This document shows, in pieces, positions 1 through 64,000 of a stretch of 64,000 bases of DNA. Position 1 is the first letter of the stretch; each line of letters opens with the position of its first letter. The position numbers were made by a program, and so were the translations under genes. The stretch is from Takakia lepidozioides (Eukaryota > Plantae > Bryophyta), in assembly GCA_030704615.1 (NCBI GenBank), contig CM060731.1, positions 38,626,001-38,690,000 of the forward strand, read 5' to 3'. The notes below the pieces were generated by a model. The model saw only the letters and a program-made list of their open reading frames with translations, had not been told where the DNA came from and made no database searches.

Positions 1-907
1 GCGTGCCTCAGAAATGGGAAACGCATCCGAGGCGGTTGCAGCTTTCGAAGGGCGACCTCAAAAGCGGAAGAAGCGTTGATGGGGACATCAACCTTGAAGC
101 GTGGGGGAGGAAATGCATGCTTAGCCCGGTTTAACTAGCTCAGGAATCCGATTGCAAAAACTTGTATTGTACAAATTTTGTTATAAATGAAATGGTTTCC
201 AATGTGTGCGTCCTATTTTGTTTGGAATGGTGATGCATGGTATGGTTGGCTAATGTGCAGAATGCATGCTAGCTTATAAAAGTGGGAGAGGTAAATTGGG
301 TTAATTGTGTATTTGCGCAGTGCCGAAATCGGGTGACTCCCACCCAAGGGGCACGGAACCTGCGCCTTCTTTGGGAGTTCACGTGCTAGTGCGCCCTAGC
401 GCGTGCGCGTACTATAACTGCGCTACCGAGGGGGTTGCCTTGTAGTGCGGGCTAACGCGGAAGCTACGTGCTTCCGTTCACGTACTATAATCGTGTAGCC
501 TCGGGACGAAGTCGTACTGCGGCTTCGGCGTGTTCCCGTACCTCAGGCCAGCATTCCAAGGCGGACCCAATTGTAGTGATTGGGGCGCACGGTTGGTTCA
601 AGGTTATCTTCTTAGTCAAAAAAAGGTTCAAGGAGAACCCTTGCTCAAGGTGATGCCAAAAAAGTGGCATCACAAGCGGTCACAAGCAAATGTTGTTGCA
701 GTAAGGCGATTTGATCCTGGCCGGGACTTGGAGGAAGTCGGCCGAACTAGCTAGTGGAGAGTAGAGTCAAGTGGGGGTTTGGTTCTTAGCCATGGGACGC
801 CATGGTGTGGAAACAAACTCCTTGATGTGGGACGCCACAACTTGGATGTTCGTTTCTACAAAATTGACAAGTCGATGAGGACATCGACCCCTGTTGGTAG
901 GGGTATG
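1..907 (+). mobile_element. 3' end of an upstream family-A Gypsy copy: chromodomain tail (stop 77-79), 3' UTR and PPT
   Basis: Closely matches 16861-17836 of the complete copy (…[11 protein letters not shown]). Ends in CTGTTGGTAGGGGTATG directly before the LTR TG. Has a ~70-bp deletion near 720. Confidence 0.9.
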
Positions 908-1612
908 TGTCGCGGCCCTTTGCCTTGAGGGCAGGGGGGGGGGACACAAGAGGGGCTGCCCCTGTGGTGGGGGCAGAGCGATAGGTACGGGGGCTGAAGC
1001 ACCCTTGAGTGCCCAAGGCACTCAAGGAGGCAGAGGCGCTCACTAGGTGGAGCCCCGCACACGGGTTGCGGTGGGGGGGGGCTCCACAAGGGGTGTGGTA
1101 GCTTAGCGGGACTTAGTGGGGGTGGCATAGGACTCACCATGGGGGGAGACCTCGAGGTGGGAGTCGTGGGGAGTCTTGGGACTCATCACGGTCCATTGGG
1201 CCGGTGAGTGGGCCAAGACTCACCGCGACTCACCACCGGGAATCGAGGGTTCGTGGTGGTTCGCCATAAAATGGCATGGCTGGTTGTGAAACCCCCGCGG
1301 ACAGCTACAGAAGTATATATAGGGAGTAGTAACCCCGAGAACGGTGCAAGCCCGTTGGTGACCAAAAACTAGTGAGTAATCGTGCGAGCCGGAAAGCGAC
1401 CAAAGAGTGGGAGCTGTTCCGGACTGCCAACCAAAGGGAATTCCCCTGGTTCCAAATCGGTGGAGGGTCTTTGGGAACAAAGGGGGACCGTTATGCCCCG
1501 GTGAGCAGCCGAAGCTCCAAGTTGGCCCGGCGGCCAGGTTGGGAGTCAGGCGCGCGCATCAAAGCGGTAACTATGACTTGAAGGGGAGTTTACCGAAGTG
1601 AGGTGCGCGACA
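908..1612 (+). repeat. Family-A LTR1 (subtype alpha)
   Basis: TGTCGCG...CGCGACA terminal inverted repeat. PPT before, PBS after. TATA-like GTATATATAGGG near 1313. Confidence 0.95.
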
Positions 1613-1614
1613 TT

Positions 1615-1626
1615 TGGTATCAGAGC
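1615..1626 (+). promoter_or_regulatory. Primer-binding site complementary to initiator tRNA-Met (also at 6970, 12336, and 25446-25457 on the minus strand)
   Basis: TGGTATCAGAGC located 1-2 nt after the LTR CA end. Confidence 0.92.
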
Positions 1627-1667
1627 TTAGAGTTCAGTACGCGATCGTCCTTGGGATCGGCCTCATC

Positions 1668-4600
1668 ATGGGGTCGGGCAAGCCGAAGCGAAAGCGGAAC
1701 GGCCAAAAGATGATGATCCCGGTGAGCCCGATGGGGGCGACGTGTCACCGAGGCGGCCGTTTGAGGAAGCGATGAATGTTTCGAAAACGAGGCCGCTCAA
1801 GAGCGGGAGGAATCCGAGGAGTCGGAGCCCGAGGAATCCTGAGAGCTCCGACAAACCAAGAGATGCCTCCCATGCCGGCAGCCTTTTGGGAAGGGTTGTT
1901 GGCGCAGTTTGGCGGGACGTTGAAAGACGTGTTGAAGGCGGCTAATGCCACTTCCACTAAGGCAAAGTTTAAGGTGAAGCCTAAGGAACCCGGCACCTTC
2001 GAGGGCGTCGAAACCGGAAGGCACTCAACACCTGGCTCCTGGAGCTAGAGCAGTACTTCCGGGCGGCCAAGTTGAGTGACGAGGATCGGGTGGAAGTGGC
2101 TCCCACCTATTGAGGGGCTATGCTCAACAATGGTGGCAGAAACGCCTTCACGACCGAGGTCCAAGCCCGGAAACCTTGAACTGGAGTGGGTTCAAGGAAT
2201 TGATGAAGAGACAGTTTGTGCCCCTCAACGCGTCCTGGCTTGCCCGGGACAAGATGAGGAATTTGAAGCAAACAGATGACATTCGGGGGTATGTCAGGCT
2301 TTCAATGTGCTGTTGCTCGAAGTCGCGGACATGGCAGAACCAGAAATGGTCTTCAACTTGTGGCGGGACTGGCCCCATGGGCCAGGCGGAAGTTGGAGGA
2401 GAAGCCACCCAAGACTTTGAACGAGGCAATTGAGAGGGCTGAATGTTTCTCGGATGTCCCTAGGGGTGAGAGACAAGGCCGTACGGAGCTGAACCACAAG
2501 AAGACCCGCGGGAAGGTGACTCCTCCCGACCGGAAAAGAAGTGGGATAGGCCACGCGGCGACAATGGCATGTGGAAATCGAAGGGAGGGCCTTCACACGT
2601 CAAGGCGGCACCCGGTGCTTCGAAAGGAAAAGCGGGTGGAGCGGGTTATGGCGGACAGAAGGCGACCTTTGATGGAGTGTGTTTCAATTGCGGGGAGCCC
2701 GGGCACATGGCCAAGAAGTGCACGAAAACCCGACAATTGAACATGACTCGGGCAACCACGGAGCTGTCGGAAGATACCATCAGTCGCTTGGTGGAAGCGG
2801 TGGTCGCCAGGACTTGCAAGGTAGGCAATTATTCTTGTGAGTTGTATCAGGAAACTGGCGCCCTGCGTAAAGGGAGTCAGTTATGTTCGTGGATGGGATA
2901 ATATCCGGAACTAACGTGTGTTGTTGGTGGACACAGGAGCGTCGCACTCCTTCATGACGCCGCGGCGGCGCGAAAGTTGGGACTCCCGACAAGTGACGTG
3001 GGGGCCTCTATTGAGGTGCGTTCTGCCAAAGGAGAACCACATTGGCGACAAGGTTGGCGTTTGATGTTCCTCTTCAACTGGGGAGTTGGAGGGACGTGAG
3101 AACTTCACCCATCTGCGAGATCGATGGAGTGGATCTCATTTTGGGGATGACCTTTTTGAGCAAATCCGGAGCGGTCATAGATGGCCGCAAGAGAGTAGTC
3201 ACGCTGCCATGTGGGAATGGTGGGCGAGGCTTACGAGTGTCGGAAACGCCCAAATCCGTGGGAGGGCGAATAAACCTTCTGTCAGCAAGGAGTGGGCCGT
3301 GGAGGAGGCACACGAGCCCCAGTTTTTGCTTTACATTAGAGAAGTGAAGGGAGAAGGCGATGGGGAGCCGAGCCCAGATTGGATCAAGGGGATTTTGGAG
3401 AAATACCAGGATGTGATGCCGGAGGATTTACCAAGCGGCTTGCCACCGCGAAGAGGAGTTGACCACAAGATTGAGGTGATACCGGGATCGGAACCGCCTG
3501 CCAAGGCACCCTACCGGTTGAGCCACAGAGAGTTGGTCGAGCTGAAGACTCAGCTCAAGGATCTAATGTCAAAGGGGTACATCCGGCCGAGTAAGTCACC
3601 TTACGGAGCCCCGGTGCTATTCGCAGACAAGAAGGATGGGACGCTGCGGATGTGTCGATTACAGGGCTTTGAATAAGGTGACTATCAAAAACCGGTACCC
3701 TTTGCCAAGGATCGACGACCTTTTCGATCGGTTGGCAGGAGCGAAGTATTTCAGCCGGATCGACTTGCGCTCCGGCTATCATCAAATTCGGGTGGCGGAA
3801 GGAGATGAGGAGAAGACCGCGTGCAGGACAAGGTATGGTTCATATGAGTTCTTGGTGATGCCTTTTGGGCTCACCAATGCACCAGCGACATTTAGCACGC
3901 TGATGAACAGCCTTTTTCAGGAGTGGTTGGATGACTTTGTGATCGTGTACATCGACGACATCTTGGTGTACTCAAAAACAAAGGAGGAGCACCTGGAGCA
4001 CCTCAAAAGGGTGTTCCAAAAATTGCGGGAAGGGAAGCTGTATGCCAAAGCTTCAAAGTGCGAATTCGGGGTCACGAAAGTGGAGTTCTTGGGGCATGTG
4101 ATTACACAGGATGGGATCAAAATGGATGACAGAAAGGTGAGGGCGATCTTGGACTGGGAGCCTCCGACTTCGGTCCGGGAGTGCGATCCTTCCTAGGACT
4201 CGCCTCCTATTACCGGAAGTATGTGAGAAATTTCGCCAAGATCGCGGGGCCGCTGTCAGACCTTCTGTGTAAATCAAAGTCTGGGCATGGAACACCTTTT
4301 GTGGCCAAGCTTTTGCTGAATTGAAGCAGCGGATGGCGGAAGCTCCAGTCTTGAAAATCCCGGAGTTCGATCGTCCGTTCGAGATTCATACAGATGCGTC
4401 GGACTTCGCGATTGGGGGTGTACTGATGCAAGATGGACGTCCAGTGGCTTACGAAAGTAAGAAACTGAATGAAGTGGAGCGACGGTGGCCGACGCACGAG
4501 AAAGAGATGAAGGCGGTGGTGCATTGTCTTGAGCTTTGGCGCCACTATGTTGGTTCCAACCCAGTGAAGGGTTTCACGGACAATGTCACGGTGAAGTATT

Positions 4601-6143
4601 TTGCCACGCAGCCCAAGTTGTCCCAAAACAACTTAGGTGGCAAGATACTTTGGCAGTGTTCGACGTGGATATCCAGTACAAACCGGGACAAGACAACGTG
4701 GTGGCCGATGCTTTAAGTAGAAAGCAGCAGCTCTTGTTGGTGTACAAGGGCGAGACGGCGCTCCAAAGGAAGATCCGGAAGGCTTGCCGGAAGGATGAGC
4801 TGGCGAAGTCCGTGATGCAGGACTTGAGGATGGGGGTTAAATCGCAGTTCCACTTGCAAAATGGACTGCTCCGGTATAAGCAAAAGCGTCTACGTGCCGA
4901 AGGGAGGGATCAGAGATAGCCTCTTGAGAGAATGCCATGATAGCCCGCTTGCGGGCCACGGCGGAGCCAAGCGCACTGCGGCACTCTTGAAGAAAGAGTA
5001 TTTCTGGCCAAACTGAGGGAGGAGGCAGAGGAGTATGTCAAGACATGCACCACATGCCAACAAAACCGGAGCGAGTACAAAAAGCAAGCGGGGCTGTTAC
5101 AACCCTTGCCGATTCCAGAGGGGACTTGGGAAAGCGTCTCGATGGATTTCATGACTGCTATGCCGCTGTCAAAAGGATTCGATGCAATCATGGTGGTGGT
5201 GGATATGTTCAGTAAAATGGGCCATTTCATCCCCACCAAGGAGACGGCAAGCAGGAGACAGGGCGACTTTACTTCGCCCACTTAAAGCATCATGGAGTCC
5301 CGAAGGATATTGTTCGGACCGCGATCCAAAGTTTACGAGTAAATTTTGGAGGGCACTTTGGAAGAAGATGGGGACGAGGCTGAAGATGAGCACCGCCTTC
5401 CGACCTACGACCGACGCCAAACGAAAGAGTGAATTCCGTAGTGAAGCAGATCTTGCGGAATTACGTGTCGGCAGACCAAACAGACTGGTGGAACACTTAG
5501 ACGCGGCAGAGTTTGTTATAATAACACAGAACACTCCACAACGGAGTTTCCCCTTTGTATTGGTCTATGGAAAAGCACCTCTGGTGCCGACAAGTTGGGC
5601 CGCCCAGGACGTTGAGGAACGGCAGTAGCGGTGGTACTGGAAGAACGCGAGCGTTTGTTGAAGCTCGCAAAGTACAACATTGCCAAAGCTAGGAAACGGT
5701 ATGAAAGGCAGGCGAATCGGAAGCGGAGGGGGAAGTGAAGTTTGAGGCAGGCAAGAGGTCTGGTTGAACATCAAGAATTTCCGACTACTCCGGAAGTGAG
5801 TCCGAATTTGTACCTCCGTATGCGGGACCCTTTTCGGAAGGTATGAATGAGGATGTGTATGAATTGGAGCTGCCGGCAAACAGCAAGGTGCACCCAGTAT
5901 TCCATGTCTCCCTTTGAAGCCTTACTTCAAAGATGAAGCGCGTCCGAATCGGAGTGTTGCGTCCGCCACCTATGTTGTTGGATCATGAAATGAACTGAGT
6001 ACGAGGTGGAGGCAATACTTAAGTCGAGGAGGTTCAAGAACCGAGAAACTGAGATCTCGTCAATGGAAGGGTATCATCATGTGGAATCTTGGGTGCGTGC
6101 CTCAGAAATTCCGATTGCAGCTTTCGAGGGCGTCAAAAGCAAG
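1668..6143 (+). pseudogene. Family-A gag-pol copy 1 (gag, zinc knuckle, protease, RT, RNase H, integrase, degraded chromodomain), frameshifted
   Basis: [41 protein letters not shown] and SMDF motifs spread over several frames. Confidence 0.9.
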
Positions 6144-6248
6144 CGGACATCAACCTTGGAGGTGGGGGAGGAAATGCATGCTTAGCCCGGCTTAGCTAGT
6201 AGGAATCCGTTGCTATTGTGAGAAAGGATTCCAAATGTTGTGGTCCCC

Positions 6249-6968
6249 TGTCGCGGCCCTTTGCCTTGAGGGCAGGGGGTCGGGACACATGAGGGGCTGC
6301 CCCTGTGGTGGGGGCAGCGGCACGATAGGTATGGGGGGCTGAAGCACCCTTGAGTGCCCAAGGCACTCAAGGAGGCGGAGGCGCTCACTAGGTGGAGCCC
6401 CGCACACCGGGTTGCGGTGGGGTGGCTCCACAAGGGGGTGGTAGCTTAGTGGGACTTAGTGGGGGTGGCATAGGACTCACCATGGGGGCGGAGACCTCGA
6501 GGTGGGAGTCGTGGGGAGTCTTGGGACTCATCACGGTCCATTGGGGCCGCGGTGAGTGGGCCAAGACTCACCGCGACTCACCACCGGGAGTCGAGGGTTT
6601 CGTGGTGGTTCGCCATAAAATGGCATGGCTGGTTATGAAACCCCGCGGACAGCTACAGAAGTATATATAGGGAGTAGTAGTAGTAACCCGAGAACGGTGC
6701 AAGCCCGTTGGTGACCAAAAACTAGTGAGTAAGCGAGCGAGCCGGAAAGCGACCAAAGAGTGGGGAGCTGTTCCGGACTGCCATCTACCAAAGGGAATTC
6801 CTAGTCCCAAATAGGTGGAGGGTTTTAGAGGAAGCGAAGGGGACCGTTATGTCCCGGTGAGTAGCCGAAACTCCAAGTTGGCCCGGCGGCCAGGTTGGGA
6901 GTCAGGCGCGCGCATCAAAGCGAGTAACTATGACTTGAAGGGGAGTTACCGAAGTGAGGTGCGCGACA
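6249..6968 (+). repeat. Family-A LTR2 (subtype beta)
   Basis: TGTCGCG...CGCGACA followed by a PBS. Not preceded by a PPT. Confidence 0.95.
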
Positions 6969-7022
6969 TTGGTATCAGAGCTTAGAGTTCAGTACGCGAT
7001 CGTCCTTGGGATTGGCCTCATC

Positions 7023-10000
7023 ATGGGGTCGGGCAAGCCGAAGCGAAAGCGGAACGGCCCAAAAGATGATGATCCGGTGAGCCCGATGGGGGCGACGTGT
7101 CACCGAGGCGGCCGTTTGAGGAAGCGATGAATGTTTCCGAAAACGAGGCGCTCAGAGCGGGAGGAATCCGAGGAGTCGGAGCCCGAGGAATCCTGAGAGC
7201 TCCGACAAACCAAGAGATGCCTCCCATGCCGGCAGCCTTTTGGGAAGGGTTGTTGGCGCAGTTGGCGGGACGTTGAAAGACGTGTTGAAGGCGGCTAATG
7301 CCACTTCCACTAAGGCAAAGTTTAAGGTGAAGCCTAAGGAACCCGGCACCTTCGAGGGCGTTCGAAACGGAAGGCACTCAACACCTGGCTCCTGGAGCTA
7401 GAGCAGTACTTCCGGGCGGCCAAGTTGAGTGACGAGGATCGGGTGGAAGTGGCTCCCACCTATTTGAGGGGCTATGCTCAACAATGGTGGCAGAAACGCC
7501 TTCACGACCGAGGCCCAAGCCCGGAAACCTTGAACTGGAGTGGGTTCAAGGAATTGATGAAGAGACAGTTTGTGCCCCTCAACGCATCCTGGCTTGCCCG
7601 GGACAAGATGAGGAATTTGAAGCAAACAGATGACATTCGGGGTATGTCCAGGCTTTCAATGTGCTGTTGCTCGAAGTCGCGGACATGGCAGAACCAGAAA
7701 TGGTCTTCAACTTTGTGGCGGGACTGGCCCCATGGGCCAGGCGGAAGTTGGAGGAGAAGCCACCCAAGACTTTGAACGAGGCAATTGAGAGGGCTGAATG
7801 TTTCTCGGATGTCCCTAGGGGTGAGAGACAAGGCCGTACGGAGCTGAACCACAAGAAGACCCGGCGGGAAGGTGACTCTCCGACCGGAAAAGAAGTGGGA
7901 TAGGCCACGCGGCGAAAATGGCACGTGGAAATCGAAGGGAGGGCCTTCACACGTCAAGGCGGCACCCGGTGCTTCGAAAGGAAAAGCGGGTGGAGCGGCT
8001 TATGGCGGACAGAAGGCGACCTTTGATGGAGTGTGTTTCAATTGCGGGGAGCCCGGGCACATGGCCAAGAAGTGCACGAAGCCCGGCAATTGAACATGAC
8101 TCGGGCGACCACGGAGCTGTCGGAAGATACCATCAGTCGCTTGGTGGAAGCGGTGGTCGCCAGGACTTGCAAGGTAGGCAAATTCTTGTGAGTTGTATCA
8201 GGAAACTGGCGCCTTGCGTAAAGGGAGTCAGTTATTGTTCGTGGATGGGATAATATCCGGAACTAACGTGTCGTTGTTGGTGGACACAGGAGCGTCGCAC
8301 TCCTTCATGACGCCGGCGGCGGCGCGAAAGTTGGGACTCCCGACAAGTGACGTGGGGGCCTCTATTGAGGTGCGTTCTGCCAAAGGAGAACCAAGTTGGC
8401 GACAAGGTTGGCGTTTGATGTTCCTCTTCAACTGGGGAGTTGGGAGGGACGTGAGAACTTCACCATCTGCGAGATCGATGGAGTGGATCTCATTTTGGGG
8501 ATGACCTTTTTGAGCAAATCCGGAGCGGTCATAGATGGCCGCAAGAGAGTAGTCACGCTGCCATGTGGGAATGGTGGCGAGGTTACGAGTGTCGGAAACG
8601 CCCAAATCCGTGGGAGGGCGAATAAACCTTCTGTCAGCAAGGAGTGGGCCGTGGAGGAGGCACACGAGCCCCAGTTTTTGCTTTACATTAGAGAAGTGAA
8701 GGGGAAGGCGATGGGGAGCCGAGCCCAGATTGGATCAAGGGGATTTTGGAGAAATACCAGGATGTGATGCCGGAGGATTTACCAAGCGGCTTGCCACCGC
8801 GAAGAGGAGTTGACCACAAGATTGAGGTGATACCGGGATCGGAACCGCCTGCCAAGGCGCCCTACCGGTTGAGCCACAGAGAGTTGGTCGAGCTGAAGAC
8901 TCAGCTCAAGGATCTAATGTCAAAGGGGTACATCCGGCCGAGTAAGTCACCTTACGGAGCCCCGGTGCTATTGCAGACAAGAAGGATGGGACGCTGCGGA
9001 TGTGTGTCGATTACAGGGCTCTGAATAAGGTGACTATAAAAACCGGTACCCTTTGCCAAGGATCGACGACCTTTTCGATCGGTTGGCAGGAGCGAAGTAT
9101 TTCAGCCGGATCGACTTGCGCTCCGGCTATCATCAAATTCGGGTGGCGGAAGGAGATGAGGAGAAGACCGCTGCAGGACAAGGTATGGTTCATATGAGTT
9201 CTTGGTGATGCCTTTTGGGCTCACCAATGCACCAGCGACCTTTAGCACGCTGATGAACAGCCTTTTCCAGGAGTGGTTGGATGACTTTGTGATCGTGTAC
9301 ATCGACGACATCTTGGTGTACTCGAAAACAAAGGAGGAGCACCTGGAGCACCTCAAAAGGGTGTCCCAAAAATTGCGGGAAGGGAAGCTGTATGCCAAAG
9401 CTTCAAAGTGCGAATTCGGGGTCACAAAAGTGGAGTTCTTGGGGCAGTGATTACACAGGATGGGATCAAAATGGATGACAGAAAGGTGAGGGCGATCTTG
9501 GACTGGGAGCCCGACTTCGGTCCCGGGAGTGCGATCCTTCCTAGGACTCGCCTCCTATTACCGGAAGTATGTGAGAAATTTCGCCAAGATCGCGGGGCCG
9601 TGTCAGACCTTCTGTGTAAATCCAAAGTCTGGGCATGGAACACATTTTGTGGCCAAGCTTTTGCTGAATTGAAGCAGCGGATGGCGGAAGCTCCAGTCTT
9701 GAAAATCCCGGAGTTCGATCGTCCGTTCGAGATTCATACAGATGCGTCGGACTTCGCGATTGGGGGTGTACTGATGCAAGATGGACGTCCAGTGGCTTAC
9801 GAAAGTAAGAAACTGAATGAAGTGGAGCGACGGTGGCCGACGCACGAGAAAGAGATGAAGGCGGTGGTGCACTGTCTTGAGCTTTGGCGCCACTATGTTG
9901 GTTCCAACCCAGTGAAGGTGTTCACGGACAATGTCACGGTGTGAAGTATTTTGCCACGCAGCCAAGTTGTCCCCAAAACAACTTAGGTGGCAAGATACTT

Positions 10001-11510
10001 TGGCAGTGTTCGACGTGGATATCCAGTACAAACCGGGACGGGACAACGTGGTGGCCGATGCTTTAAGTAAAGCAGCAGCTCTTGTTGGTGTACAAGGGCG
10101 AGACGGCGCTCCAAAGGAAGATCCGGAAGGCTTGCCGGAAGGATGAGCTGGCGAAGTCCGTGATGCAGGACTTGAGGATGGGGGTTAAATCAGTTCCACT
10201 TGCAAAATGGACTGCTCCGGTATAAGCAAAAGCGTCTCTACGTGAAGGGAGGGATCAGAGATAGCCTCTTGAGAGAATGCCATGATAGCCCGCTTGCGGG
10301 CCACGGCGGAGCCAAGCGCACTGCGGCACTCTTGAAGAAAGAGTATTCTGGCCCAAACTGAGGGAGGAGGCAGAGGAGTATGTCAAGACATGCACCACAT
10401 GCCAACAAAACCGGAGCGAGTACAAAAAGCAAGCGGGGCTGTTACAACCCTTGCCGATTCCAGAGGGGACTTGGGAAAGCGTCTCGATGGATTTCATGAC
10501 TGCTATGCCGCTGTCAAAAGGATTCGATGCAATCATGGTGGTGGTGGATAGGTTCAGTAAAATGGGCCATTTCATCCCCACCAAGGAGACGGCAACGGCG
10601 CAGGAGACAGGGCGACTTTACTTCGCCCACGTCTTAAAGCATCATGGAGTCCCGAAGGATATTGTCGGACCGCGATCCAAAGTTTACGAGTAAATTTGGA
10701 GGCACTTTGGAAGAAGATGGGGACGAGGCTGAAGATGAGCACCGCCTTCCGACCTACGACCGACGGCCCAAAAAGAAAGAGTGAATTCGTAGTGTGAAGC
10801 AGATCTTGCGGAATTACGTGTCGGCAGACCAAACAGACTGGGTGGAACACTTAGACGCGGCAGAGTTCTGTTATAATAACACAGAACACTCCGCAACGGG
10901 AGTTTCCCCTTTCGTATTGGTCTATGGAAAAGCACCTCTGGTGCCGACAAGTTGGGCCGCCCAGGACGTTGAGGAACCGGCAGTAGCGGCGGTACTGGAA
11001 GAACGCGAGCGTTTGTTGAAGCTCGCAAAGTACAACATTGCCAAAGCTAGGAAACGGTATGAAAGGCAGGCGAATCGGAAGCGGAGGGAAGTGAAGTTTG
11101 AGGCAGGCACAGAGGTCTGGTTGAACATCAAGAATTTCCGACTACCTCGGAAGTGAGTCCGAAGTTCGTACCTCCGTATGCGGGACCCTTTCGCATTCGG
11201 AAGGTTATGAATGAGGATGTGTATGAATTGGAGCTGCCGGCAAACAGCAAGGTGCACCCAGTATTCCATGTCTCCCTTTGAAGCCTTACTTCAAAGATGA
11301 AGCGCGTCCGAATCGGCATCAAGTGTTGCGTCCGCCACCTATGTGTTGGATCATGAAAATGAACCTGAGTACGAGGTGGAGGCAATACTTAAGTCGGGGT
11401 TCAAGAACCGAGAAACGGAGTATCTCGTCAAATGGAAGGGTATCATCATGTGGAGGCATCTTGGGTGCGTGCCTCAGAAATGGGCCACAGCTTTCGAAGG
11501 CGACTGAATG
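7023..11510 (+). pseudogene. Family-A gag-pol copy 2, frameshifted, 3' UTR truncated
   Basis: Same motifs as copy 1 and shares copy-1 diagnostic bases (e.g. GGGCATGG, ATGGCGGAAG). Confidence 0.9.
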
Positions 11511-11609
11511 ATGGGGACATCCTTGGATGGGGGAGGAAATGCATCTTAGCCGGCTTAGCTAGCTCCGATGCAAAAACTTGATTGTACGATTCCAAATCCG
11601 CATGGTATG

Positions 11610-14600
11610 TGTCGCGGCCCTTTGCCTTGAGGGCAGGGGGTCGGGACACATGAGGGGCTGCCCCTGTGGTGGGGGGCAGCGGCAGCGATAGGTATGGGGG
11701 GCTGAAGCACCCTTGAGTGCCCAAGGCACTCAAGGAGGCGGAGGCGCTCACTAGGTGGAGCCCCGCACACCGGGTTGCGGTGGAGGTGGCTCCACAAGGG
11801 GTGGTGGTAGCTTAGTGGGACTTAGTGGGGGTGGCATAGGACTCACCATGGGGGTGGAGACCTCGAGGTGGGAGTCGTGGGGAGTCTTGGGACTCATCAC
11901 GGTCCATGGGGCCGTGGTGAGTGGGCCAAGACTCACCGCGACTCACCACCGGGAGTCGAGGGTTTTCGTGGTGGTTCGCCATAAAATGGCATGGCTGGTT
12001 ATGAAACCCCCGCGGACAGCTACAGAAGTATATATAGGGAGTAGTAACCCCGAGAACGGTGCAAGCCCGTTGGTGACCAAAAACTAGTGAGTAAGCGAGC
12101 GAGCCGGAAAGCGACCAAAGAGTGGGGAGCTGTTCCGGACTGCCATCTACCAAAGGGAATTCTCCTAGTCCCAAATAGGTGGAGGGTTTAGAGGAAGCGA
12201 AGGGGGACCGTTATGTCCCGGTGAGCAGCCGAAGCTCCAAGTTGGCCCGGCGGCCAGGTTGGGAGTCAGGCGCGCGCATCAAAGCGAGTAACTATGACTT
12301 GAAGGGGAGTTTACCGAAGTGAGGTGCGCGACACTTGGTATCAGAGCTTAGAGTTCAGTACGCGATCGTCCTTGGGATTGGCCTCATCATGGGGTCGGGC
12401 AAGCCGAAGCGAAAGCGGAACGGCCCAAAAGATGATGATCCCGGTGAGCCCGATGGGGGCGACGTGTCACCGAGGCGGCCGTTTGAGGAAGCGATGAATG
12501 TTTCCGAAAACGAGGCCGCTCAAGAGCGGGAGGAATCCGAGGAGTCGGAGCCCGAGGAATCCTGAGAGCTCCGACAAACCAAGAGATGCCTCCCATGCCG
12601 GCAGCCTTTTGGGAAGGGTTGTTGGCGCAGTTTGGCGGGACGTTTGAAAGACGTGTTGAAGGCGGCTAATGCCACTTCCACTAAGGGCAAAGTTTAAGGT
12701 GAAGCCTAAGGAACCCGGCACCTTCGAGGGCGTTCGAAACCGGAAGGCACTCAACACCTGGCTCCTGGAGCTAGAGCAGTACTTCCGGGCGGCCAAGTTG
12801 AGTGACGAGGATCGGGTGGAAGTGGCTCCCACCTATTTGAGGGGCTATGCTCAACAATGGTGGCAGAAACGCCTTCACGACCGAGGCCCAAGCCCGGAAA
12901 CCTTGAACTGGAGTGGGTTCAAGGAATTGATGAAGAGACAGTTTGTGCCCCTCAACGCGTCCTGGCTTGCCCGGGACAAGATGAGGAATTTGAAGCAAAC
13001 AGATGACATTCGGGGGTATGTCCAGGCTTTCAATGTGCTGTTGCTCGAAGTCGCGGACATGGCAGAACCAGAAATGGTCTTCAACTTTGTGGCGGGACTG
13101 GCCCCATGGGCTAGGCGGAAGTTGGAGGAGAAGCCACCCAAGACTTTGAACGAGGCAATTGAGAGGCTGAATGTTTCTCGGATGTCCCTAGGGGTGAGAG
13201 ACAAGGCCGTACGGAGCTGAACCACAAGAAGACCCGGCGGGAAGGTGACTCCTCCGACCGGAAAAGAAGTGGGATAGGCCACGCGGCGAAATGGCACGTG
13301 GAAATCGAAGGGAGGGCCTTCACACGTCAAGGCGGCACCCGGTGCTTCGAAAGGAAAAGCGGGTGGAGCGGCTTATGGCGGACAGAAGGCGACCTTTGAT
13401 GGAGTGTGTTTCAATTGCGGGGAGCCCGGGCACATGGCCAAGAAGTGCACGAAGCCCCGGCAATTGAACATGACTCGGGCGACCACGGAGCTGTCGGAAG
13501 ATACCATCAGTCGCTTGGTGGAAGCGGTGGTCGCCAGGACTTGCAAGGTAGGCAAATTTTCTTGTGAGTTGTATCAGGAAACTGGCGCCTTACGTAAAGG
13601 GAGTCAGTTATTCGTGGATGGGATAATATCCGGAAAACTGTGTCGTTGTTGGTGGACACAGGAGCGTCGCACTCCTTCATGACGCCGGCGGCGGCGCGAA
13701 AGTTGGGACTCCCGACAAGTGACGTGGGGGCCTCTATTGAGGTGCGCTCTGCCAAAGGAGAACTCAGTTGGCGACAAGGTTGGCGTTTGATGTTCCTCTT
13801 CAACTGGGGAGTTGGGAGGGACGTGAGAACTTCACTATCTGCGAGATCGATGGAGTGGATCTCATTTTGGGGATGACCTTTTTGAGCAAATCCGGAGCGG
13901 TCATAGATGGCCGCAAGAGAGTAGTCACGCTGCCATGTGGGAATGGTGGCGAGGTTTTACGAGTGTCGGAAACGCCCAAATCCGTGGGAGGGCGAATAAA
14001 CCTTCTGTCAGCAAAGGAGTGGGCCGTGGAGGAGGCACACGAGTCCCAGTTTTTGCTTTACATTAGAGAAGTGAAAGGAGAAGGCGATGGGGAGCCGAGC
14101 CCAGATTGGATCAAGGGGATTTTGGAGAAATACCAGGATGTGATGCCGGAGGATTTACCAAGCGGCTTGCCACCGCGAAGAGGAGTTGACCACAAGATTG
14201 AGGTGATACCGGGATCGGAACCGCCTGCCAAGGCGCCCTACCGGTTGAGCCACAGAGAGTTGGTCGAGCTGAAGACTCAGCTCAAGGATCTAATGTCAAA
14301 GGGGTACATCCGGCCGAGTAAGTCACCTTACGGAGCCCCGGTGCTATTGCAGACAAGAAGGATGGGACGCTGCGGATGTGTGTCGATTACAGGGCTCTGA
14401 ATAAGGTGACTATCAAAAACCGGTACCCTTTGCCAAGGATCGACGACCTCTCTTCGATCGGTTGGCAGGAGCGAAGTATTTCAGCCGGATCGACTTGCGC
14501 TCGGCTATCACCAAATTCGGGTGGCGGAAGGAGAAGGATGAGGAGAAGACCGCGTGCAGGACAAGGTATGGTTCATATGAGTTCTTGGTGATGCCTTTTG

Positions 14601-17600
14601 GGCTCACCAATGCACCAGCGACATTTAGCACGCTGATGAACAGCCTTTTCCAGGAGTGGTTGGATGACTTTGTGATCGTGTACATCGACGACATCTTGGT
14701 GTACTCGAAAACAAAGGAGGAGCACCTGGAGCACCTCAAAAGGGTGTTCCAAAAATTGCGGGAAGGGAAGCTGTATGCCAAAGCTTCAAAGTGCGAATTC
14801 GGGGTCACAAAAGTGGAGTTCCTGGGGCATGTGATTACACAGGATGGGATCAAAATGGATGACAGAAAGGTGAGGGCGATCTTGGACTGGGAGCCTCCGA
14901 CTTCGGTCCCGGGAGTGCGATCCTTCCTAGGACTCGCCTCCTATTACCGGAAGTATGTGAGAAATTTCGCCAAGATCGCGGGGCCGCTGTCGGACCTTCT
15001 GTGTAAATCCAAAGTCTGGGTATGGAACACATTTTGTGGCCAAGCTTTTGCTGAATTGAAGCAGCGGATGACGGAAGCTCCAGTCTTGAAAATCCCGGAG
15101 TTCGATCGTCCGTTTGAGATTCATACAGATGCATCGGACTTCGCGATTGGGGGTGTACTTATGCAAGATGGACGTCCAGGCTTACGAAAGTAAGAAACTG
15201 AATGAAGTGGAGCGACGGTGGCCGACGCACGAAAAAGAGATGAAGGCGGTGGTGCATTGCCTTGACTCTGGCGCCACTATGTTGGTTCCAACCCAGTGAA
15301 GGTGTTCACGGACAATGTCACGGTGAAGTATTTTGCCACGCAGCCCAAGTTGTCCCCAAAACAACTTAGGTGGCAAGATACTTTGGCAGTGTTCGACGTG
15401 GATATCCAGTACAAACCGGGACGGGACAATGTGGTGGCCGATGCTTTAAGTAGAAAGCAGCAGCTCTTGTTGGTGTACAAGGGCGAGACGGCGCTCCAAG
15501 GAAGATCCGGAAGGCTTGCCGGAAGGATGAGCTGGCCGTGATGCAGGACTTGAGAATGGGGGTTAAATCGCAGTTCCACTTGCAAAAAGGACTGCTCCGG
15601 TATAAGCAAAAACGTCTCTATGTGCCAAAGGGAGGGATCAGAGATAGCCTCTTGAGAGAATGCCATGATAGCCCGCTTGCGGGCCACGGCGGAGCCAAGC
15701 GCACTGCGGCACTCTTGAAGAAAGAGTATTTCTGGCCCAAACTGAGGGAGGAGGCAGAGGAGTATGTCAAGACATGCACCACATGCCAAAAAACCGGAGC
15801 GAGTACAAAAAGCAAGCGGGGCTGTTACAACCCTTGCCGATTCCAGAGGGGACTTGGGAAAGCGTCTCGATGGATTTCATGACTGCTATGCCGCTGTCAA
15901 AAGGATTCGATGCAATCATGGTGGTGGTAGATAGGTTCAGTAAAATGGCCCATTTCATCCCCACCAAGGAGACGGCAACGGCGCAGGAGACAGGGCGACT
16001 TTACTTCGCCCACGTCTTAAAGCATCATGGAGTCCCGAAGGATATTGTCTCGGACCGCGATCCAAAGTTTACGAGTAAATTTTGGAGAGCACTTTGGAAG
16101 AAGATGGGGACGAGGCTGAAGATGAGCACCGCCTTCCGACCTACGACGGACGGCCAAACGGAAAGAAAGAGTGAATTCCGTAGTGAAGCAATTCTTGCGG
16201 AATTACGTGTCGGCAGACCAATCAGACTGGATGGAACACTTAGACGCGGCAGAGTTCTGTTATAATAACACAGAACACTCCGCAACGGGAGTTTCCCCTT
16301 TTGTGTTGGTCTATGGAAAAGCACCTCTGGTGCCGACAAGTTGGGCCGCCCAGGACGTTGAGGAACGGCAGTAGCGGCGGTACTGGAAGAACGCGAGCGT
16401 TTGTTGAAGCTCGCAAAGTACAACATTGCCAAAGCTAGGAAACGGTATGAAAGGCAGGCGAATCGGAAGCGGAGGGAAGTGAAGTTTGAGGCAGGCACAG
16501 AGGTCTGGTTGAACATCAAGAATTTTCGACTACCTCCGGAAGTGAGTCCGAAGTTCGTACCTCCGTATGCGGGTCCCTTTCGCATTCGGAGGTTATGAAT
16601 GAGGATGTGTATGAATTGGAGCTGCCGGCAAACAGCAAGGTGCACCCAGTATTCCATGTCTCCCTTTTGAAGCCTTACTTCAAAGATGAAGCACGTCCGA
16701 ATCGGCATCAAGTGTTGCGTCCGCCACCTATGCTGTTGGATCATGAAAATGAACCCGAGTACGAGGTGGAGGCAATACTTAAGTCGAGGAGGTTCAAGAA
16801 CCGAGAAACGGAGTATCTCGTCAAATGGAAGGGCTATCATCTTGTGGAGGCATCTTGGGTGCGTGCCTCAGAAATGGGAAACGCATCCGAGGCAGTTGCA
16901 GCGTTCGAAGGGCGACCTCAAAAGCGGAAGAAGCGTTGATGGGGACATCAACCTTGGAGCGTGGGGGAGGAAATGCATGCTTAGCCCGGTTTAGCTAGCT
17001 CAGGAATCCGATTGCAAAAACTTGTATTGTACAAAAATTTGTTAAAGGAAATGGGTTCCAAATATTGTGCGTCCTATTGTGTTTGGAATGGTGATGCATG
17101 GTGTGGTTGGCTAGTGTGTAGAATGCATGCTAGCTTACAAAAGTGGGAGAGGTAAATTGGGTTAATCGTGTGTTTGCGCAGTGCCGAAATCGGGTGACTC
17201 CCATCCAAGGGGCAAGGAAACTTGCGCCTTTTGGGAGTTCACGTGCTAGTGCGCACCTGGCGCGTGCGCGTACTATAACTGCGCTACCGAGGGGGTTGCC
17301 TTGTAGTGCGGGCTAACGCGGAAGCTACGTGCTTCCGTTCACGTACTATAATCGTGTAGCCTCGGGACGAAGTCGTAGTGCGGCTTCGGCGTGTTCCGTA
17401 CCTCAGGCCAGCATTCCAAGGCGGACCCAATTGTAGTGATTGGGGCGCACGGTTGGTTCAAGGTTATCTTCCTAGTCAAAGAGGGTTCCAGGATGAACCT
17501 TGCTCAAGGTGATGCCAAAAGCGGCATCATGAGCGATCGCAAGCAATGTTTGTTGCAGTAAGGCGATTCGATCCTCGGGGAGGATCGTTCCTTGGCCTTG

Positions 17601-18548
17601 AAGTAGGCCAAGAAGAGTGCACTGGGAGGAGCTGGAGAGGCTCCCCCCTTGGCCGGACTTGGAGGAAGTCGGCCGAACTAGCTAGTGGAGAGTGGAGTCA
17701 AGTGTGGGGTTTGGTTCTTTGCCATGGGACGCCATGGTACGGAAACAACTCCTTGATGTGGGCCACAACTTGGATGTTCGTTTCTACAAAATGGACAAGT
17801 CGATGAGGACATCGACTCCCTGTTGGTAGGGGTGTGTGTCGCGGCCTTTGCCTTGAGGGCAGGGTCGGGACACATGAGGGGCTGCCCCTGTGGTGGGGGC
17901 AGCGGCACGATAGGTATGGGGGGCTGAAGCCCTTGAGTGCCCAAGGCACTCAAGGAGGCGGAGGCGCTCACTAGGTGGAGCCCCGCACACCGGGTTGCGG
18001 TGGGGTGGCTCCACAAGGGGTGGTGGTAGCTTAGTGGGACTTAGTTGGGGTGGCATAGGACTCACCATGGGGTGGAGACCTCGTGGTGGGAGTCGTGGGG
18101 AGTCTTGGGACTCATCACGGTCCATTGGGGCCGCGGTGATTGGGCCAAGACTCACCGCGACTCACCACCGGGAGTCGAGGGTTTTCGTGGTGGTTCGCCA
18201 TAAAATGGCATGGCTGGTTGTGAAACCCCCGCGGACAGCTACAGAAGTATATATAGGGAGTAGTAACCCCGAGAACGGTGCAAGCCCGTTGGTGACCAAA
18301 AACTAGTGAGTAAGCGAGCGAGCCGGAAAGCGACCAAGAGTGGGGAGCTGTTCCGGACTGCCATCTACCAAAGGGAATTCTCCTAGTCCAAATGGTGGAG
18401 GTTTTAGAGAAGCGAATGGGGACCGTTATGTCCCGGTGAGTAGCCGAAACTCCAAGTTGGCCCGGCGGCCAGGTTGGGAGTCAGGCGCGCGCATCAAAGC
18501 GATTAACTATGACTTGAAGGGGAGTTTACCGAAGTGAGGTGCGCGACA
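11610..18548 (+). mobile_element. Complete family-A chromoviral Gypsy element, Galadriel-like: LTR3 11610-12333, LTR4 17837-18548
   Basis: Two LTRs, Met PBS, gag-pol, ~900-bp 3' UTR and PPT. RNase H/integrase wording and the Met PBS resemble the Galadriel clade. Confidence 0.9.
12389..16939 (+). CDS. Family-A gag-pol copy 3 with C-terminal chromodomain (frameshifts possibly sequencing errors)
   Basis: [10 protein letters not shown] start; RT YIDD; integrase HHCC/DDE; [12 protein letters not shown]; chromodomain EYEVEAIL...YLVKWKGY...SW. Confidence 0.85.
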
Positions 18549-19230
18549 TGGCTAGTGTGTAGAATGCATGCTAGCTTATAAAAGTGGGAGAGGTAAATTG
18601 GGTTAATCGTGTGTTTGCGTAGTGCCGAAATCGGTGACCCCCATCCAAGGGGCAAGGAAACTTGCGCCTTCTTGGGAGTTCACGTGCTAGTGCGCACCTG
18701 GCGCGTGCGCGTATTATAACTGCGCTACCGAAGGGTTGCCTTGTAGTGCGGAAATGCGGAAGCTACGTGCTTCCGTTCACGTACTATAATCGTGTAGCCT
18801 CGGGACGAAAGTCGTACTGCGGCTTCGGCGTGTTCCGTACCTCAGGCCAGCATTCCAAGGCGGACCCAATTGTAGTGATTGGCGCACGGTTGGTTCAAGG
18901 TTATCTTCCTAGTCAAAAAGGTTCAAGGACCCCTTGCTCAAGGTGCCAAAAAAGTGCATCACAAGCGGTCACAAGCAATGTTGTTGCAGTAAGGCGATTT
19001 GATCCTCGGGGAGGATCGTTCCTTGGCCTGAAGTGGGCCAAGAAGAGTGCACTGGGAAAGCTTGAGAGGCTCCACCCTTGGCGGACTTGAGGAAGTCGGC
19101 CGAACTAGCTAGGAGAGTAGAGTCAAGTGGGGGTTGGTTCTTAGCCATGGGACGCATGGTGTGGAAACAAACTCCTGATGTGGGAGCCACAACTTGCGTT
19201 CTACAAATTGACAAGTCGATGAGGACATCG
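18549..19230 (+). mobile_element. Remainder of an alpha-type family-A 3' UTR (host element interrupted by insertions)
   Basis: Matches 247-886 and resumes at 26187-26208, which carries the PPT. Confidence 0.88.
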
Positions 19231-22200
19231 TTCGCGCACCTCACTCCGGTAACTCCCCTTCAAGTCATAGTTACTCGCTTTGATGCGCGCGCCTGACTCC
19301 CAACCTGGCCGCCGGGCCAACTTGGAGCTTCGGCTGCTCACCGGGACATAACGGTCCCCTTCCTTTCCCCTAAACCCTCCACCTATTTGGGACTAGGAGA
19401 ATTCCCTTTGGTAGATGGCAGTCCGGAACAGCTCCCCACTCTTTGGTCGCTTTCCGGCTCGCTCGCTTACTCACTAGTTTTTGGTCACCAACGGGCTTGC
19501 ACCGTTCTCGGGTTACTACTCCCTATATATACTTCTGTAGCTGTCCGCGGGGGTTTCATAACCAGCCATGCCATTTTATGGCGAACCACCACGAAAACCC
19601 TCGACTCCCGGTGGTGAGTCGCGGTGAGTCTTGGCCCACTCACCGCGGCCCCAATGGACCGTGATGAGTCCCAAGACTCCCCACGACTCCCACCTCGAGG
19701 TCTCCACCCCATGGTGAGTCCTATGCCACCCCCACTAAGTCCCACTAAGCTACCACCACCCCTTGTGGAGCCACCTCCACCGCAACCCGGTGTGCGGGGC
19801 TCCACCTAGTGAGCGCCTCCGCCTCCTTGAGTGCCTTGGGCACTCAAGGGTGCTTCAGCCCCCCATACCTATCGCTGCCGCTGCCCCCACCACAGGGGCA
19901 GCCCCTCATGTGTCCCGACCCCCTGCCCTCAAGGCAAAGGGCCGCGACACACACCCCTACCAACAGGAGTCGATGTCCTCATCGACTTGTCCATTTTGTA
20001 GAAACGAACATCCAAGTTGTGGCGTCCCACATCAAGGAGTTTGTTTCCGTACCATGGCGTCCCATGGCAAAGAACCAAACCCCACACTTGACTCCACTCT
20101 CCACTAGCTAGTTCGGCCGACTTCCTCCAAGTCCCGGCCAAGGGTGGAGCCTCTCCAGCTCCTCCCAGTGCACTCTTCTTGGCCTACTTCAAGGCCAAGG
20201 AACGATCCTCCCCGAGGATCGAATCGCCTTACTGCAACAACATTGCTTGCGATCGCTCATGATGCCGCTTTTGGCATCACCTTGAGCAAGGGTTCACCTG
20301 GAACCCTCTTTGACTAGGAAGATAACCTTGAACCAACCGTGCGCCCCAATCACTACAATTGGGTCCGCCTTGGAATGCTGGCCTGAGGTACGGGAACACG
20401 CCGAAGCCGCACTACGACTTCGTCCCGAGGCTACACGATTATAGTACGTGAACGGAAGCACGTAGCTTCCGCGTTAGCCCGCACTACAAGGCAACCCCCT
20501 CGGTAGCGCAGTTATAGTACGCGCACGCGCCAGGTGCGCACTAGCACTTGAACTCCCAAAAAGGCGCAAGTTTCCTTGCCCCTTGGATGGGAGTCACCCG
20601 ATTTCGGCACTGCGCAAACACACGATTAACCCAATTTACCTCTCCCACTTTTGTAAGCTAGCATGCATTCTACACACCAGCCAACCACACCATGCATCAC
20701 CATTCCAAACACAATAGGACGCACAATATTTGGAACCCATTTCCTTTATCACAAATTTTTGTACAATACAAGTTTTTGCAATCGGATTCCTGAGCTAGCT
20801 AAACCGGGCTAAGCATGCATTTCCTCCCCCACGCTCCAAGGTTGATGTCCCCATCAACGCTTCTTCCGCTTTTGAGGTCGCCCTTCGAACGCTGCAACCG
20901 CCTCGGATGCGTTTCCCATTTCTGAGGCACGCACCCAAGATGCCTCCACAAGATGATAGCCCTTCCATTTGACGAGATATCTCCGTTTCTCGGTTCTTGA
21001 ACCTCCTCGACTTAAGTATTGCCTCCACCTCGTACTCGGGTTCATTTTCATGATCCAACAGCATAGGTGGCGGACGCAACACTTGCTGCCGATTCGGACG
21101 TGCTTCATCTTTGAAGTAAGGCTTCAAAAGGGAGACATGGAATACTGGGTGCACCTTGCTGTTTGCTGGCAGCTCCAATTCATACACATCCTCATTCATA
21201 ACCTCCGAATGCGAAAGGGACCCGCATACGGAGGTACGAACTTCGGACTCATTTCCGGAGGTAGTCGAAATTCTTGATGTTCAACCAGACCTCTGTGCCT
21301 GCCTCAAACTTCACTTCCCTCCGCTTCCGATTCGCCTGCCTTTCATACCGTTTCCTAGCTTTGGCAATGTTGTACTTTGCGAGCTTCAACAAACGCTCGC
21401 GTTCTTCCAGTACCGCCGCTACTGCCGGTTCCTCAACGTCCTGGGCGGCCCAACTTGTCGGCACCAGAGGTGCTTTTCCATAGACCAACACAAAGGGGAA
21501 ACTCCCGTCGCGGAGTGTTCTGTGTTATTATAACAGAACTCTGCCGCGTCTAAGTGTTCCATCCAGTCTGATTGGTCTGCCGACACGTAATTCCGCAAGA
21601 ATTGCTTCACTACGGAATTCACTCTTTCCGTTTGGCCGTCCGTCGTAGGTCGGAAGGCGGTGCTCATCTTCAGCCTCGTCCCCATCTTCTTCCAAAGTGC
21701 TCTCCAGAATTTACTCGTAAACTTTGGATCGCGGTCCGAGACAATATCCTTCGGGACTCCATGATGCTTTAAGACGTGGGCGAAGTAAAGTCGCCCTGTC
21801 TCCTGCGCAGTTGCCGTCTCCTTGGTGGGGATGAAATGGGCCATTTTACTGAACCTATCTACCACCACCATGATTGCATCGAATCCTTTTGACAGCGGCA
21901 TAGCAGTCATGAAATCCATCGAGACGCTTTCCCAAGTCCCCTCTGGAATCGGCAAGGGTTGTAACAGCCCCGCTTGCTTTTTATACTCGCTCCGGTTTTG
22001 TTGGCATGTGGTGCATGTCTTGACATACTCCTCTGCCTCCTCCCTCAGTTTGGGCCAGAAATACTCTTTCTTCAAGAGTGCCGCAGTGCGCTTGGCTCCA
22101 CCGTGGCCCGCAAGCGGGCTATCATGGCATTCTCTCAAGAGACTATCCCTGATCCCTCCCTTTGGCACATAGAGACGTTTTTGCTTATACCGGAGCAGTC

Positions 22201-25200
22201 CGTTTTGCAAGTGGAACTGCGATTTAACCCCCATTCTCAAGTCTGCATCACGCACTTTGCCAGCTCATCCTTCCGGCAAGCCTTCCGGATCTTCCTTTGG
22301 AGCGCCGTCTCGCCCTTGTACACCAACAAGAGCTGCTGCTTTCTACTTAAAGCATCGGCCACCACATTGTCCCGTCCCGGTTTGTACTGGATATCCACGT
22401 CGAACACTGCCAAAGTATCTTGCCACCTAAGTTGTTTTGGGGACAACTTGGGCTGCGTGGCAAAATACTTCACCGTGACATTGTCCGTGAACACCTTCAC
22501 TGGGTTGGAACCAACATAGTGGCGCCAGAGTTCAAGGCAATACCACCGCCTTCATCTCTTTTTCGTGCGTCGGCCACCGTCGCTCCACTTCATTCAGTTT
22601 CTTTCTTACTTTCGTAAGCCACTGGACGTCCATCTTGCATAAGTACACCCCCAATTGCGAAGTCCGATGCATCTGTATGAATCTCAAACGGACGATCGAA
22701 CTCCGGGATTTTTAAGACTGGAGCTTCCGTCATCCGCTGCTTCAATTCAGCAAAAGCTTGGCCACAAAATGTGTTCCATACCCAGACTTTGGATTTACAC
22801 AGAAGGTCCGACAGCGGCCCCGCGATCTTGGCGAAATTTCTCACATACTTCCGGTAATAGGAGGCGAGTCCTAGGAAGGATCGCACTCCCGGGACCGAAG
22901 TCGGAGGCTCCCAGTCCAAGATCGCCCTCACCTTTCTGTCATCCATTTTGATCCCATCCTGTGTAATCACGTGCCCCAAGAACTCCACTTTTGTGACCCC
23001 GAATTCGCACTTTGAAGCTTTGGCATACAGCTTCCCTTCTCGCAATTTTTGGAACACCCTTTTGAGGTGCTCCAGGTGCTCCTCCTTTGTTTTCGAGTAC
23101 ACCAAGATGTCGTCGATGTACACGATCACAAAGTCATCCAACCACTCCTGGAAAAGGCTGTTCATCAGCGTGCTAATGTCGCTGGTGCATTGGTGAGCCC
23201 AAAAGGCATCACCAAGAACTCATATGAACCATACCTTGTCCTGCACGCGTCTTCTCCTCATCTCCTTCCGCCACCCGAATTTGGTGATAGCCGGAGCGCA
23301 AGTCGATCCGGCTGAAATACTTCGCTCCTGCCAACCGATCGAAGAGGTCGTCGATCCTTGGCAAAGGGTACCGGTTTTTGATAGTCACCTTATTCAGAGC
23401 CCTGTAATCGACACACATCCGCAGCGTCCCATCCTTCTTGTCTGCAAATAGCACCGGGGCTCCGTAAGGTGACTTACTCGGCCGGATGTACCCCTTTGAC
23501 ATTAGATCTTTGAGCTGAGTCTTCAGCTCGACCAACTCTTTGTGGCTCAACCGGTAGGGCGCCTTGGCAGGCGGTTCCGATCCCGGTATCACCTCAATTT
23601 TGTGGTCAACTCCTCTTCGCGGTGGCAAGCCGCTTGGTAAATCCTCCGGCATCACATCCTGGTATTTCTCCAAAATCCCCTTGATCCAATCTGGGCTCGG
23701 CTCCCCATCGCCTTCTCCTTTCACTTCTCTAATGTAAAGCAAAAACTGGGACTCGTGTGTCTCCTCCACGGCCCACTCCTTTGCTGATAGAAGGTTTATT
23801 CGCCCTCCCACGGATTTGGGCGTTTCCGACACTCGTAAAACCTCGCCACCATTCCCACATGGCAGCGTGACTACTCTCTTGCGGCCATCTATGACCGCTC
23901 CGGATTTGCTCAAAAGGTCATTCCCAAAATGAGATCCACTCCATCGATCTCGCAGATAGTGAAGTTCTCACGTCCCTCCCAACTCCCCAGTTGAAGAGGA
24001 ACATCAAACGCCAACCTTGTCGCCAACTGAGGTTCTCCTTTGGCAGAGCGCACCTCAATAGAGGCCCCCACGTCACTTGTCGGGAGTCCCAACTTTCGCG
24101 CCGCCGCCGGCGTCATGAAGGAGTGCGACGCTCCTGTGTCCACCAACAACGACACATTAGTTCCGGATATTATCCCATCCACGAACAATAACTGACTCCC
24201 TTTTCGTAAGGCGCAGTTTCCTGATACAACTCACAAGAAAATTTGCCTACCTTGCAAGTCCTGGCGACCACCGCTTCCACCAAGCGACTGATGGTATCTT
24301 CCGACAGCTCCGTGGTCGCCCGAGTCATGTTCAATTGCCGGGGCTTCGTGCACTTCTTGGCCATGTGCCCGGGCTCCCCGCAATTGAAACACACTCCATC
24401 AAAGGTCGCCTTCTGTCCGCCATAAGCTCCACCGCTTTTCCTTTCGAAGCACCGGGTGCCGCCTTGACGTGTGAAGGACCTCCCTTCGATTTCCACGTGC
24501 CATTTTCGCCGCGTGGCCTATCCCACTTTTCCGGTCGGGAGGAGTCACCTTCCCGCCGGGTCTTCTTGTGGTTCAGCTCCGTACGGCCTTGTCTCTCACC
24601 CCTAGGGACATCCGAGAAACATTCAGCTCTCTCAATTGCCTCGTTCAAAGTCTTGGGTGGCTTCTCCTCCAACTTCCGCCTAGCCCATGGGGCCAGTCCC
24701 GCCACAAAGTTGAAGACCATTTCTGGTTCTGCCATGTCCGCGACTTCGAGCAACAGCACATTGAAAGCCTGGACATACCCCCGAATGTCATCTGTTTGCT
24801 TCAAATTCCTCATCTTGTCCCGGGCAAGCCAGGATGCGTTGAGGGGCACAACTGTCTCTTCATCAATTCCTTGAACTCACTCCAGTTCAAGGTTTCCGGG
24901 CTTGGGCCTCGGTCGTGAAGGCGTTTCTGCCACCATTGTTGAGCATTAGCCCCTCAAATAGGTGGGAGCCACTTCCACCCGATCCTCGTCACTCAACTTG
25001 GCCGCCCGGAAGTACTGCTCTAGCTCCAGGAGCCAGGTGTTGAGTGCCTTCCGGTTTCGAACGCCCTCGAAGGTGCCGGGTTCCTTAGGCTTCACCTTAA
25101 ACTTTGCCTTGGTGGAAGTGGCATTAGCCGCCTTCAACACGTCTTTCAACGTCCCGCCAAACTGCGCCAACAACCCTTCCCAAAAGGCTGCCGGCATGGG

Positions 25201-26181
25201 AGGCATCTCTTGGTTTGTCGGAGCTCTCAAAGATTCCTCGGGCTCCGACTCCTCGGATTCCTCCCGCTCCTGAGCGGCCTCGTTTTCGGAAACATTAATC
25301 GCTTCCTCAAACGGCCGCCTCGGTGACACGTCGCCCCCATCGGGCTCACCGGGATCATCATCTTTTGGGCCGTTCCGCTTTCGCTTCGGCTTGCCCGACC
25401 CCATGATGAGGCCAATCCCAAGGACGATCGCGTACTGAACTCTAAGCTCTGATACCAAGTGTCGCGCACCTCACTTCGGTAAGCTCCCCTTCAAGTCATA
25501 GTTACTCGCTTTGATGCGCGCGCCTGACTCCCAACCTGGCCGCCGGCCAACTTGGAGCTTCGGCTGCTCACCGGGACATAACGGTCCCCTTCGCTTCCCT
25601 CTAAACCCTCCACCTATTTGGGACTAGGAGAATTCCCTTTGGTAGATGGCAGTCCGGAACAGCTCCCCACTCTTTGGTCGCTTTCCGGCTCGCTCGCTTA
25701 CTCACTAGTTTTTGGTCACCAACGGGCTTGCACCGTTCTCGGGGTTACTACTCCCTATATATACTTCTGTAGCTGTCCGCGGGGGTTTCATAACCAGCCA
25801 TGCCATTTTATGGCGAACCACCACGAAAACCCTCGACTCCCGGTGGTGAGTCGCGGTGAGTCTTGGCCCACTCACCGCGGCCCCAATGGACCGTGATGAG
25901 TCCCAAGACTCCCCACGACTCCCACCTCGAGGTCTCCACCCCATGGTGAGTCCTATGCCACCCCCACTAAGTCCCACTAAGCTACCACCACCCCTTGTGG
26001 AGCCACCTCCACCGCAACCCGGTGTGCGGGGCTCCACCTAGTGAGCGCCTCCGCCTCCTTGAGTGCCTTGGGCACTCAAGGGTGCTTCAGCCCCCCATAC
26101 CTATCGCTGCCGCTGCCCCCACCACAGGGGCAGCCCCTCATGTGTCCCGACCCCCTGCCCTCAAGGCAAAGGGCCGCGACA
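19231..26181 (-). mobile_element. Complete inverted family-A element (LTRs 19231-19949 and 25460-26181) with 5-bp TSD CATCG
   Basis: Reverse complement of 11610-18548. CATCG at 19226-19230 and 26182-26186. The host 3' UTR continues across the insertion. Confidence 0.95.
20854..25404 (-). CDS. Family-A gag-pol copy 4 (frameshifted in this assembly)
   Basis: Minus-strand ORFs carry gag, PR, RT, RH, IN and chromodomain motifs. Confidence 0.87.
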
Positions 26182-26208
26182 CATCGACTCCCTGTTGGTA
26201 GGGGTATG

Positions 26209-26928
26209 TGTCGCGGCCCTTTGCCTTGAGGGCAGGGGGGTCGGGACACAAGAGGGGCTGCCCCTGTGGTGGGGGCAGTAGCAACGATAGGTACGGGGGC
26301 TGAAGCACCCTTGAGTGCCCAAGGCACTCAAGGAGGCGGAGGCGCTCACTAGATGGAGCCCCGCACACCGGGTTGCGGTGGGGGTGGCTCCACAAGGGGT
26401 GGTGGTAGCTTAGCGGGACTTAGTGGGGGGGCATAGGACTCACCATGGGGTGGAGACCTCGAGGTGAGAGTCGTGGGGAGTCTTGGGACTCATCACGGTC
26501 CATTGGGGCCGCGGTGAGTGGGCCAAGATTCACCGCGACTCACCACCGGGAATCGAGGGTCTTCGTGGTGGTTCGCCATAAAATGGCATGGCTGGTTGTG
26601 AAACCCCCGCGGACAGCTACAGAAGTATATATAGGGAGTAGTAACCCCGAGAACGGTGCAAGCCCGTTGGTGACCAAAAACTAGTGAGTAAGCGAGCGAG
26701 CCGGAAAGCGACCAAAGAGTGGGGAGCTGTTCCGGACTGCCAACTACCAAAGGGAATTCCCGTTGGTTCCAAATCGTGGGTTCTTTGGGAGAACAAAGGG
26801 GACCGTTATGCCCCGGTGAGCAGCCGAAGCTCCAAGTTGGCCCGGCGGCCAGGTTGGGAGTCAGGCGCGCGCATCAAAGCGAGTAACTATGACTTGAGGG
26901 GGAGCTTACCGAAGTGAGGTGCGCGACA
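26209..26928 (+). repeat. Family-A LTR7 (alpha); 3' LTR partner of LTR1
   Basis: Preceded by a PPT. Shares diagnostic bases with LTR1 (GGACACAAGAGG, GATAGGTACGGG, TGGTTCCAAATCG). Confidence 0.9.
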
Positions 26929-27537
26929 CTCAAGGAGGCGGAGACGCTCACTAGGTGGAGCCCCGCACACCGGATTGCGGTGGGGGTGGTTCCACGAGGG
27001 GTGGTGTTAGCTTAGTGGGACTTAGTGGGGGTGGCATAAGACGCACCATGGGGGCGGAGACCTTGTGGTGGGAGTCGTGGGGAGTCTTGGGACTCATCAC
27101 GGTCCAATAGGACCGTGGTGGGTGGGCCAAGATTCACCGCGACTCATCACCGGGAATCGAGGGTTTTCGTGGTGGTTCGCCATAAAATGGCATGGTTGTT
27201 TGTGAAACCCCCGCGGACAGTCACAGAAGTATATATAGGGAGTAGTAACCCCGAGAACGGTGGAAGCCCGTTGGTGACCAAAAACTAGTGAATAAGCGTG
27301 CGAGCCGAAAAGCGACCAAGGTGTGGGGAGCTATTCCGGACTGCCATCGACCAAAGGGAATTTCCACTAGGCCCAAATTGGGAGAGGGTCTTGTGGAGGA
27401 GTAAAGGGGGACTGTTATGTCCTGGTGAACAACCGAAGCTCCGAGTTGGCCCGGCGGCCAGTTAGGGAGTTAGGCGCGCGCATCAAAGCGAGTAACTATG
27501 ACTTGAAGGGGAGCTTACCGAAGTGAGGTGCGCGACA
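26929..27537 (+). repeat. 5'-truncated older family-A LTR, apparently the target of the whole cluster
   Basis: Starts ~113 bp into the LTR (CTCAAGGAGG), ends CGCGACA, is more diverged, and has no PBS after it. Confidence 0.88.
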
Positions 27538-27599
27538 AGTATGACATCACTTGTAATTTCACAAAGTTCAATCACACATTACACCATGATATTATTAAT

Positions 27600-27765
27600 A
27601 TCTCAATTAATTTTAATGCAAATATATATTAAATTTAGTCCGAATTTAAGCCAAAAGTCCAGAATTAATTAAAATAATGTTGTTATATGTGTTGCTTCCT
27701 CTGGTATTGCTGCTATCCTACTTTGATGATGGACGAACTGCACATTCTACTTTCAAACTTCCAAT
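27600..27765 (+). mobile_element. Helitron PIF1-helicase fragment
   Basis: Translates ICVASSGIAAILL..DGRTAHSTFKLP, the typical Helitron helicase motif. Confidence 0.75.
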
Positions 27766-28319
27766 CACGTTCTAGCATCACGTTCTGGAGGTACGTGGGC
27801 CTATAACCGCGGAGGAACCTATTACCGTGGGAGCGCAAAGTTTTTTTTTCCAAATCCTAATTGCAATTTCAAAGTTTTTTCTTTTACATCTTCTTTAAGG
27901 AATATGTGTGATATCCGACATAATATCCAACTATGTAGAGAAGTTGTCAAAATTTGCTGAACTAATACTATCCTCGGACAATATGGTAATGTCGTCAATG
28001 TAGACCCTAGCCCTAGCATTAAAAAATGTGCTCCTCGAGTTGCGAAGACAAGCTATGGGAGAGGGCATGGAAGCAACCTCCCGAACGATTGCCTCCACGT
28101 AATGTGGGAGGTGATAAGACGGCGAAGGGCTCTTCAAAAGAGCATTGTGCACATAGGCAGGGCGGGTCCCATTGGAAGGGTAATGACTCCTGCAACACAA
28201 CATGATACTTGTGGAATCAGACATTGACGAGCAGCAAGCACACTGAACCAAACTGAACCATATTGAACCAAACTGCATCACCAGACCACGACAGACATTC
28301 CACATCCGCAATCAATGTA

Positions 28320-29220
28320 CGTCAACGCATACCATTCTGTATGGCCCAATTTCTAGATACAAAGCATGACTGAGAGAATCATTGCTGCTCCGATCTCGTA
28401 CCACAATAACAAAACACATAGGCCCCTTAGAAATGGTGTGAGTCAACGCACACCATTCTACGTGACCCCATTTCTAGATGCAGAGCCTACATGAGAGCGA
28501 TTTTATTTTTTTATTTTTTTTTGGTTGGTTTGGAAAATGGTGTGCAGTCAGTAGCCAATGCTCAGGTAGAGGAGCAATGGACATGAGTGTCTCAAATGGC
28601 AGAATGGTCAGCGCTAAAAAAGGCGGCTTTGAACGCGGTCGGATACAGCCCTATGTGGATGGGGAGGCGGAGGAGGGTTCTGGAAGCGAGGAGCCAACAA
28701 CGGAGGAAGAATCCTCTGATGATAGTGGTGAGGAGGAGCAGTGGGGACAAAATTACAACCCCAGAGAATGGTCTTCAGGAAACTGAGGGTCCACATTTGG
28801 GGACAATTGTACCTATGGCATTTTGTGGACTCACATCTTTTATTCCAAATTTATTTTTTATTTTTTATTTTTTCCCAGTTGATTGGAAAGATGGCGTGCG
28901 TCAATGCACACCATATTTTCTTGACACACACCTTGATCAAATCTGCAAGAATGCTTCGTGCTCCATTGGCAGGTACAATGTAAGTTCCGCATCCGAGATA
29001 TGGTCAACTCACACCATTTTTAAGGGGCCCATTTCCAGATACAAAGCCTACATGATAATTTTTTTTTTAAATTTTTTTTCGGTTGGTTGGAAAAATGGTG
29101 GGCGTCAACGCACACCATTTTATTGATGCACATCTTGGTCGAATCTGCAAGAATGCTTCGTGCTTGACTGACAGGCACAATGTAAGTTCCGCATCCGGGA
29201 TGGGTGTACACAATCATGAC
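28320..29220. repeat. Degenerate repeats (GTCAACGCACACCATT motif x5; ~150-bp duplication), probably a DNA-transposon remnant
   Basis: Motif near 28320, 28441, 28899, 29002 and 29103. 28850-29000 resembles 29060-29200. Confidence 0.5.
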
Positions 29221-29892
29221 ATCCACATCTGTTTTGCAGGAGAAGGCCTCCAACATTACAGTTTCAAAATTTCCCAAATTGCACATGTCTCGATTTTGTT
29301 ATCATATTGCCGACTAGTCTAGTAAAAAGAGGGAAGTTTGTTCCATGTAAGTATTTGTATTTATTGCGGTTCAGTGCTTCTTCTCTGCGTAATTGAAACA
29401 AGGGGTGGATGCAAATTCACCAGTACTCAAATTGTATATCTGAAATGCATATTTCCGTGAGCTATGCTTTAATATGAAGACATTTTTCTGGAGAGATATG
29501 TGTTCAAGTACATGAGGCCTGGTGCGGTATATGGATTGAGTTACAACAAAAAAAGTGACGCTACACAACCAAGTTCAGTGTTGGAACGATGCAATTATTT
29601 GGGAATAAGATAGTCACAACAATCTTTATGGGTGTAATGCACTCTTCTTCAATTCTTATTGTGTCGGTTTCATTGAAAAAGACAACAGAATTCGCCAATG
29701 TAGATTGAACATTTCCCACGGTTACAGGCCCCTTGGGTATAGATGTCCGATCTGCCGCCACATGCTATGTACGTGCATGCTGACGTGGCATGAGCGTTGG
29801 GTCACGTGGCCACGTCATGGCGCTTGAGCCACGTCAGCAAATTGTGAGCCTGGGTTCACACGCTCACGGCCCACGCTCATGCCGTAGCGTCG

Positions 29893-30400
29893 CTGCTTCT
29901 ATGAATGGTAGTGGAATGGGATCTTTCTTGGTGCAAGCGTTCAGCTTCTTGTAGTCGACACATACTCTCAGATTCCCATTCTTCTTTGGCACTATCACAA
30001 TAGGTGATAGCCATGTGGTGTGCTCTATTGGATATATGAATTTGGCCTCAACTAATTTCTTGATTTCTTCTCCTACTTTCTGAGCATAGTTAGGATTCAT
30101 TATATATCTTGCTTGTTTGATTGGAACAGAGCCTGGTTCCACTCCAATTTTATGTGACAAATCTCAAAGGTATCCCCTCCAAATCATCATAGCTCCATGC
30201 AAATACATCCTTGTATTTGATGAACAGACTCTTGGCTTCCTCAAAGAATTCTTCTTCCAGATCTGTTCCAATTTTAACCATCTGTGGTGCTTCTTTAGTA
30301 CGCACATTTATTTCCTTTATTTGCTCATTTTCCGTGATTGTCTATCCTGCTACTTCTTCAACATGTAGACTGAGGGTGGATGGTACCTCTAGTAATTTTA
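29893..30400 (-). mobile_element. Non-chromoviral Gypsy RT N-terminal fragment
   Basis: HKI..EPGSVPIKQARY...WLSPIVIVPKKNGNLRVCVDYKKLNACTKKDPIPLPFI. Confidence 0.85.
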
Positions 30401-30489
30401 TTCATCTTTCTTCATAAAAATGAGGGGGGTAGTTACTCTCTTCTTTTACTGGTACAACCGTTACTGCCCCACAACATATTCCCTGTAAG

Positions 30490-30940
30490 CAACTCAACCT
30501 GGATTTTGAAAAAACATTCGATAGGGTAGAGTGGTCTTTCCTTTTGGGAGCCCTGATGAAGATTGGGCTACCACAATCCTTTTGCCAATGGGTGAGAATT
30601 CTTCTAACTACTTCAACAAGCAGAGTTATTGTTAAATGGCCACCTCTGTAATTCTTTTCCTCTTCAGCGGTTAGTGAGCCAAGCGTGCCCCCTAGCCCCA
30701 TTCCTTTTTCTTATAGTGGCTAACTCGTTGGGATATATGCTGTAGCAGAACCACCAGATTACAGGCCTTCATATTACAAACTACATCACTCAATAACTTA
30801 CACACACATAATAGACTCCATGTTTATGGACGACACTTTCTTTATGCTGTAAGCCATGCCTAAGAGCCTAGACATGACTGTGAATACTCGAAATACTTTC
30901 TGTTCAACATCTGGCTTCAAAGTCAACTTGAACAAAGACC
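30490..30940 (+). mobile_element. L1-type LINE RT fragment
   Basis: LDFEKTFDRVEWSFL...CPLAPFLFL...FMDDT...SGFKVNLNK, with frameshifts. Confidence 0.8.
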
Positions 30941-33819
30941 CCAATATCTGGGTAGTCTTAGCATATTATACATGTTTTGATATTCATGTTTCGTTTCATG
31001 AGAGAGAATAGGGTTAACTAGGATATAAGTTCCGACATATTCTATGGCATATTCAATGGAAAACTCTTCGGGTATCTAGAGTATAAACCCTGTATTTTTT
31101 TTCAGTTTTTTCCTGAGAAAATATATCTCAAAATATAAAAGTAGTTTTACGGGTCAGAGTTTGCCATGCGAAATTATCCATGGGTGAGGACCTTAAATAT
31201 GACCTACAGTCGCACCGCCCACTCTCGCGCCTATAATGAAAAGGGTCTGGTACAACGTGAGGAAATCCACGCTTATAGGGTAGCATGTTTGTCAGGTATA
31301 GGGGTTACTTGTTTTTTATGTGTTGTAACTAGTGCTCATCTAAACCATTGGAAATAGTTTCGCAAGTTTATGAGTTTTGTAATTAGTGTTTCACTCTAAA
31401 ATATTCTTCGGGTATCGGAGAAATTTGTAGAATATGCTCACGTGCTACCCAACGTCGGCATGAGCATGCTTATGTGATACCTAACCTCGACCCGGACCCA
31501 CCTAATGGATCCAAAACTCGTTATACCCGCTACCCGGAGCAGTGAAGTAGGTCGGGTATGGGGTGAAGTTTAATAATTATATACATATATAGGCATACAT
31601 TAAGGATTTTTTAGGCTGATTCTGTCGTTTTAGAGGCACAAGAAGCAGAGTATGCAGTGCTGGCGCAATATGCTTTGGCGTAATCGTAGGCCTAATTCTG
31701 TACAGCCCATTACCACGTCGAGCCAATCTGAGGCTGCAGAGCTACTCATTATCCTCTTAAAATTATCACCAATTTGACTTTGTAAAAAGACCGTTAAGGC
31801 GGTCCCACCATTGAGATTATTTTAGTGTATTTGTTAAGCATGTTTTGTTTTGTCTTATTTGGACTTGTCTTTTTACTCACATTTTTCATCCAAGGTGGAT
31901 GAATAGGGACACCTTAAGTACTCATTCGTTGTGTAAACTTGGGAGCTAGTTCTTCCCACCTTTGGGAGCTGTTTCCGTGAAAAAAGACATTCCCAAAGGG
32001 TTCCATATTCCAAAAGAGATGCTAGTAAGATCTTTGGAATCCCCTTCAGATTTCCTATCCATAGGATTTTTATTTTTATTTTTATTTGTTATTGATTATT
32101 TTGCATTGTTTAATCTGTAAATTGAGAGCCATTGAGTGGTGAATTATCCGGCCCCCCTTAAAACCAACAATTGGGTTTTAAGGAGTGGTGGGTTGAACTC
32201 AACGACTTGGGAGTTAGATAGGTATTGGGAAGAGGTATTTATCAACTCGGATTAGGTGCTTTGTGAAGGCATTATAATTAATTTGCCCCGACTATCTCTG
32301 GGAGTTAGGCTTGTAGAAACTAGTAATAAAACAAAGACTTGGAAGACAATACAATTAAATGAAAACAACATAAAAATTAATCATGGGAACTTCCTACAAA
32401 TGCAATCTCGCCAGCGTTTTTTTTATGCGCGAAATTTCGCCACTTTTCGATCCAGAAATTGGCCTCACGAAATTTACAAAGGAATTATGGGTTAAAATAT
32501 GGCACTGTTTCGCATTATTGCCCTCCCTAATGCCATCATGTCACTACAATGAGGACGCCGCCTGTACAACTGTCGCACAGGGAAAGAGCCACATGCCATT
32601 TGGGTTCGTTAGATCCAGATGATCTTACCTATCGATTTCTAAGAACCCTACCACCCTGCCAGCGCAAGGAGCAAAGCCTTGGGTTCAAACTCTTCCCGCT
32701 TTCGCCAAGGGGTCGAGCTATGGAGGGAACTCTCATTTAGGTTTCGCTTACCCGCCTAGTATCCGTGTCATGCACATCTATGTAAGCAGACTTGCACTGC
32801 CTCTTGCACTAGCACATGAGGCTTTGAGCAGAGTTGTTGATCTTGCACAAGATTAGTCATATTTGTCAATGGATTGTATCCATGTGACAGAGTTGTGCTA
32901 GGCTTTGCAAGATGCAGTATCGTTGTTACTTAGAAAAATTACCTCCCTTGTCGCTTCCACAAACCAAACACTACATGAGTTGAGTTTGCATAAAACTCAT
33001 CAAACATTCTTGACAGTAGCCATGGGTTCGAGATCACATGCCACAGAGTCGCCAATTGATCTTCCTCATAGGCCAGCCAGGAGCCAATGTGGCTCAAGTT
33101 CTTAAATGAAAAAAAAAAATGTTGAATCTCGCCCTATGAGGTAGGGAGTTGGAGATAGGACTTAGAATTGATCATTTGTAATAGTTGTCCCCCACTAGTG
33201 GTCGAACCCTCTCTGCACTAGCCGTAACTAGGTGGGTGGTTCATTCGAGCCCAACCCACATCGCTACCCATCATGGTCCCGCATAATTAGTTTGTATGTC
33301 GTCACACTTGGCGCACACGTCAAGGGCTTGTCAACATGCGGTCCAATGTACATTAATATATTTTTAAAATATATGGGACCACCAGTACTGACGGTTTCAA
33401 TTTAATTTAAAATATTTTAAAGATATATGGGAACAACAATGGCGGCCCCAATTTAAATTGTTATATTTTAAAAAATATGTCGAGACCGCCAGTGTCCTAA
33501 TTCAATTTAGCTAAAATAAGAAGATATTGGACCGTCAACAATATCGGTCCTAATGGTATTTTAAATAATTTCAAAATATATGGTACTCAAATCAAATCAA
33601 ATATATGTAATATTTGTTTAGCCGATGTGGCATTTTTCTTATTTTTTTTTATGGCATGCGGCTATTTTTGTATTTTTTAAAAAAGCATATGTAGATTTTT
33701 TATTTTTTTTACCATTTTTCTTATTTTTATATAAAACTGACGTGACGCACTCCCGCGTCAGCGTTGGATTTTATGCGACCTAACGTCACATCATTGTGCA
33801 ACCCTGGTTAAGGTAGTTG

Positions 33820-36800
33820 TAAATCAATATATGAATCGAGTGTTTGTTTGTTTTTTTTTGTTTTGTTTTGTAGCCAAACCACGGGGGGCCCAACGCTGGT
33901 GCTTGGTCCCGTTGGAAAGCCCTCGAGGAGGAGGGGTACATGGGCTTGGTCTCATCATTTTTGGACCCAGGGTGTGGGAGATATGGAATTCAAGTACTTT
34001 TGGTCGTTGGAAATTCGTGAAAAATAGCAAAGTGGGCTTTCCTGGGACAATGATTGGATATATGAAGCCTCGACAGGAGATATATCAATAATAGAGTAAA
34101 TTCATGGAAAAAAATAAATTGGTACTTCTGTTTGCTGGAAAATTTGCAAAAAACAGCAAAGTGGGCTTTCCAACGGTAACAAGCACCAGGGCTGGGCCCG
34201 CGGTTTGGGATGCGGTTTGGGAGATCTCATCGACGCTACAAAACAAAACAAAACAAACTTAAACTGGCTTGCTTCATATATTGACTAGGGTAGCATGTGC
34301 CGTTGGACCATGTCATGTGAAGAATCGAAATCTAAGACCAAGTGCAATTTCCTATGTCTCCAAGTACATCTCTTATGTTTAGGCCCATCTAAGCCCAAGT
34401 GGAATCTCCTATGTATCCAAGTGCTTCTCCCATGTAGAGGCCCAATGCGACCCTCCAGTGTCATTCCAACACTTCATTTTGTACACCAAAATTGTTCATA
34501 TCAATCTATGAAGCAAGACGTTTGTTTGTTTGTTTGTTTTTTTTTTTTTTTTTGGTAGCGTTGAGATGTCCCAAACCGCGGCCCCGGTGCTTGGTACCGT
34601 TGGAAAGCCCTCGACGAGGAGGGATGCACGGGCTTGGTTTCACGAGTTTTGGACCTGCGGTGTGGGAGATATAGAATTCCAAGTACTTTTGGTCGCTGGA
34701 AATTCACAAAAAATAGCAAAAATGGCAAAGTGGGCATTCTTGGGACAATGGTTGGAGCCTCGACGGGAGAGATATCAAGGGAAAGGTCTCCAGTTCAAAT
34801 CTGGTCGTAGGTTCTATAGAAAAAAAATGATTAGATATGGCTTGCTTTATATATTGATGCACTTGGACTTAGATGACATTGGACACTTGGGCCAACGGCA
34901 CATGCTACCCAATGATTGGAGCCTCGACAGGAGATATATCAATAATGATTGGATATATTACGACTCAATAGTTTATGGAAAAACTAATATGGGGCTTGAC
35001 ATGGGAGACGTACTTGAATATATAGGAGATTGCACTTGGACACTACTTGGGCCTCTACATGGGAGATGAACTTGGATACATGAATAGGCTTGGATGGGCC
35101 TCGACATAGGAGATGCATCGGGATACATATGAAATTGCACTTGGTCTTAGATTTCAATTCTTTACATATGGGCCAACCTAGAGGTTGCACTTGGGCATAG
35201 GAGACGCCTTGGGATACAGAGAAGATCTTACACTTGGGCTTAGATGACATTGGACACTTTGGGCCAACGGCGAATGCTACCCTAGAGGTTGCATTTGGGC
35301 CTCGACATAGGAAACGCACTTTAATACATAGGGGATTGCACTTGGACTTAGATGACACTGGACACGTGGGCCAACGGCACAGGCTACCCTAGTCAATATA
35401 TGAATCGAGACGTTTGTTTGTTCGTTTTGTTTTGTTTTGTAGCATTGAGATGTCCCAAAACCGCGGGGCCCCCCGTTGGAAAGCCCTAGAGAAGGAGGGG
35501 TGCACGGGCTTGGTCTCATCATTTTTGGACCTAGGGTGTGGGAGATATGGAAATCCAAGTACTTTTGGTCGCTGGAAATTCGTGAAAAATAGCAAAGTGG
35601 GCTTTCCTTGGACAATGATTGGATATATGAAGCCTCGACATGAGATATATCAATAATAGAGTAAATTCATGGAAAAAAATAAATTCTGTTTGCTGGAAAT
35701 TTGCAAAAAACAGCAAAGTGGGCTTTCCTCGAACAATGAAATGGACATATTACTACTACTCACTAAATTCATGGAAAAAAAATATATATTGGTTTTTTCA
35801 ATATATGAAGCAAGTAATTTATTTGTTTGTTTTGTTTTGGGAGATCTCAACAGGGTGCACCAAGTTCGTCTCATGATTTGCGTTGTGGGAGATATGGAAT
35901 TTCCTCGAACAATGATTGGATATTATTACTACTCAATAAATTCATGGAAACAAATGGGAGATATGGAAAACAAGCAAAGTGGGCTTTCCTGGGACAATGA
36001 TTGGATATATGAAGCCTCGACAGGAGATATATTAATAATAGAGTAAATTCATGGAAAAAAATAAATTTGTACTTCTGTTTGCTGGAAATTTGCAAAAAAC
36101 AGCAAAGTGGGCTTTCCTCGAACAATGATTGGATATCTCACTAAATTCATGGAAAGAAATAGATTGGTTTTTATTGCTCACTGGAAATTCGGGAAAAATA
36201 GCAAAATGGGCTTTCCTCAAACAATGATTGGATATGTTACTACTCAATAAAGTCATGGAAACCAAAACAAAACAAAACAAACAAACAAACTACCTTGCTT
36301 CATGTATTGAAAAAACCAATTTATTTTTTTGATATATTACTACTACTCACTAAATTCATGGAAAGAAATAGATTGGTTTTTTCAATATATGAAGCATGGA
36401 AACCAAAACAAAACAAAACAAAACAAACAAACAAACTACCTTGCTTCATGTATTGAAAAAACCAATATATTTTTTCCCATGAATTTAGTCTATTATCAAT
36501 ATATGAAGGAAGCCAGTTTGTTTGTTTTGTTTTGTTTTGTTTTGTTTGTTTGTAGCGTCACTGAGATCTCCCAAACTACGGGGCCAGCCCCGGTGCTTGG
36601 TACTATTGGAAAGCCCTCGATGAGGAGGGGTGCAATGGCTTGGTCTCATAATTTTTGGACCCGCGGTATGGGAGATATCGAATAGTACTTTTGGTCGCTG
36701 GAAATTCGTGAAAAATAACAAAGTGGGCTTTCTTGGAGCAATGATTGGCCCTTCATGTGGGAGATTTGGAATTTCAAGTACTTTTGGTCGCTGGAAATTC

Positions 36801-37312
36801 GCAAAAAATAGCAACGTGGATATATCAGTATATATATCAATATATGAAACCTCAACAAGGGAGATTGCAAAAAATAGCAAAGTGGGCTTTGGGATTGCAT
36901 TTGGACTTAGGTGACATTGGACACTGGAGGTCGCACTAGGGCCTCTACATGGGAGACGCACATGAATACATAGGAGATTGCACTTGGGCTTAAATTTGAA
37001 TTCTTCACACATGGGCCAATGGCAAAGGCTATCCTAGATCTCCTAAACAGTGGGGGCTCTGGATTGCACTTGGACATATATGACACAGGACACTTGGGCC
37101 AATGGCACAGGCTACCCTAGAGGTCGCACTTGGGCCTCGACATATGAGACACAATTGGACTTGGGCTTAATTAGATGACACTGGACACTTGGGCCAAGGG
37201 CACATGCTACCCTAGAGGTTGCATTTGGGCCTCGACATATGAGACACAATTGGACTTGGGCTTAATTAGATGACACTGGACACTTGGGCCAACGGCACAG
37301 GCTACCCTAGTC
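33820..37312. repeat. Mosaic of shuffled direct and inverted repeat modules
   Basis: GGAAATT..AAAATAGCAAAGTGGGCTTTCC about 10x. GATGACACTGGACACTTGGGCCAACGGCACAGGCTACCCTAG about 8x, in both orientations and again near 43000. 95-bp tandem at 37111/37206. Confidence 0.85.
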
Positions 37313-37879
37313 CAAGTAAATATATAGGCCTAACATTAAAGTCCAAGCTATTTTTAATGGTAAGATAGTTGTAGACCATGTAATGCTTAGTCAAGACAAG
37401 ATTACCTACTTCTAACATTATGTTCCAAACTATTTTTAGCATTAAAGTAGTTGTAGACCCAAATGAATGTGTAGTCATTGTCTTAAGGTATGTCCCAATA
37501 AGGAGGAGAAGTCAGTTTTTCTATAAATTTATATATATATGTATTGGAATCATCAATTTTGATTTGTTTCGACGGCATTGACTTATACAATGTTGCCTAT
37601 TATTCAATTGGACAGGCAATATTGATCATAATATGCTGGTGATATGTTAACATTGCAGATTTATCATTTGTCTGCATTGACAAATGTTGTATCAACATCG
37701 AACCTTTGAAAATGTCTTGATCTTTTATCAATACTTTTGAATAAAAAATCACAATAGTTTGTGTGTCTTAGTAGTAACTTTCATTCAACTTTTATTTAAC
37801 ATGATTGTATAGAAAGTCGAATCAATATGTAGGAGCGCAATTAGACCTCAACTTCTTTCGTGAAGCATACAATAACAAT

Positions 37880-38386
37880 ATGGATGCCAAAAGTGTGTTC
37901 AAAATAGTGTTGATACTTCTATGTCTCATAGTTTCTATAGTCCCAACTTGTTGTCTCATAGGTTCGGCCCAAATCCCAGCTTGTTGTATTCCAAATTCCA
38001 GCGGGACTTGTTGTTTATATCAATCATACAACCTAAATATGTTTGGAATATACTACCTCAATAGTCCGTCTTCGACATACAATCTTGTCATGCAAAGGGA
38101 CTGCAATTTGGTGCTATATAAGGTAGGTATTATTCAAGCTGTACTATGGAGCAGTGGCACATATGGTAAAGGTTCCAACTGTTACGCTAATATGCAGATT
38201 GATGGAAATTTGGTGGTTTACGATGGAGAATTCCGTGAGCTTTGGAACTCTGGTCCACATATTTGTCCACAAGGAGATGCACAAGAATTCGTCCTTATGA
38301 TACAAGATGATGGGAATCTTGTTATTTATTGCGTCGGTGCCTTAGCGGTCGATCCTGTATGGAGTACTGGAACAAATGGTGAATAG
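37880..38386 (+). CDS. Secreted GNA-related (bulb-type, mannose-binding) lectin, 168 aa, intronless
   Basis: Hydrophobic signal peptide and three QxDxNxVxY motifs (QRDCNLVLY, QIDGNLVVY, QDDGNLVIY). Confidence 0.92.
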   Translation: MDAKSVFKIVLILLCLIVSIVPTCCLIGSAQIPACCIPNSSGTCCLYQSYNLNMFGIYYLNSPSSTYNLVMQRDCNLVLYKVGIIQAVLWSSGTYGKGSNCYANMQIDGNLVVYDGEFRELWNSGPHICPQGDAQEFVLMIQDDGNLVIYCVGALAVDPVWSTGTNGE

Positions 38387-38877
38387 TAATATTGTAAAAT
38401 GACTTAGAGATGCTAGCTCTAAATGCAATAGCTCAAAAATATGCTACTCGATGATGATGATGATGATAACATTTGAGATTTTTATGTCAAATAATTTATG
38501 GATTCATTGGAGTAAGACCATATTTTTAAATAAACTGCAGTGTAGTTTTGGGTTATTAAAAACTTGGTCATTTTGAGCATTGATGTGAAGTGGATGGACA
38601 ATTGCACAATCATCCAACTTACATTGTATGGATGAAGAAATGAAGTGGAGATTAGGGGATGAATATAAGTCATGAGGGGGATGAATGAAGGGAAGAAGAC
38701 GGATGAACTTTCAAGCATGAAGGGTGTTCATCCGAAATCAAGTATGGGTTCAAATTTGGATCTAAGAAAGTGAAGTAACATCTGTTCAATTACACGGTGC
38801 AGATTGCTCAACGTAAGGGAAGAGGTCTATATAAGCTAAACAGCCTACTACTTAAATTGCCCTCATACTAACATAGG

Positions 38878-39680
38878 TTGCTTCAAGCTTGGACCCAGGC
38901 AGGGTTGGACAAACTGAACCCTACTGGTAGATTTCTTTCCAAACTAAGAGCAGTCAACATAGCAAGTCAACGAATGAGCCAAGTTCTGGCAGCCATTAAA
39001 AAGAGGGTTGCAGCCCTTACCAATAGTCTCAAAGTCTGTCAAATCAGATTGGAATCCCCTCGTTGTGATGAACATACATACCACACCTATGTAAAGACAA
39101 GGAACAACCTTGACATACATCAGGAACTTCAGGAACGAAATGAAAACTATAAGCTGAAATCAGTAGGTCAACCAAGGGTGGAAAAATGACTAAGTACTTT
39201 TTTGACAAAGACCAAGCTGAGGAGGGCCTCACAGAATATTACAGAACTCACTGACCAAACATCTGGTCTCTCTGCAACCTCTCCCAAACCATGGCTGAAC
39301 TGACCTCCAACGACTTCAAGTCGTTTTTTCATAGTGATCTCAACTACCTCTCTCTAGCAAACCTTCAAAAAACATGTCTGGAACATACTCTGACTATTCT
39401 TACACCACATACAACTTCTGTGCTTGAAGGTGAGTTCACCAACATGAAACTCAAAGATGCCCTCTCCAAACTTCAAGACCACAAATCTTCAGGCATTGAT
39501 GGAATTACTGTGGAGTTTTACAAAGCACTCTGGTTGGACATTTCCCAGGATTTCACCTTAATGATTAACCATGTCTTTCTCCAGCACTTTTTGCCTCCTT
39601 CTATGTCTCAGGGTGTCTGATACTCTGATTTACAAAGAAAAAGACAGAACGAATATCTAACTACCGTCCCATAACCCTAG
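38878..39680 (+). mobile_element. L1-type LINE ORF2 fragment (linker and RT start)
   Basis: TKYFF; KSSGIDGITVEFYKALW; TLIYK...YRPITL. Confidence 0.85.
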
Positions 39681-42600
39681 TTCTCAACACTACAACAGAA
39701 TGTCGTATTTATGACTACATAATGACTATCCTGCAGTCATAAACGGTACATATGACTCCAATGACTGCAAGAGATGTAAACCGTGTGAATAGAATGACTA
39801 CACGATGGCAATGACTATAGTCATGTGAACCAAGTCATATTGCTCATTGTAGTCATATATACCATACTGCAGTCATATATTTACCTTTCTCTCATAACTG
39901 TGCTGCGCCACGTGACGAGACGCAACTGCTTAAAAAATTAAAAAGAAATAAAATTAAAATTATGTCAAATGCCACGTTGTGCCACGTGGCATGATGCATT
40001 TTTATAATAATAATAATAAACCACGTGGCAGTCCATCTAGTGTGCCATGTGCTATCCCCTATTCACCTACTAACCATATGGCCATCTTATCCATTTGATT
40101 ATACTTGGAGAAGTTCGAACCGGCAACCTCTTTGCTATAAGACTTATCATTTCTGTAGAATAAAAACTATAATGAATTCCAATGACAGAATTAATCAGTT
40201 CAAAGTTCGTTCACAGGAAAAGCACAATACAATGATGAAATAACGATACCAAACTGCTCAATTCTTAAATTCCCTTCTAATTGGTTTCTACCATCAATTG
40301 TCAACATCTAATTCGATTAATGACATCCCATTCCCAAAGTTATTATTCCAATTAATTCTGGGTATCCCTCAAAAGGTCTGTACCAAACTTATATCCAAAT
40401 TGCCTCCAGTAACAGACTCTGTATAGGATCGACAGCTCTATATTCCATCATTTACTCACAAGTTCTAATTTAAACATTTATGCGTCAATGTAGCACAACA
40501 TTTTAAATATCTCGATCGATATATCATCTGGTAATCTCGTAATTAACTCCTGTGCATAATTCTCTGTCTTTTCATTGATATTCATTCTCTCTATCTCAAG
40601 ATAATGTCACAGTTTAACCACTTCAGAAATCAATACATTTTCCTTTATTGACTCTCCCTTTCACTCTTCCTCAGGTTTCTTCAACAGAAAATACAATTTC
40701 TTTCATTTTTTTTTTTCCCACAGTATGTCAAAGTATAGAATTGCAAAACTAATCTACCATTGAGGAATATGATCTATTGTCCTATCTTCTTCTCTATTCT
40801 ACATACTCTCACACACACTCACTCATTTTCCTGGTCACGGCTCTTCTGGCTCATCTGACATCGATTAATTCAACAGCAGCTTAGACATAGCGAAATTGGT
40901 TCAACAACTATTGCAACCACTTCTAACCTCTTCTATTCATCCAAAAGTTCCATCCAATGTTTTCATCCAATATCGAATAAAATCAGATTATCCAGTCTCA
41001 AGAAGTCCCCCAAGTTAATGCCCTTCAATCCGAGCAAGCAATTGCGCTATAAGAGTTGTTTTTCAGAGAACTGACGTTGTAGGGCTTTTGATGAGTTGCA
41101 TACATTTTGCAAGTTTGATGTATCATGGACACCCGCACACAAAAGCATAGCACTCACCTTCCATTGGATGATAATTGCGTTGAGCCTCAGATAGTACCTC
41201 GCCAACAATGACATGAATTTGCAATTCGGTTACCTGCCAAAATCAAGTGGATGATCCTTGTTCTGCTTCAGGAAGCTGACGATCATATATTCCACAAACC
41301 GGAGGATTAAATTTAGGAAGTGGGAGAACTACCTCCCCGTCATTCAAAAACTTGTCATCCGACACTAAATCAGGAATATAAAGCCAATCAAAAGTAGTAT
41401 TTGAAGCAATGCTATTTGGAGGTATCTGAAATTCGTTACGAATTGTTGGACAATCAATTTTAGGTGGATCCTAAACCATTGGAGGATCGATCTCAGGTTG
41501 GCTCAAACTAGAAGAAAGCACCATCGCATGACACTTGACACCATCAGGAATTAGAAAGAGAAGACTCTGGCCGAGACCATCGTAACTCAAAACCACTTCG
41601 CTTCACGGCTACTGCCCTTTTTTGGGGGTGGGCCCTATAAAGAAAGTAGGTGTCAGGGGACACCAGGTAGCCAAGGGAGAGAGGTGCCTAGGGTACCAAG
41701 AGTACCAAGGGTACCTTGGGGTACCTAGTGTATCGAAGGGGGGTTGGATTCAAGTTGTCGCTTAAGGTAGTTACACCCAAATGTGAGTAGGTCTCAAAAT
41801 GGAGCCCTATTTTTGGGGTCTAAACTGGTCCTGCCTACCAAATGGCGACCTTACATTCAGCGGGCTGATCTAGGTTCCTTTATGGACATTGTGGGCTACA
41901 TGTAGCTCTGTTAGGTGAACAAAACCACTCTGAATACTGTGTGCAGTGTATTTACCAAATGGAGGCTTATTAATAAAGTTGAGTGCTTAATGTAAGCACA
42001 TTGTTATTCTAATTAACTCTTTATGGTGTATAGGGCTGATCAGAATTGCTTTGAGATTTTTTCTAAATGCCTTGGCGGCTGCTCAATTTCAGATTCAAGT
42101 GGGTCCCGTTCACTTTGGGTGGTCCTGTTTACAACTCCATGAGGTGAGGTTAGGGCGCGAGAGGACAAGAGGTGGAGGGCCCTAGCCTACGATAGGTCGA
42201 TACAAAGATTCTCTTAGTTTAAGTGAGCACCATTGTGGAAGAAATGGGGGTCCATTTCGGGTTGCAGGTGACCATTTGGCAAACATCATGGCGACAACAG
42301 GGCTTACTGCACTTCACTTATCCCATCTCCTTCATTTCGCTACTGCACCATAGGATACCATTTGCTTGAGGGGTATAGCCCACTTTGAGAATATATATCA
42401 ATTAGCCACTTGGGCCAAAATTCAGGCAATTGATACCACAAGCTGTTTGTTCAATTGCTCATCTGCTCATATAATTTTTCCCCTACTGCACAGAGTGGGC
42501 ACATCTGCTTAAACGCTCACATTTGGGTGTAGCTACCTTATATTTAGTAATAATAGCTATGAGGGAACGAAGTGCTGTGAGGTGGCGCTGTTGCCTTGAA

Positions 42601-45089
42601 GCCTAGTTGTTACACGTCGGACGTCACGTCCAAACCGGACGTTGATCCGTGTATTTTTTTATTTTTTATTTTTACGATATACTTTTATAATGTATAATGA
42701 CATGGCAGCCACGGTGTAAAACACACATGGACAATGTTTTATTTTAAGGCGCGACCGCCAACGGACGGGCATCCGTCCGCAGGCATCAATATTGGCGGTT
42801 TGCCGTTTTTTTTTTTTCAAATAAAGTGACCATAATTTAGGCGATCGTTTTTTTTTTGTTTTTAAAGAAAATCAGGCGTCCGCCAATATTGACATCCCTT
42901 CAAATTTTTAAAAAAAAGAGAATAAAGCGTTTTCAATAGGCGTTGGGTCAAAAGGGACTATGTCATTAGTAATCCATTCCTTCCATAGAGGATACTAGGG
43001 TAGCCTATGCCGTTGGCCCAAGTGTCCAATGTCATCTAAGTCCATCAAGTGCATCAATATATGACATTGGACACTTGGGCAAAGGGCACAGCCTGCCCTA
43101 GTATTGATGAAAGCAGAACTGAAATATCCTCATTTTCGAAATTTGCATATAGTAAGGTGACCACTTACCAAGGTCAGGGTCAACCAAGAGGGAATTACCT
43201 AACCTTGTTCAATGCCTCCACTCCCTGCCTGCAGCACCTCTGTTCCAGAGAAGTGTGTGTGTTTGTCGGGCTCCCCCAGGACCTTCAGGATCATAAAAAC
43301 TGGAGCCTCGTACTTTTCTTTGCCTCCCCTGTATGGTTACTCTCATTGCAGACACAGACCCCTGGATAAAACAGCATAGACCTTAACATTGTACCAACAT
43401 AAAGAATGAAATGGAACTTTATATCGTCCGCCCAAAGTCTTGATACTTCATGCCAAACTGAATCTGGGGCCAGTGATTGATAACTGCCAAGGTTGTGAGT
43501 ATTAATGAATCTTTCTGGCCAGCTTGTATTATGGATCAACAACATCAAGTTCATCTGTGGAAGGTTATGCGAGACCCCACCATCGGGTGTTCACCTCGAC
43601 CTCTGAGCCAATCCCTCATCCTGTCACTTGTCCTCACAGTCATTGATTCCTCAGTATGTGTACAATTTTAAAGCTTGCAAGTGTGCACAATGGTGTTCTG
43701 GATATAGACCAACGGTCCAAGATCACCCGATTTCAGAAACAATTGCAACAATGAGGTGGTGTGCATTGAGTGTTCGCTGAGCTCACCTTGGGTGAAAGCA
43801 GAGACAACTGCCATGGTACAACATCGAGCACAATCTGCTGATTGTCAGACACATGCTGGGGACGATTTTAAATATCATCCACAGTCACCCTGGCCTGAAG
43901 AACAGGCAGAGGGAGTCAACAAGAAGTCTGCTGGCACTTGTAATGATGTGAGGGCATTAGGCGGCTTGGGAAAGCTTGAAGCTCGGAGGCTCTAAGTGTA
44001 GCATCGGATTCGCACCTGCGGCGAATTGGGCTGGAGCAGTCGCGGAGGTTGGCTGTCACGGTGCCGGCTATCGAGGCTGCGGTCGAGCTTTCTGTGAGTG
44101 AGTGAGTTGATTGGCTTCCTGCTCCTGTTTATGTGTCAATAGCGATGTGGTAGTAATAAGTCCAATTGACCTGCTTTAGGTTTAGGGTTTCAGTCGGATT
44201 TTTACTTTTTATGGGGGTGGCGACGAGCGCGGGTGAATGTGGTCCTCATTGGCGTGATAAGGATATTCTCCGATTTTATGTTGTGGGTTTTCTGATTTCT
44301 GATGGGAACCTGTAGTGTTCATGGTTTAAAAGATGATTTCTTGAACCAAAGGGCTTTAGTTGTCAGAAAACAGTGCATGCTTAGGATTGCCTCTTGAGTT
44401 TTCCAACTTCAGTTCTGGAGCTGGTTGCCTACTTCTCGTTGCTCTTCGACATCCATGACTATAGATGCGAAATCGGGATTGGTGGCGAATGGAATTGTTG
44501 GGCAGAAACGCATGCGGGAAGAGAAACGTGAAGAGAAATAGCGAGGTGATGAGAAAATCTAGTAGGGTATGGTGAAAACGATCGTAGGTTTCTCCGTTTC
44601 TGGGTCTGTTGTGGTGTATGAATACCCCGAAGGCCTCGCGTTCTCAGTCACACCGCTCTGGCTCCGCTGTGTATTCTGGGCGCCCGCTCCGCTCAGCTCT
44701 GTATTCTGAGTGCTTTGTCGCTCCCCTTTGTGTTTGTGTGCGGCCGGGCCCATCGCTGGTTAGTAACTCCATCTCTCCCTCTCTTCTCATCTGTGCATCC
44801 CATCGCTGCGGTCTGTCGATCGATGGTGGTTGATTTTGGCCGCTTCAATTGTCAAGTGTTTTCTGTGGCGATGTTGCAGTGGGTGGGGGTTGGGGTGCCA
44901 TCTTGCAGGGTTTGTATGCTTGTAAAGACAGCTGCGGCATTACGGGGGATACTATTCTTTGTTGTGCTTTTGCTGTTTCTCTTCATTATGTGCCTGGTAG
45001 TTAATTTGTGTGAATTGGAGAACAAATCCTTGCAGGCGCTGTGTGAGTGTCGCTTGCGGAGAAGCTCTTTCCTCTAAGTTTATGCTCCT

Positions 45090-46280
45090 ATGGAGCGTAT
45101 TTTTTGGAAATCGGAATTATTTGGGCCCGTTGGGGTTTTAACTACTCCTGATGGCAAGATCGACTTCCGTAGACTTGGTAAGGAGTATGGGTTGGATCCG
45201 ATTACCATCAAACTCGGTGGGATCGATGGTGGGATCGGTGTTCCTACAGATGCCGACCTTTTGTCAAGGTCTCTGTGGACAGATATCAAGAACTACTTGA
45301 GTGCAGAAGGAACGAAAGAAGATCCCGTGATTGTCAGTTGTCGTCCTAAAGGTATGTGTTGCTTCGTTTCCCTTTGTGCTCTATTCTTAAACCTTGAGGC
45401 GATTGTTTCCTTAGTTTGCTGTGTTGAAACCCAAACATCTGATTTATCTGATTTTATTACGTTTCATGCTTTGATTTGCCCCACGATTGGGATTACGAGC
45501 TAATTAGTTACTAATTAGACAGCGCGAAGATTTGCATTCGTCTCATAGATAGTTATGTCTTTGTTTGTTTAGGATTCTTTGTTTTTTCTTCAAGAATCGG
45601 ATGCTTGTGTTTTTCATGGCATATGAGGGTTACCCTGTTGTAGTGAAACTTGTGCCGTCTGGTTCAGAACGTGCAGAGGTGATGCTTCTTTCTTTTGATG
45701 GGATCCATTGTTGTGAAAGTTTTAAATGTATATTTGCGTTACATGTAATATCTTGTGTGTACAGGCTCTCTTGACTGAGATAAGGGCCTATAACAAGCTG
45801 AAGAAGTACTGGGGAAAATACGTACCGGAGCTTGTATCGTATGGGACTACTGCGGGGGGCAAAGTTGTGTACATTACAACCGAATTCATCAACGGTCATG
45901 AAATTGGAATGGGTATGTTACATAATGAGCTTGCTTTTACTGTGTTCGTGTAGTAGGGCAGTCTTTACTGTGTTACATGTAGTAGGGTACTAATATGTTG
46001 GATGCACGATTTGCAGCAGGAGTTTTGACCCCAGAAGCGGTGAAGGCGACATTTGATCACTCAACGTTGTGCATGAATTCTTCATGGGGACATCCGGAGC
46101 AATAATATCTTGGTTGTAAAGAGAGAGCAGGGAGTTCGTTTAATTGATTTTGGGTTTTCTAGTCCCATCACCAGCATTGAAGAGTGCAAGAGAGAGCGTG
46201 CACAGCTGGAATACATGTTGAAACAATTTTCTGGTTCTCATTGGTTCCGTTCAAATGGATACAAGTTTCGCATTGCGTGA
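45090..46280 (+). CDS. Small spliced gene or pseudogene: N-terminal 'header' domain plus minimal protein-kinase-like domain
   Basis: Putative exons 45090-45351, 45573-45678, 45765-45912 and 46020-46280 with GT-AG borders. Motifs [28 protein letters not shown]. Confidence 0.65.
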
Positions 46281-46529
46281 TGTGGAGAAGGAGCAAAAGG
46301 AATTTTCTCTTTGCTACCACAGTGAAAAGCTTGCCATTGCTTTTGGGCTCATCAGCACATCCCCTGGGACAACTATCCGCATCATCAAGAACCTTCGGGT
46401 TTGTGGTGACTGCCACACAGCCACAAAATTCATCTCAAAAATTGTTGGGCGAGCAGTTGTTGTGCGGGATGCCACCCGCGCTTTCACCACTTCCAAGATG
46501 GGGTATGTTCTTGTGGGGATTACTGGTGA
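46240..46529 (+). pseudogene. Orphan DYW cytidine-deaminase domain fragment of a PPR RNA-editing factor
   Basis: [11 protein letters not shown]...[10 protein letters not shown]...RD, then after a frameshift [15 protein letters not shown]. No PPR tract upstream. Confidence 0.92.
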
Positions 46530-49073
46530 TACAAGTAGCTTATCAGCAGCTACACAAATGCTTGTCCAAAGAATATTCTCCTCAGAGACAACTCGCATTT
46601 GAACTTACTGCTGGTGTCAGGAAGCCTAAATTTGGAGACCTTCACACATTACGCATGTGAAAAAACAGTCGGACAATATATCACCCAGCCTGAACTACGG
46701 TCCAGTGAGGTAAATATCTGTGGGCTAGCTATGAGATGATTATGCAAGTCTGCTGTGTCTTTCAATTATTTTCATTTGAATGTCAGATGACGTAATTTAT
46801 GTCAAGAGGCACAGGTTTTCATCTTTTGAAATTTGGTCTTCAAATCTGATCACAGACTTAACAGATTAATTACACATTTTCTGCAGAATACTGAACTTTC
46901 AGGAATCCTAACCTGTGAGACCCATGGACATGTGCTGGCATAATGTTTGTGTGAGAGAGAGAGAAAGAGAGAGAGATGAGAACATCACTATAGTTAGCTT
47001 GCTATGGGCTTGTGGCCTTCGACTTTACACAGCCCAGAGCAGAGATGATGATATCTCATTGTTTGTTCCCTGGGAAGGAGATGCATTTGAGGGCATTGTC
47101 CACATGGGATACTTAACCATCTGTAAGTTGTGGTGGAGTTCTATGAGCCAGAACTTGCCATAGCTTGGACATAGTTGGAGATTTGTTCTCTAGATTTTGC
47201 TTGCTGTCTCCTGGTGAGCATAGACCATGCACCCAGTTTGGTGGGAGGAGGGAAGGGTAGGAGATGGGTTTGGCAGAGGACAGCAGAATGGGGCCCACTG
47301 CTATCGCTGCCGGTGCACTGCACCAGTAAGACCTACCTGAGATTGAGTTGGTACTGGCCGACACAAAACTTATGGCTCTAGTATCAACTGGAGACGAGAG
47401 ATGACGGAGTTTCGACTGATTGGATGCCTTTGTTGGCCAGGTGTCGAACACATTCTACTTCACATGCTCACTCGACCCTGCAGCTGTGAAGGTTGGTACA
47501 TTATGTGCGCAGAGTGATGCCTGCCACTGAAGAAGAGGGGCGTGGCTTATCTTGCTCGCTACGATGCCAACCACCTGGTTAACTCTTGCTTACTTACCTA
47601 TTAAGTTTGCCAATGTATCTGTCTGTTGGAGCCTCTAGACGTCACTTTCAATCATAACCTTCAACAAGGTGGGAGGGAGGCAAAGTCACTCCTAATATCC
47701 CCACTGTGTGGAGCATATCTGAAAGGACCCTGAACTGTGAGAAATCCAAAAGGCCCTGGGACATTTTAGTTGGTTCACCATGGACACATGCTCAGTAACT
47801 GTATATCTCATAAAAGCTGAATTGGTCATAGGGTCCTCCATACCTGCTGCTAGTGGTTTGACCTGAGGTCCCCAAATGACAATGATGATGAAAGTTGAGC
47901 TCCAAGAAAATAGTTATATACAATTTGGATGCTCACACAAAACCCTGGCTAGACGACGCAAATCATCTGGCACCTCGAAATTGTGCTCTGCCAGCCATTT
48001 TCAGGTGGCAAAAATTTATGGTTTGGAATATCCTTAAAAGTGCTTAGCAGAGTACGTGATGTTTTATCAATCGTAGCTCATCCCATCAAGCAACTTTCAC
48101 TTTTCCTGATATGGAAACTAAAGTTCCATACAAATTTGTTTACGCAGTCCATAGAGGGACTGAAGGCCTCCCTGGAGTCTATCCTGCCCGTTACAGCAGT
48201 CGCCATCTTGTCGGCAACTTTTCAACGTGCTGCCATGGTCTCCTGTTTTCAGGAGTTGGACAGGCCCATTCAAAGACCTTGGCTGCCACACACAGAGAAA
48301 GAGGTGACTCCAGTTAAAGTCAACAATATCAAGAACCTCCTCCCTCCATAGAAACACTGCCCGATACTTTAAGTCACTAAAGGCCAAGTTACATGATGCA
48401 AAAAGGACCCAAGAGTGCTATGTGCGGTCTTTTTAGAAGACTCCAAACTCTTGCAGTTCAATTCTTTCTTTATGGATATGGAGGGATGGACTATTGCACT
48501 GGGCATCAAGAACTCCCTGGTACCAAAAGGCCAGCAGCAGCTAACTGGGGAGTTCCTCTACATCTACTCTAGAACCTGGTAAGCTAAGAATTTAGTTTGT
48601 GTTCTCATTGAAAGCAAATGCTGGAAGATAAGCAAATGAATTCAAGTGTAGCTAACTTCACATCTCGAAAGTTGTTGCCACAGTGAGTAATGATGTACAG
48701 GAGTTACAAGAGACTTATCAACGTGCCCAGGTATGTGCCCAATACAACTGAAGGGAGTCCAGCTTGGCGTGCTTGGACCTTAGTGACAAGTATCAAGGTT
48801 TCTACAAACTAAGCGGCTTATTAACACTTGCTGCAATTGCATTTAAACCCTGGACTACCACAGTTTGTGGATGTTGCATATGGAAAACTCAATTAGAGTT
48901 TGCGAGCTAGGCCTTCAATGTCTAACTTGTCCAGGCATAATGCCCGATGGGTGGGTGCCTTGAAGACTTGCCCACTTTCAGATACAATGTTCATGGTGTT
49001 TTCTCCATCCACCCTCTTCAGGACCACCAAGAACATAGCCCCTGCGCCTCTGTTCAGCAACTTTCGAAATCTC

Positions 49074-49429
49074 TGTCAAGTTAAATAAGCACAGTGTGAA
49101 AACAGCTAGAATAAAACTAGTTATTTGTATTTAACACTTGGAGTTAGGTCAAGTGTTAAATCAGGTGTCAAGTTTAGTTTGACACCTGGTCTATCTTATC
49201 TTCACGAGAGCGGCAGTCGTGCAGCTCATCTTTCTCGAGTTGAGCCTGCGCGACCGAGCTCCTGCATGTGTTTAGGTTTTAGTGTGCTTATGTAGGGATA
49301 CAGGTTGTTGTGGGGTGGAGTCCCCATAGCTTGGGGTGCCCCTGGCTCGACTTCAGTTTCAATGAGTGATAGCGATGGATTTTATATTTCTTGTGTTGGG
49401 AGTGTATGTCCTTTCAAGCTTCTTTATCA
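49074..49429 (+). repeat. Family-B 5' repeat A1 (3' part of the LTR, ends TTTATCA)
   Basis: Near-identical to 60625-60977: three transitions plus homopolymer indels. Confidence 0.95.
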
Positions 49430-49808
49430 CTCGAGAGAGATCAGCTCTTACCTGTGAGTGCAAGGTAGGAGTTGTGGGTTAGCACTTGCAAGATTACCTG
49501 TGTGTAAGTAGTGCTTAGTTTGAGAAGCATATCATTGAATGTGATCACAAGATTCAGCGTGCCCTGAAACGCCTGGAGGATGACGATGCCGGAGCCACCA
49601 CTGTTATTGCAGTCGCTAAAGCTACCAAGTCACCAGAGGCTTTGGAGTACACGAGGAGAGACTTAAAAATGCAGCAGCAAATGCTAGTTGGCACCTATGC
49701 GTGATCCTTGAAGCTGGATGATTGTTTCCCCAGTAAGCTTAGAGAGAAGCTCTACCGTGCAGCATGGAGCAGCGCTGGCAAGCGGTGAACGCTGATACCT
49801 GCACTCTT

Positions 49809-49895
49809 GCAGTCTTGGAGTCCAAGCTAGGACACAGGGAATATGACCGGTCAACAACCAAGGTGCTGCATTTGATCAACAATCCTGAAGTGGAG
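49809..49895 (+). pseudogene. MAD1: Captured fragment of spindle-checkpoint protein MAD1
   Basis: AVLESKLGHREYDRSTTKVLHLINNPEVE resembles the conserved MAD1 segment around the MAD2-binding motif. Confidence 0.7.
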
Positions 49896-49906
49896 GGAGA
49901 ATTGCG

Positions 49907-50248
49907 ATGGCCGCAGTAGCGCCATCTGCAGCGGAGGTGCGGGCGCTGTTGAGAGGCTTTCTCAGAGAAGCGTGAAGATTTACGCACTATAATGTGCGGG
50001 AGTACGTGAAACGGCGAAGTCGGGAAGCGTTTAAGGACAATTCCGAGCTGTCGGATCTTTCCAGCGTTGTCTCTGCTTTCAATCAGGGGAAGCAGCAGCT
50101 GGAATTGACTAGGCGGCAATCGGTTGTGTATTCGTTGTATCAACCTCGAATGACGAGTATAATGGACTTGAAGATTCGCAAGGGGGACTCGGACTCAAGG
50201 ACTCGATTCTGCTGGGAAGAAAAGGATTTTGGTCTGCAGATTGGATAG
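49907..50248 (+). pseudogene. LYRM4: Captured near full-length LYR-motif protein 4 (ISD11) with an in-frame TGA at 49973
   Basis: MAAVAPSAAEVRALLRGFLREA*RFTHYNVREYVKRRSREAF...RRQSVVYSLY..SIMD. Confidence 0.85.
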
Positions 50249-50749
50249 TCCATTCCGATTGTACATCCCGCCCGTCAAACTTGCATAATAACGTGGAAAG
50301 TTTAGGTTTCAGGCTGTCCTGTGTGCTTGATGTGAAATGGTTGAGTGGAATAGTAAAATCTCTGAGAATGTAACAGGCTCGAGACAAAGTCAAAAGCTGG
50401 ACTCTGCAGGTGAAGGGGAGTTTTCTTCTGGTTTTCTTTCATTTGGTGAGCATGCCGGGAGCGTGGAGGTGTGAGGAGTGGCAGGGCTTTCATCAGTTGC
50501 ATCTTTCTCAGCTGCTGTGTGTTTCACTAGTTGAACATCTTCGAAGCTGAATTACGGCTTAATTGGAAACCCGTACCCTGCTACTTCTGCCTATCAAGGT
50601 TATGGTGGGGGTGGATCAGGGGGGCAGGTGTTCCAGCTCCAGTTGTGTGCATATGTAACCTACCTCCCCGTAATCTCTTTTAGTTCTCCTCTAGGAGAGG
50701 TTACTTACTTGGACTGACAGGACCTGGATCAGTCTGGAAGAAAGTTTGA

Positions 50750-50970
50750 CCTGCGAATAACGTCCGTCCTTGCGATCCTTCTTCCTGTTCAAGAACCAGT
50801 CAGGTATCTTGAACTGCCGGGGATTCGCGACAATCACCATCAAGTTCTCCAGCTCCGCACCCGACAGCTCACCAGCTCTCTTGCTGGTGTCGACGTCCGC
50901 CTTCTTGCAGACCAGGTTAGCGAAACGGCGCCCCACTCCCTTGATGGAGGTCAAAGCAAACATGATCGCT
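50750..50970 (-). pseudogene. RPS18: Captured internal fragment of 40S ribosomal protein S18 (uS13), antisense to the element
   Basis: [32 protein letters not shown]...[24 protein letters not shown]; both ends of the protein are missing. Confidence 0.93.
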
Positions 50971-51697
50971 ACCTGAATTGAGATAGTGCCTTGCCCTATC
51001 GGAGTATGCAGACCTATGCTCCAAGCTTCAACTAAATGACGAAGCTGATCTGGTTACTCTCCACTTTGTGGATAGTCCAACACAGTTGCCTTTGTCAATA
51101 AGCTCCTTCACCACTTCCACATTTGACACTAGGTCCGAAGATTGTCTGAAGAGAGAGCAAGTGCAGATGGCAGCTGCCCACCAGGTTCTGACAGAGTATC
51201 ATCAGAGCTTGTCCCTGCATTAGGGATGGCTCGAGTGCTTGCATCACGGGAAATAGATGCCTGACGCTGCACAGGCCACCACCATCGCCATAGCCATCCA
51301 CCCGAGCTCGAGAGTCGTCGCTGGAGCAAAGCAGCTCACTAAGCGAGCAAGTCTGTGGTGCATCTGTAACCACAAATGAAACCCGGGAACGGTTCTTAAT
51401 GGCGGGAACGTTTTGGTGTTTAAAAAAAAAAAAAAAAAAAACTTTGATATAATTTAAATGATTTAGAGCCTGGTTGGTCATAACTTTGTCAAATGGACTC
51501 CGTTTGACTCAGTTTTTGGGTGGATAGCTGCAGAAAGGGGAAATCTACATGTCTACACCATGGTTTTTTGTTTTGGGGACTCTGCTAAAAATCTGTGGAA
51601 TTTTTAGAGTGTGAGTGTGCTATAAAAGATCCACAATTCTGTGTCCAGAATCTGTTGTGGTCTACATGAGACATAAATCTGTGGATGTACTCCATGC

Positions 51698-52446
51698 ATG
51701 GCTGGGGGAAATGAGGACGTAATTGAAGGGCAGGTCTCTTCTCTTAGCCTGTGCACACAAGGGGACAGGATCTATGTTTCCCAAGGAACTCAGACTGATT
51801 TGAGTGGAGAACAGTTGGACGAGTTGATTGCATACTGGGAGTCAGGCATTAGCAGTAGACAACAGACTGCTGTAGTTGGCATTGAGGGCCTCAATATCGC
51901 CTTGGACAGTCAGAACTCTGTTGGAGCCAGCAGTTCTGCAGCTGTAAGTGAAATACCAAAGTGGGTGAAAGCTAGGCTTGGAACACAGCCAAAGACAGCC
52001 CCGGGGACCAAGGTGTTCAGCCACAAGGCCGTGGTGTACTGGAGCAGAGGAGCAGGAGCTGCACAAGTTTGTGCAATTAGACAGTGTTGCAGTCGGACAC
52101 GCTCTGCACAAGGCAACCACGAGCGGGGTTCATTAGCGAGGACAAGTTTGTTCTGTTTGAAGGCGATCCAGTCATTCGCAATGAAGACACCCGCAACCGT
52201 CTCAAAGCTTTCGAGTTGAGAGACTATCAGACCCTACCTTTGTTTTCTTTAGTGTTCAGTGAGCGGGAGATAGCAGAGTGTTGCTTTGTCTCTACCTGGC
52301 AGAAAGAGGAGGAGGGTTGGTTAGAGCGAGCTACTGTAGCTTGGGACAAGGTTAGTGGCAGGTTTCTGGACATAGATATACCTCCTACACCTTACCATCA
52401 AGCAGAGCGAGGCACTTTGAGAGAAGTCTGGAAGTTGATAGCATAG
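51698..52446 (+). CDS. Extra ORF upstream of gag, unknown function (two overlapping frames, probably one ~250-aa ORF)
   Basis: ATG ORF of 173 aa overlaps a 120-aa ORF. Protein-like composition, but no motif recognised. Confidence 0.45.
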
Positions 52447-52959
52447 ATCAGGATTAGATCTTGCTTGGGCGGGGCTTTTATTCTTCCCCTCCATCTCTGT
52501 ACTATTTTCATTACCTTGTACTTGTAGTTGCCAAAGCCTCTCTTGGTGGAGGCCAGTCAGTCCGGGGTCTTGGGCTGGGATATTCTGCAGGATCAGCGTT
52601 GCTGCTGGATTTTGGTGTGGGGGTGTTGATGTTTTGATTTCGTGTGTTTGGATCCCCCCCAACACCTGCATGCTTGACTGTGCGCCATGTTGGTTTTGTG
52701 TGGGCGCTTGCTTTCATAGGGATTAGGCCGGATTTGATCACCGGTCAATCCTAGAGTATGCTGTCGGTGGTGAGGCTGGAGTGATGACCAGCAAGACCAC
52801 CAGTGTTTCTTCTATGGTGAGGCTGGGTTGATGACCAGCCAACCATAGGAGTTCTTGCGGTGGATGCAGGTGCAGGTGCCCTGAGCCACTGGGATATGAC
52901 CCTTAGACTGCAACAGGTGCCCACCCGTGTCACTATTAGATTAGTACTAGAGCCTTATA

Positions 52960-55809
52960 GTGTCACTGGAGGAGGTGCACATTGTGAGTGTCATTACGGA
53001 GTTACCCAAGGGTTTTGAGGGGAGTACGGCTACAGGCAGTAACAGTGAGAGTGGGTTCACAAGACGAGGTATTCGGTTCAGACCACCTTCACCGCCACCC
53101 TCAATTACTGTAGAGTCAGACACAGGCTCGGAGGCTTCATCAACAGGTGTGCACTTTCATTCGCCATTGTTGTGGGACGACATGGAGGAGATGTATGGAG
53201 CTACCAAGGGGCCTCGTAGGTACTCTGGAGCTGTGGGCACAATCGAGTTGGATGACTTTATCCAGGAGTTCGACAGCTGGTGTGATTTGCAGCAGATGCG
53301 CAATCCACATCTATTCACCCCATTCATGGCATGGAAGGGACTGTTCCAGCATTTGGAAGGCCCGCCTATGGACGATTACCACGAGTTCAGGCGAGGACAT
53401 GAAGCAGAGATTGAGGAGTGGAGGATGTATTGGTCACCTGACTACATCTCCATTACTCGAGGCATGACGCGACCAGTAGCTGCATCAGTACCAATAGCTC
53501 CCACTGCCAGCACTAGTAGTGGAGCAGGTAGTGCTGGTACTTCTGCCGGTGGTACCAGTTCAGAAGGTGCTACTACTCCTCCTGCCACAGCTACAACACA
53601 TGTGCCTAGATTCAACCCGGTGGTGGAGTTCTTCCAGGAGTTGCGGAGGAACTACCAAGGTGTACGGACAGAGAAGCTGCGAAGTTTGCAAGACTTCCAG
53701 CGCAAACCCAGTGAGAGCCTGCGAGAGGCGTACACTCGTATGAGGCGCTTGATAAGTGTGACCCAAGGGGTTACTGAAGCTCAGGCAATCCAGTTTTGGT
53801 ATGGAATTCTGGACAAGGAGCTCAAGAGAAGGGTGCGAGATGCAACCCTGTTACAAGCAGCCCAACCCACATTAGCAGATGTGTTTCTGCTGGCTGAGCG
53901 GATTGAGCTCAACATGGTGGAGGAACGAGTTGTTACAATTGGATTTGGCAAGGACATGCCTGTACGGGGCACAGCTGTCAGCCCACAAGCACAAGGGACT
54001 GCCCAACAGCGTGGTCAGGGGGGCAAGGTTGCCCAGCCCAAGTTCCATGGAGCTTACAGGGGACCTCAGGTGCAGAGGCCCGTGGCATCTTTTGCAGGCC
54101 AACAGCAACCAGGGGTGATATGTTGGACATGTGGAGGACCCCATGTCAAGAGAGATTGCCCAGAGAGTGGCAGAAGGCCGGCACAAGCACAGCCTGCACA
54201 GTTGCAGTGTGGGCATTGTGGCAAGTATGGGCATGGAGATGCCCAGTGTTATGACTTGCATCCTGAGTTGCGCCCAGGCCAGTTCCAAGGGAACAATGGT
54301 GGCCGGGGGCGAGGTGGACCAGCCCAAAGAGGACGAGGTGGTCGGGCACGAGGTGCAGGCCAAGGGCAACCTCCACATGGCCAAGGACGCGGAGGTCAGG
54401 GTGTTGACCAAGGCATGGCCAATCGGCTTCAGCAGCTAGAGCAGAGGCTCGCTGCCATGGCTATAGCTCAGGCGGTACCGGCTCCCAGGCGGGATGGCCC
54501 ACCTCCTGCTCCTGAGGGAGGAGATATGGGAGGAATGGGATTCATGTGCGGAGCAGCACTACCATTAGAGCAGGTGGAGTCTGCTGCAGCCGTGACTCGA
54601 GGAGCAACACGAGTTCCTGAGCCACGAGGTGCAGAGGTGGAGTTGGATCCACAACGTGGGGAGGCAAGCCGTCAGGCAAGGCTGCCTCAGTCATTCACCT
54701 TGGCGGAGACAGTGTCAACGCCATCCATGGCACCTAGTTCTCGCCCGACTGTTACCGAGGCGGAGGTTACTATGCCATTGGGGAGAGCTACACGTGCAGC
54801 ACTGACACCTGCTACCAAGGCTAGTGCAGCCGGTGTGTTATTGGGAGCAGCCACCTCTGTGTGTCAAGCCCCACTGTTCTCGGCAACCATGATTGCGACG
54901 CCGGGGGTGAGGCCAGCTGCAGTGTTCAGACTAGCAGCAACACTCTGTGAGAGTGGGGAGGTCACTTCATCTTCTGCGGAGTTAGTGGAAGGTGTAGTGG
55001 CAGAGGGATCCTCGGATTTGAGGGTCAAGACTGCCACGGCTGCGCCCTGGCAAGCTGCAGCTGCCAGGTTGACGGAGCTGCCAGCTAGGCCAGCCTTTGA
55101 GCGCGCCATGGTGACACCTGGAGTTGTCTTGTTAGACAACCAGGGAGGCATTTTCACTTTGAGTGGACCGGCAGGCAAGAAGTACCGGCCACTGCGGGTC
55201 TTGTTGGACTCAGGAGCTCAGCCACTGATGTTGGGCAGAGCTGCTATTGCAGGTTTGGGCCTCATGGAGGCGGATATGGAGCCTTGTCCTTTCCAGATAC
55301 AGACATCTCTGGGAGGATCAGAGCAGGCTCGCGGCATGACACGGCATCAGTTGGCTATTAGACTGCAGCCGGATCATCCTGTAGATGGCTCAGTGATGCG
55401 AGCCAAGGCCATTGTGACAGACGCGGTCTCTTACGATGTCCTCGTTGGTGGGGCAGTGTTATACCCCATGGGCTTCACCCTGGATTTCTGGGAGGAGTCA
55501 GCATCCTACAGGCCTGGATGGCAGTCAGGGGATGGTCGCCGTGCACAGCTCCCTGTGACATTCATTGGGGGTATTGCAGCTGCTCAGCGGGGCAAGATGC
55601 CAACACTAGCCGCCTTCACAGCTGCAGTCAGCTGGCCTGGAGAGTTGCTGGAAGGCAATGCCCATGCAGAGGATGTGCCACCTCCAGCAGAGCAGGTGAC
55701 ATGCATGGTACGGCGGAGTTGCCTGCCATGGTTGCTCACACTCCGTTGTGGGGTACGAGCAAGGATTTGCAGCACGCTGCTGATGGACGGGTGCAACAAG
55801 CTTGGGTAG
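52960..55809 (+). CDS. Family-B gag-protease (true start uncertain)
   Basis: 949-codon ORF. QRKPSESLREAY capsid motif; knuckles CWTCGGPHVKRDC and CGHCGKYGHGDAQC; RGG-rich tract; protease LLDSGA at ~55207. Confidence 0.9.
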   Translation: MSLEEVHIVSVITELPKGFEGSTATGSNSESGFTRRGIRFRPPSPPPSITVESDTGSEASSTGVHFHSPLLWDDMEEMYGATKGPRRYSGAVGTIELDDFIQEFDSWCDLQQMRNPHLFTPFMAWKGLFQHLEGPPMDDYHEFRRGHEAEIEEWRMYWSPDYISITRGMTRPVAASVPIAPTASTSSGAGSAGTSAGGTSSEGATTPPATATTHVPRFNPVVEFFQELRRNYQGVRTEKLRSLQDFQRKPSESLREAYTRMRRLISVTQGVTEAQAIQFWYGILDKELKRRVRDATLLQAAQPTLADVFLLAERIELNMVEERVVTIGFGKDMPVRGTAVSPQAQGTAQQRGQGGKVAQPKFHGAYRGPQVQRPVASFAGQQQPGVICWTCGGPHVKRDCPESGRRPAQAQPAQLQCGHCGKYGHGDAQCYDLHPELRPGQFQGNNGGRGRGGPAQRGRGGRARGAGQGQPPHGQGRGGQGVDQGMANRLQQLEQRLAAMAIAQAVPAPRRDGPPPAPEGGDMGGMGFMCGAALPLEQVESAAAVTRGATRVPEPRGAEVELDPQRGEASRQARLPQSFTLAETVSTPSMAPSSRPTVTEAEVTMPLGRATRAALTPATKASAAGVLLGAATSVCQAPLFSATMIATPGVRPAAVFRLAATLCESGEVTSSSAELVEGVVAEGSSDLRVKTATAAPWQAAAARLTELPARPAFERAMVTPGVVLLDNQGGIFTLSGPAGKKYRPLRVLLDSGAQPLMLGRAAIAGLGLMEADMEPCPFQIQTSLGGSEQARGMTRHQLAIRLQPDHPVDGSVMRAKAIVTDAVSYDVLVGGAVLYPMGFTLDFWEESASYRPGWQSGDGRRAQLPVTFIGGIAAAQRGKMPTLAAFTAAVSWPGELLEGNAHAEDVPPPAEQVTCMVRRSCLPWLLTLRCGVRARICSTLLMDGCNKLG

Positions 55810-55911
55810 AAGCTTTTGTACCGTCAGGAGAGGAGGAGAATGCGGTGATTGTACCAGGGCCACCTCATTGTCGCCATTGGACACACACCTCTTGTGTGGC
55901 AGCGACCGGAT

Positions 55912-56856
55912 GAAGGCATATGCCTTCTGGACTTATTTGGCGGGATCAGCACTGGATTGGCTGCAGTGCTGCAGGCAGGTGTACGAGTTCGACGTTACCT
56001 GTATGTGGAGAGGGATGAGACTGCACGACGTCTCACTGCTGCGCCATGTTGCTCAGATGGTGCAGCAGCATACCCTGAGTTGTTGCCGGTGTCTGCAGTT
56101 CGTGGATACAGCAGGCCTTGCCAGCAGACATTGCGTTGCTGGGGGCGCAGGATTTGGAGCGGGTTGGCTCCATTGATCTGGTAGTGGCAGGTTGGCCCTG
56201 CCAAGGGCATTCATCAGCCGGGCATGGCAATGGATTGCGAGACTCGAGGACGGGTCTGTTTTGGGAGATGGTGCGGATTTTGCGCCACTTGCAGCTTCAT
56301 CAGGCTGTATCTCCGGCATACATCTTGGAGAATGTGCCACTGATGGGTGATTCTCGGGCCAGGGTGATGGCCAGTGTGCATCAAGTCCGGTCGTGGCTTG
56401 GGTCAGCAGTATTGCTGGATGCAGCTGCAGTGGGGTCACGGGCTCATCGTCCACGACTATGGTGGACTAACTTGATGCCACCCGCACTGCTCAAGCGTGC
56501 ATTTGATGGGGTGCAGCGGCCAGCACACCTCACCGTGGATGGCATTTTGGACACGGGAAGGCAGTCTCAACGTGTGAGACACGATGACCGTTCGCCTTTG
56601 GCAGTGGTCAACAGAGTGGGTCAACCACGAGCAGCATTACCTACACTGCTCAGCTTCCCAGGATCCCATGCTTTTCGGGATGGTGGACCTGGCCTCCTGT
56701 GGGATGCTCAGTTGCAGCAGTTAGTGGAGCCTAATGCCGACGAGCGAGAGCGGGCTATCCACTGGGACCACGGCGGTGCCTTCCCTTTCTGAGGCATCAC
56801 GTCGTCAGGTGTTGGGGCAAGCAATGGATCTCAATTGCTTGACCTGGATTGTCAGC
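55912..56856 (+). CDS. DNMT3-like C5-cytosine methyltransferase domain inside pol (frameshifted in this assembly)
   Basis: Motif I LDLFGGIS, IV AGWPCQG, VI ILENV, VIII AHRPRLWWTNL, IX ERERA, X RRQVLGQAM, all in canonical order. Confidence 0.92.
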
Positions 56857-57249
56857 TTGGCTATGGCTGAGCAACGTAGAGTGCGGAGTGCACTTCCCTT
56901 GATGGTCTCTCTGCCTACCGAGACGGTACAGGCAGCGAGTGGGGGCGAGCCGGTGAGGACCACGAGGTGTAGACATCCATGGCACATGTGGGAGGTGCTC
57001 GAGGTTCAGAGGGAGTTGGCAGCGAAGGCAGCTGTGATGGATGAGGTTGGGGATTCTTCTCGGGATGAGGAGGTTCTCAATGATGAGATGATGGGGCAGG
57101 ATGAGGCCTTGTCATTGACTGAGCAGGAAGGGGGTACTGCTCAAGAGGTTGCAGCATAGCAACCACGGGACGCGTCCTCTACCTCTAAGCCCACTGGACT
57201 TAAGGTTGCAGTTACGGAGGACAATTGGGAGCCTGATATTGGACCCATT

Positions 57250-58660
57250 GTCACCGGAGGAGAGAGACGACGTATACGGCGGTTCCTGAGGGCTTACAGG
57301 AATTGCTTTGCCTTCAGTTTGAAGGACTTGGGAGCACTGAAGGGTCAAGAGATCCGTATTGAGTTGGCCACTGACACGCCAATCTTTCGGAGACCCTATA
57401 GATACAGTGACATGGAGAGGTCTTTGATTCAGATGAGGACTCAAGATCTCTGGGAGGCAGGTTTGGTGGAGCTCTCTGGTGGAGAGTATGCTTCAGCCAC
57501 AGTGATGCCAGCTAAGAAGGATGTCTATGGCAATTGGACGGAGAGACGTATGTGCGGTGATTACCGGCCTGTAAATCGTCAGACCAAGTCCGATAGGTAT
57601 GCCATGCCAACACCAGAGGAGATCTTTGATGCCATTGGGCATTCCAAGGTCTTTAGCACGTTTGGATTTACGATCCGGATATCACCAGTTGCCGATCAAG
57701 GAGGCGGATAAGCAAAAGACGGCATTCTGGGGGATCAATGAGCACGGGAAGGATTGCCTATACCAGTGGCGATTCTTACCATTTGGGCTTAAAAACGCTC
57801 CCGCTGAGTTTCAAAGAGTCATGGACAGGATTCTAGCAGGGGTGGAGTTTGCTCGGTGCTACATAGATGACATCATCATCTTTAGTGCTGCGGTGGAGGA
57901 GCATGAGAGACACCTTCAGGGGGTATTTGAGCGCTTGAGGACGCACGGATTGAAGTTACATCCGGGCAAGTGCAAGTTTTTCCACAACCAGATTGAGTAC
58001 CTGGGTCACATGATATATCCTGGAGGATTGGGGGTACAACAGACTAAGGTAGAGTCCATTGCACAGGTTCCACGTCCCACGGATGTGAGCCGAGTTCGAG
58101 CTTTCATGGGGTTAGCAAACTATTACAGACGGTTTGTTAAGGGATTTAGTGCCATTGCAAAGGCTCTAACCAAGCTGACCAAGGTGGACCAGGAGTGGCA
58201 GTGGGAAGATGAGCAAGAACAAGCTTTTCAAGAGCTCAAGGCGAGGTTGACCTCGGCGCCCATCTTGAGACGACCTATCAGGGGGCGTCCCTTTCAGCTG
58301 CATACAGATTGGAGCATGCTGGGGCTTGGAGCGGTGCTCACACAGGTGGATGATGAGGGAAGAGAGTTCGTAGTGGCTTATGCTAGTCGCTCGAACAATG
58401 CTGCAGAGTCTAGTATAGCTCATATGAGGGAGAATGCTTAGCTGCAGTGTGGGCCGTGGCTCACTTCAGGTGCTATTTATACGGCAATCTCTTCACCCTT
58501 GTCACGGATCACCAACCACTCAAGTGGTTGATGGAGTCAGACAAGCTTACGGGGAAGCTTGCACGGTGGGCACTCATCCTTCAAGAGTATGACTTTCAGG
58601 TGGTGCATCGACCGGTTTGGTCAATCGAAATGCAGATGGGTTGAGTCGCAATCCATGCAC
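57250..58660 (+). CDS. Family-B reverse transcriptase and RNase H
   Basis: [32 protein letters not shown] (57860), LHTDWS, TDHQPLKWL, NADGLSR. Confidence 0.95.
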
Positions 58661-59029
58661 GAGCCAGCAGGATGACACTGGAGCTCGGTGGCATGGTGAG
58701 ACGGACGAGGAGATGGTGCCCGGATGGCATGCATCGGCATTTCTGTGTATCTTGGCAGCGGAAGGCCAGGTTGGACCTACAACAGGGATGACTGTAGATC
58801 AAGTGTCTGAGGACCCTGAGGCCAGCAATGAGCAGGTGGCGCCAAAGATATACATGAGGATTCAGTTGTGTTGGACTACCTCCGCAGTGGAGACACGGCA
58901 GCCACTTATGACTGCCAAGGAGAGGGATCGGATCCTACAACGAGCCAAGAGGTTCAGGTGGGAGGGGACACACCTGCTCCGAGTGTGGGAGGATGGTCGA
59001 GTGAGGATTGTGCCTCACCCAAACAGCGG

Positions 59030-60286
59030 GCACGGTTAGTGCGACATGCCCATGAGGAGTTGGGGCATTTTGGGGTGCGACGCACTCATAGTCTACTGCA
59101 GGGCAGTATTGGTGGCGTGGTATGCACACAGAGGTGCAACAATTTGTGGCTAGGTGCATGGTGTGTGACACGTGCTTCATTCAACGCCCCTACTCCACAA
59201 TTGCACCCTCTTCCGATCATGGGATTGGGCTACAGGTGGAGTCTTGACTTCGCAGGGCCGTTGCCACTGACCATGCGCCACAACAAGTACGTGTTGGTGA
59301 TGGTGGAGCACTTCTCCAAGTGGATTGAATTGGTTCCATTGCCTGATAAGGCTAGTGAGGGAGCTGCGTATGCATTCCTGGATTGTGTGCTTAGCCGATT
59401 CGGTGCTCCAGCTGAGGTACTCACGGACCAAGGGAGAGAGTTCTTGGGGGAGTTTCAGGCTTTGTGTGACAAGGCCTTGATAGACCACCGCACCACTTCT
59501 CGGGATCATCCTGAAGCCGATGGCTTGGCAGAGAGAGTTGTTCAGACAGTAAAGAGGGGTTTGCGCAAGTATGGCTTGCAGAAGGGACACCTAGGAGATT
59601 GGGACCTTCAGTTACCCTGGTTAGCCATGGGCTACAGGTTCAGCAAGCAAGCATCACTTGCCTCCTTCTCACCATACTTTCTTCTCTTTGGCCGAGAGCC
59701 GGATTTGCCTACATCCATTCGCAGAGAAGCTGCTACAGTTCTTAACCTTGACGATCCGGACGTGTGGGCACGTGCATGTGAGCAGCGTGCAGAGTTGTTC
59801 AAGAGAGTCATGCCCATGGCTTTCGAGAACCTTGCCATTGCACAACACCGTGATACGTTGAGGTATGCCACCATACGTGGTGGGGGCTATCGTCCTGGGG
59901 TTCGGAGACTCAACCCTGGTGACTATGTCTATCTGCAGCAGACTGCTCCTACGACCCTGGATGTGACTGCAGGACGTGTTATTTTGAGGGTTCGAGAGGT
60001 CTTGCCCTCAGGCGTCTTGGTCTTGGAGGGTCGGGATGGCATAACTTGGAAGGACCATGTGCGTAATTGTGCGCCATGTCACCTTCCGAATGTCGATGGC
60101 AGGATTGACCCAAACCTGGCAGTGGTATCTGCAGGTTTGAGGTGCATGTTGTGTGGGTCTGCTAAAGGGGCAGCCACCATGCTGGTGTGTGATCGATGCT
60201 CTAGAGGTTGGCATATGGGATGCTTGACTCCACCTCTTGAGATGGTTCCGGATGGGGATTGGTTATGTCCACAATGCATTGGATAG
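59030..60286 (+). CDS. Family-B DDE integrase with C-terminal PHD finger (60143-60277)
   Basis: HEELGH..CMVC; SLDFAGP, TDQGREF, GLAER; C4HC3 finger CMLC..VCDRC..WHMGC..WLCPQC. Confidence 0.95.
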   Translation, partial: ARLVRHAHEELGHFGVRRTHSLLQGSIGGVVCTQRCNNLWLGAWCVTRASFNAPTPQLHPLPIMGLGYRWSLDFAGPLPLTMRHNKYVLVMVEHFSKWIELVPLPDKASEGAAYAFLDCVLSRFGAPAEVLTDQGREFLGEFQALCDKALIDHRTTSRDHPEADGLAERVVQTVKRGLRKYGLQKGHLGDWDLQLPWLAMGYRFSKQASLASFSPYFLLFGREPDLPTSIRREAATVLNLDDPDVWARACEQRAELFKRVMPMAFENLAIAQHRDTLRYATIRGGGYRPGVRRLNPGDYVYLQQTAPTTLDVTAGRVILRVREVLPSGVLVLEGRDGITWKDHVRNCAPCHLPNVDGRIDPNLAVVSAGLRCMLCGSAKGAATMLVCDRCSRGWHMGCLTPPLEMVPDGDWLCPQCIG

Positions 60287-60530
60287 TGGGAGTGGATACA
60301 ACCATGGAAGGCTAACAAGCAACGCAAGGCCCAGCTACAGGATACCTTGAACACACGAAGGCCTGGCTCAAGTTCACAGATTGCAAGACGGCGACTAACG
60401 ATGGGGCTACTCTTGTACCCGGCCTCTTGGTCTATAGAGTTTGAGTACGATAGGGACAGTGATAGAGGACTTAGTACGGCTATGGCTATTACGTCTTGTA
60501 GCTATCTGGAGGTAGAGGGACCTATCCACC

Positions 60531-60545
60531 AGCTAGGGGGGCGAT
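60531..60545 (+). promoter_or_regulatory. Polypurine tract of family B
   Basis: AGCTAGGGGGGCGAT directly before TGTGG, the LTR start. Confidence 0.75.
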
Positions 60546-60977
60546 TGTGGTAGACTACTTTATTGTGCATATATGTGTGGTGTGGTTCGAACAGCGATGT
60601 AGTTGTGTAGTGATATGTATGCGCTGTCAAGTTAAATAAGCACAGTGTGAAAACAGCTAGAATAAAACTAGTTATTTGTATTTAACACTTGGAGTTAGGT
60701 CAAGTGTTAAATCAGGTGTCAAGTTTAGTTTGACACCTGGTCTGTCTTATCTTCACGAGAGCGGCAGTCGCGCAGCTCATCTCTCTCGAGTTGAGCCTGC
60801 GCGACCGAGCTCCTGCATGTGTTAGGTTTTAGTGTGCTTATGTAGGATACAGGTTGTTGTGGGGTGGAGTCCCCATAGCTTGGGGTGCCCCTGGCTCGAC
60901 TTCAGTTTCAATGAGTGATAGCGATGGATTTTATATTTCTTGTGTTGGGAGTGTATGTCCTTTCAAGCTTCTTTATC
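60546..60977 (+). repeat. Full family-B 3' LTR (B1 + A2), followed by a second LTR start B2 (60981-61059)
   Basis: Starts with TG after the PPT. A2 matches A1. The 79-bp B is repeated with two transitions. Confidence 0.9.
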
Positions 60978-61729
60978 TATTGTGGTAGACTACTTTATTG
61001 TGCATATATGTGTGGTGTGGTTCGGACAGCGATGTAGTTGTGTAGCGATATGTATGCGCATGACAGCTCGAAGCTGACCACCTCGATGGAATCTCCCTCC
61101 AGATATTTCATTAAAGATCCGAGGACATATGGGCAGTTTCAGTAAAAGGGCAAGGTCATTGGATGGCCTCGTAGGCCTTTAGGGGTGAATCAACCAAGAG
61201 ACTGAATGAAGGATTCATCCTTTCATCACTTGTACAAGTAGCTTATCAGCAGCTACACAAATGCTGTCTTAGAATTTTATTTCAGAGACAACTTGCATGT
61301 GAGCTTACTGCTGGTGTCATGATGCCTAAATTTGGAGACCTTCACACACTGCGCATGTGAAGAAACAGTCGGACAAGGATGCAAGGCTGCACAAACATGT
61401 CAGCCTGCAATTACCTCGCGTTGCAAAGTGGAATCAACCAGTGGCTACAAATACTCTTCAACAGCTGGTGAAGCAGCAATTCTAGCTTTGTTGAGATATG
61501 CCTCATTGTTTGGCTCTCTGTCCTCCAACCTTCACAAAAGCACCACATCAACCCAACCTCAAAGGTTAGCAACAAAGAGCCTGCCTGACACTAGCACAAG
61601 CTTCCTACCTTAGCAATTTGCTTGACCAATAGATCCATCAAGATGGTTGCCATTAGAGTGTCAAGGTTGAGGACTTGGGATCCTACAAGGCATGTCCTTG
61701 CCGAGAGGTCAGAACCACTCTAGACACCA

Positions 61730-63430
61730 AAGAAAACATACATGTCCACAAGGGTATTGTTAGGAATCATATTTGGTACAATTTCGCCTTTCACAATGTC
61801 AGCATGGACCTCTTTGCCCTTTTGCAGAGCTGCCAAGCTGGAACACGCATTGCAAACGCAAACAAATGTGATCTGGTCTCACCCCTTCTGTCGCGGCCCT
61901 TTGCCTCGAGGGCAGGGGGGTCGGGACACAAGAGGGGCTGCCCCTGTGGTGGGGGTAGTGGCAGCGATAGGTATGGGGGGCTGAAGCACCCTTGAGTGCC
62001 CAAAGCACTCAAAGAGGCGGAGGCGCTCACTAGGTGGAGCCCCGCACACCGGGTCGTGGTGGGGGTGGCTCCACAAGGGGTGGTGGTAGCTTAGCGGGAC
62101 TTAGTGGGGGTGGCATAGGACTGACCTTGGGGCGGAGACCTCGTGGTGGGAGTCGTGGGGAGTCTTGGGACTCGTCACGGTCCATAGGGGCCGTGGTGGA
62201 TGGGCCAAGACTCACCGCGACTCATCACCGGGAGTCGAGGGTGTTCGTGGTGGTTCGCCATAAAATAGCATGGTTGTTTGTGAAACCCCCGCGGACAGCT
62301 ACAGAAGTATATATAGGGAGTAGTAACCCCGAGAACGGTGCAAGCCCGTTGGTGACCGAAAACTAGTGAGTAAGCGAGCGAGCCGGAAAGCGACCAAAGA
62401 GTGGGGAGCTGTTCCGGACTGCCAACTACCAAAGGGAATTCCGTTGGTTCCAAATCGTTGGAGGGTTCTTTGGGAGATCAAAAGGGGGACCGTTATGCCC
62501 CGGTGAGCAGCCGAAGCTCCAAGTTGGCCCGGCGGCCAGGTTGGGAGTTAGGCGCGCATCAAGCGAGTAACTATGACATTTGGTACAATTCCAGCTCTCA
62601 TGATGTCACCATGAACCTCTTTGCCTTTTCCCAGGTCTGCCAGGCTTGCACACACATTGCACATACACACGGACGTGATGTGGTTGGGCTTCACCCCTTT
62701 GCAGATCATTTGCTCATAGGTCTCCAAAGCCTCCATCCAACAACCAAGCTGGGCATATACTGCGATCATCGCACTCCAGGACACCACATCCCGTTCAGCC
62801 ATATGGTCAAATATTCCCATTGCATCCTTGATGCTCCCACATTTGGTATACATATCTATGAGGGTAGTTTCCAAGATGATATTTGGTACAATTCCAGCTT
62901 TCCTGATATCACAATGGACCTCTTTACCCTTCTCTAGGGCTGTCAGATTCGCACACACACTGCAAATGCAAACAAACGTGACCTGGTTGAGTGTCCAACC
63001 TTCCAGGATCATTTGCTCATAGGTCTCCAAAGCCTCCCTCACACACCGATGTTGGGCATATCCTACTATCACTGCATTCGCGCATCATCTGCTCATATGT
63101 CTCCAAGGCATTCTTACCACACCCATGCTTGGCAAGTCCTGCAATCATTATGTTCCACGAGATCAAACCTCGTTGAGGCATTTTGTCGAACACTTGGTGT
63201 GCATCCACAATGCTCTTGCATTTGACATACATGTTGACAAGGGTGTTGTGTAGAAACACATTTGGCTTGAATCCACTTTGGATAATGTGAGCGTGCACCT
63301 TCTTTCCAGCTGTTAGGTCTTTCATCTTCATGCTCTTATGCAGGAGACAGACAGAAGTATATGAACATTGTGCTGAAATACCTCCTTGGTTCAAAGTTTG
63401 CAGAGCCTCTTTCAGTTGTCCTGCCTCACT
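61730..63430 (-). pseudogene. PLS-class pentatricopeptide repeat gene, frameshifted and interrupted by a solo LTR
   Basis: NTLVNMYVKC..DAHQVFDKM..ISWNIMI; TTLIDMYTKCGSIKDA..RDVVSWSAMI; TFVC..AC..L..GKEVH repeats on both sides of the LTR. Confidence 0.9.
61889..62577 (+). mobile_element. Family-A solo LTR lacking the last ~35 bp
   Basis: TGTCGCGG start, collinear with LTR7 up to CTATGAC, then PPR sequence. Confidence 0.93.
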
Positions 63431-63842
63431 TGGTGTCCTTTGCCCATAAGCACAAGAAGACATCCTCTGGACTCCCTCTCTTGGTCCCCTTTTGGAAGTG
63501 GTTGTCATGGTGGAAGTGCCTGATTTTAGCAGCTGTGGTCCCACTCCTGCTTCCAGTTGACCATCTACCCATGCAAATTTCTTGCAGCTATCAATCCACG
63601 GCGGCTCATTGGTACTCTTGCGCTTGAGATCTGGCCCTCTCGGATGGACCTGGACCCACAACTCCATCACGACCTCCAATTATCCCTGCCTTGGCAAAAA
63701 CAAAATCTCCACCTTGCTGTTGAGAGCTACAATGACAAACCATAATTTATCTAGCAAACACCCCAACTGCACCTTCCAGACCTTTCATCTTGATGCACTT
63801 AAGCAAGAGACAGACAAACGAATCTGAATCTGCTGAAATACC

Positions 63843-64000
63843 TTAGAGCCAAATTGGTCATATCTTTGTCAAATGGGCTCTGTTTGACTCAATTTTTGAG
63901 GGGATAGCTGCAGGAAGGGAAAATCTACCTATCTAGACCCAGTGAGAGCCTGCGAGAGGCGTACACTCGTATGAGGCACTTGATAAGTGTGACCCAAGGG
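63843..64000 (+). mobile_element. Internally deleted family-B derivative (continues past the window end)
   Basis: 63843-63939 resembles 51463-51559 and is joined directly to gag sequence 53707-53769. Confidence 0.8.

Follow-up and report, generated by a model that had tools for sequence, protein, structure and literature searches.

The element occupies positions 49074-61065 of the window, the 64,000-nt stretch of Takakia lepidozioides DNA analysed here, and belongs, as a degenerate copy, to a very abundant Ty3/gypsy-type retrotransposon family of the plant lineage with a DNA methylase. Its features are collected in Table 1. The translation of the gag ORF was seen by eye to contain CCHC knuckles and a DSG motif, and the best solved relatives of the methylase are DNMT3A/3B (E 1e-5). 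The integrase also matched the Integrase_H2C2 domain, and its D, D and E residues were found by eye to be present in the translation with D-35-E spacing. With gag upstream, followed by reverse transcriptase, RNase H and a DDE integrase, the domain order is that of Ty3/gypsy elements, and the RT_RNaseH_2 and RT_RNaseH matches also fit this group. None of the 72 ORFs of at least 65 aa on both strands of 49000-61100 matched a tyrosine recombinase (Phage_integrase, PF00589) at E<=0.05, which agrees with a sequence-only reading of this DNA that had seen no recombinase.

The leader of this copy contains host gene fragments. They are found in an insert atypical of the family, where the summed contig depth is 650-4300; pol reaches 3e5-1.3e6 and the unique flank about 75.

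Table 1. Features of the element and its flanks, in window positions
Feature	Positions	Strand	Evidence
Left 4-bp flank TCTC, candidate target-site duplication	49070..49073	.	3/4 match to GCTC
A1, 5' repeat; starts with terminus TGTCA	49074..49428	+	98.6% identical to A2, no preceding B
Primer-binding-like site ACTCGAGAGAGAT, complementary to middle of A	49429..49441	+	13-nt exact reverse-complement match
Low-copy leader insert, family-atypical (limits approximate, from depth bins)	49662..51477	.	contig depth
Host LYR-motif gene fragment (Complex1_LYR)	49976..50245	+	PF05347, E 9e-8
Host ribosomal protein S18/uS13 gene fragment	50694..51053	-	PF00416, E 1e-22
gag ORF and protease-like region	52951..55809	+	weak Retrotrans_gag match (E 0.004, below Pfam cut-off)
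C5 cytosine DNA methyltransferase domain, DNMT3-like	56079..56792	+	PF00145, E 1.5e-13
Reverse transcriptase and RNase H, two frames	57575..58641	+	RVT_1 E 5e-29, RT_RNaseH_2 E 4e-21, RT_RNaseH E 1.5e-20
Integrase (H2C2 zinc finger, DDE core), C-terminal PHD finger	58832..60286	+	rve E 4e-14, PHD E 5e-11
Polypurine tract AGGGGGGCG, directly 5' of B1	60535..60543	+	sequence read directly
B1; 3' end without TGACA half-site in window copy	60544..60624	+	repeat comparison, contig joints
A2	60625..60977	+	repeat comparison
Segment ATCTCTCTCGAGT, complementary to post-A1 site; predicted RNA 5' end (start of R)	60779..60791	+	complementarity
Single extra T at A2>B2 joint	60978..60978	+	sequence read directly
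B2, ends in terminus TGACA (61061-61065)	60979..61065	+	repeat comparison, sequence
Right 4-bp flank GCTC, candidate target-site duplication	61066..61069	.	sequence

Terminal repeats and their joints

By blastn and repeat search, A1 (49074-49430) aligns with A2 (60625-60977) over 355 nt at 98.6% identity (E 3e-177) and B1 (60544-60624) with B2 (60979-61059) over 81 nt at 97.5% identity (E 9e-36); neither A nor B was found to occur again within the 64-kb window. The A...B-A-B repeats described in the sequence-only reading are therefore real and the limits given there are exactly those of the element, and the polypurine tract before B and the outer ends TGTCA and TGACA, which it had also reported, were likewise observed. 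The first nucleotides of the element are TGTCA at 49074-49078. A2 ends in CTTTATC, followed by the extra T and then by B2, which is 6 nt longer than B1 and runs through ATGACA to its end. The B1>A2 joint of the window copy lacks 8 nt (ATGACAGC) that are present there in other copies. As A1 and A2, and B1 and B2, differ by point changes and by this 8-nt deletion, the repeats were not collapsed or copied by the assembler.

The junctions were examined in contigs assembled from sequencing runs that bear the name of the window's organism. In this material the family sequence runs through ATGACAGCT into A, so that B leads to A via a TGACA-GC-TGTCA palindrome; B was observed to go on as ...GCGCATGACAGCT and then GTCAAGTT in 25 contigs of X1, 11 of X3 and 6 of X4, with spacer variants among the joints. 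Since TGACA and TGTCA abut as a palindrome in these other copies, they are ends of the element and not duplicated target. At the A2>B2 joint, no indel with a share of at least 5% was found among the contigs covering it, and the extra T appears to be uniform; it is missing in another subfamily (contig joint 60896>60544). The start of the leader after A1 was found to be identical in other copies (contig loose end at 60977). Family-wide contig depth continues to 61068 and is then zero, and 61074-61115 has no contig cover. On the 5' side, a flank contig (X3 record 18) enters A1 by 27 nt, where the threshold for bridging is 31 nt. A direct LTR-LTR joint is also present in another, unrelated family of the window.

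The flanks of the window copy bear on an earlier statement that there is no clean target-site duplication. This holds in so far as the copy has no perfect duplication, but the 4-bp flanks TCTC and GCTC match at three of four positions. The empty site, which had been predicted to contain TG(A/T)CA, should instead read ...GAAA-[T/G]CTC-GAAG.... Perfect 4-bp flanks, CATA/CATA in each case, are found in two relatives, L002 and L043; L026, whose insertion is that of L002, has CATA/CATG, and in L013 two of the four positions match. That both perfect duplications are CATA could reflect a target preference, as far as two sites can indicate one.

The layout in relatives and the proposed reverse-transcribed repeat

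Relatives were examined in 70 metagenome loci, of which 55 have at least 900 nt downstream of the integrase. A pair of B repeats 276-450 nt apart was found after the integrase in 28 of these 55 loci, corresponding to 14 distinct B-A-B sites; of 22 distinct sites, 8 have only one B at the end. No B was found before A1 in any of the four distinct relatives in which A1 was located. A...B-A-B is the normal end layout of the family. The methylase is positioned between gag and reverse transcriptase in 23 of the 24 loci with a DNMT match among the 70. Relatives of the integrase are numerous (386 proteins at E<=0.001 among 7,998 candidates scored); the best named ones are from Calypogeia and Marchantia, and three Klebsormidium nitens proteins are matched at about 52% identity.

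The palindrome itself is seen at the B>A joint of L002 and L025/L026 as TGACA-AT-TGTCA, and B2 has (T/C)GACA as its last nucleotides in most loci, with unrelated DNA beyond. In a blind palindrome scan, L002 alone was significant (6/6) and the other 14 loci scored 3-5/6, no different from random places, because the inner TGACA half has decayed in old copies; the joints of these 14 loci were read in register by eye.

The sequence ACTCGAGAGAGAT pairs exactly over its 13 nt with positions 155-167 of A2, and 0 of 300 shuffles were as good. Complementarity of 11-13 nt between the sequence following A1 and the middle of A was observed in the window copy, L026 and L002 (as good in 0/300, 0/300 and 1/300 shuffles respectively), and is weak in L043. 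A TGG start is the norm for a tRNA primer-binding site, and when the sequence after A1 was read no TGG, and thus no tRNA-type primer site, was found. The post-A1 complementarity suggests Tf1-like self-priming, and it is likely, as judged from the sequence, that the minus strand is primed in the manner of Tf1 by the RNA's own 5' end. Of the 15 loci displayed, 13 have a homologous polypurine motif (..aaatagggggg..) in front of B1, and the remaining two, L018 and L056, have tagtaggag.

Because the polypurine tract lies before B1 and the complementary site after A1, the reverse-transcribed repeat unit would be B.A, with U3 made up of B plus some 150 nt from the beginning of A, and R-U5 of what is left of A. 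The U3 that reverse transcription defines would then begin with B1, and A1 is likely to hold part of U3 followed by R and U5. At the A2>B2 joint the end of U5 would meet the start of U3, such as a 2-LTR circle or a comparable LTR-LTR joint would show; in the Takakia genome the A>B joint was observed to lie within 0-1 nt of this point. Several relatives have a common 'GG' at the A>B joint which is absent beside their polypurine tract. The uniform extra T and this common 'GG' fit a templated joint better than fresh end-joining in each cycle.

Possible routes to the permuted copy

We consider it about evenly balanced whether the following account is correct: two reverse-transcribed B.A repeats are joined head to tail, opened by the integrase at the TGACA-NN-TGTCA palindrome that the repeat contains, and inserted with a 4-bp target duplication, A...B-A-B being the layout that normally results. 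Reverse transcription would make the B.A repeats, two of which would come together at an A>B joint; the integrase would cut the palindrome inside the repeat, and the permuted, joined copy would be inserted, which would create the 4-bp duplication. The palindrome of the LTR beside the primer site would supply the two ends for the integrase, because only that cut leaves R downstream of U3 and the copy able to replicate again. We infer all the steps after reverse transcription. If a 2-LTR circle were simply opened, the alternative permutation, A-B-A-internal-B, would be expected with about equal frequency, and it was seen in none of the four distinct complete relatives; therefore, selection must be invoked. 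The imperfect flanks of the window copy and of L013, the outcome of the blind palindrome scan, the templated look of the A>B joint and the sites with only one terminal B also weigh against the account. After insertion, the window copy would have lost 8 nt of the inner palindrome and gained several frame breaks.

A templated route like that of DIRS/PAT elements is a possible alternative that we find less probable. Transcription would here yield an RNA that covers almost all of the element, the A2>B2 joint included; the missing ends would be regained by template jumps across the inner B1>A2 joint, which would also close the cDNA into a circle, and the DDE integrase, not a tyrosine recombinase, would open this circle at the new B2|A1 palindrome. 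The layout is indeed identical to that of PAT/Ngaro elements, the inner B>A joint consists of precisely the two termini side by side, and the A>B joint gives the impression of being inherited, with an extra T that is uniform among contigs and a 'GG' shared by several diverged relatives and absent beside their polypurine tracts. However, the polypurine tract before B1 and the self-complementary primer site after A1 mark ordinary LTR-type strand transfers, which leave B2 uncopied, and the circle would contain two identical palindromes, so that the choice of cut site remains a problem. We know of no mechanism by which a Ty3/gypsy reverse transcriptase would follow such a route. It is improbable, more so than a templated route, that a tyrosine recombinase acted in trans, for example from true DIRS/PAT elements of the host, with the element's own integrase irrelevant to the layout. 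Split direct repeats are otherwise known only from tyrosine-recombinase elements, as described in the introduction of PMC8557442, but no such enzyme was found in the element, hundreds of relatives have conserved the integrase, whose catalytic D, D and E are kept in the window copy (by eye), and the TG...CA termini and the 4-bp flank duplications of two relatives are typical of DDE integration.

The sequence-only reading had favoured a one-off accident: a normal LTR element would have formed a 2-LTR circle, which was broken open within one LTR and joined to the chromosome through some 5 bp of microhomology (TGTCA/TGACA). The A>B joint does resemble that of a 2-LTR circle, the window copy is without a perfect flank duplication, and the LTR-LTR joint of the unrelated family in the window means that such joints do enter the Takakia genome. 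A single event is nevertheless very hard to reconcile with an identical layout and break point at 14 distinct sites, a normal 5' B.A in none of four relatives, and the same layout reported for K. nitens in PMC5890265 (Fig. 4c legend and section 9). TG(A/T)CA is likewise not supported as a common target or microhomology, as TGTCA and TGACA are conserved termini in relatives, palindromic where B meets A, and the family in the window's organism reads through into A. An assembly artefact, either a mis-joined normal B.A 5' LTR or a false 3' extension, is equally far-fetched: contigs reach only a short way into A1 and leave a gap beyond the 3' end, but relatives assembled independently show the layout again, as does a published genome, and the point changes and 8-nt deletion between the repeat copies also stand against it.

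Comparison with known elements

The combination seen here has a precedent. DIRS-like repeats on a Gypsy-Dnmt3 element were already noted in print in 2018 in an algal relative, KnitGypsy-Dnmt3 of Klebsormidium nitens, which was described as having Gypsy domains and DIRS-like repeats (de Mendoza et al. 2018, Nat Commun 9:1341; PMC5890265), the legend of Fig. 4c stating that the repeat structure is 'the same as that of a DIRS retrotransposon'. From the accessible part of that article, it resembles the window element in having a Dnmt3-like methylase within a Gypsy-type pol, and A-coding-B-A-B repeats together with a Gypsy domain composition; the same part makes no mention of its termini, palindrome, target duplication, priming or integration route.

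PAT-like, Ngaro and DIRS elements share with the window element the split direct repeats A1-internal-B1-A2-B2 and an inner B1>A2 joint made of two abutted element ends. Unlike these elements, it has a DDE integrase with H2C2 and PHD fingers and no tyrosine recombinase, TG...CA termini with 4-bp flank duplications in relatives, and a polypurine tract and primer site at the positions of an LTR element. With canonical Ty3/gypsy elements (Metaviridae) it shares the gag-PR-RT-RNase H-IN order, the DDE integrase, the polypurine tract and TG...CA termini that form short inverted repeats; a short target duplication, another trait of that group, is perfect in two of its relatives. It differs from them because it is not bounded by two identical LTRs, having A alone at the 5' end and B-A-B at the 3' end as its relatives do, and because the integrase-type ends lie inside the repeat defined by reverse transcription. 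It also has no tRNA-type primer site, and the methylase and PHD finger are extra.

Tf1/sushi elements are self-priming Ty3/gypsy elements of fungi and vertebrates. A likeness to them may be seen in the 11-13 nt after U5 that are complementary to a segment of the 5' repeat, a possible RNA 5' end. In addition, circle junctions of the IS3/IS911 type present abutted inverted repeats as substrates for DDE enzymes, and retroviral integrases cleave the palindromic joint of 2-LTR circles. By analogy, a DDE enzyme could cut the palindrome that arises where two ends meet across a 2-nt spacer, with the difference that in this retroelement family the abutted ends would lie permanently inside every LTR.

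The sequence-only reading had also held that a family-wide layout would point to an unusual integration route, and this part is upheld by the 14 distinct sites in relatives and by the Klebsormidium element. The layout of these elements likely means that their integrase inserts a permuted, joined copy.

Repeat layout, coding content and abundance

The element at 49074-61065 has the order A1-internal-B1-A2-B2, where A1/A2 and B1/B2 are copies of two repeats A and B. A repeat search and blastn confirmed both this arrangement and the coordinates proposed for it in the sequence-only reading. A1 and A2 were found to be 98.6% identical over 355 nt and B1 and B2 97.5% identical over 81 nt, with no further A or B copies within the window.

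Features of the element, target flanks of related insertions and the chromodomain of the second family
Feature	Position	Strand	Sequence or remark
A1	49074-49430		
5' terminus	49074-49078		TGTCA, read from sequence
Complex1_LYR fragment	49976-50245	+	Pfam scan
Ribosomal protein S18/uS13 fragment	50694-51053	-	Pfam scan
Polypurine tract	60535-60543		AGGGGGGCG, directly before B1, read from sequence
B1	60544-60624		
A2	60625-60977		
A2 end	up to 60977		CTTTATC, then extra T at 60978, then B2
B2	60979-61059		
B2 end	to 61065		through ATGACA, read from sequence
3' terminus	61061-61065		TGACA, read from sequence
Window element flanks			TCTC / GCTC, 3 of 4 nt
L002 flanks			CATA / CATA, 4 of 4 nt
L026 flanks (same insertion as L002)			CATA / CATG, 3 of 4 nt
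L043 flanks			CATA / CATA, 4 of 4 nt; 5' boundary set in register with A2
L013 flanks			GGTA / TGTT, 2 of 4 nt
Chromodomain of second family	16490-16939		

A Pfam scan of all 72 stop-to-stop ORFs of at least 65 aa on both strands of 49000-61100 returned a weak gag match under the Pfam cut-off, a DNA_methylase (PF00145, E 1.5e-13), the RVT_1, RT_RNaseH_2 and RT_RNaseH domains, and Integrase_H2C2 and rve together with a C-terminal PHD finger. Phage_integrase, the tyrosine recombinase domain, had no match in these 72 ORFs. In the translation, CCHC knuckles, a protease motif (DSG) and the integrase residues D, D and E were recognised by eye, and the closest solved structures to the methylase are DNMT3A/3B. 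The coding region of this copy is scattered across several frames and the copy is therefore degenerate. Among 7,998 candidates scored, 386 proteins were related to the integrase at E <=0.001, with named relatives from liverworts (Calypogeia, Marchantia and Riccia), Sphagnum, Klebsormidium nitens and green algae; a search of viral contigs with the same integrase gave no locus. Judged by the named relatives, the host would most likely be a liverwort.

Logan contigs from four runs, all of one sample and labelled as the organism of the window, were mapped on 48300-61900. The family is clearly very abundant in this organism, the pol depth lying about four orders of magnitude above that of the unique flank. 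Summed contig depth over pol is 3e5-1.3e6 in X1, one of these contig sets, compared with about 71-87 for unique-flank contigs, and such depths from Logan contigs of one sample give neither copy number nor the proportions of junction types. The stretch 49662-51477 has a summed depth of only 650-4300, with single contigs at 6-15x flank depth, and the leader of other copies shares the first 14 nt past A with the window copy and then diverges. Taken with the two host gene fragments (see table), the low leader depth and this divergence place the window copy in a small subfamily, and a leader with acquired host gene fragments seems to have spread with it. A 97-nt stretch at 63843-63939 shares 86% identity with 51463-51559, the place at which the element returns to high copy, and is probably a piece of a related copy lying downstream. 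No Logan contig covers 61074-61130 in the 3' flank.

A second, unrelated Ty3/gypsy family occupies positions 1-27540 of the window. It is a chromovirus (gag, CCHC, RT, RNase H, IN and chromodomain) arranged in tandem LTR-internal units that repeat about every 5.35-6.2 kb. The core of the LTR, TGTCGCG...CGCGACA, is followed by TGGTATCAGAGC, which we take to be a primer site of the initiator-Met tRNA type. Between 18548 and 18549 two of its LTRs are directly joined head to tail (..GCGCGACA / TGGCTAG..), and an inverted chromovirus copy (19231-26180) is nested in the second of them. CATCG is present on both sides of the nested copy (19226-19230 and about 26182-26186) and looks like a 5-bp target duplication.

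Repeat unit, termini and target sites

Relatives were collected as 70 loci from metagenome contigs (L002, L013 and so on) with the integrase as query, at 28-69% identity. Of the 15 loci compared, 13 have a motif ..ccccaaatagggggg.., homologous to the polypurine tract of the window, immediately in front of B1, and the other two (L018 and L056) have tagtaggag instead. At the other end, the first 13 nt past A1 (49429-49441) match the reverse complement of positions 155-167 of A2 (60779-60791) without a difference (0/300 shuffles). Self-complementary sites at the equivalent place right after A1 were also found in L026 (11 nt, 0/300 shuffles) and L002 (13 nt, 1/300 shuffles); self-complementarity in L043 is weak. 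A TGG-type tRNA primer site is absent after A1. A self-complementary primer site is the signature of Tf1-type self-priming, which is likely here judging from the sequence, and a self-primed RNA would start in the middle of A. Since the polypurine tract precedes B1 and the primer-like site directly follows A1, the repeat of reverse transcription would be B followed by A (B.A), the unit that had originally been proposed as the LTR. The same two marks led us to drop an A.B repeat with B1 as a stray duplicate, as the tract does not lie before A2.

Within the last ~20 nt of A, ..GCAAGTGAGT.. is conserved in L002, L012, L022, L034, L043 and others and resembles a 5' splice site. GTGAGT and GTAGG occur shortly after A1 in the window (49453-49470).

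Integrated elements start with TGTCA(AG) and end with (T/C)GACA, and these two ends abut where B1 meets A2. As an example, the B1>A2 joint of L002 and L025/L026 is TGACA-AT-TGTCA, a perfect 12-nt palindrome. Inspection by eye of older relatives gave in-register decayed forms such as TGATA-AT-TGTCA, TAATA-GC-TGTCA and CAATA-GT-TGTCA; in a blind 12-nt palindrome scan at this joint in 15 relatives, only L002 stands out. The family sequence in the organism of the window runs past 61059 through ATGACAGCT to 61068, after which depth is zero. Contigs that continue into A, whose start reads GTCAAGTT..., number 25, 11 and 6 in the contig sets X1, X3 and X4, and spacer variants are present among the contig joints at B>A. 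As these contigs join the end of B to the start of A, the B>A joint of the family is TGACA-GC-TGTCA, and the outer ends of the window copy read as the two halves of this palindrome. The inner B1>A2 joint of the window copy (60620-60629) is without 8 nt, ATGACAGC, which other copies have there, and GC borders the missing stretch on both sides; the loss is likely to be a later slip at the palindrome between the two GC dinucleotides. The A>B joint is CTTTATC-T-ATTGTGG in the window copy and CTTTATC-ATTGTGG in another subfamily, the latter being exactly the end of U5 plus the start of U3 (joint 60896>60544).

The 4 nt directly outside TG...CA were compared at four resolved insertions, L039/L040 being outside this count as its 5' end is not resolved. 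Two of the four have perfect 4-bp matches, which is far above chance (1/256 each) and indicates that integration at the outer ends is staggered and of DDE type. Both perfect duplications have the same sequence although the flanks of L002 and L043 are unrelated, and this may reflect a target preference. A 5-bp duplication of TGTCA/TGACA was dropped because these are conserved termini, and a 3-bp duplication offset by 1 nt was replaced by the simpler 4-bp reading after L002 and L043. No second copy of the element flanks was found within the window, and a joint skipping 49073>61066 is absent among the contig joints listed. The site without insertion is predicted to read ...TTTCGAAA-(T/G)CTC-GAAGCTG....

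Layout among relatives and route of integration

In 28 of the 55 loci that have at least 900 nt downstream of the integrase, self-comparison detected a direct repeat that is short (47-105 nt), has a spacing of 276-450 nt and starts ~250 nt past the integrase. Flank clustering reduced these 28 loci to 14 distinct B-A-B sites, where L024 may equal the L022/L023 site. A one-off insertion of a 2-LTR circle by microhomology, the main inference of the sequence-only reading, is thus unsupported, the layout occurring at 14 distinct sites, and its fallback of a family trait with an unusual integration route is supported. Eight more distinct sites have single-B ends, in which B stops at ...GACA followed by unrelated DNA; B1 x B2 recombination and insertion of a minimal A-internal-B unit would both yield such ends and are indistinguishable from these data. 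The 3' flank of L013/L055 past the single B contains, by eye, a ..GAIDGTHI..-like stretch in translation, which we take to resemble PIF/Harbinger-type transposases. A1 is present upstream in four insertions (L002/L025/L026, L043, L039/L040 and L013/L055), and neither B in front of A1 nor A-B-A at the 5' side was found in any of these four. A DNMT match was observed in 24 of the 70 loci, 23 of which have it between gag and RT. L009, which is more distant (integrase 42% identical), has its methylase between RT and IN, and no B pair was detected in it.

A DDE integrase without a recombinase is seen together with LTR-type priming marks that define B.A and with palindromic integrase-type termini inside B.A, and the integrated form is A-internal-B.A-B with short duplications. 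We infer that ordinary reverse transcription would give B.A-internal-B.A, in which the U5 end and the U3 start would next be linked, either in a 2-LTR circle or in an equivalent LTR-LTR joint. Opening of the joined molecule would follow at the palindrome in the LTR that adjoins the primer site. Only a cut next to the primer site would leave U3-R downstream of the polypurine tract, able to replicate again, and the absence of the other permutation would be accounted for in this way. The main rival is a DIRS/PAT-like templated circle opened by integrase. The extra T at the A>B joint is apparently uniform (no indel was listed there among the contigs), and several diverged relatives have in common a 'GG' at this joint that is absent by their polypurine tracts, both of which would suit a templated circle, but the LTR-type priming marks argue against it. 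Little speaks for a one-off accident, for mis-assembly or for a recombinase provided in trans. Extending the joined-cDNA route, it is possible, though somewhat doubtful, that an entire lineage of streptophyte DDE-integrase retrotransposons, from Klebsormidium to liverworts and mosses, obligatorily integrates circular or LTR-LTR-joined cDNA, with the integrase recognising palindromic abutted ends inside each LTR.

Relation to known retroelements

The classification of LTR retrotransposons is based on their ends, with identical LTRs accompanying DDE integrases and split direct repeats accompanying tyrosine recombinases. This lineage breaks the rule, since split direct repeats occur together with a DDE integrase. 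KnitGypsy-Dnmt3 of Klebsormidium nitens was described by de Mendoza et al. 2018 (PMC5890265), where, in the passages available, the repeat layout is a one-line remark in a figure legend (Fig. 4), which equates it with that of a DIRS retrotransposon. The name KnitGypsy was found in no other paper of the literature searched, and a 2026 preprint mentions 'streptophytes (Gypsy-DNMT3)' in passing. Searches that combined split direct repeats and an integrase yielded PMC5890265 and otherwise only papers on tyrosine recombinases, and no treatment of how a Gypsy-Dnmt3-type element integrates was found, PMC5890265 being represented by text passages. On these passages the kind of element is already in print for a charophyte, and the window element is a bryophyte case. 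New here are termini that abut as a palindrome, a duplication of 4 bp, a conserved polypurine tract, likely self-priming and a very high abundance.

These details of the ends turn the legend remark of 2018 into a testable model, in which an integrase could insert permuted, joined cDNA. LTR finders that need two identical LTRs will mis-call or miss such elements in bryophyte and charophyte genomes. If obligatory integration of circular or joined cDNA does hold for the whole lineage, eukaryotic retroelements would have an equivalent of the bacterial copy-out/paste-in circle junction, and the long-discarded 'circle as integration precursor' model would have a natural example.

Follow-up and report, generated by a model that had tools for sequence, protein, structure and literature searches.

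Ty3/Gypsy retrotransposons that carry a DNA methyltransferase (DNMT) are a known kind, and printed descriptions of them come only from algae. The example closest to the element described here is KnitGypsy-Dnmt3 of the alga Klebsormidium nitens. According to the excerpts of the report by de Mendoza et al. (2018) that deal with it (PMC5890265), it combines Gypsy domains with an intronless, unpermuted DNMT3-like domain under purifying selection, encoded in the Pol open reading frame (ORF) with reverse transcriptase (RT) and RNase H (RH). Its repeats follow the order A-coding-B-A-B, which those authors define as DIRS type. Its DNMT domain, the sole tested member of the group, left yeast DNA unmethylated in an assay that the authors call inconclusive. 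The same repeat order occurs in SymbioDIRS-Dnmt3 of Symbiodinium, whose DNMT3 domain methylates CG in yeast (PMC5890265), and it defines the PAT/Ngaro elements (PMC4157794); these carry a tyrosine recombinase. Like the element described here, the EpiLTRs of Cymbomonas and Euglena are LTR elements with a cytosine methyltransferase and a chromatin reader, but their DNMT is sister to DNMT4 and comes with DAM and a chromodomain, and in the relevant sections of the preprint the authors separate them from 'streptophyte Gypsy-DNMT3' (bioRxiv 10.64898/2026.05.21.726589). Later papers of the de Mendoza group refer to 'streptophytes' only.

We analysed a stretch of 64,000 nucleotides of the land plant Takakia lepidozioides (the window; contig CM060731.1) and found in it a 12-kb Ty3/Gypsy element at 49074-61065 that bears a DNMT3-like domain. 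Gag, protease (PR), RT, RH and a DDE integrase (INT) follow each other in the Ty3/Gypsy order, the full arrangement being Gag-PR-DNMT, then TAG CAR YY, then RT-RH-INT-PHD. A putative primer-binding site, a polypurine tract, TG..CA ends and a probable short target duplication are present. The features are as follows.

49070..49073, no strand: left 4-nt flank TCTC, probable target-site duplication, three of four letters equal to the right flank
49074..49429, plus: repeat A1, 5' end of the element; starts TGTCA, ends CA
49223..49240, plus: A segment complementary to the primer-binding site (18 nt, 89% complementary), predicted self-primer and probable transcript start
49430..49446, plus: putative primer-binding site of the self-priming type, directly 3' of A1
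49520..51400 (approximate limits), no strand: leader insert of ~1.9 kb with host gene pieces, from Pfam, contig depth and the A1-to-gag length
51420..52950, plus: family leader, where contig depth climbs to family level
53182..57159, plus: ORF1, with Gag, aspartic protease and DNMT; in several frames in the window copy
near 54121-54250, plus: two Cys/His knuckles of Gag, within ORF1
55201-55218, plus: protease motif LLDSGA, within ORF1
55912..56856, plus: DNMT3-like C5 cytosine methyltransferase domain, from Pfam, three-frame translation and solved relatives
57157..57165, plus: in-frame TAG, then CAA CCA, a TMV-type CAR-YYA readthrough context
57160..60286, plus: ORF2, with RT, RNase H, integrase and PHD finger; in several frames in the window copy
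57860 (YIDD), 59246 (integrase D), 59426 (D), 59531 (E) and about 60142-60280 (PHD), plus: sites in ORF2, from Pfam and translation
60531..60543, plus: polypurine tract 5' of B1, read from the sequence; the same tract occurs at L003, L021, L023 and L036
60544..60624, plus: repeat B1; the B1|A2 junction is shorter than the palindromic junction of relatives
60625..60978, plus: repeat A2, from repeat comparison
60979..61065, plus: repeat B2, 3' end of the element; ends TGACA
61066..61069, no strand: right 4-nt flank GCTC, from flank comparison
63836..64000, plus: second family fragment, internally deleted and running off the window; first 84-86% identical to the leader and thereafter 98% to gag 53706-53769

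Downstream of the DNMT, Pfam recognised RT, RNase H, integrase and the PHD finger; Gag gave a weak match only (E 0.004, below the cut-off). A solo LTR next to an unrelated element was ruled out, as flanks and relatives fit one element. An Rfam scan of 44000-64000 returned no match, and ARAGORN found no tRNA. The family is clearly very abundant: the summed contig depth over its interior reaches ~10^6 in public run X1 against 70-75 on the unique flanks, a figure that is not a copy number. The first-pass annotation of this DNA had pointed to DNMT-bearing elements of a charophyte alga, and a kinship to these is made probable by the Gypsy domains, the DNMT3-like domain and the A-coding-B-A-B order shared with KnitGypsy-Dnmt3, as compared with its published description. 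The hosts differ, one being an alga and the other a land plant.

The leader of the window copy holds an insert. Pfam identified an ORF of the LYR family near 49904-50248 (plus strand) and an intronless rps18 piece at 50694-51000 (minus strand). In run X1 the contig depth over this insert is 472-1101, or 7-15 times the 70-75 of the flanks, with contigs differing by at most two letters, and the distance from A1 to gag is 3.6 kb in the window against 1.0-1.2 kb in seven relatives. Thus, a sub-lineage with captured host gene pieces may have multiplied. The family leader also contains a reading frame at 51677-52443, in two pieces of ~250 codons in total and at about one third of the family depth; it had no Pfam match and no relative among our loci or proteins, and the Atlas gave none at 0.9 (best 0.86). 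Elsewhere in the window, 900-27500 and 61889-62577 are occupied by a young Gypsy family of chromodomain type (chromodomain read by eye), forming a head-to-tail array with a period of ~5.36 kb in which LTRs are shared, besides an inverted copy and solo LTRs. Its copies are 98-100% alike and show many single-base indels, like an unpolished long-read assembly. About ten copies of dispersed repeats of 68-124 nt lie at 33900-36850, and host gene pieces at 37805-38386, 46270-46530 and 62548-63679 correspond to a mannose-binding B-lectin (Pfam E 1.5e-5, below the cut-off), a DYW-like C-terminus (by eye) and PPR repeats.

Three-frame translation of the window placed the C5-MTase motifs DLFGG at 55930-55944, PCQ at 56196-56204, ENV at 56328-56336, RAHRPR at 56439-56456 and QAMD at 56818-56829. 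Motifs I to X are in unpermuted order, not permuted as in DRM, between LLDSGA (55201) and YIDD (57860); the ordered set with PCQ, ENV and RxR between protease and RT had been noted before, and its coordinates hold. Pfam DNA_methylase matched the open piece 56079-56789 above its cut-off with an E value of 1.5e-13, far above chance. The best matches among solved (PDB) structures were DNMT3A/B, both for the window piece and for the DNMT of the intact relative L004, which is 68% identical to it. L004 matched DNMT3A at E 1.7e-11, HhaI at 1e-3 and DRM2 at 0.02, and the alignment with DNMT3A begins at motif I and reaches the C-terminal motif. When L004 was modelled with AlphaFold (pLDDT 92.6), the top fold match was the DNMT3A-DNA structure 6f57 (E 3.8e-19, TM 0.67/0.84), and among the matches listed 30 of 30 were DNMT3A/B/C. 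Judged by sequence and predicted fold, the domain is of DNMT3 type, nearer DNMT3 than DRM2, DNMT2 or bacterial enzymes. The host plant enzyme PpDNMT3b also has an unpermuted DNMT3 catalytic domain, but as a stand-alone gene (PMC6453930); the proteins retrieved in our homologue searches included no host DNMT3.

The catalytic Cys, Glu and Arg are kept in most homologues. A crude pattern count nevertheless found all three catalytic motifs in only 190 of 299, and the inactivity of the KnitGypsy-Dnmt3 domain on yeast DNA also counts against a catalytic reading. The DNMT of the window copy is interrupted at four or more points (near 56030, 56070, 56108 and 56757) and lies across several frames, so that this copy is untranslatable as assembled. 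Contigs of public runs differ from the window in length at nine or more places between 55696 and 59100, of which 56108 is within the DNMT, indicating that several breaks are absent from other copies or are assembly errors. The element is young, A1 and A2 being 98.6% identical over 356 nt and B1 and B2 97.5% over 81 nt, in line with the ~99% given earlier.

The first-pass annotation had the domain embedded in pol, which does not quite hold, since the DNMT ORF is parted from RT by an in-frame TAG (57157-57159). The DNMT forms the C-terminal end of ORF1, behind Gag and protease, and does not belong to the RT-integrase ORF; in this respect the element differs from KnitGypsy-Dnmt3. After the TAG the frame resumes into RT (TAG CAA CCA). 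Many homologous proteins stop about 95-145 residues past the last DNMT motif, and an in-frame stop lies between DNMT and RT at all 30 testable loci, that is, those of 42 metagenome loci that span the junction in this layout. A chance mutation of the window copy was ruled out, since the stop is conserved in relatives. The codons behind it read CARYYA at 7 loci and CAR-YY-C at 21, giving 28 of 30, and neither at two; L028 and L041 lack the CAR-YY motif, which speaks against our main reading. We also compared five groups less than 70% alike, the window counted, with duplicates removed, L041 (without the motif) left out and L001 added: exact CARYYA occurs in four of them, against a background of 0.2%. 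The fifth, which is decayed and with 21 members the largest, mostly has CAA CCC ATG instead, so that re-initiation would be allowed as well as readthrough.

CAR-YYA after UAG is the readthrough signal of TMV and gave 32% in a plant reporter (PMC2754532), and readthrough is a known means of holding Pol below Gag in retrotransposons (PMC10085805). Unbroken ORF1s occur in P0004 (1278 aa) and L023 (1369 aa), ORF2 is a single frame of 1047 aa in L023 and L026, and in L023 only the TAG lies between the two intact ORFs. In favour of readthrough, the first Met of the window ORF2 is residue 85, behind a stretch conserved from residue 12-21 on; against it, DNMT and RT share one ORF without a stop in P0250, P0257 and Closterium P0144/P0267. 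Taken from sequence conservation, the stop is likely leaky. Its conservation in relatives together with CAR-YY suggests that synthesis of protease and DNMT likely matches that of Gag, with RT and integrase produced at a fraction of this level, and thereby predicts the amount and destination of the enzyme. An in-frame stop sets the Gag to Pol ratio in Tosmo, Tj1 and Tca2 as well (PMC10085805, PMC6317226, in the parts describing them), but there it follows Gag, whereas the stop in the window follows protease and DNMT and has a plant-virus CAR-YYA context.

An HMMER search of 1.84 billion representatives gave 100 matches with E values up to 1e-30. With 94 longer homologous proteins and 42 metagenome loci, and with the DNMT at the same position in dozens of relatives, the domain is a constitutive part of a multi-copy Gypsy family and not a peculiarity of one copy. 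Named homologues comprise 16 Marchantia polymorpha clusters (the best 71% identical), two each from Calypogeia fissa, Sphagnum and Closterium, and one Chromochloris model, with two further labels set aside; the Marchantia members are annotated, e.g., Mp_4g09160 and Mp_8g17980. The proposed land-plant lineage is supported by close relatives in liverworts (Marchantia, Calypogeia) and Sphagnum. The homologue searches returned no named match from seed plants, ferns or Klebsormidium, and IMG/VR yielded one weak match only, to an unrelated phage methyltransferase locus.

Two layouts were distinguished: 74 entries have the DNMT before RT, and 113 are arranged as RT-RH-DNMT-INT; another 184 are DNMT-only pieces. 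A quick RT tree and a quick DNMT tree, both with SH-aLRT support only, each split them; the former omits 43 of 73 unnamed RT-DNMT rows and the window RT piece (below the length cut), and the latter 110 of 179 rows. The DNMT-before-RT clade takes in Closterium and bryophytes (SH-aLRT 92 including Closterium), and the other Chromochloris and Cymbomonas. In the quick tree, which has no host outgroup, an SH-aLRT of 100 supports the grouping of the window DNMT with Marchantia, Calypogeia and Sphagnum. Members of the second large clade have RT-RH-DNMT-INT-PHD in one ORF (P0051, P0055-P0063, L039:828-5792; named members from Chromochloris and Cymbomonas), so the DNMT would have moved or been gained twice within green plants; we found no description of this clade in the literature examined.

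When the window DNMT was compared with 21 loci, dN was 0.21-0.62 and dS was saturated in 17; omega in the other four was 0.08-0.21. For L023 against L026, omega was 0.12 in the DNMT and 0.05 in RT. In the decayed group of 21 members, values were 0.37-0.67 for the DNMT against 0.28-0.69 for RT, which counts against our main reading. Between lineages, these sequence comparisons indicate that the DNMT is under purifying selection, as the dN/dS check proposed in the first-pass annotation shows wherever dS is measurable. Neutral decay across copies is contradicted by this selection and by intact ORFs in L004, L023, L026 and P0004.

The repeats do not form an ordinary LTR pair, with full identical LTRs at the two ends, but are split direct repeats: A (356 nt) starts at 49074 and again at 60625, and the copies of B (about 81-87 nt) start at 60544 and at 60979. 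L021 has the same A-coding-B-A-B order in a different sequence, and L003 and L036 show parts of it. The elements end in TGTCA and (T/C)GACA, of TG..CA type, and eight of ten 5' ends start with TGTCA (those of L023 and L026 not counted). A 4-bp target duplication is exact in L021 and L024, two of the three elements with both ends; L024 is internally deleted and rearranged and has kept it. The internal B|A junction of L021 is a palindrome, TGACA-GC-TGTCA, with close forms in L003 and L036. The window is less favourable, as its own junction is shorter and not palindromic and its flanks match in three of four letters. In contigs of X1 (28) and X5 (4) the B end passes straight into the A start. Complements to the primer site of 9-16 nt occur in 7 of 12 loci and of 6 nt in two, with none in three, and their letters differ from those of the window, where the A segment at 49223..49240 is paired in the predicted fold (z -3.5). 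The self-priming Ty3/Gypsy elements Tf1/sushi and Tcn1 have a self-complementary primer site too (PMC10085805, PMC6317226, sections on these elements).

Some elements have a single B after the polypurine tract (L008:6945-7057; L007 and L012 near 6005-6127, reverse; L024), possibly by recombination of B1 with B2 or by insertion of one-repeat circles. The spacing from the second D to E of the integrase (59426-59531) is 35, one residue less than in the neighbouring chromovirus. No tyrosine recombinase was found by Pfam in the window pieces or the intact L023 ORFs, and a DIRS identity was ruled out for lack of this recombinase. What sets the window element apart from SymbioDIRS, PAT and Ngaro is its rve integrase, together with TG..CA ends and 4-bp duplications.

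With a polypurine tract before B1 and a self-priming site, B+A would act as an ordinary LTR, and the integrated form would be equivalent to a two-LTR circle in circularly permuted form. If the palindrome were cut in a staggered manner, 3' of each CA, the resulting ends would be exactly those that a DDE integrase joins to a target, and HIV-1 integrase is able to cut circle-junction palindromes (PMC1905944). The split repeats, DDE integrase and ends together suggest integration by a cut in circular cDNA. This model gives no explanation for the 5' ends, ten of ten of which consist of A alone with no B before it, or for a cut at the upstream junction only. The 5' ends are better explained by a route like that of PAT/Ngaro elements, with the internal B1|A2 junction serving as template for both ends and no two-repeat circle; it accounts for A-coding-B-A-B alone being seen, the very order by which PAT/Ngaro elements are defined. 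Against it stand the conserved primer-binding site behind A1, the conserved polypurine tract ahead of B1, an A2|B2 join made up of the A end plus the letters following the tract, the lack of a Pfam match to a tyrosine recombinase, and the presence of 4-bp duplications. We regard the PAT/Ngaro-like route as possible but doubtful.

As to the substrate of the enzyme, synonymous-site CpG in the element is at 0.33-0.35 of expectation, and the young chromovirus family in the window has 0.73-0.83, a contrast with one control family, part of whose plus-strand set is out of frame; CHG is not depleted. No further non-DNMT retroelement control was usable among the loci. Host DNA in the window is also CpG depleted (0.57), and relatives range from 0.03 to 0.76, both of which weaken the contrast. 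The CpG loss in the sequence fits repeated CG methylation in the element's own cycle. A chromodomain is absent after the integrase, and a PHD finger is found instead, with CHD4, PHF12, KDM5A/B and ATXR5 as best solved matches. The fingers of these proteins are mostly readers of the unmodified H3 tail, which offers no more than a lead. In the comparison set of Tf1/sushi and Tcn1, as far as described there, the corresponding place is taken by a chromodomain.

We favour, by a little more than even chances, the reading that this high-copy family related to KnitGypsy-Dnmt3 packages a DNMT predicted to be made at Gag level, which methylates the element's own new cDNA, probably at CG. Most ribosomes would halt at the TAG, and a minority would read through to RT, integrase and PHD finger. 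Reverse transcription, self-primed after A1 and using the polypurine tract before B1, would give a linear cDNA with B+A at each end. Joining of these ends would form a two-repeat circle and leave the CA-AT-TG join of the type found between A2 and B2 of L021. The DDE integrase would then cut the upstream B|A palindrome into two CA-3' ends, producing A-coding-B-A-B and a 4-bp duplication; target choice is likely biased through binding of the PHD finger to the H3 tail. Pre-methylated cDNA would arrive resembling host heterochromatin.

The enzyme could instead be catalytic but act in trans, after or outside packaging, with bulk expression serving this role; its substrate would be host chromatin, rival elements, the target site or the integrated copy. 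Expression at Gag level would make more enzyme than one cDNA needs, the PHD finger on the integrase points to chromatin, and the host enzyme PpDNMT3b acts de novo in heterochromatin, according to the relevant part of PMC6453930. Yet fusion to Gag would put the DNMT in the particle, and the synonymous CpG loss of the element itself fits self-methylation, so we consider action in trans unlikely. It is also conceivable, though quite improbable, that the DNMT is kept for DNA binding or for guarding the B|A palindromes, through the choice of junction to be cut or a block of self-integration, and not for general cDNA methylation. DNMT and split repeats do occur together in the window, L021 and KnitGypsy-Dnmt3, the palindrome centre is GC within CAGCTG, and the Knit domain was inactive on yeast DNA; but the conservation of the catalytic Cys, Glu and Arg in most homologues and the AT centre of the L036 palindrome argue against it. 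The many frame breaks in the window copy, with other window repeats indel-rich too, would suit a passenger under no selection, a nested insertion or an error of assembly. This explanation is refuted by the constant position in dozens of relatives, the intact ORFs of L004, L023, L026 and P0004, purifying selection, and, in X1 and X5, a depth over the DNMT that resembles that of the remaining interior, and its chance of being right is minimal.

What is new here are the land-plant members, the DNMT at the end of ORF1 before a readthrough-type stop, and the details of the ends (duplication, self-priming, palindrome). The openly readable literature gave no report of a land-plant DNMT-Gypsy, of the readthrough junction or of the integration route, although supplement trees of the de Mendoza laboratory from 2025-2026 may include such elements. 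Term look-ups in PMC12344493, PMC11982613, PMC6317226, 10.1101/363937 and 10.1101/2021.02.12.428880 gave the same result. 'PHD' and 'Marchantia' are absent from the text and supplements of PMC5890265, and its examined parts do not mention target-site duplication, self-priming or a palindrome. LTR finders that require two equal LTRs likely miss such elements, which may explain their seeming absence from plant catalogues; 'methyltransferase' and 'PHD' have no occurrence in the REXdb paper (PMC6317226).

The ends of this element point to a way in which split repeats can persist alongside a DDE integrase. A wider picture, which we offer tentatively and think is probably not correct in full, is that of an old Gypsy clade spread across the green lineage, young and abundant in some land plants, with a capsid-level methyltransferase obtained by readthrough and a DDE cut of the circular-cDNA palindrome, in which the enzyme marks the cDNA and may pick the palindrome. 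If true, this mode of retrotransposition would lie halfway between retroviruses and DIRS/Ngaro, and the enzyme would be tied to the permuted LTRs. Why a transposon should carry a transposon-silencing enzyme has been a question since 2018, with one algal example and a negative assay for the Gypsy case. The annotated Marchantia polymorpha members, together with methylation mutants, make this question directly testable.
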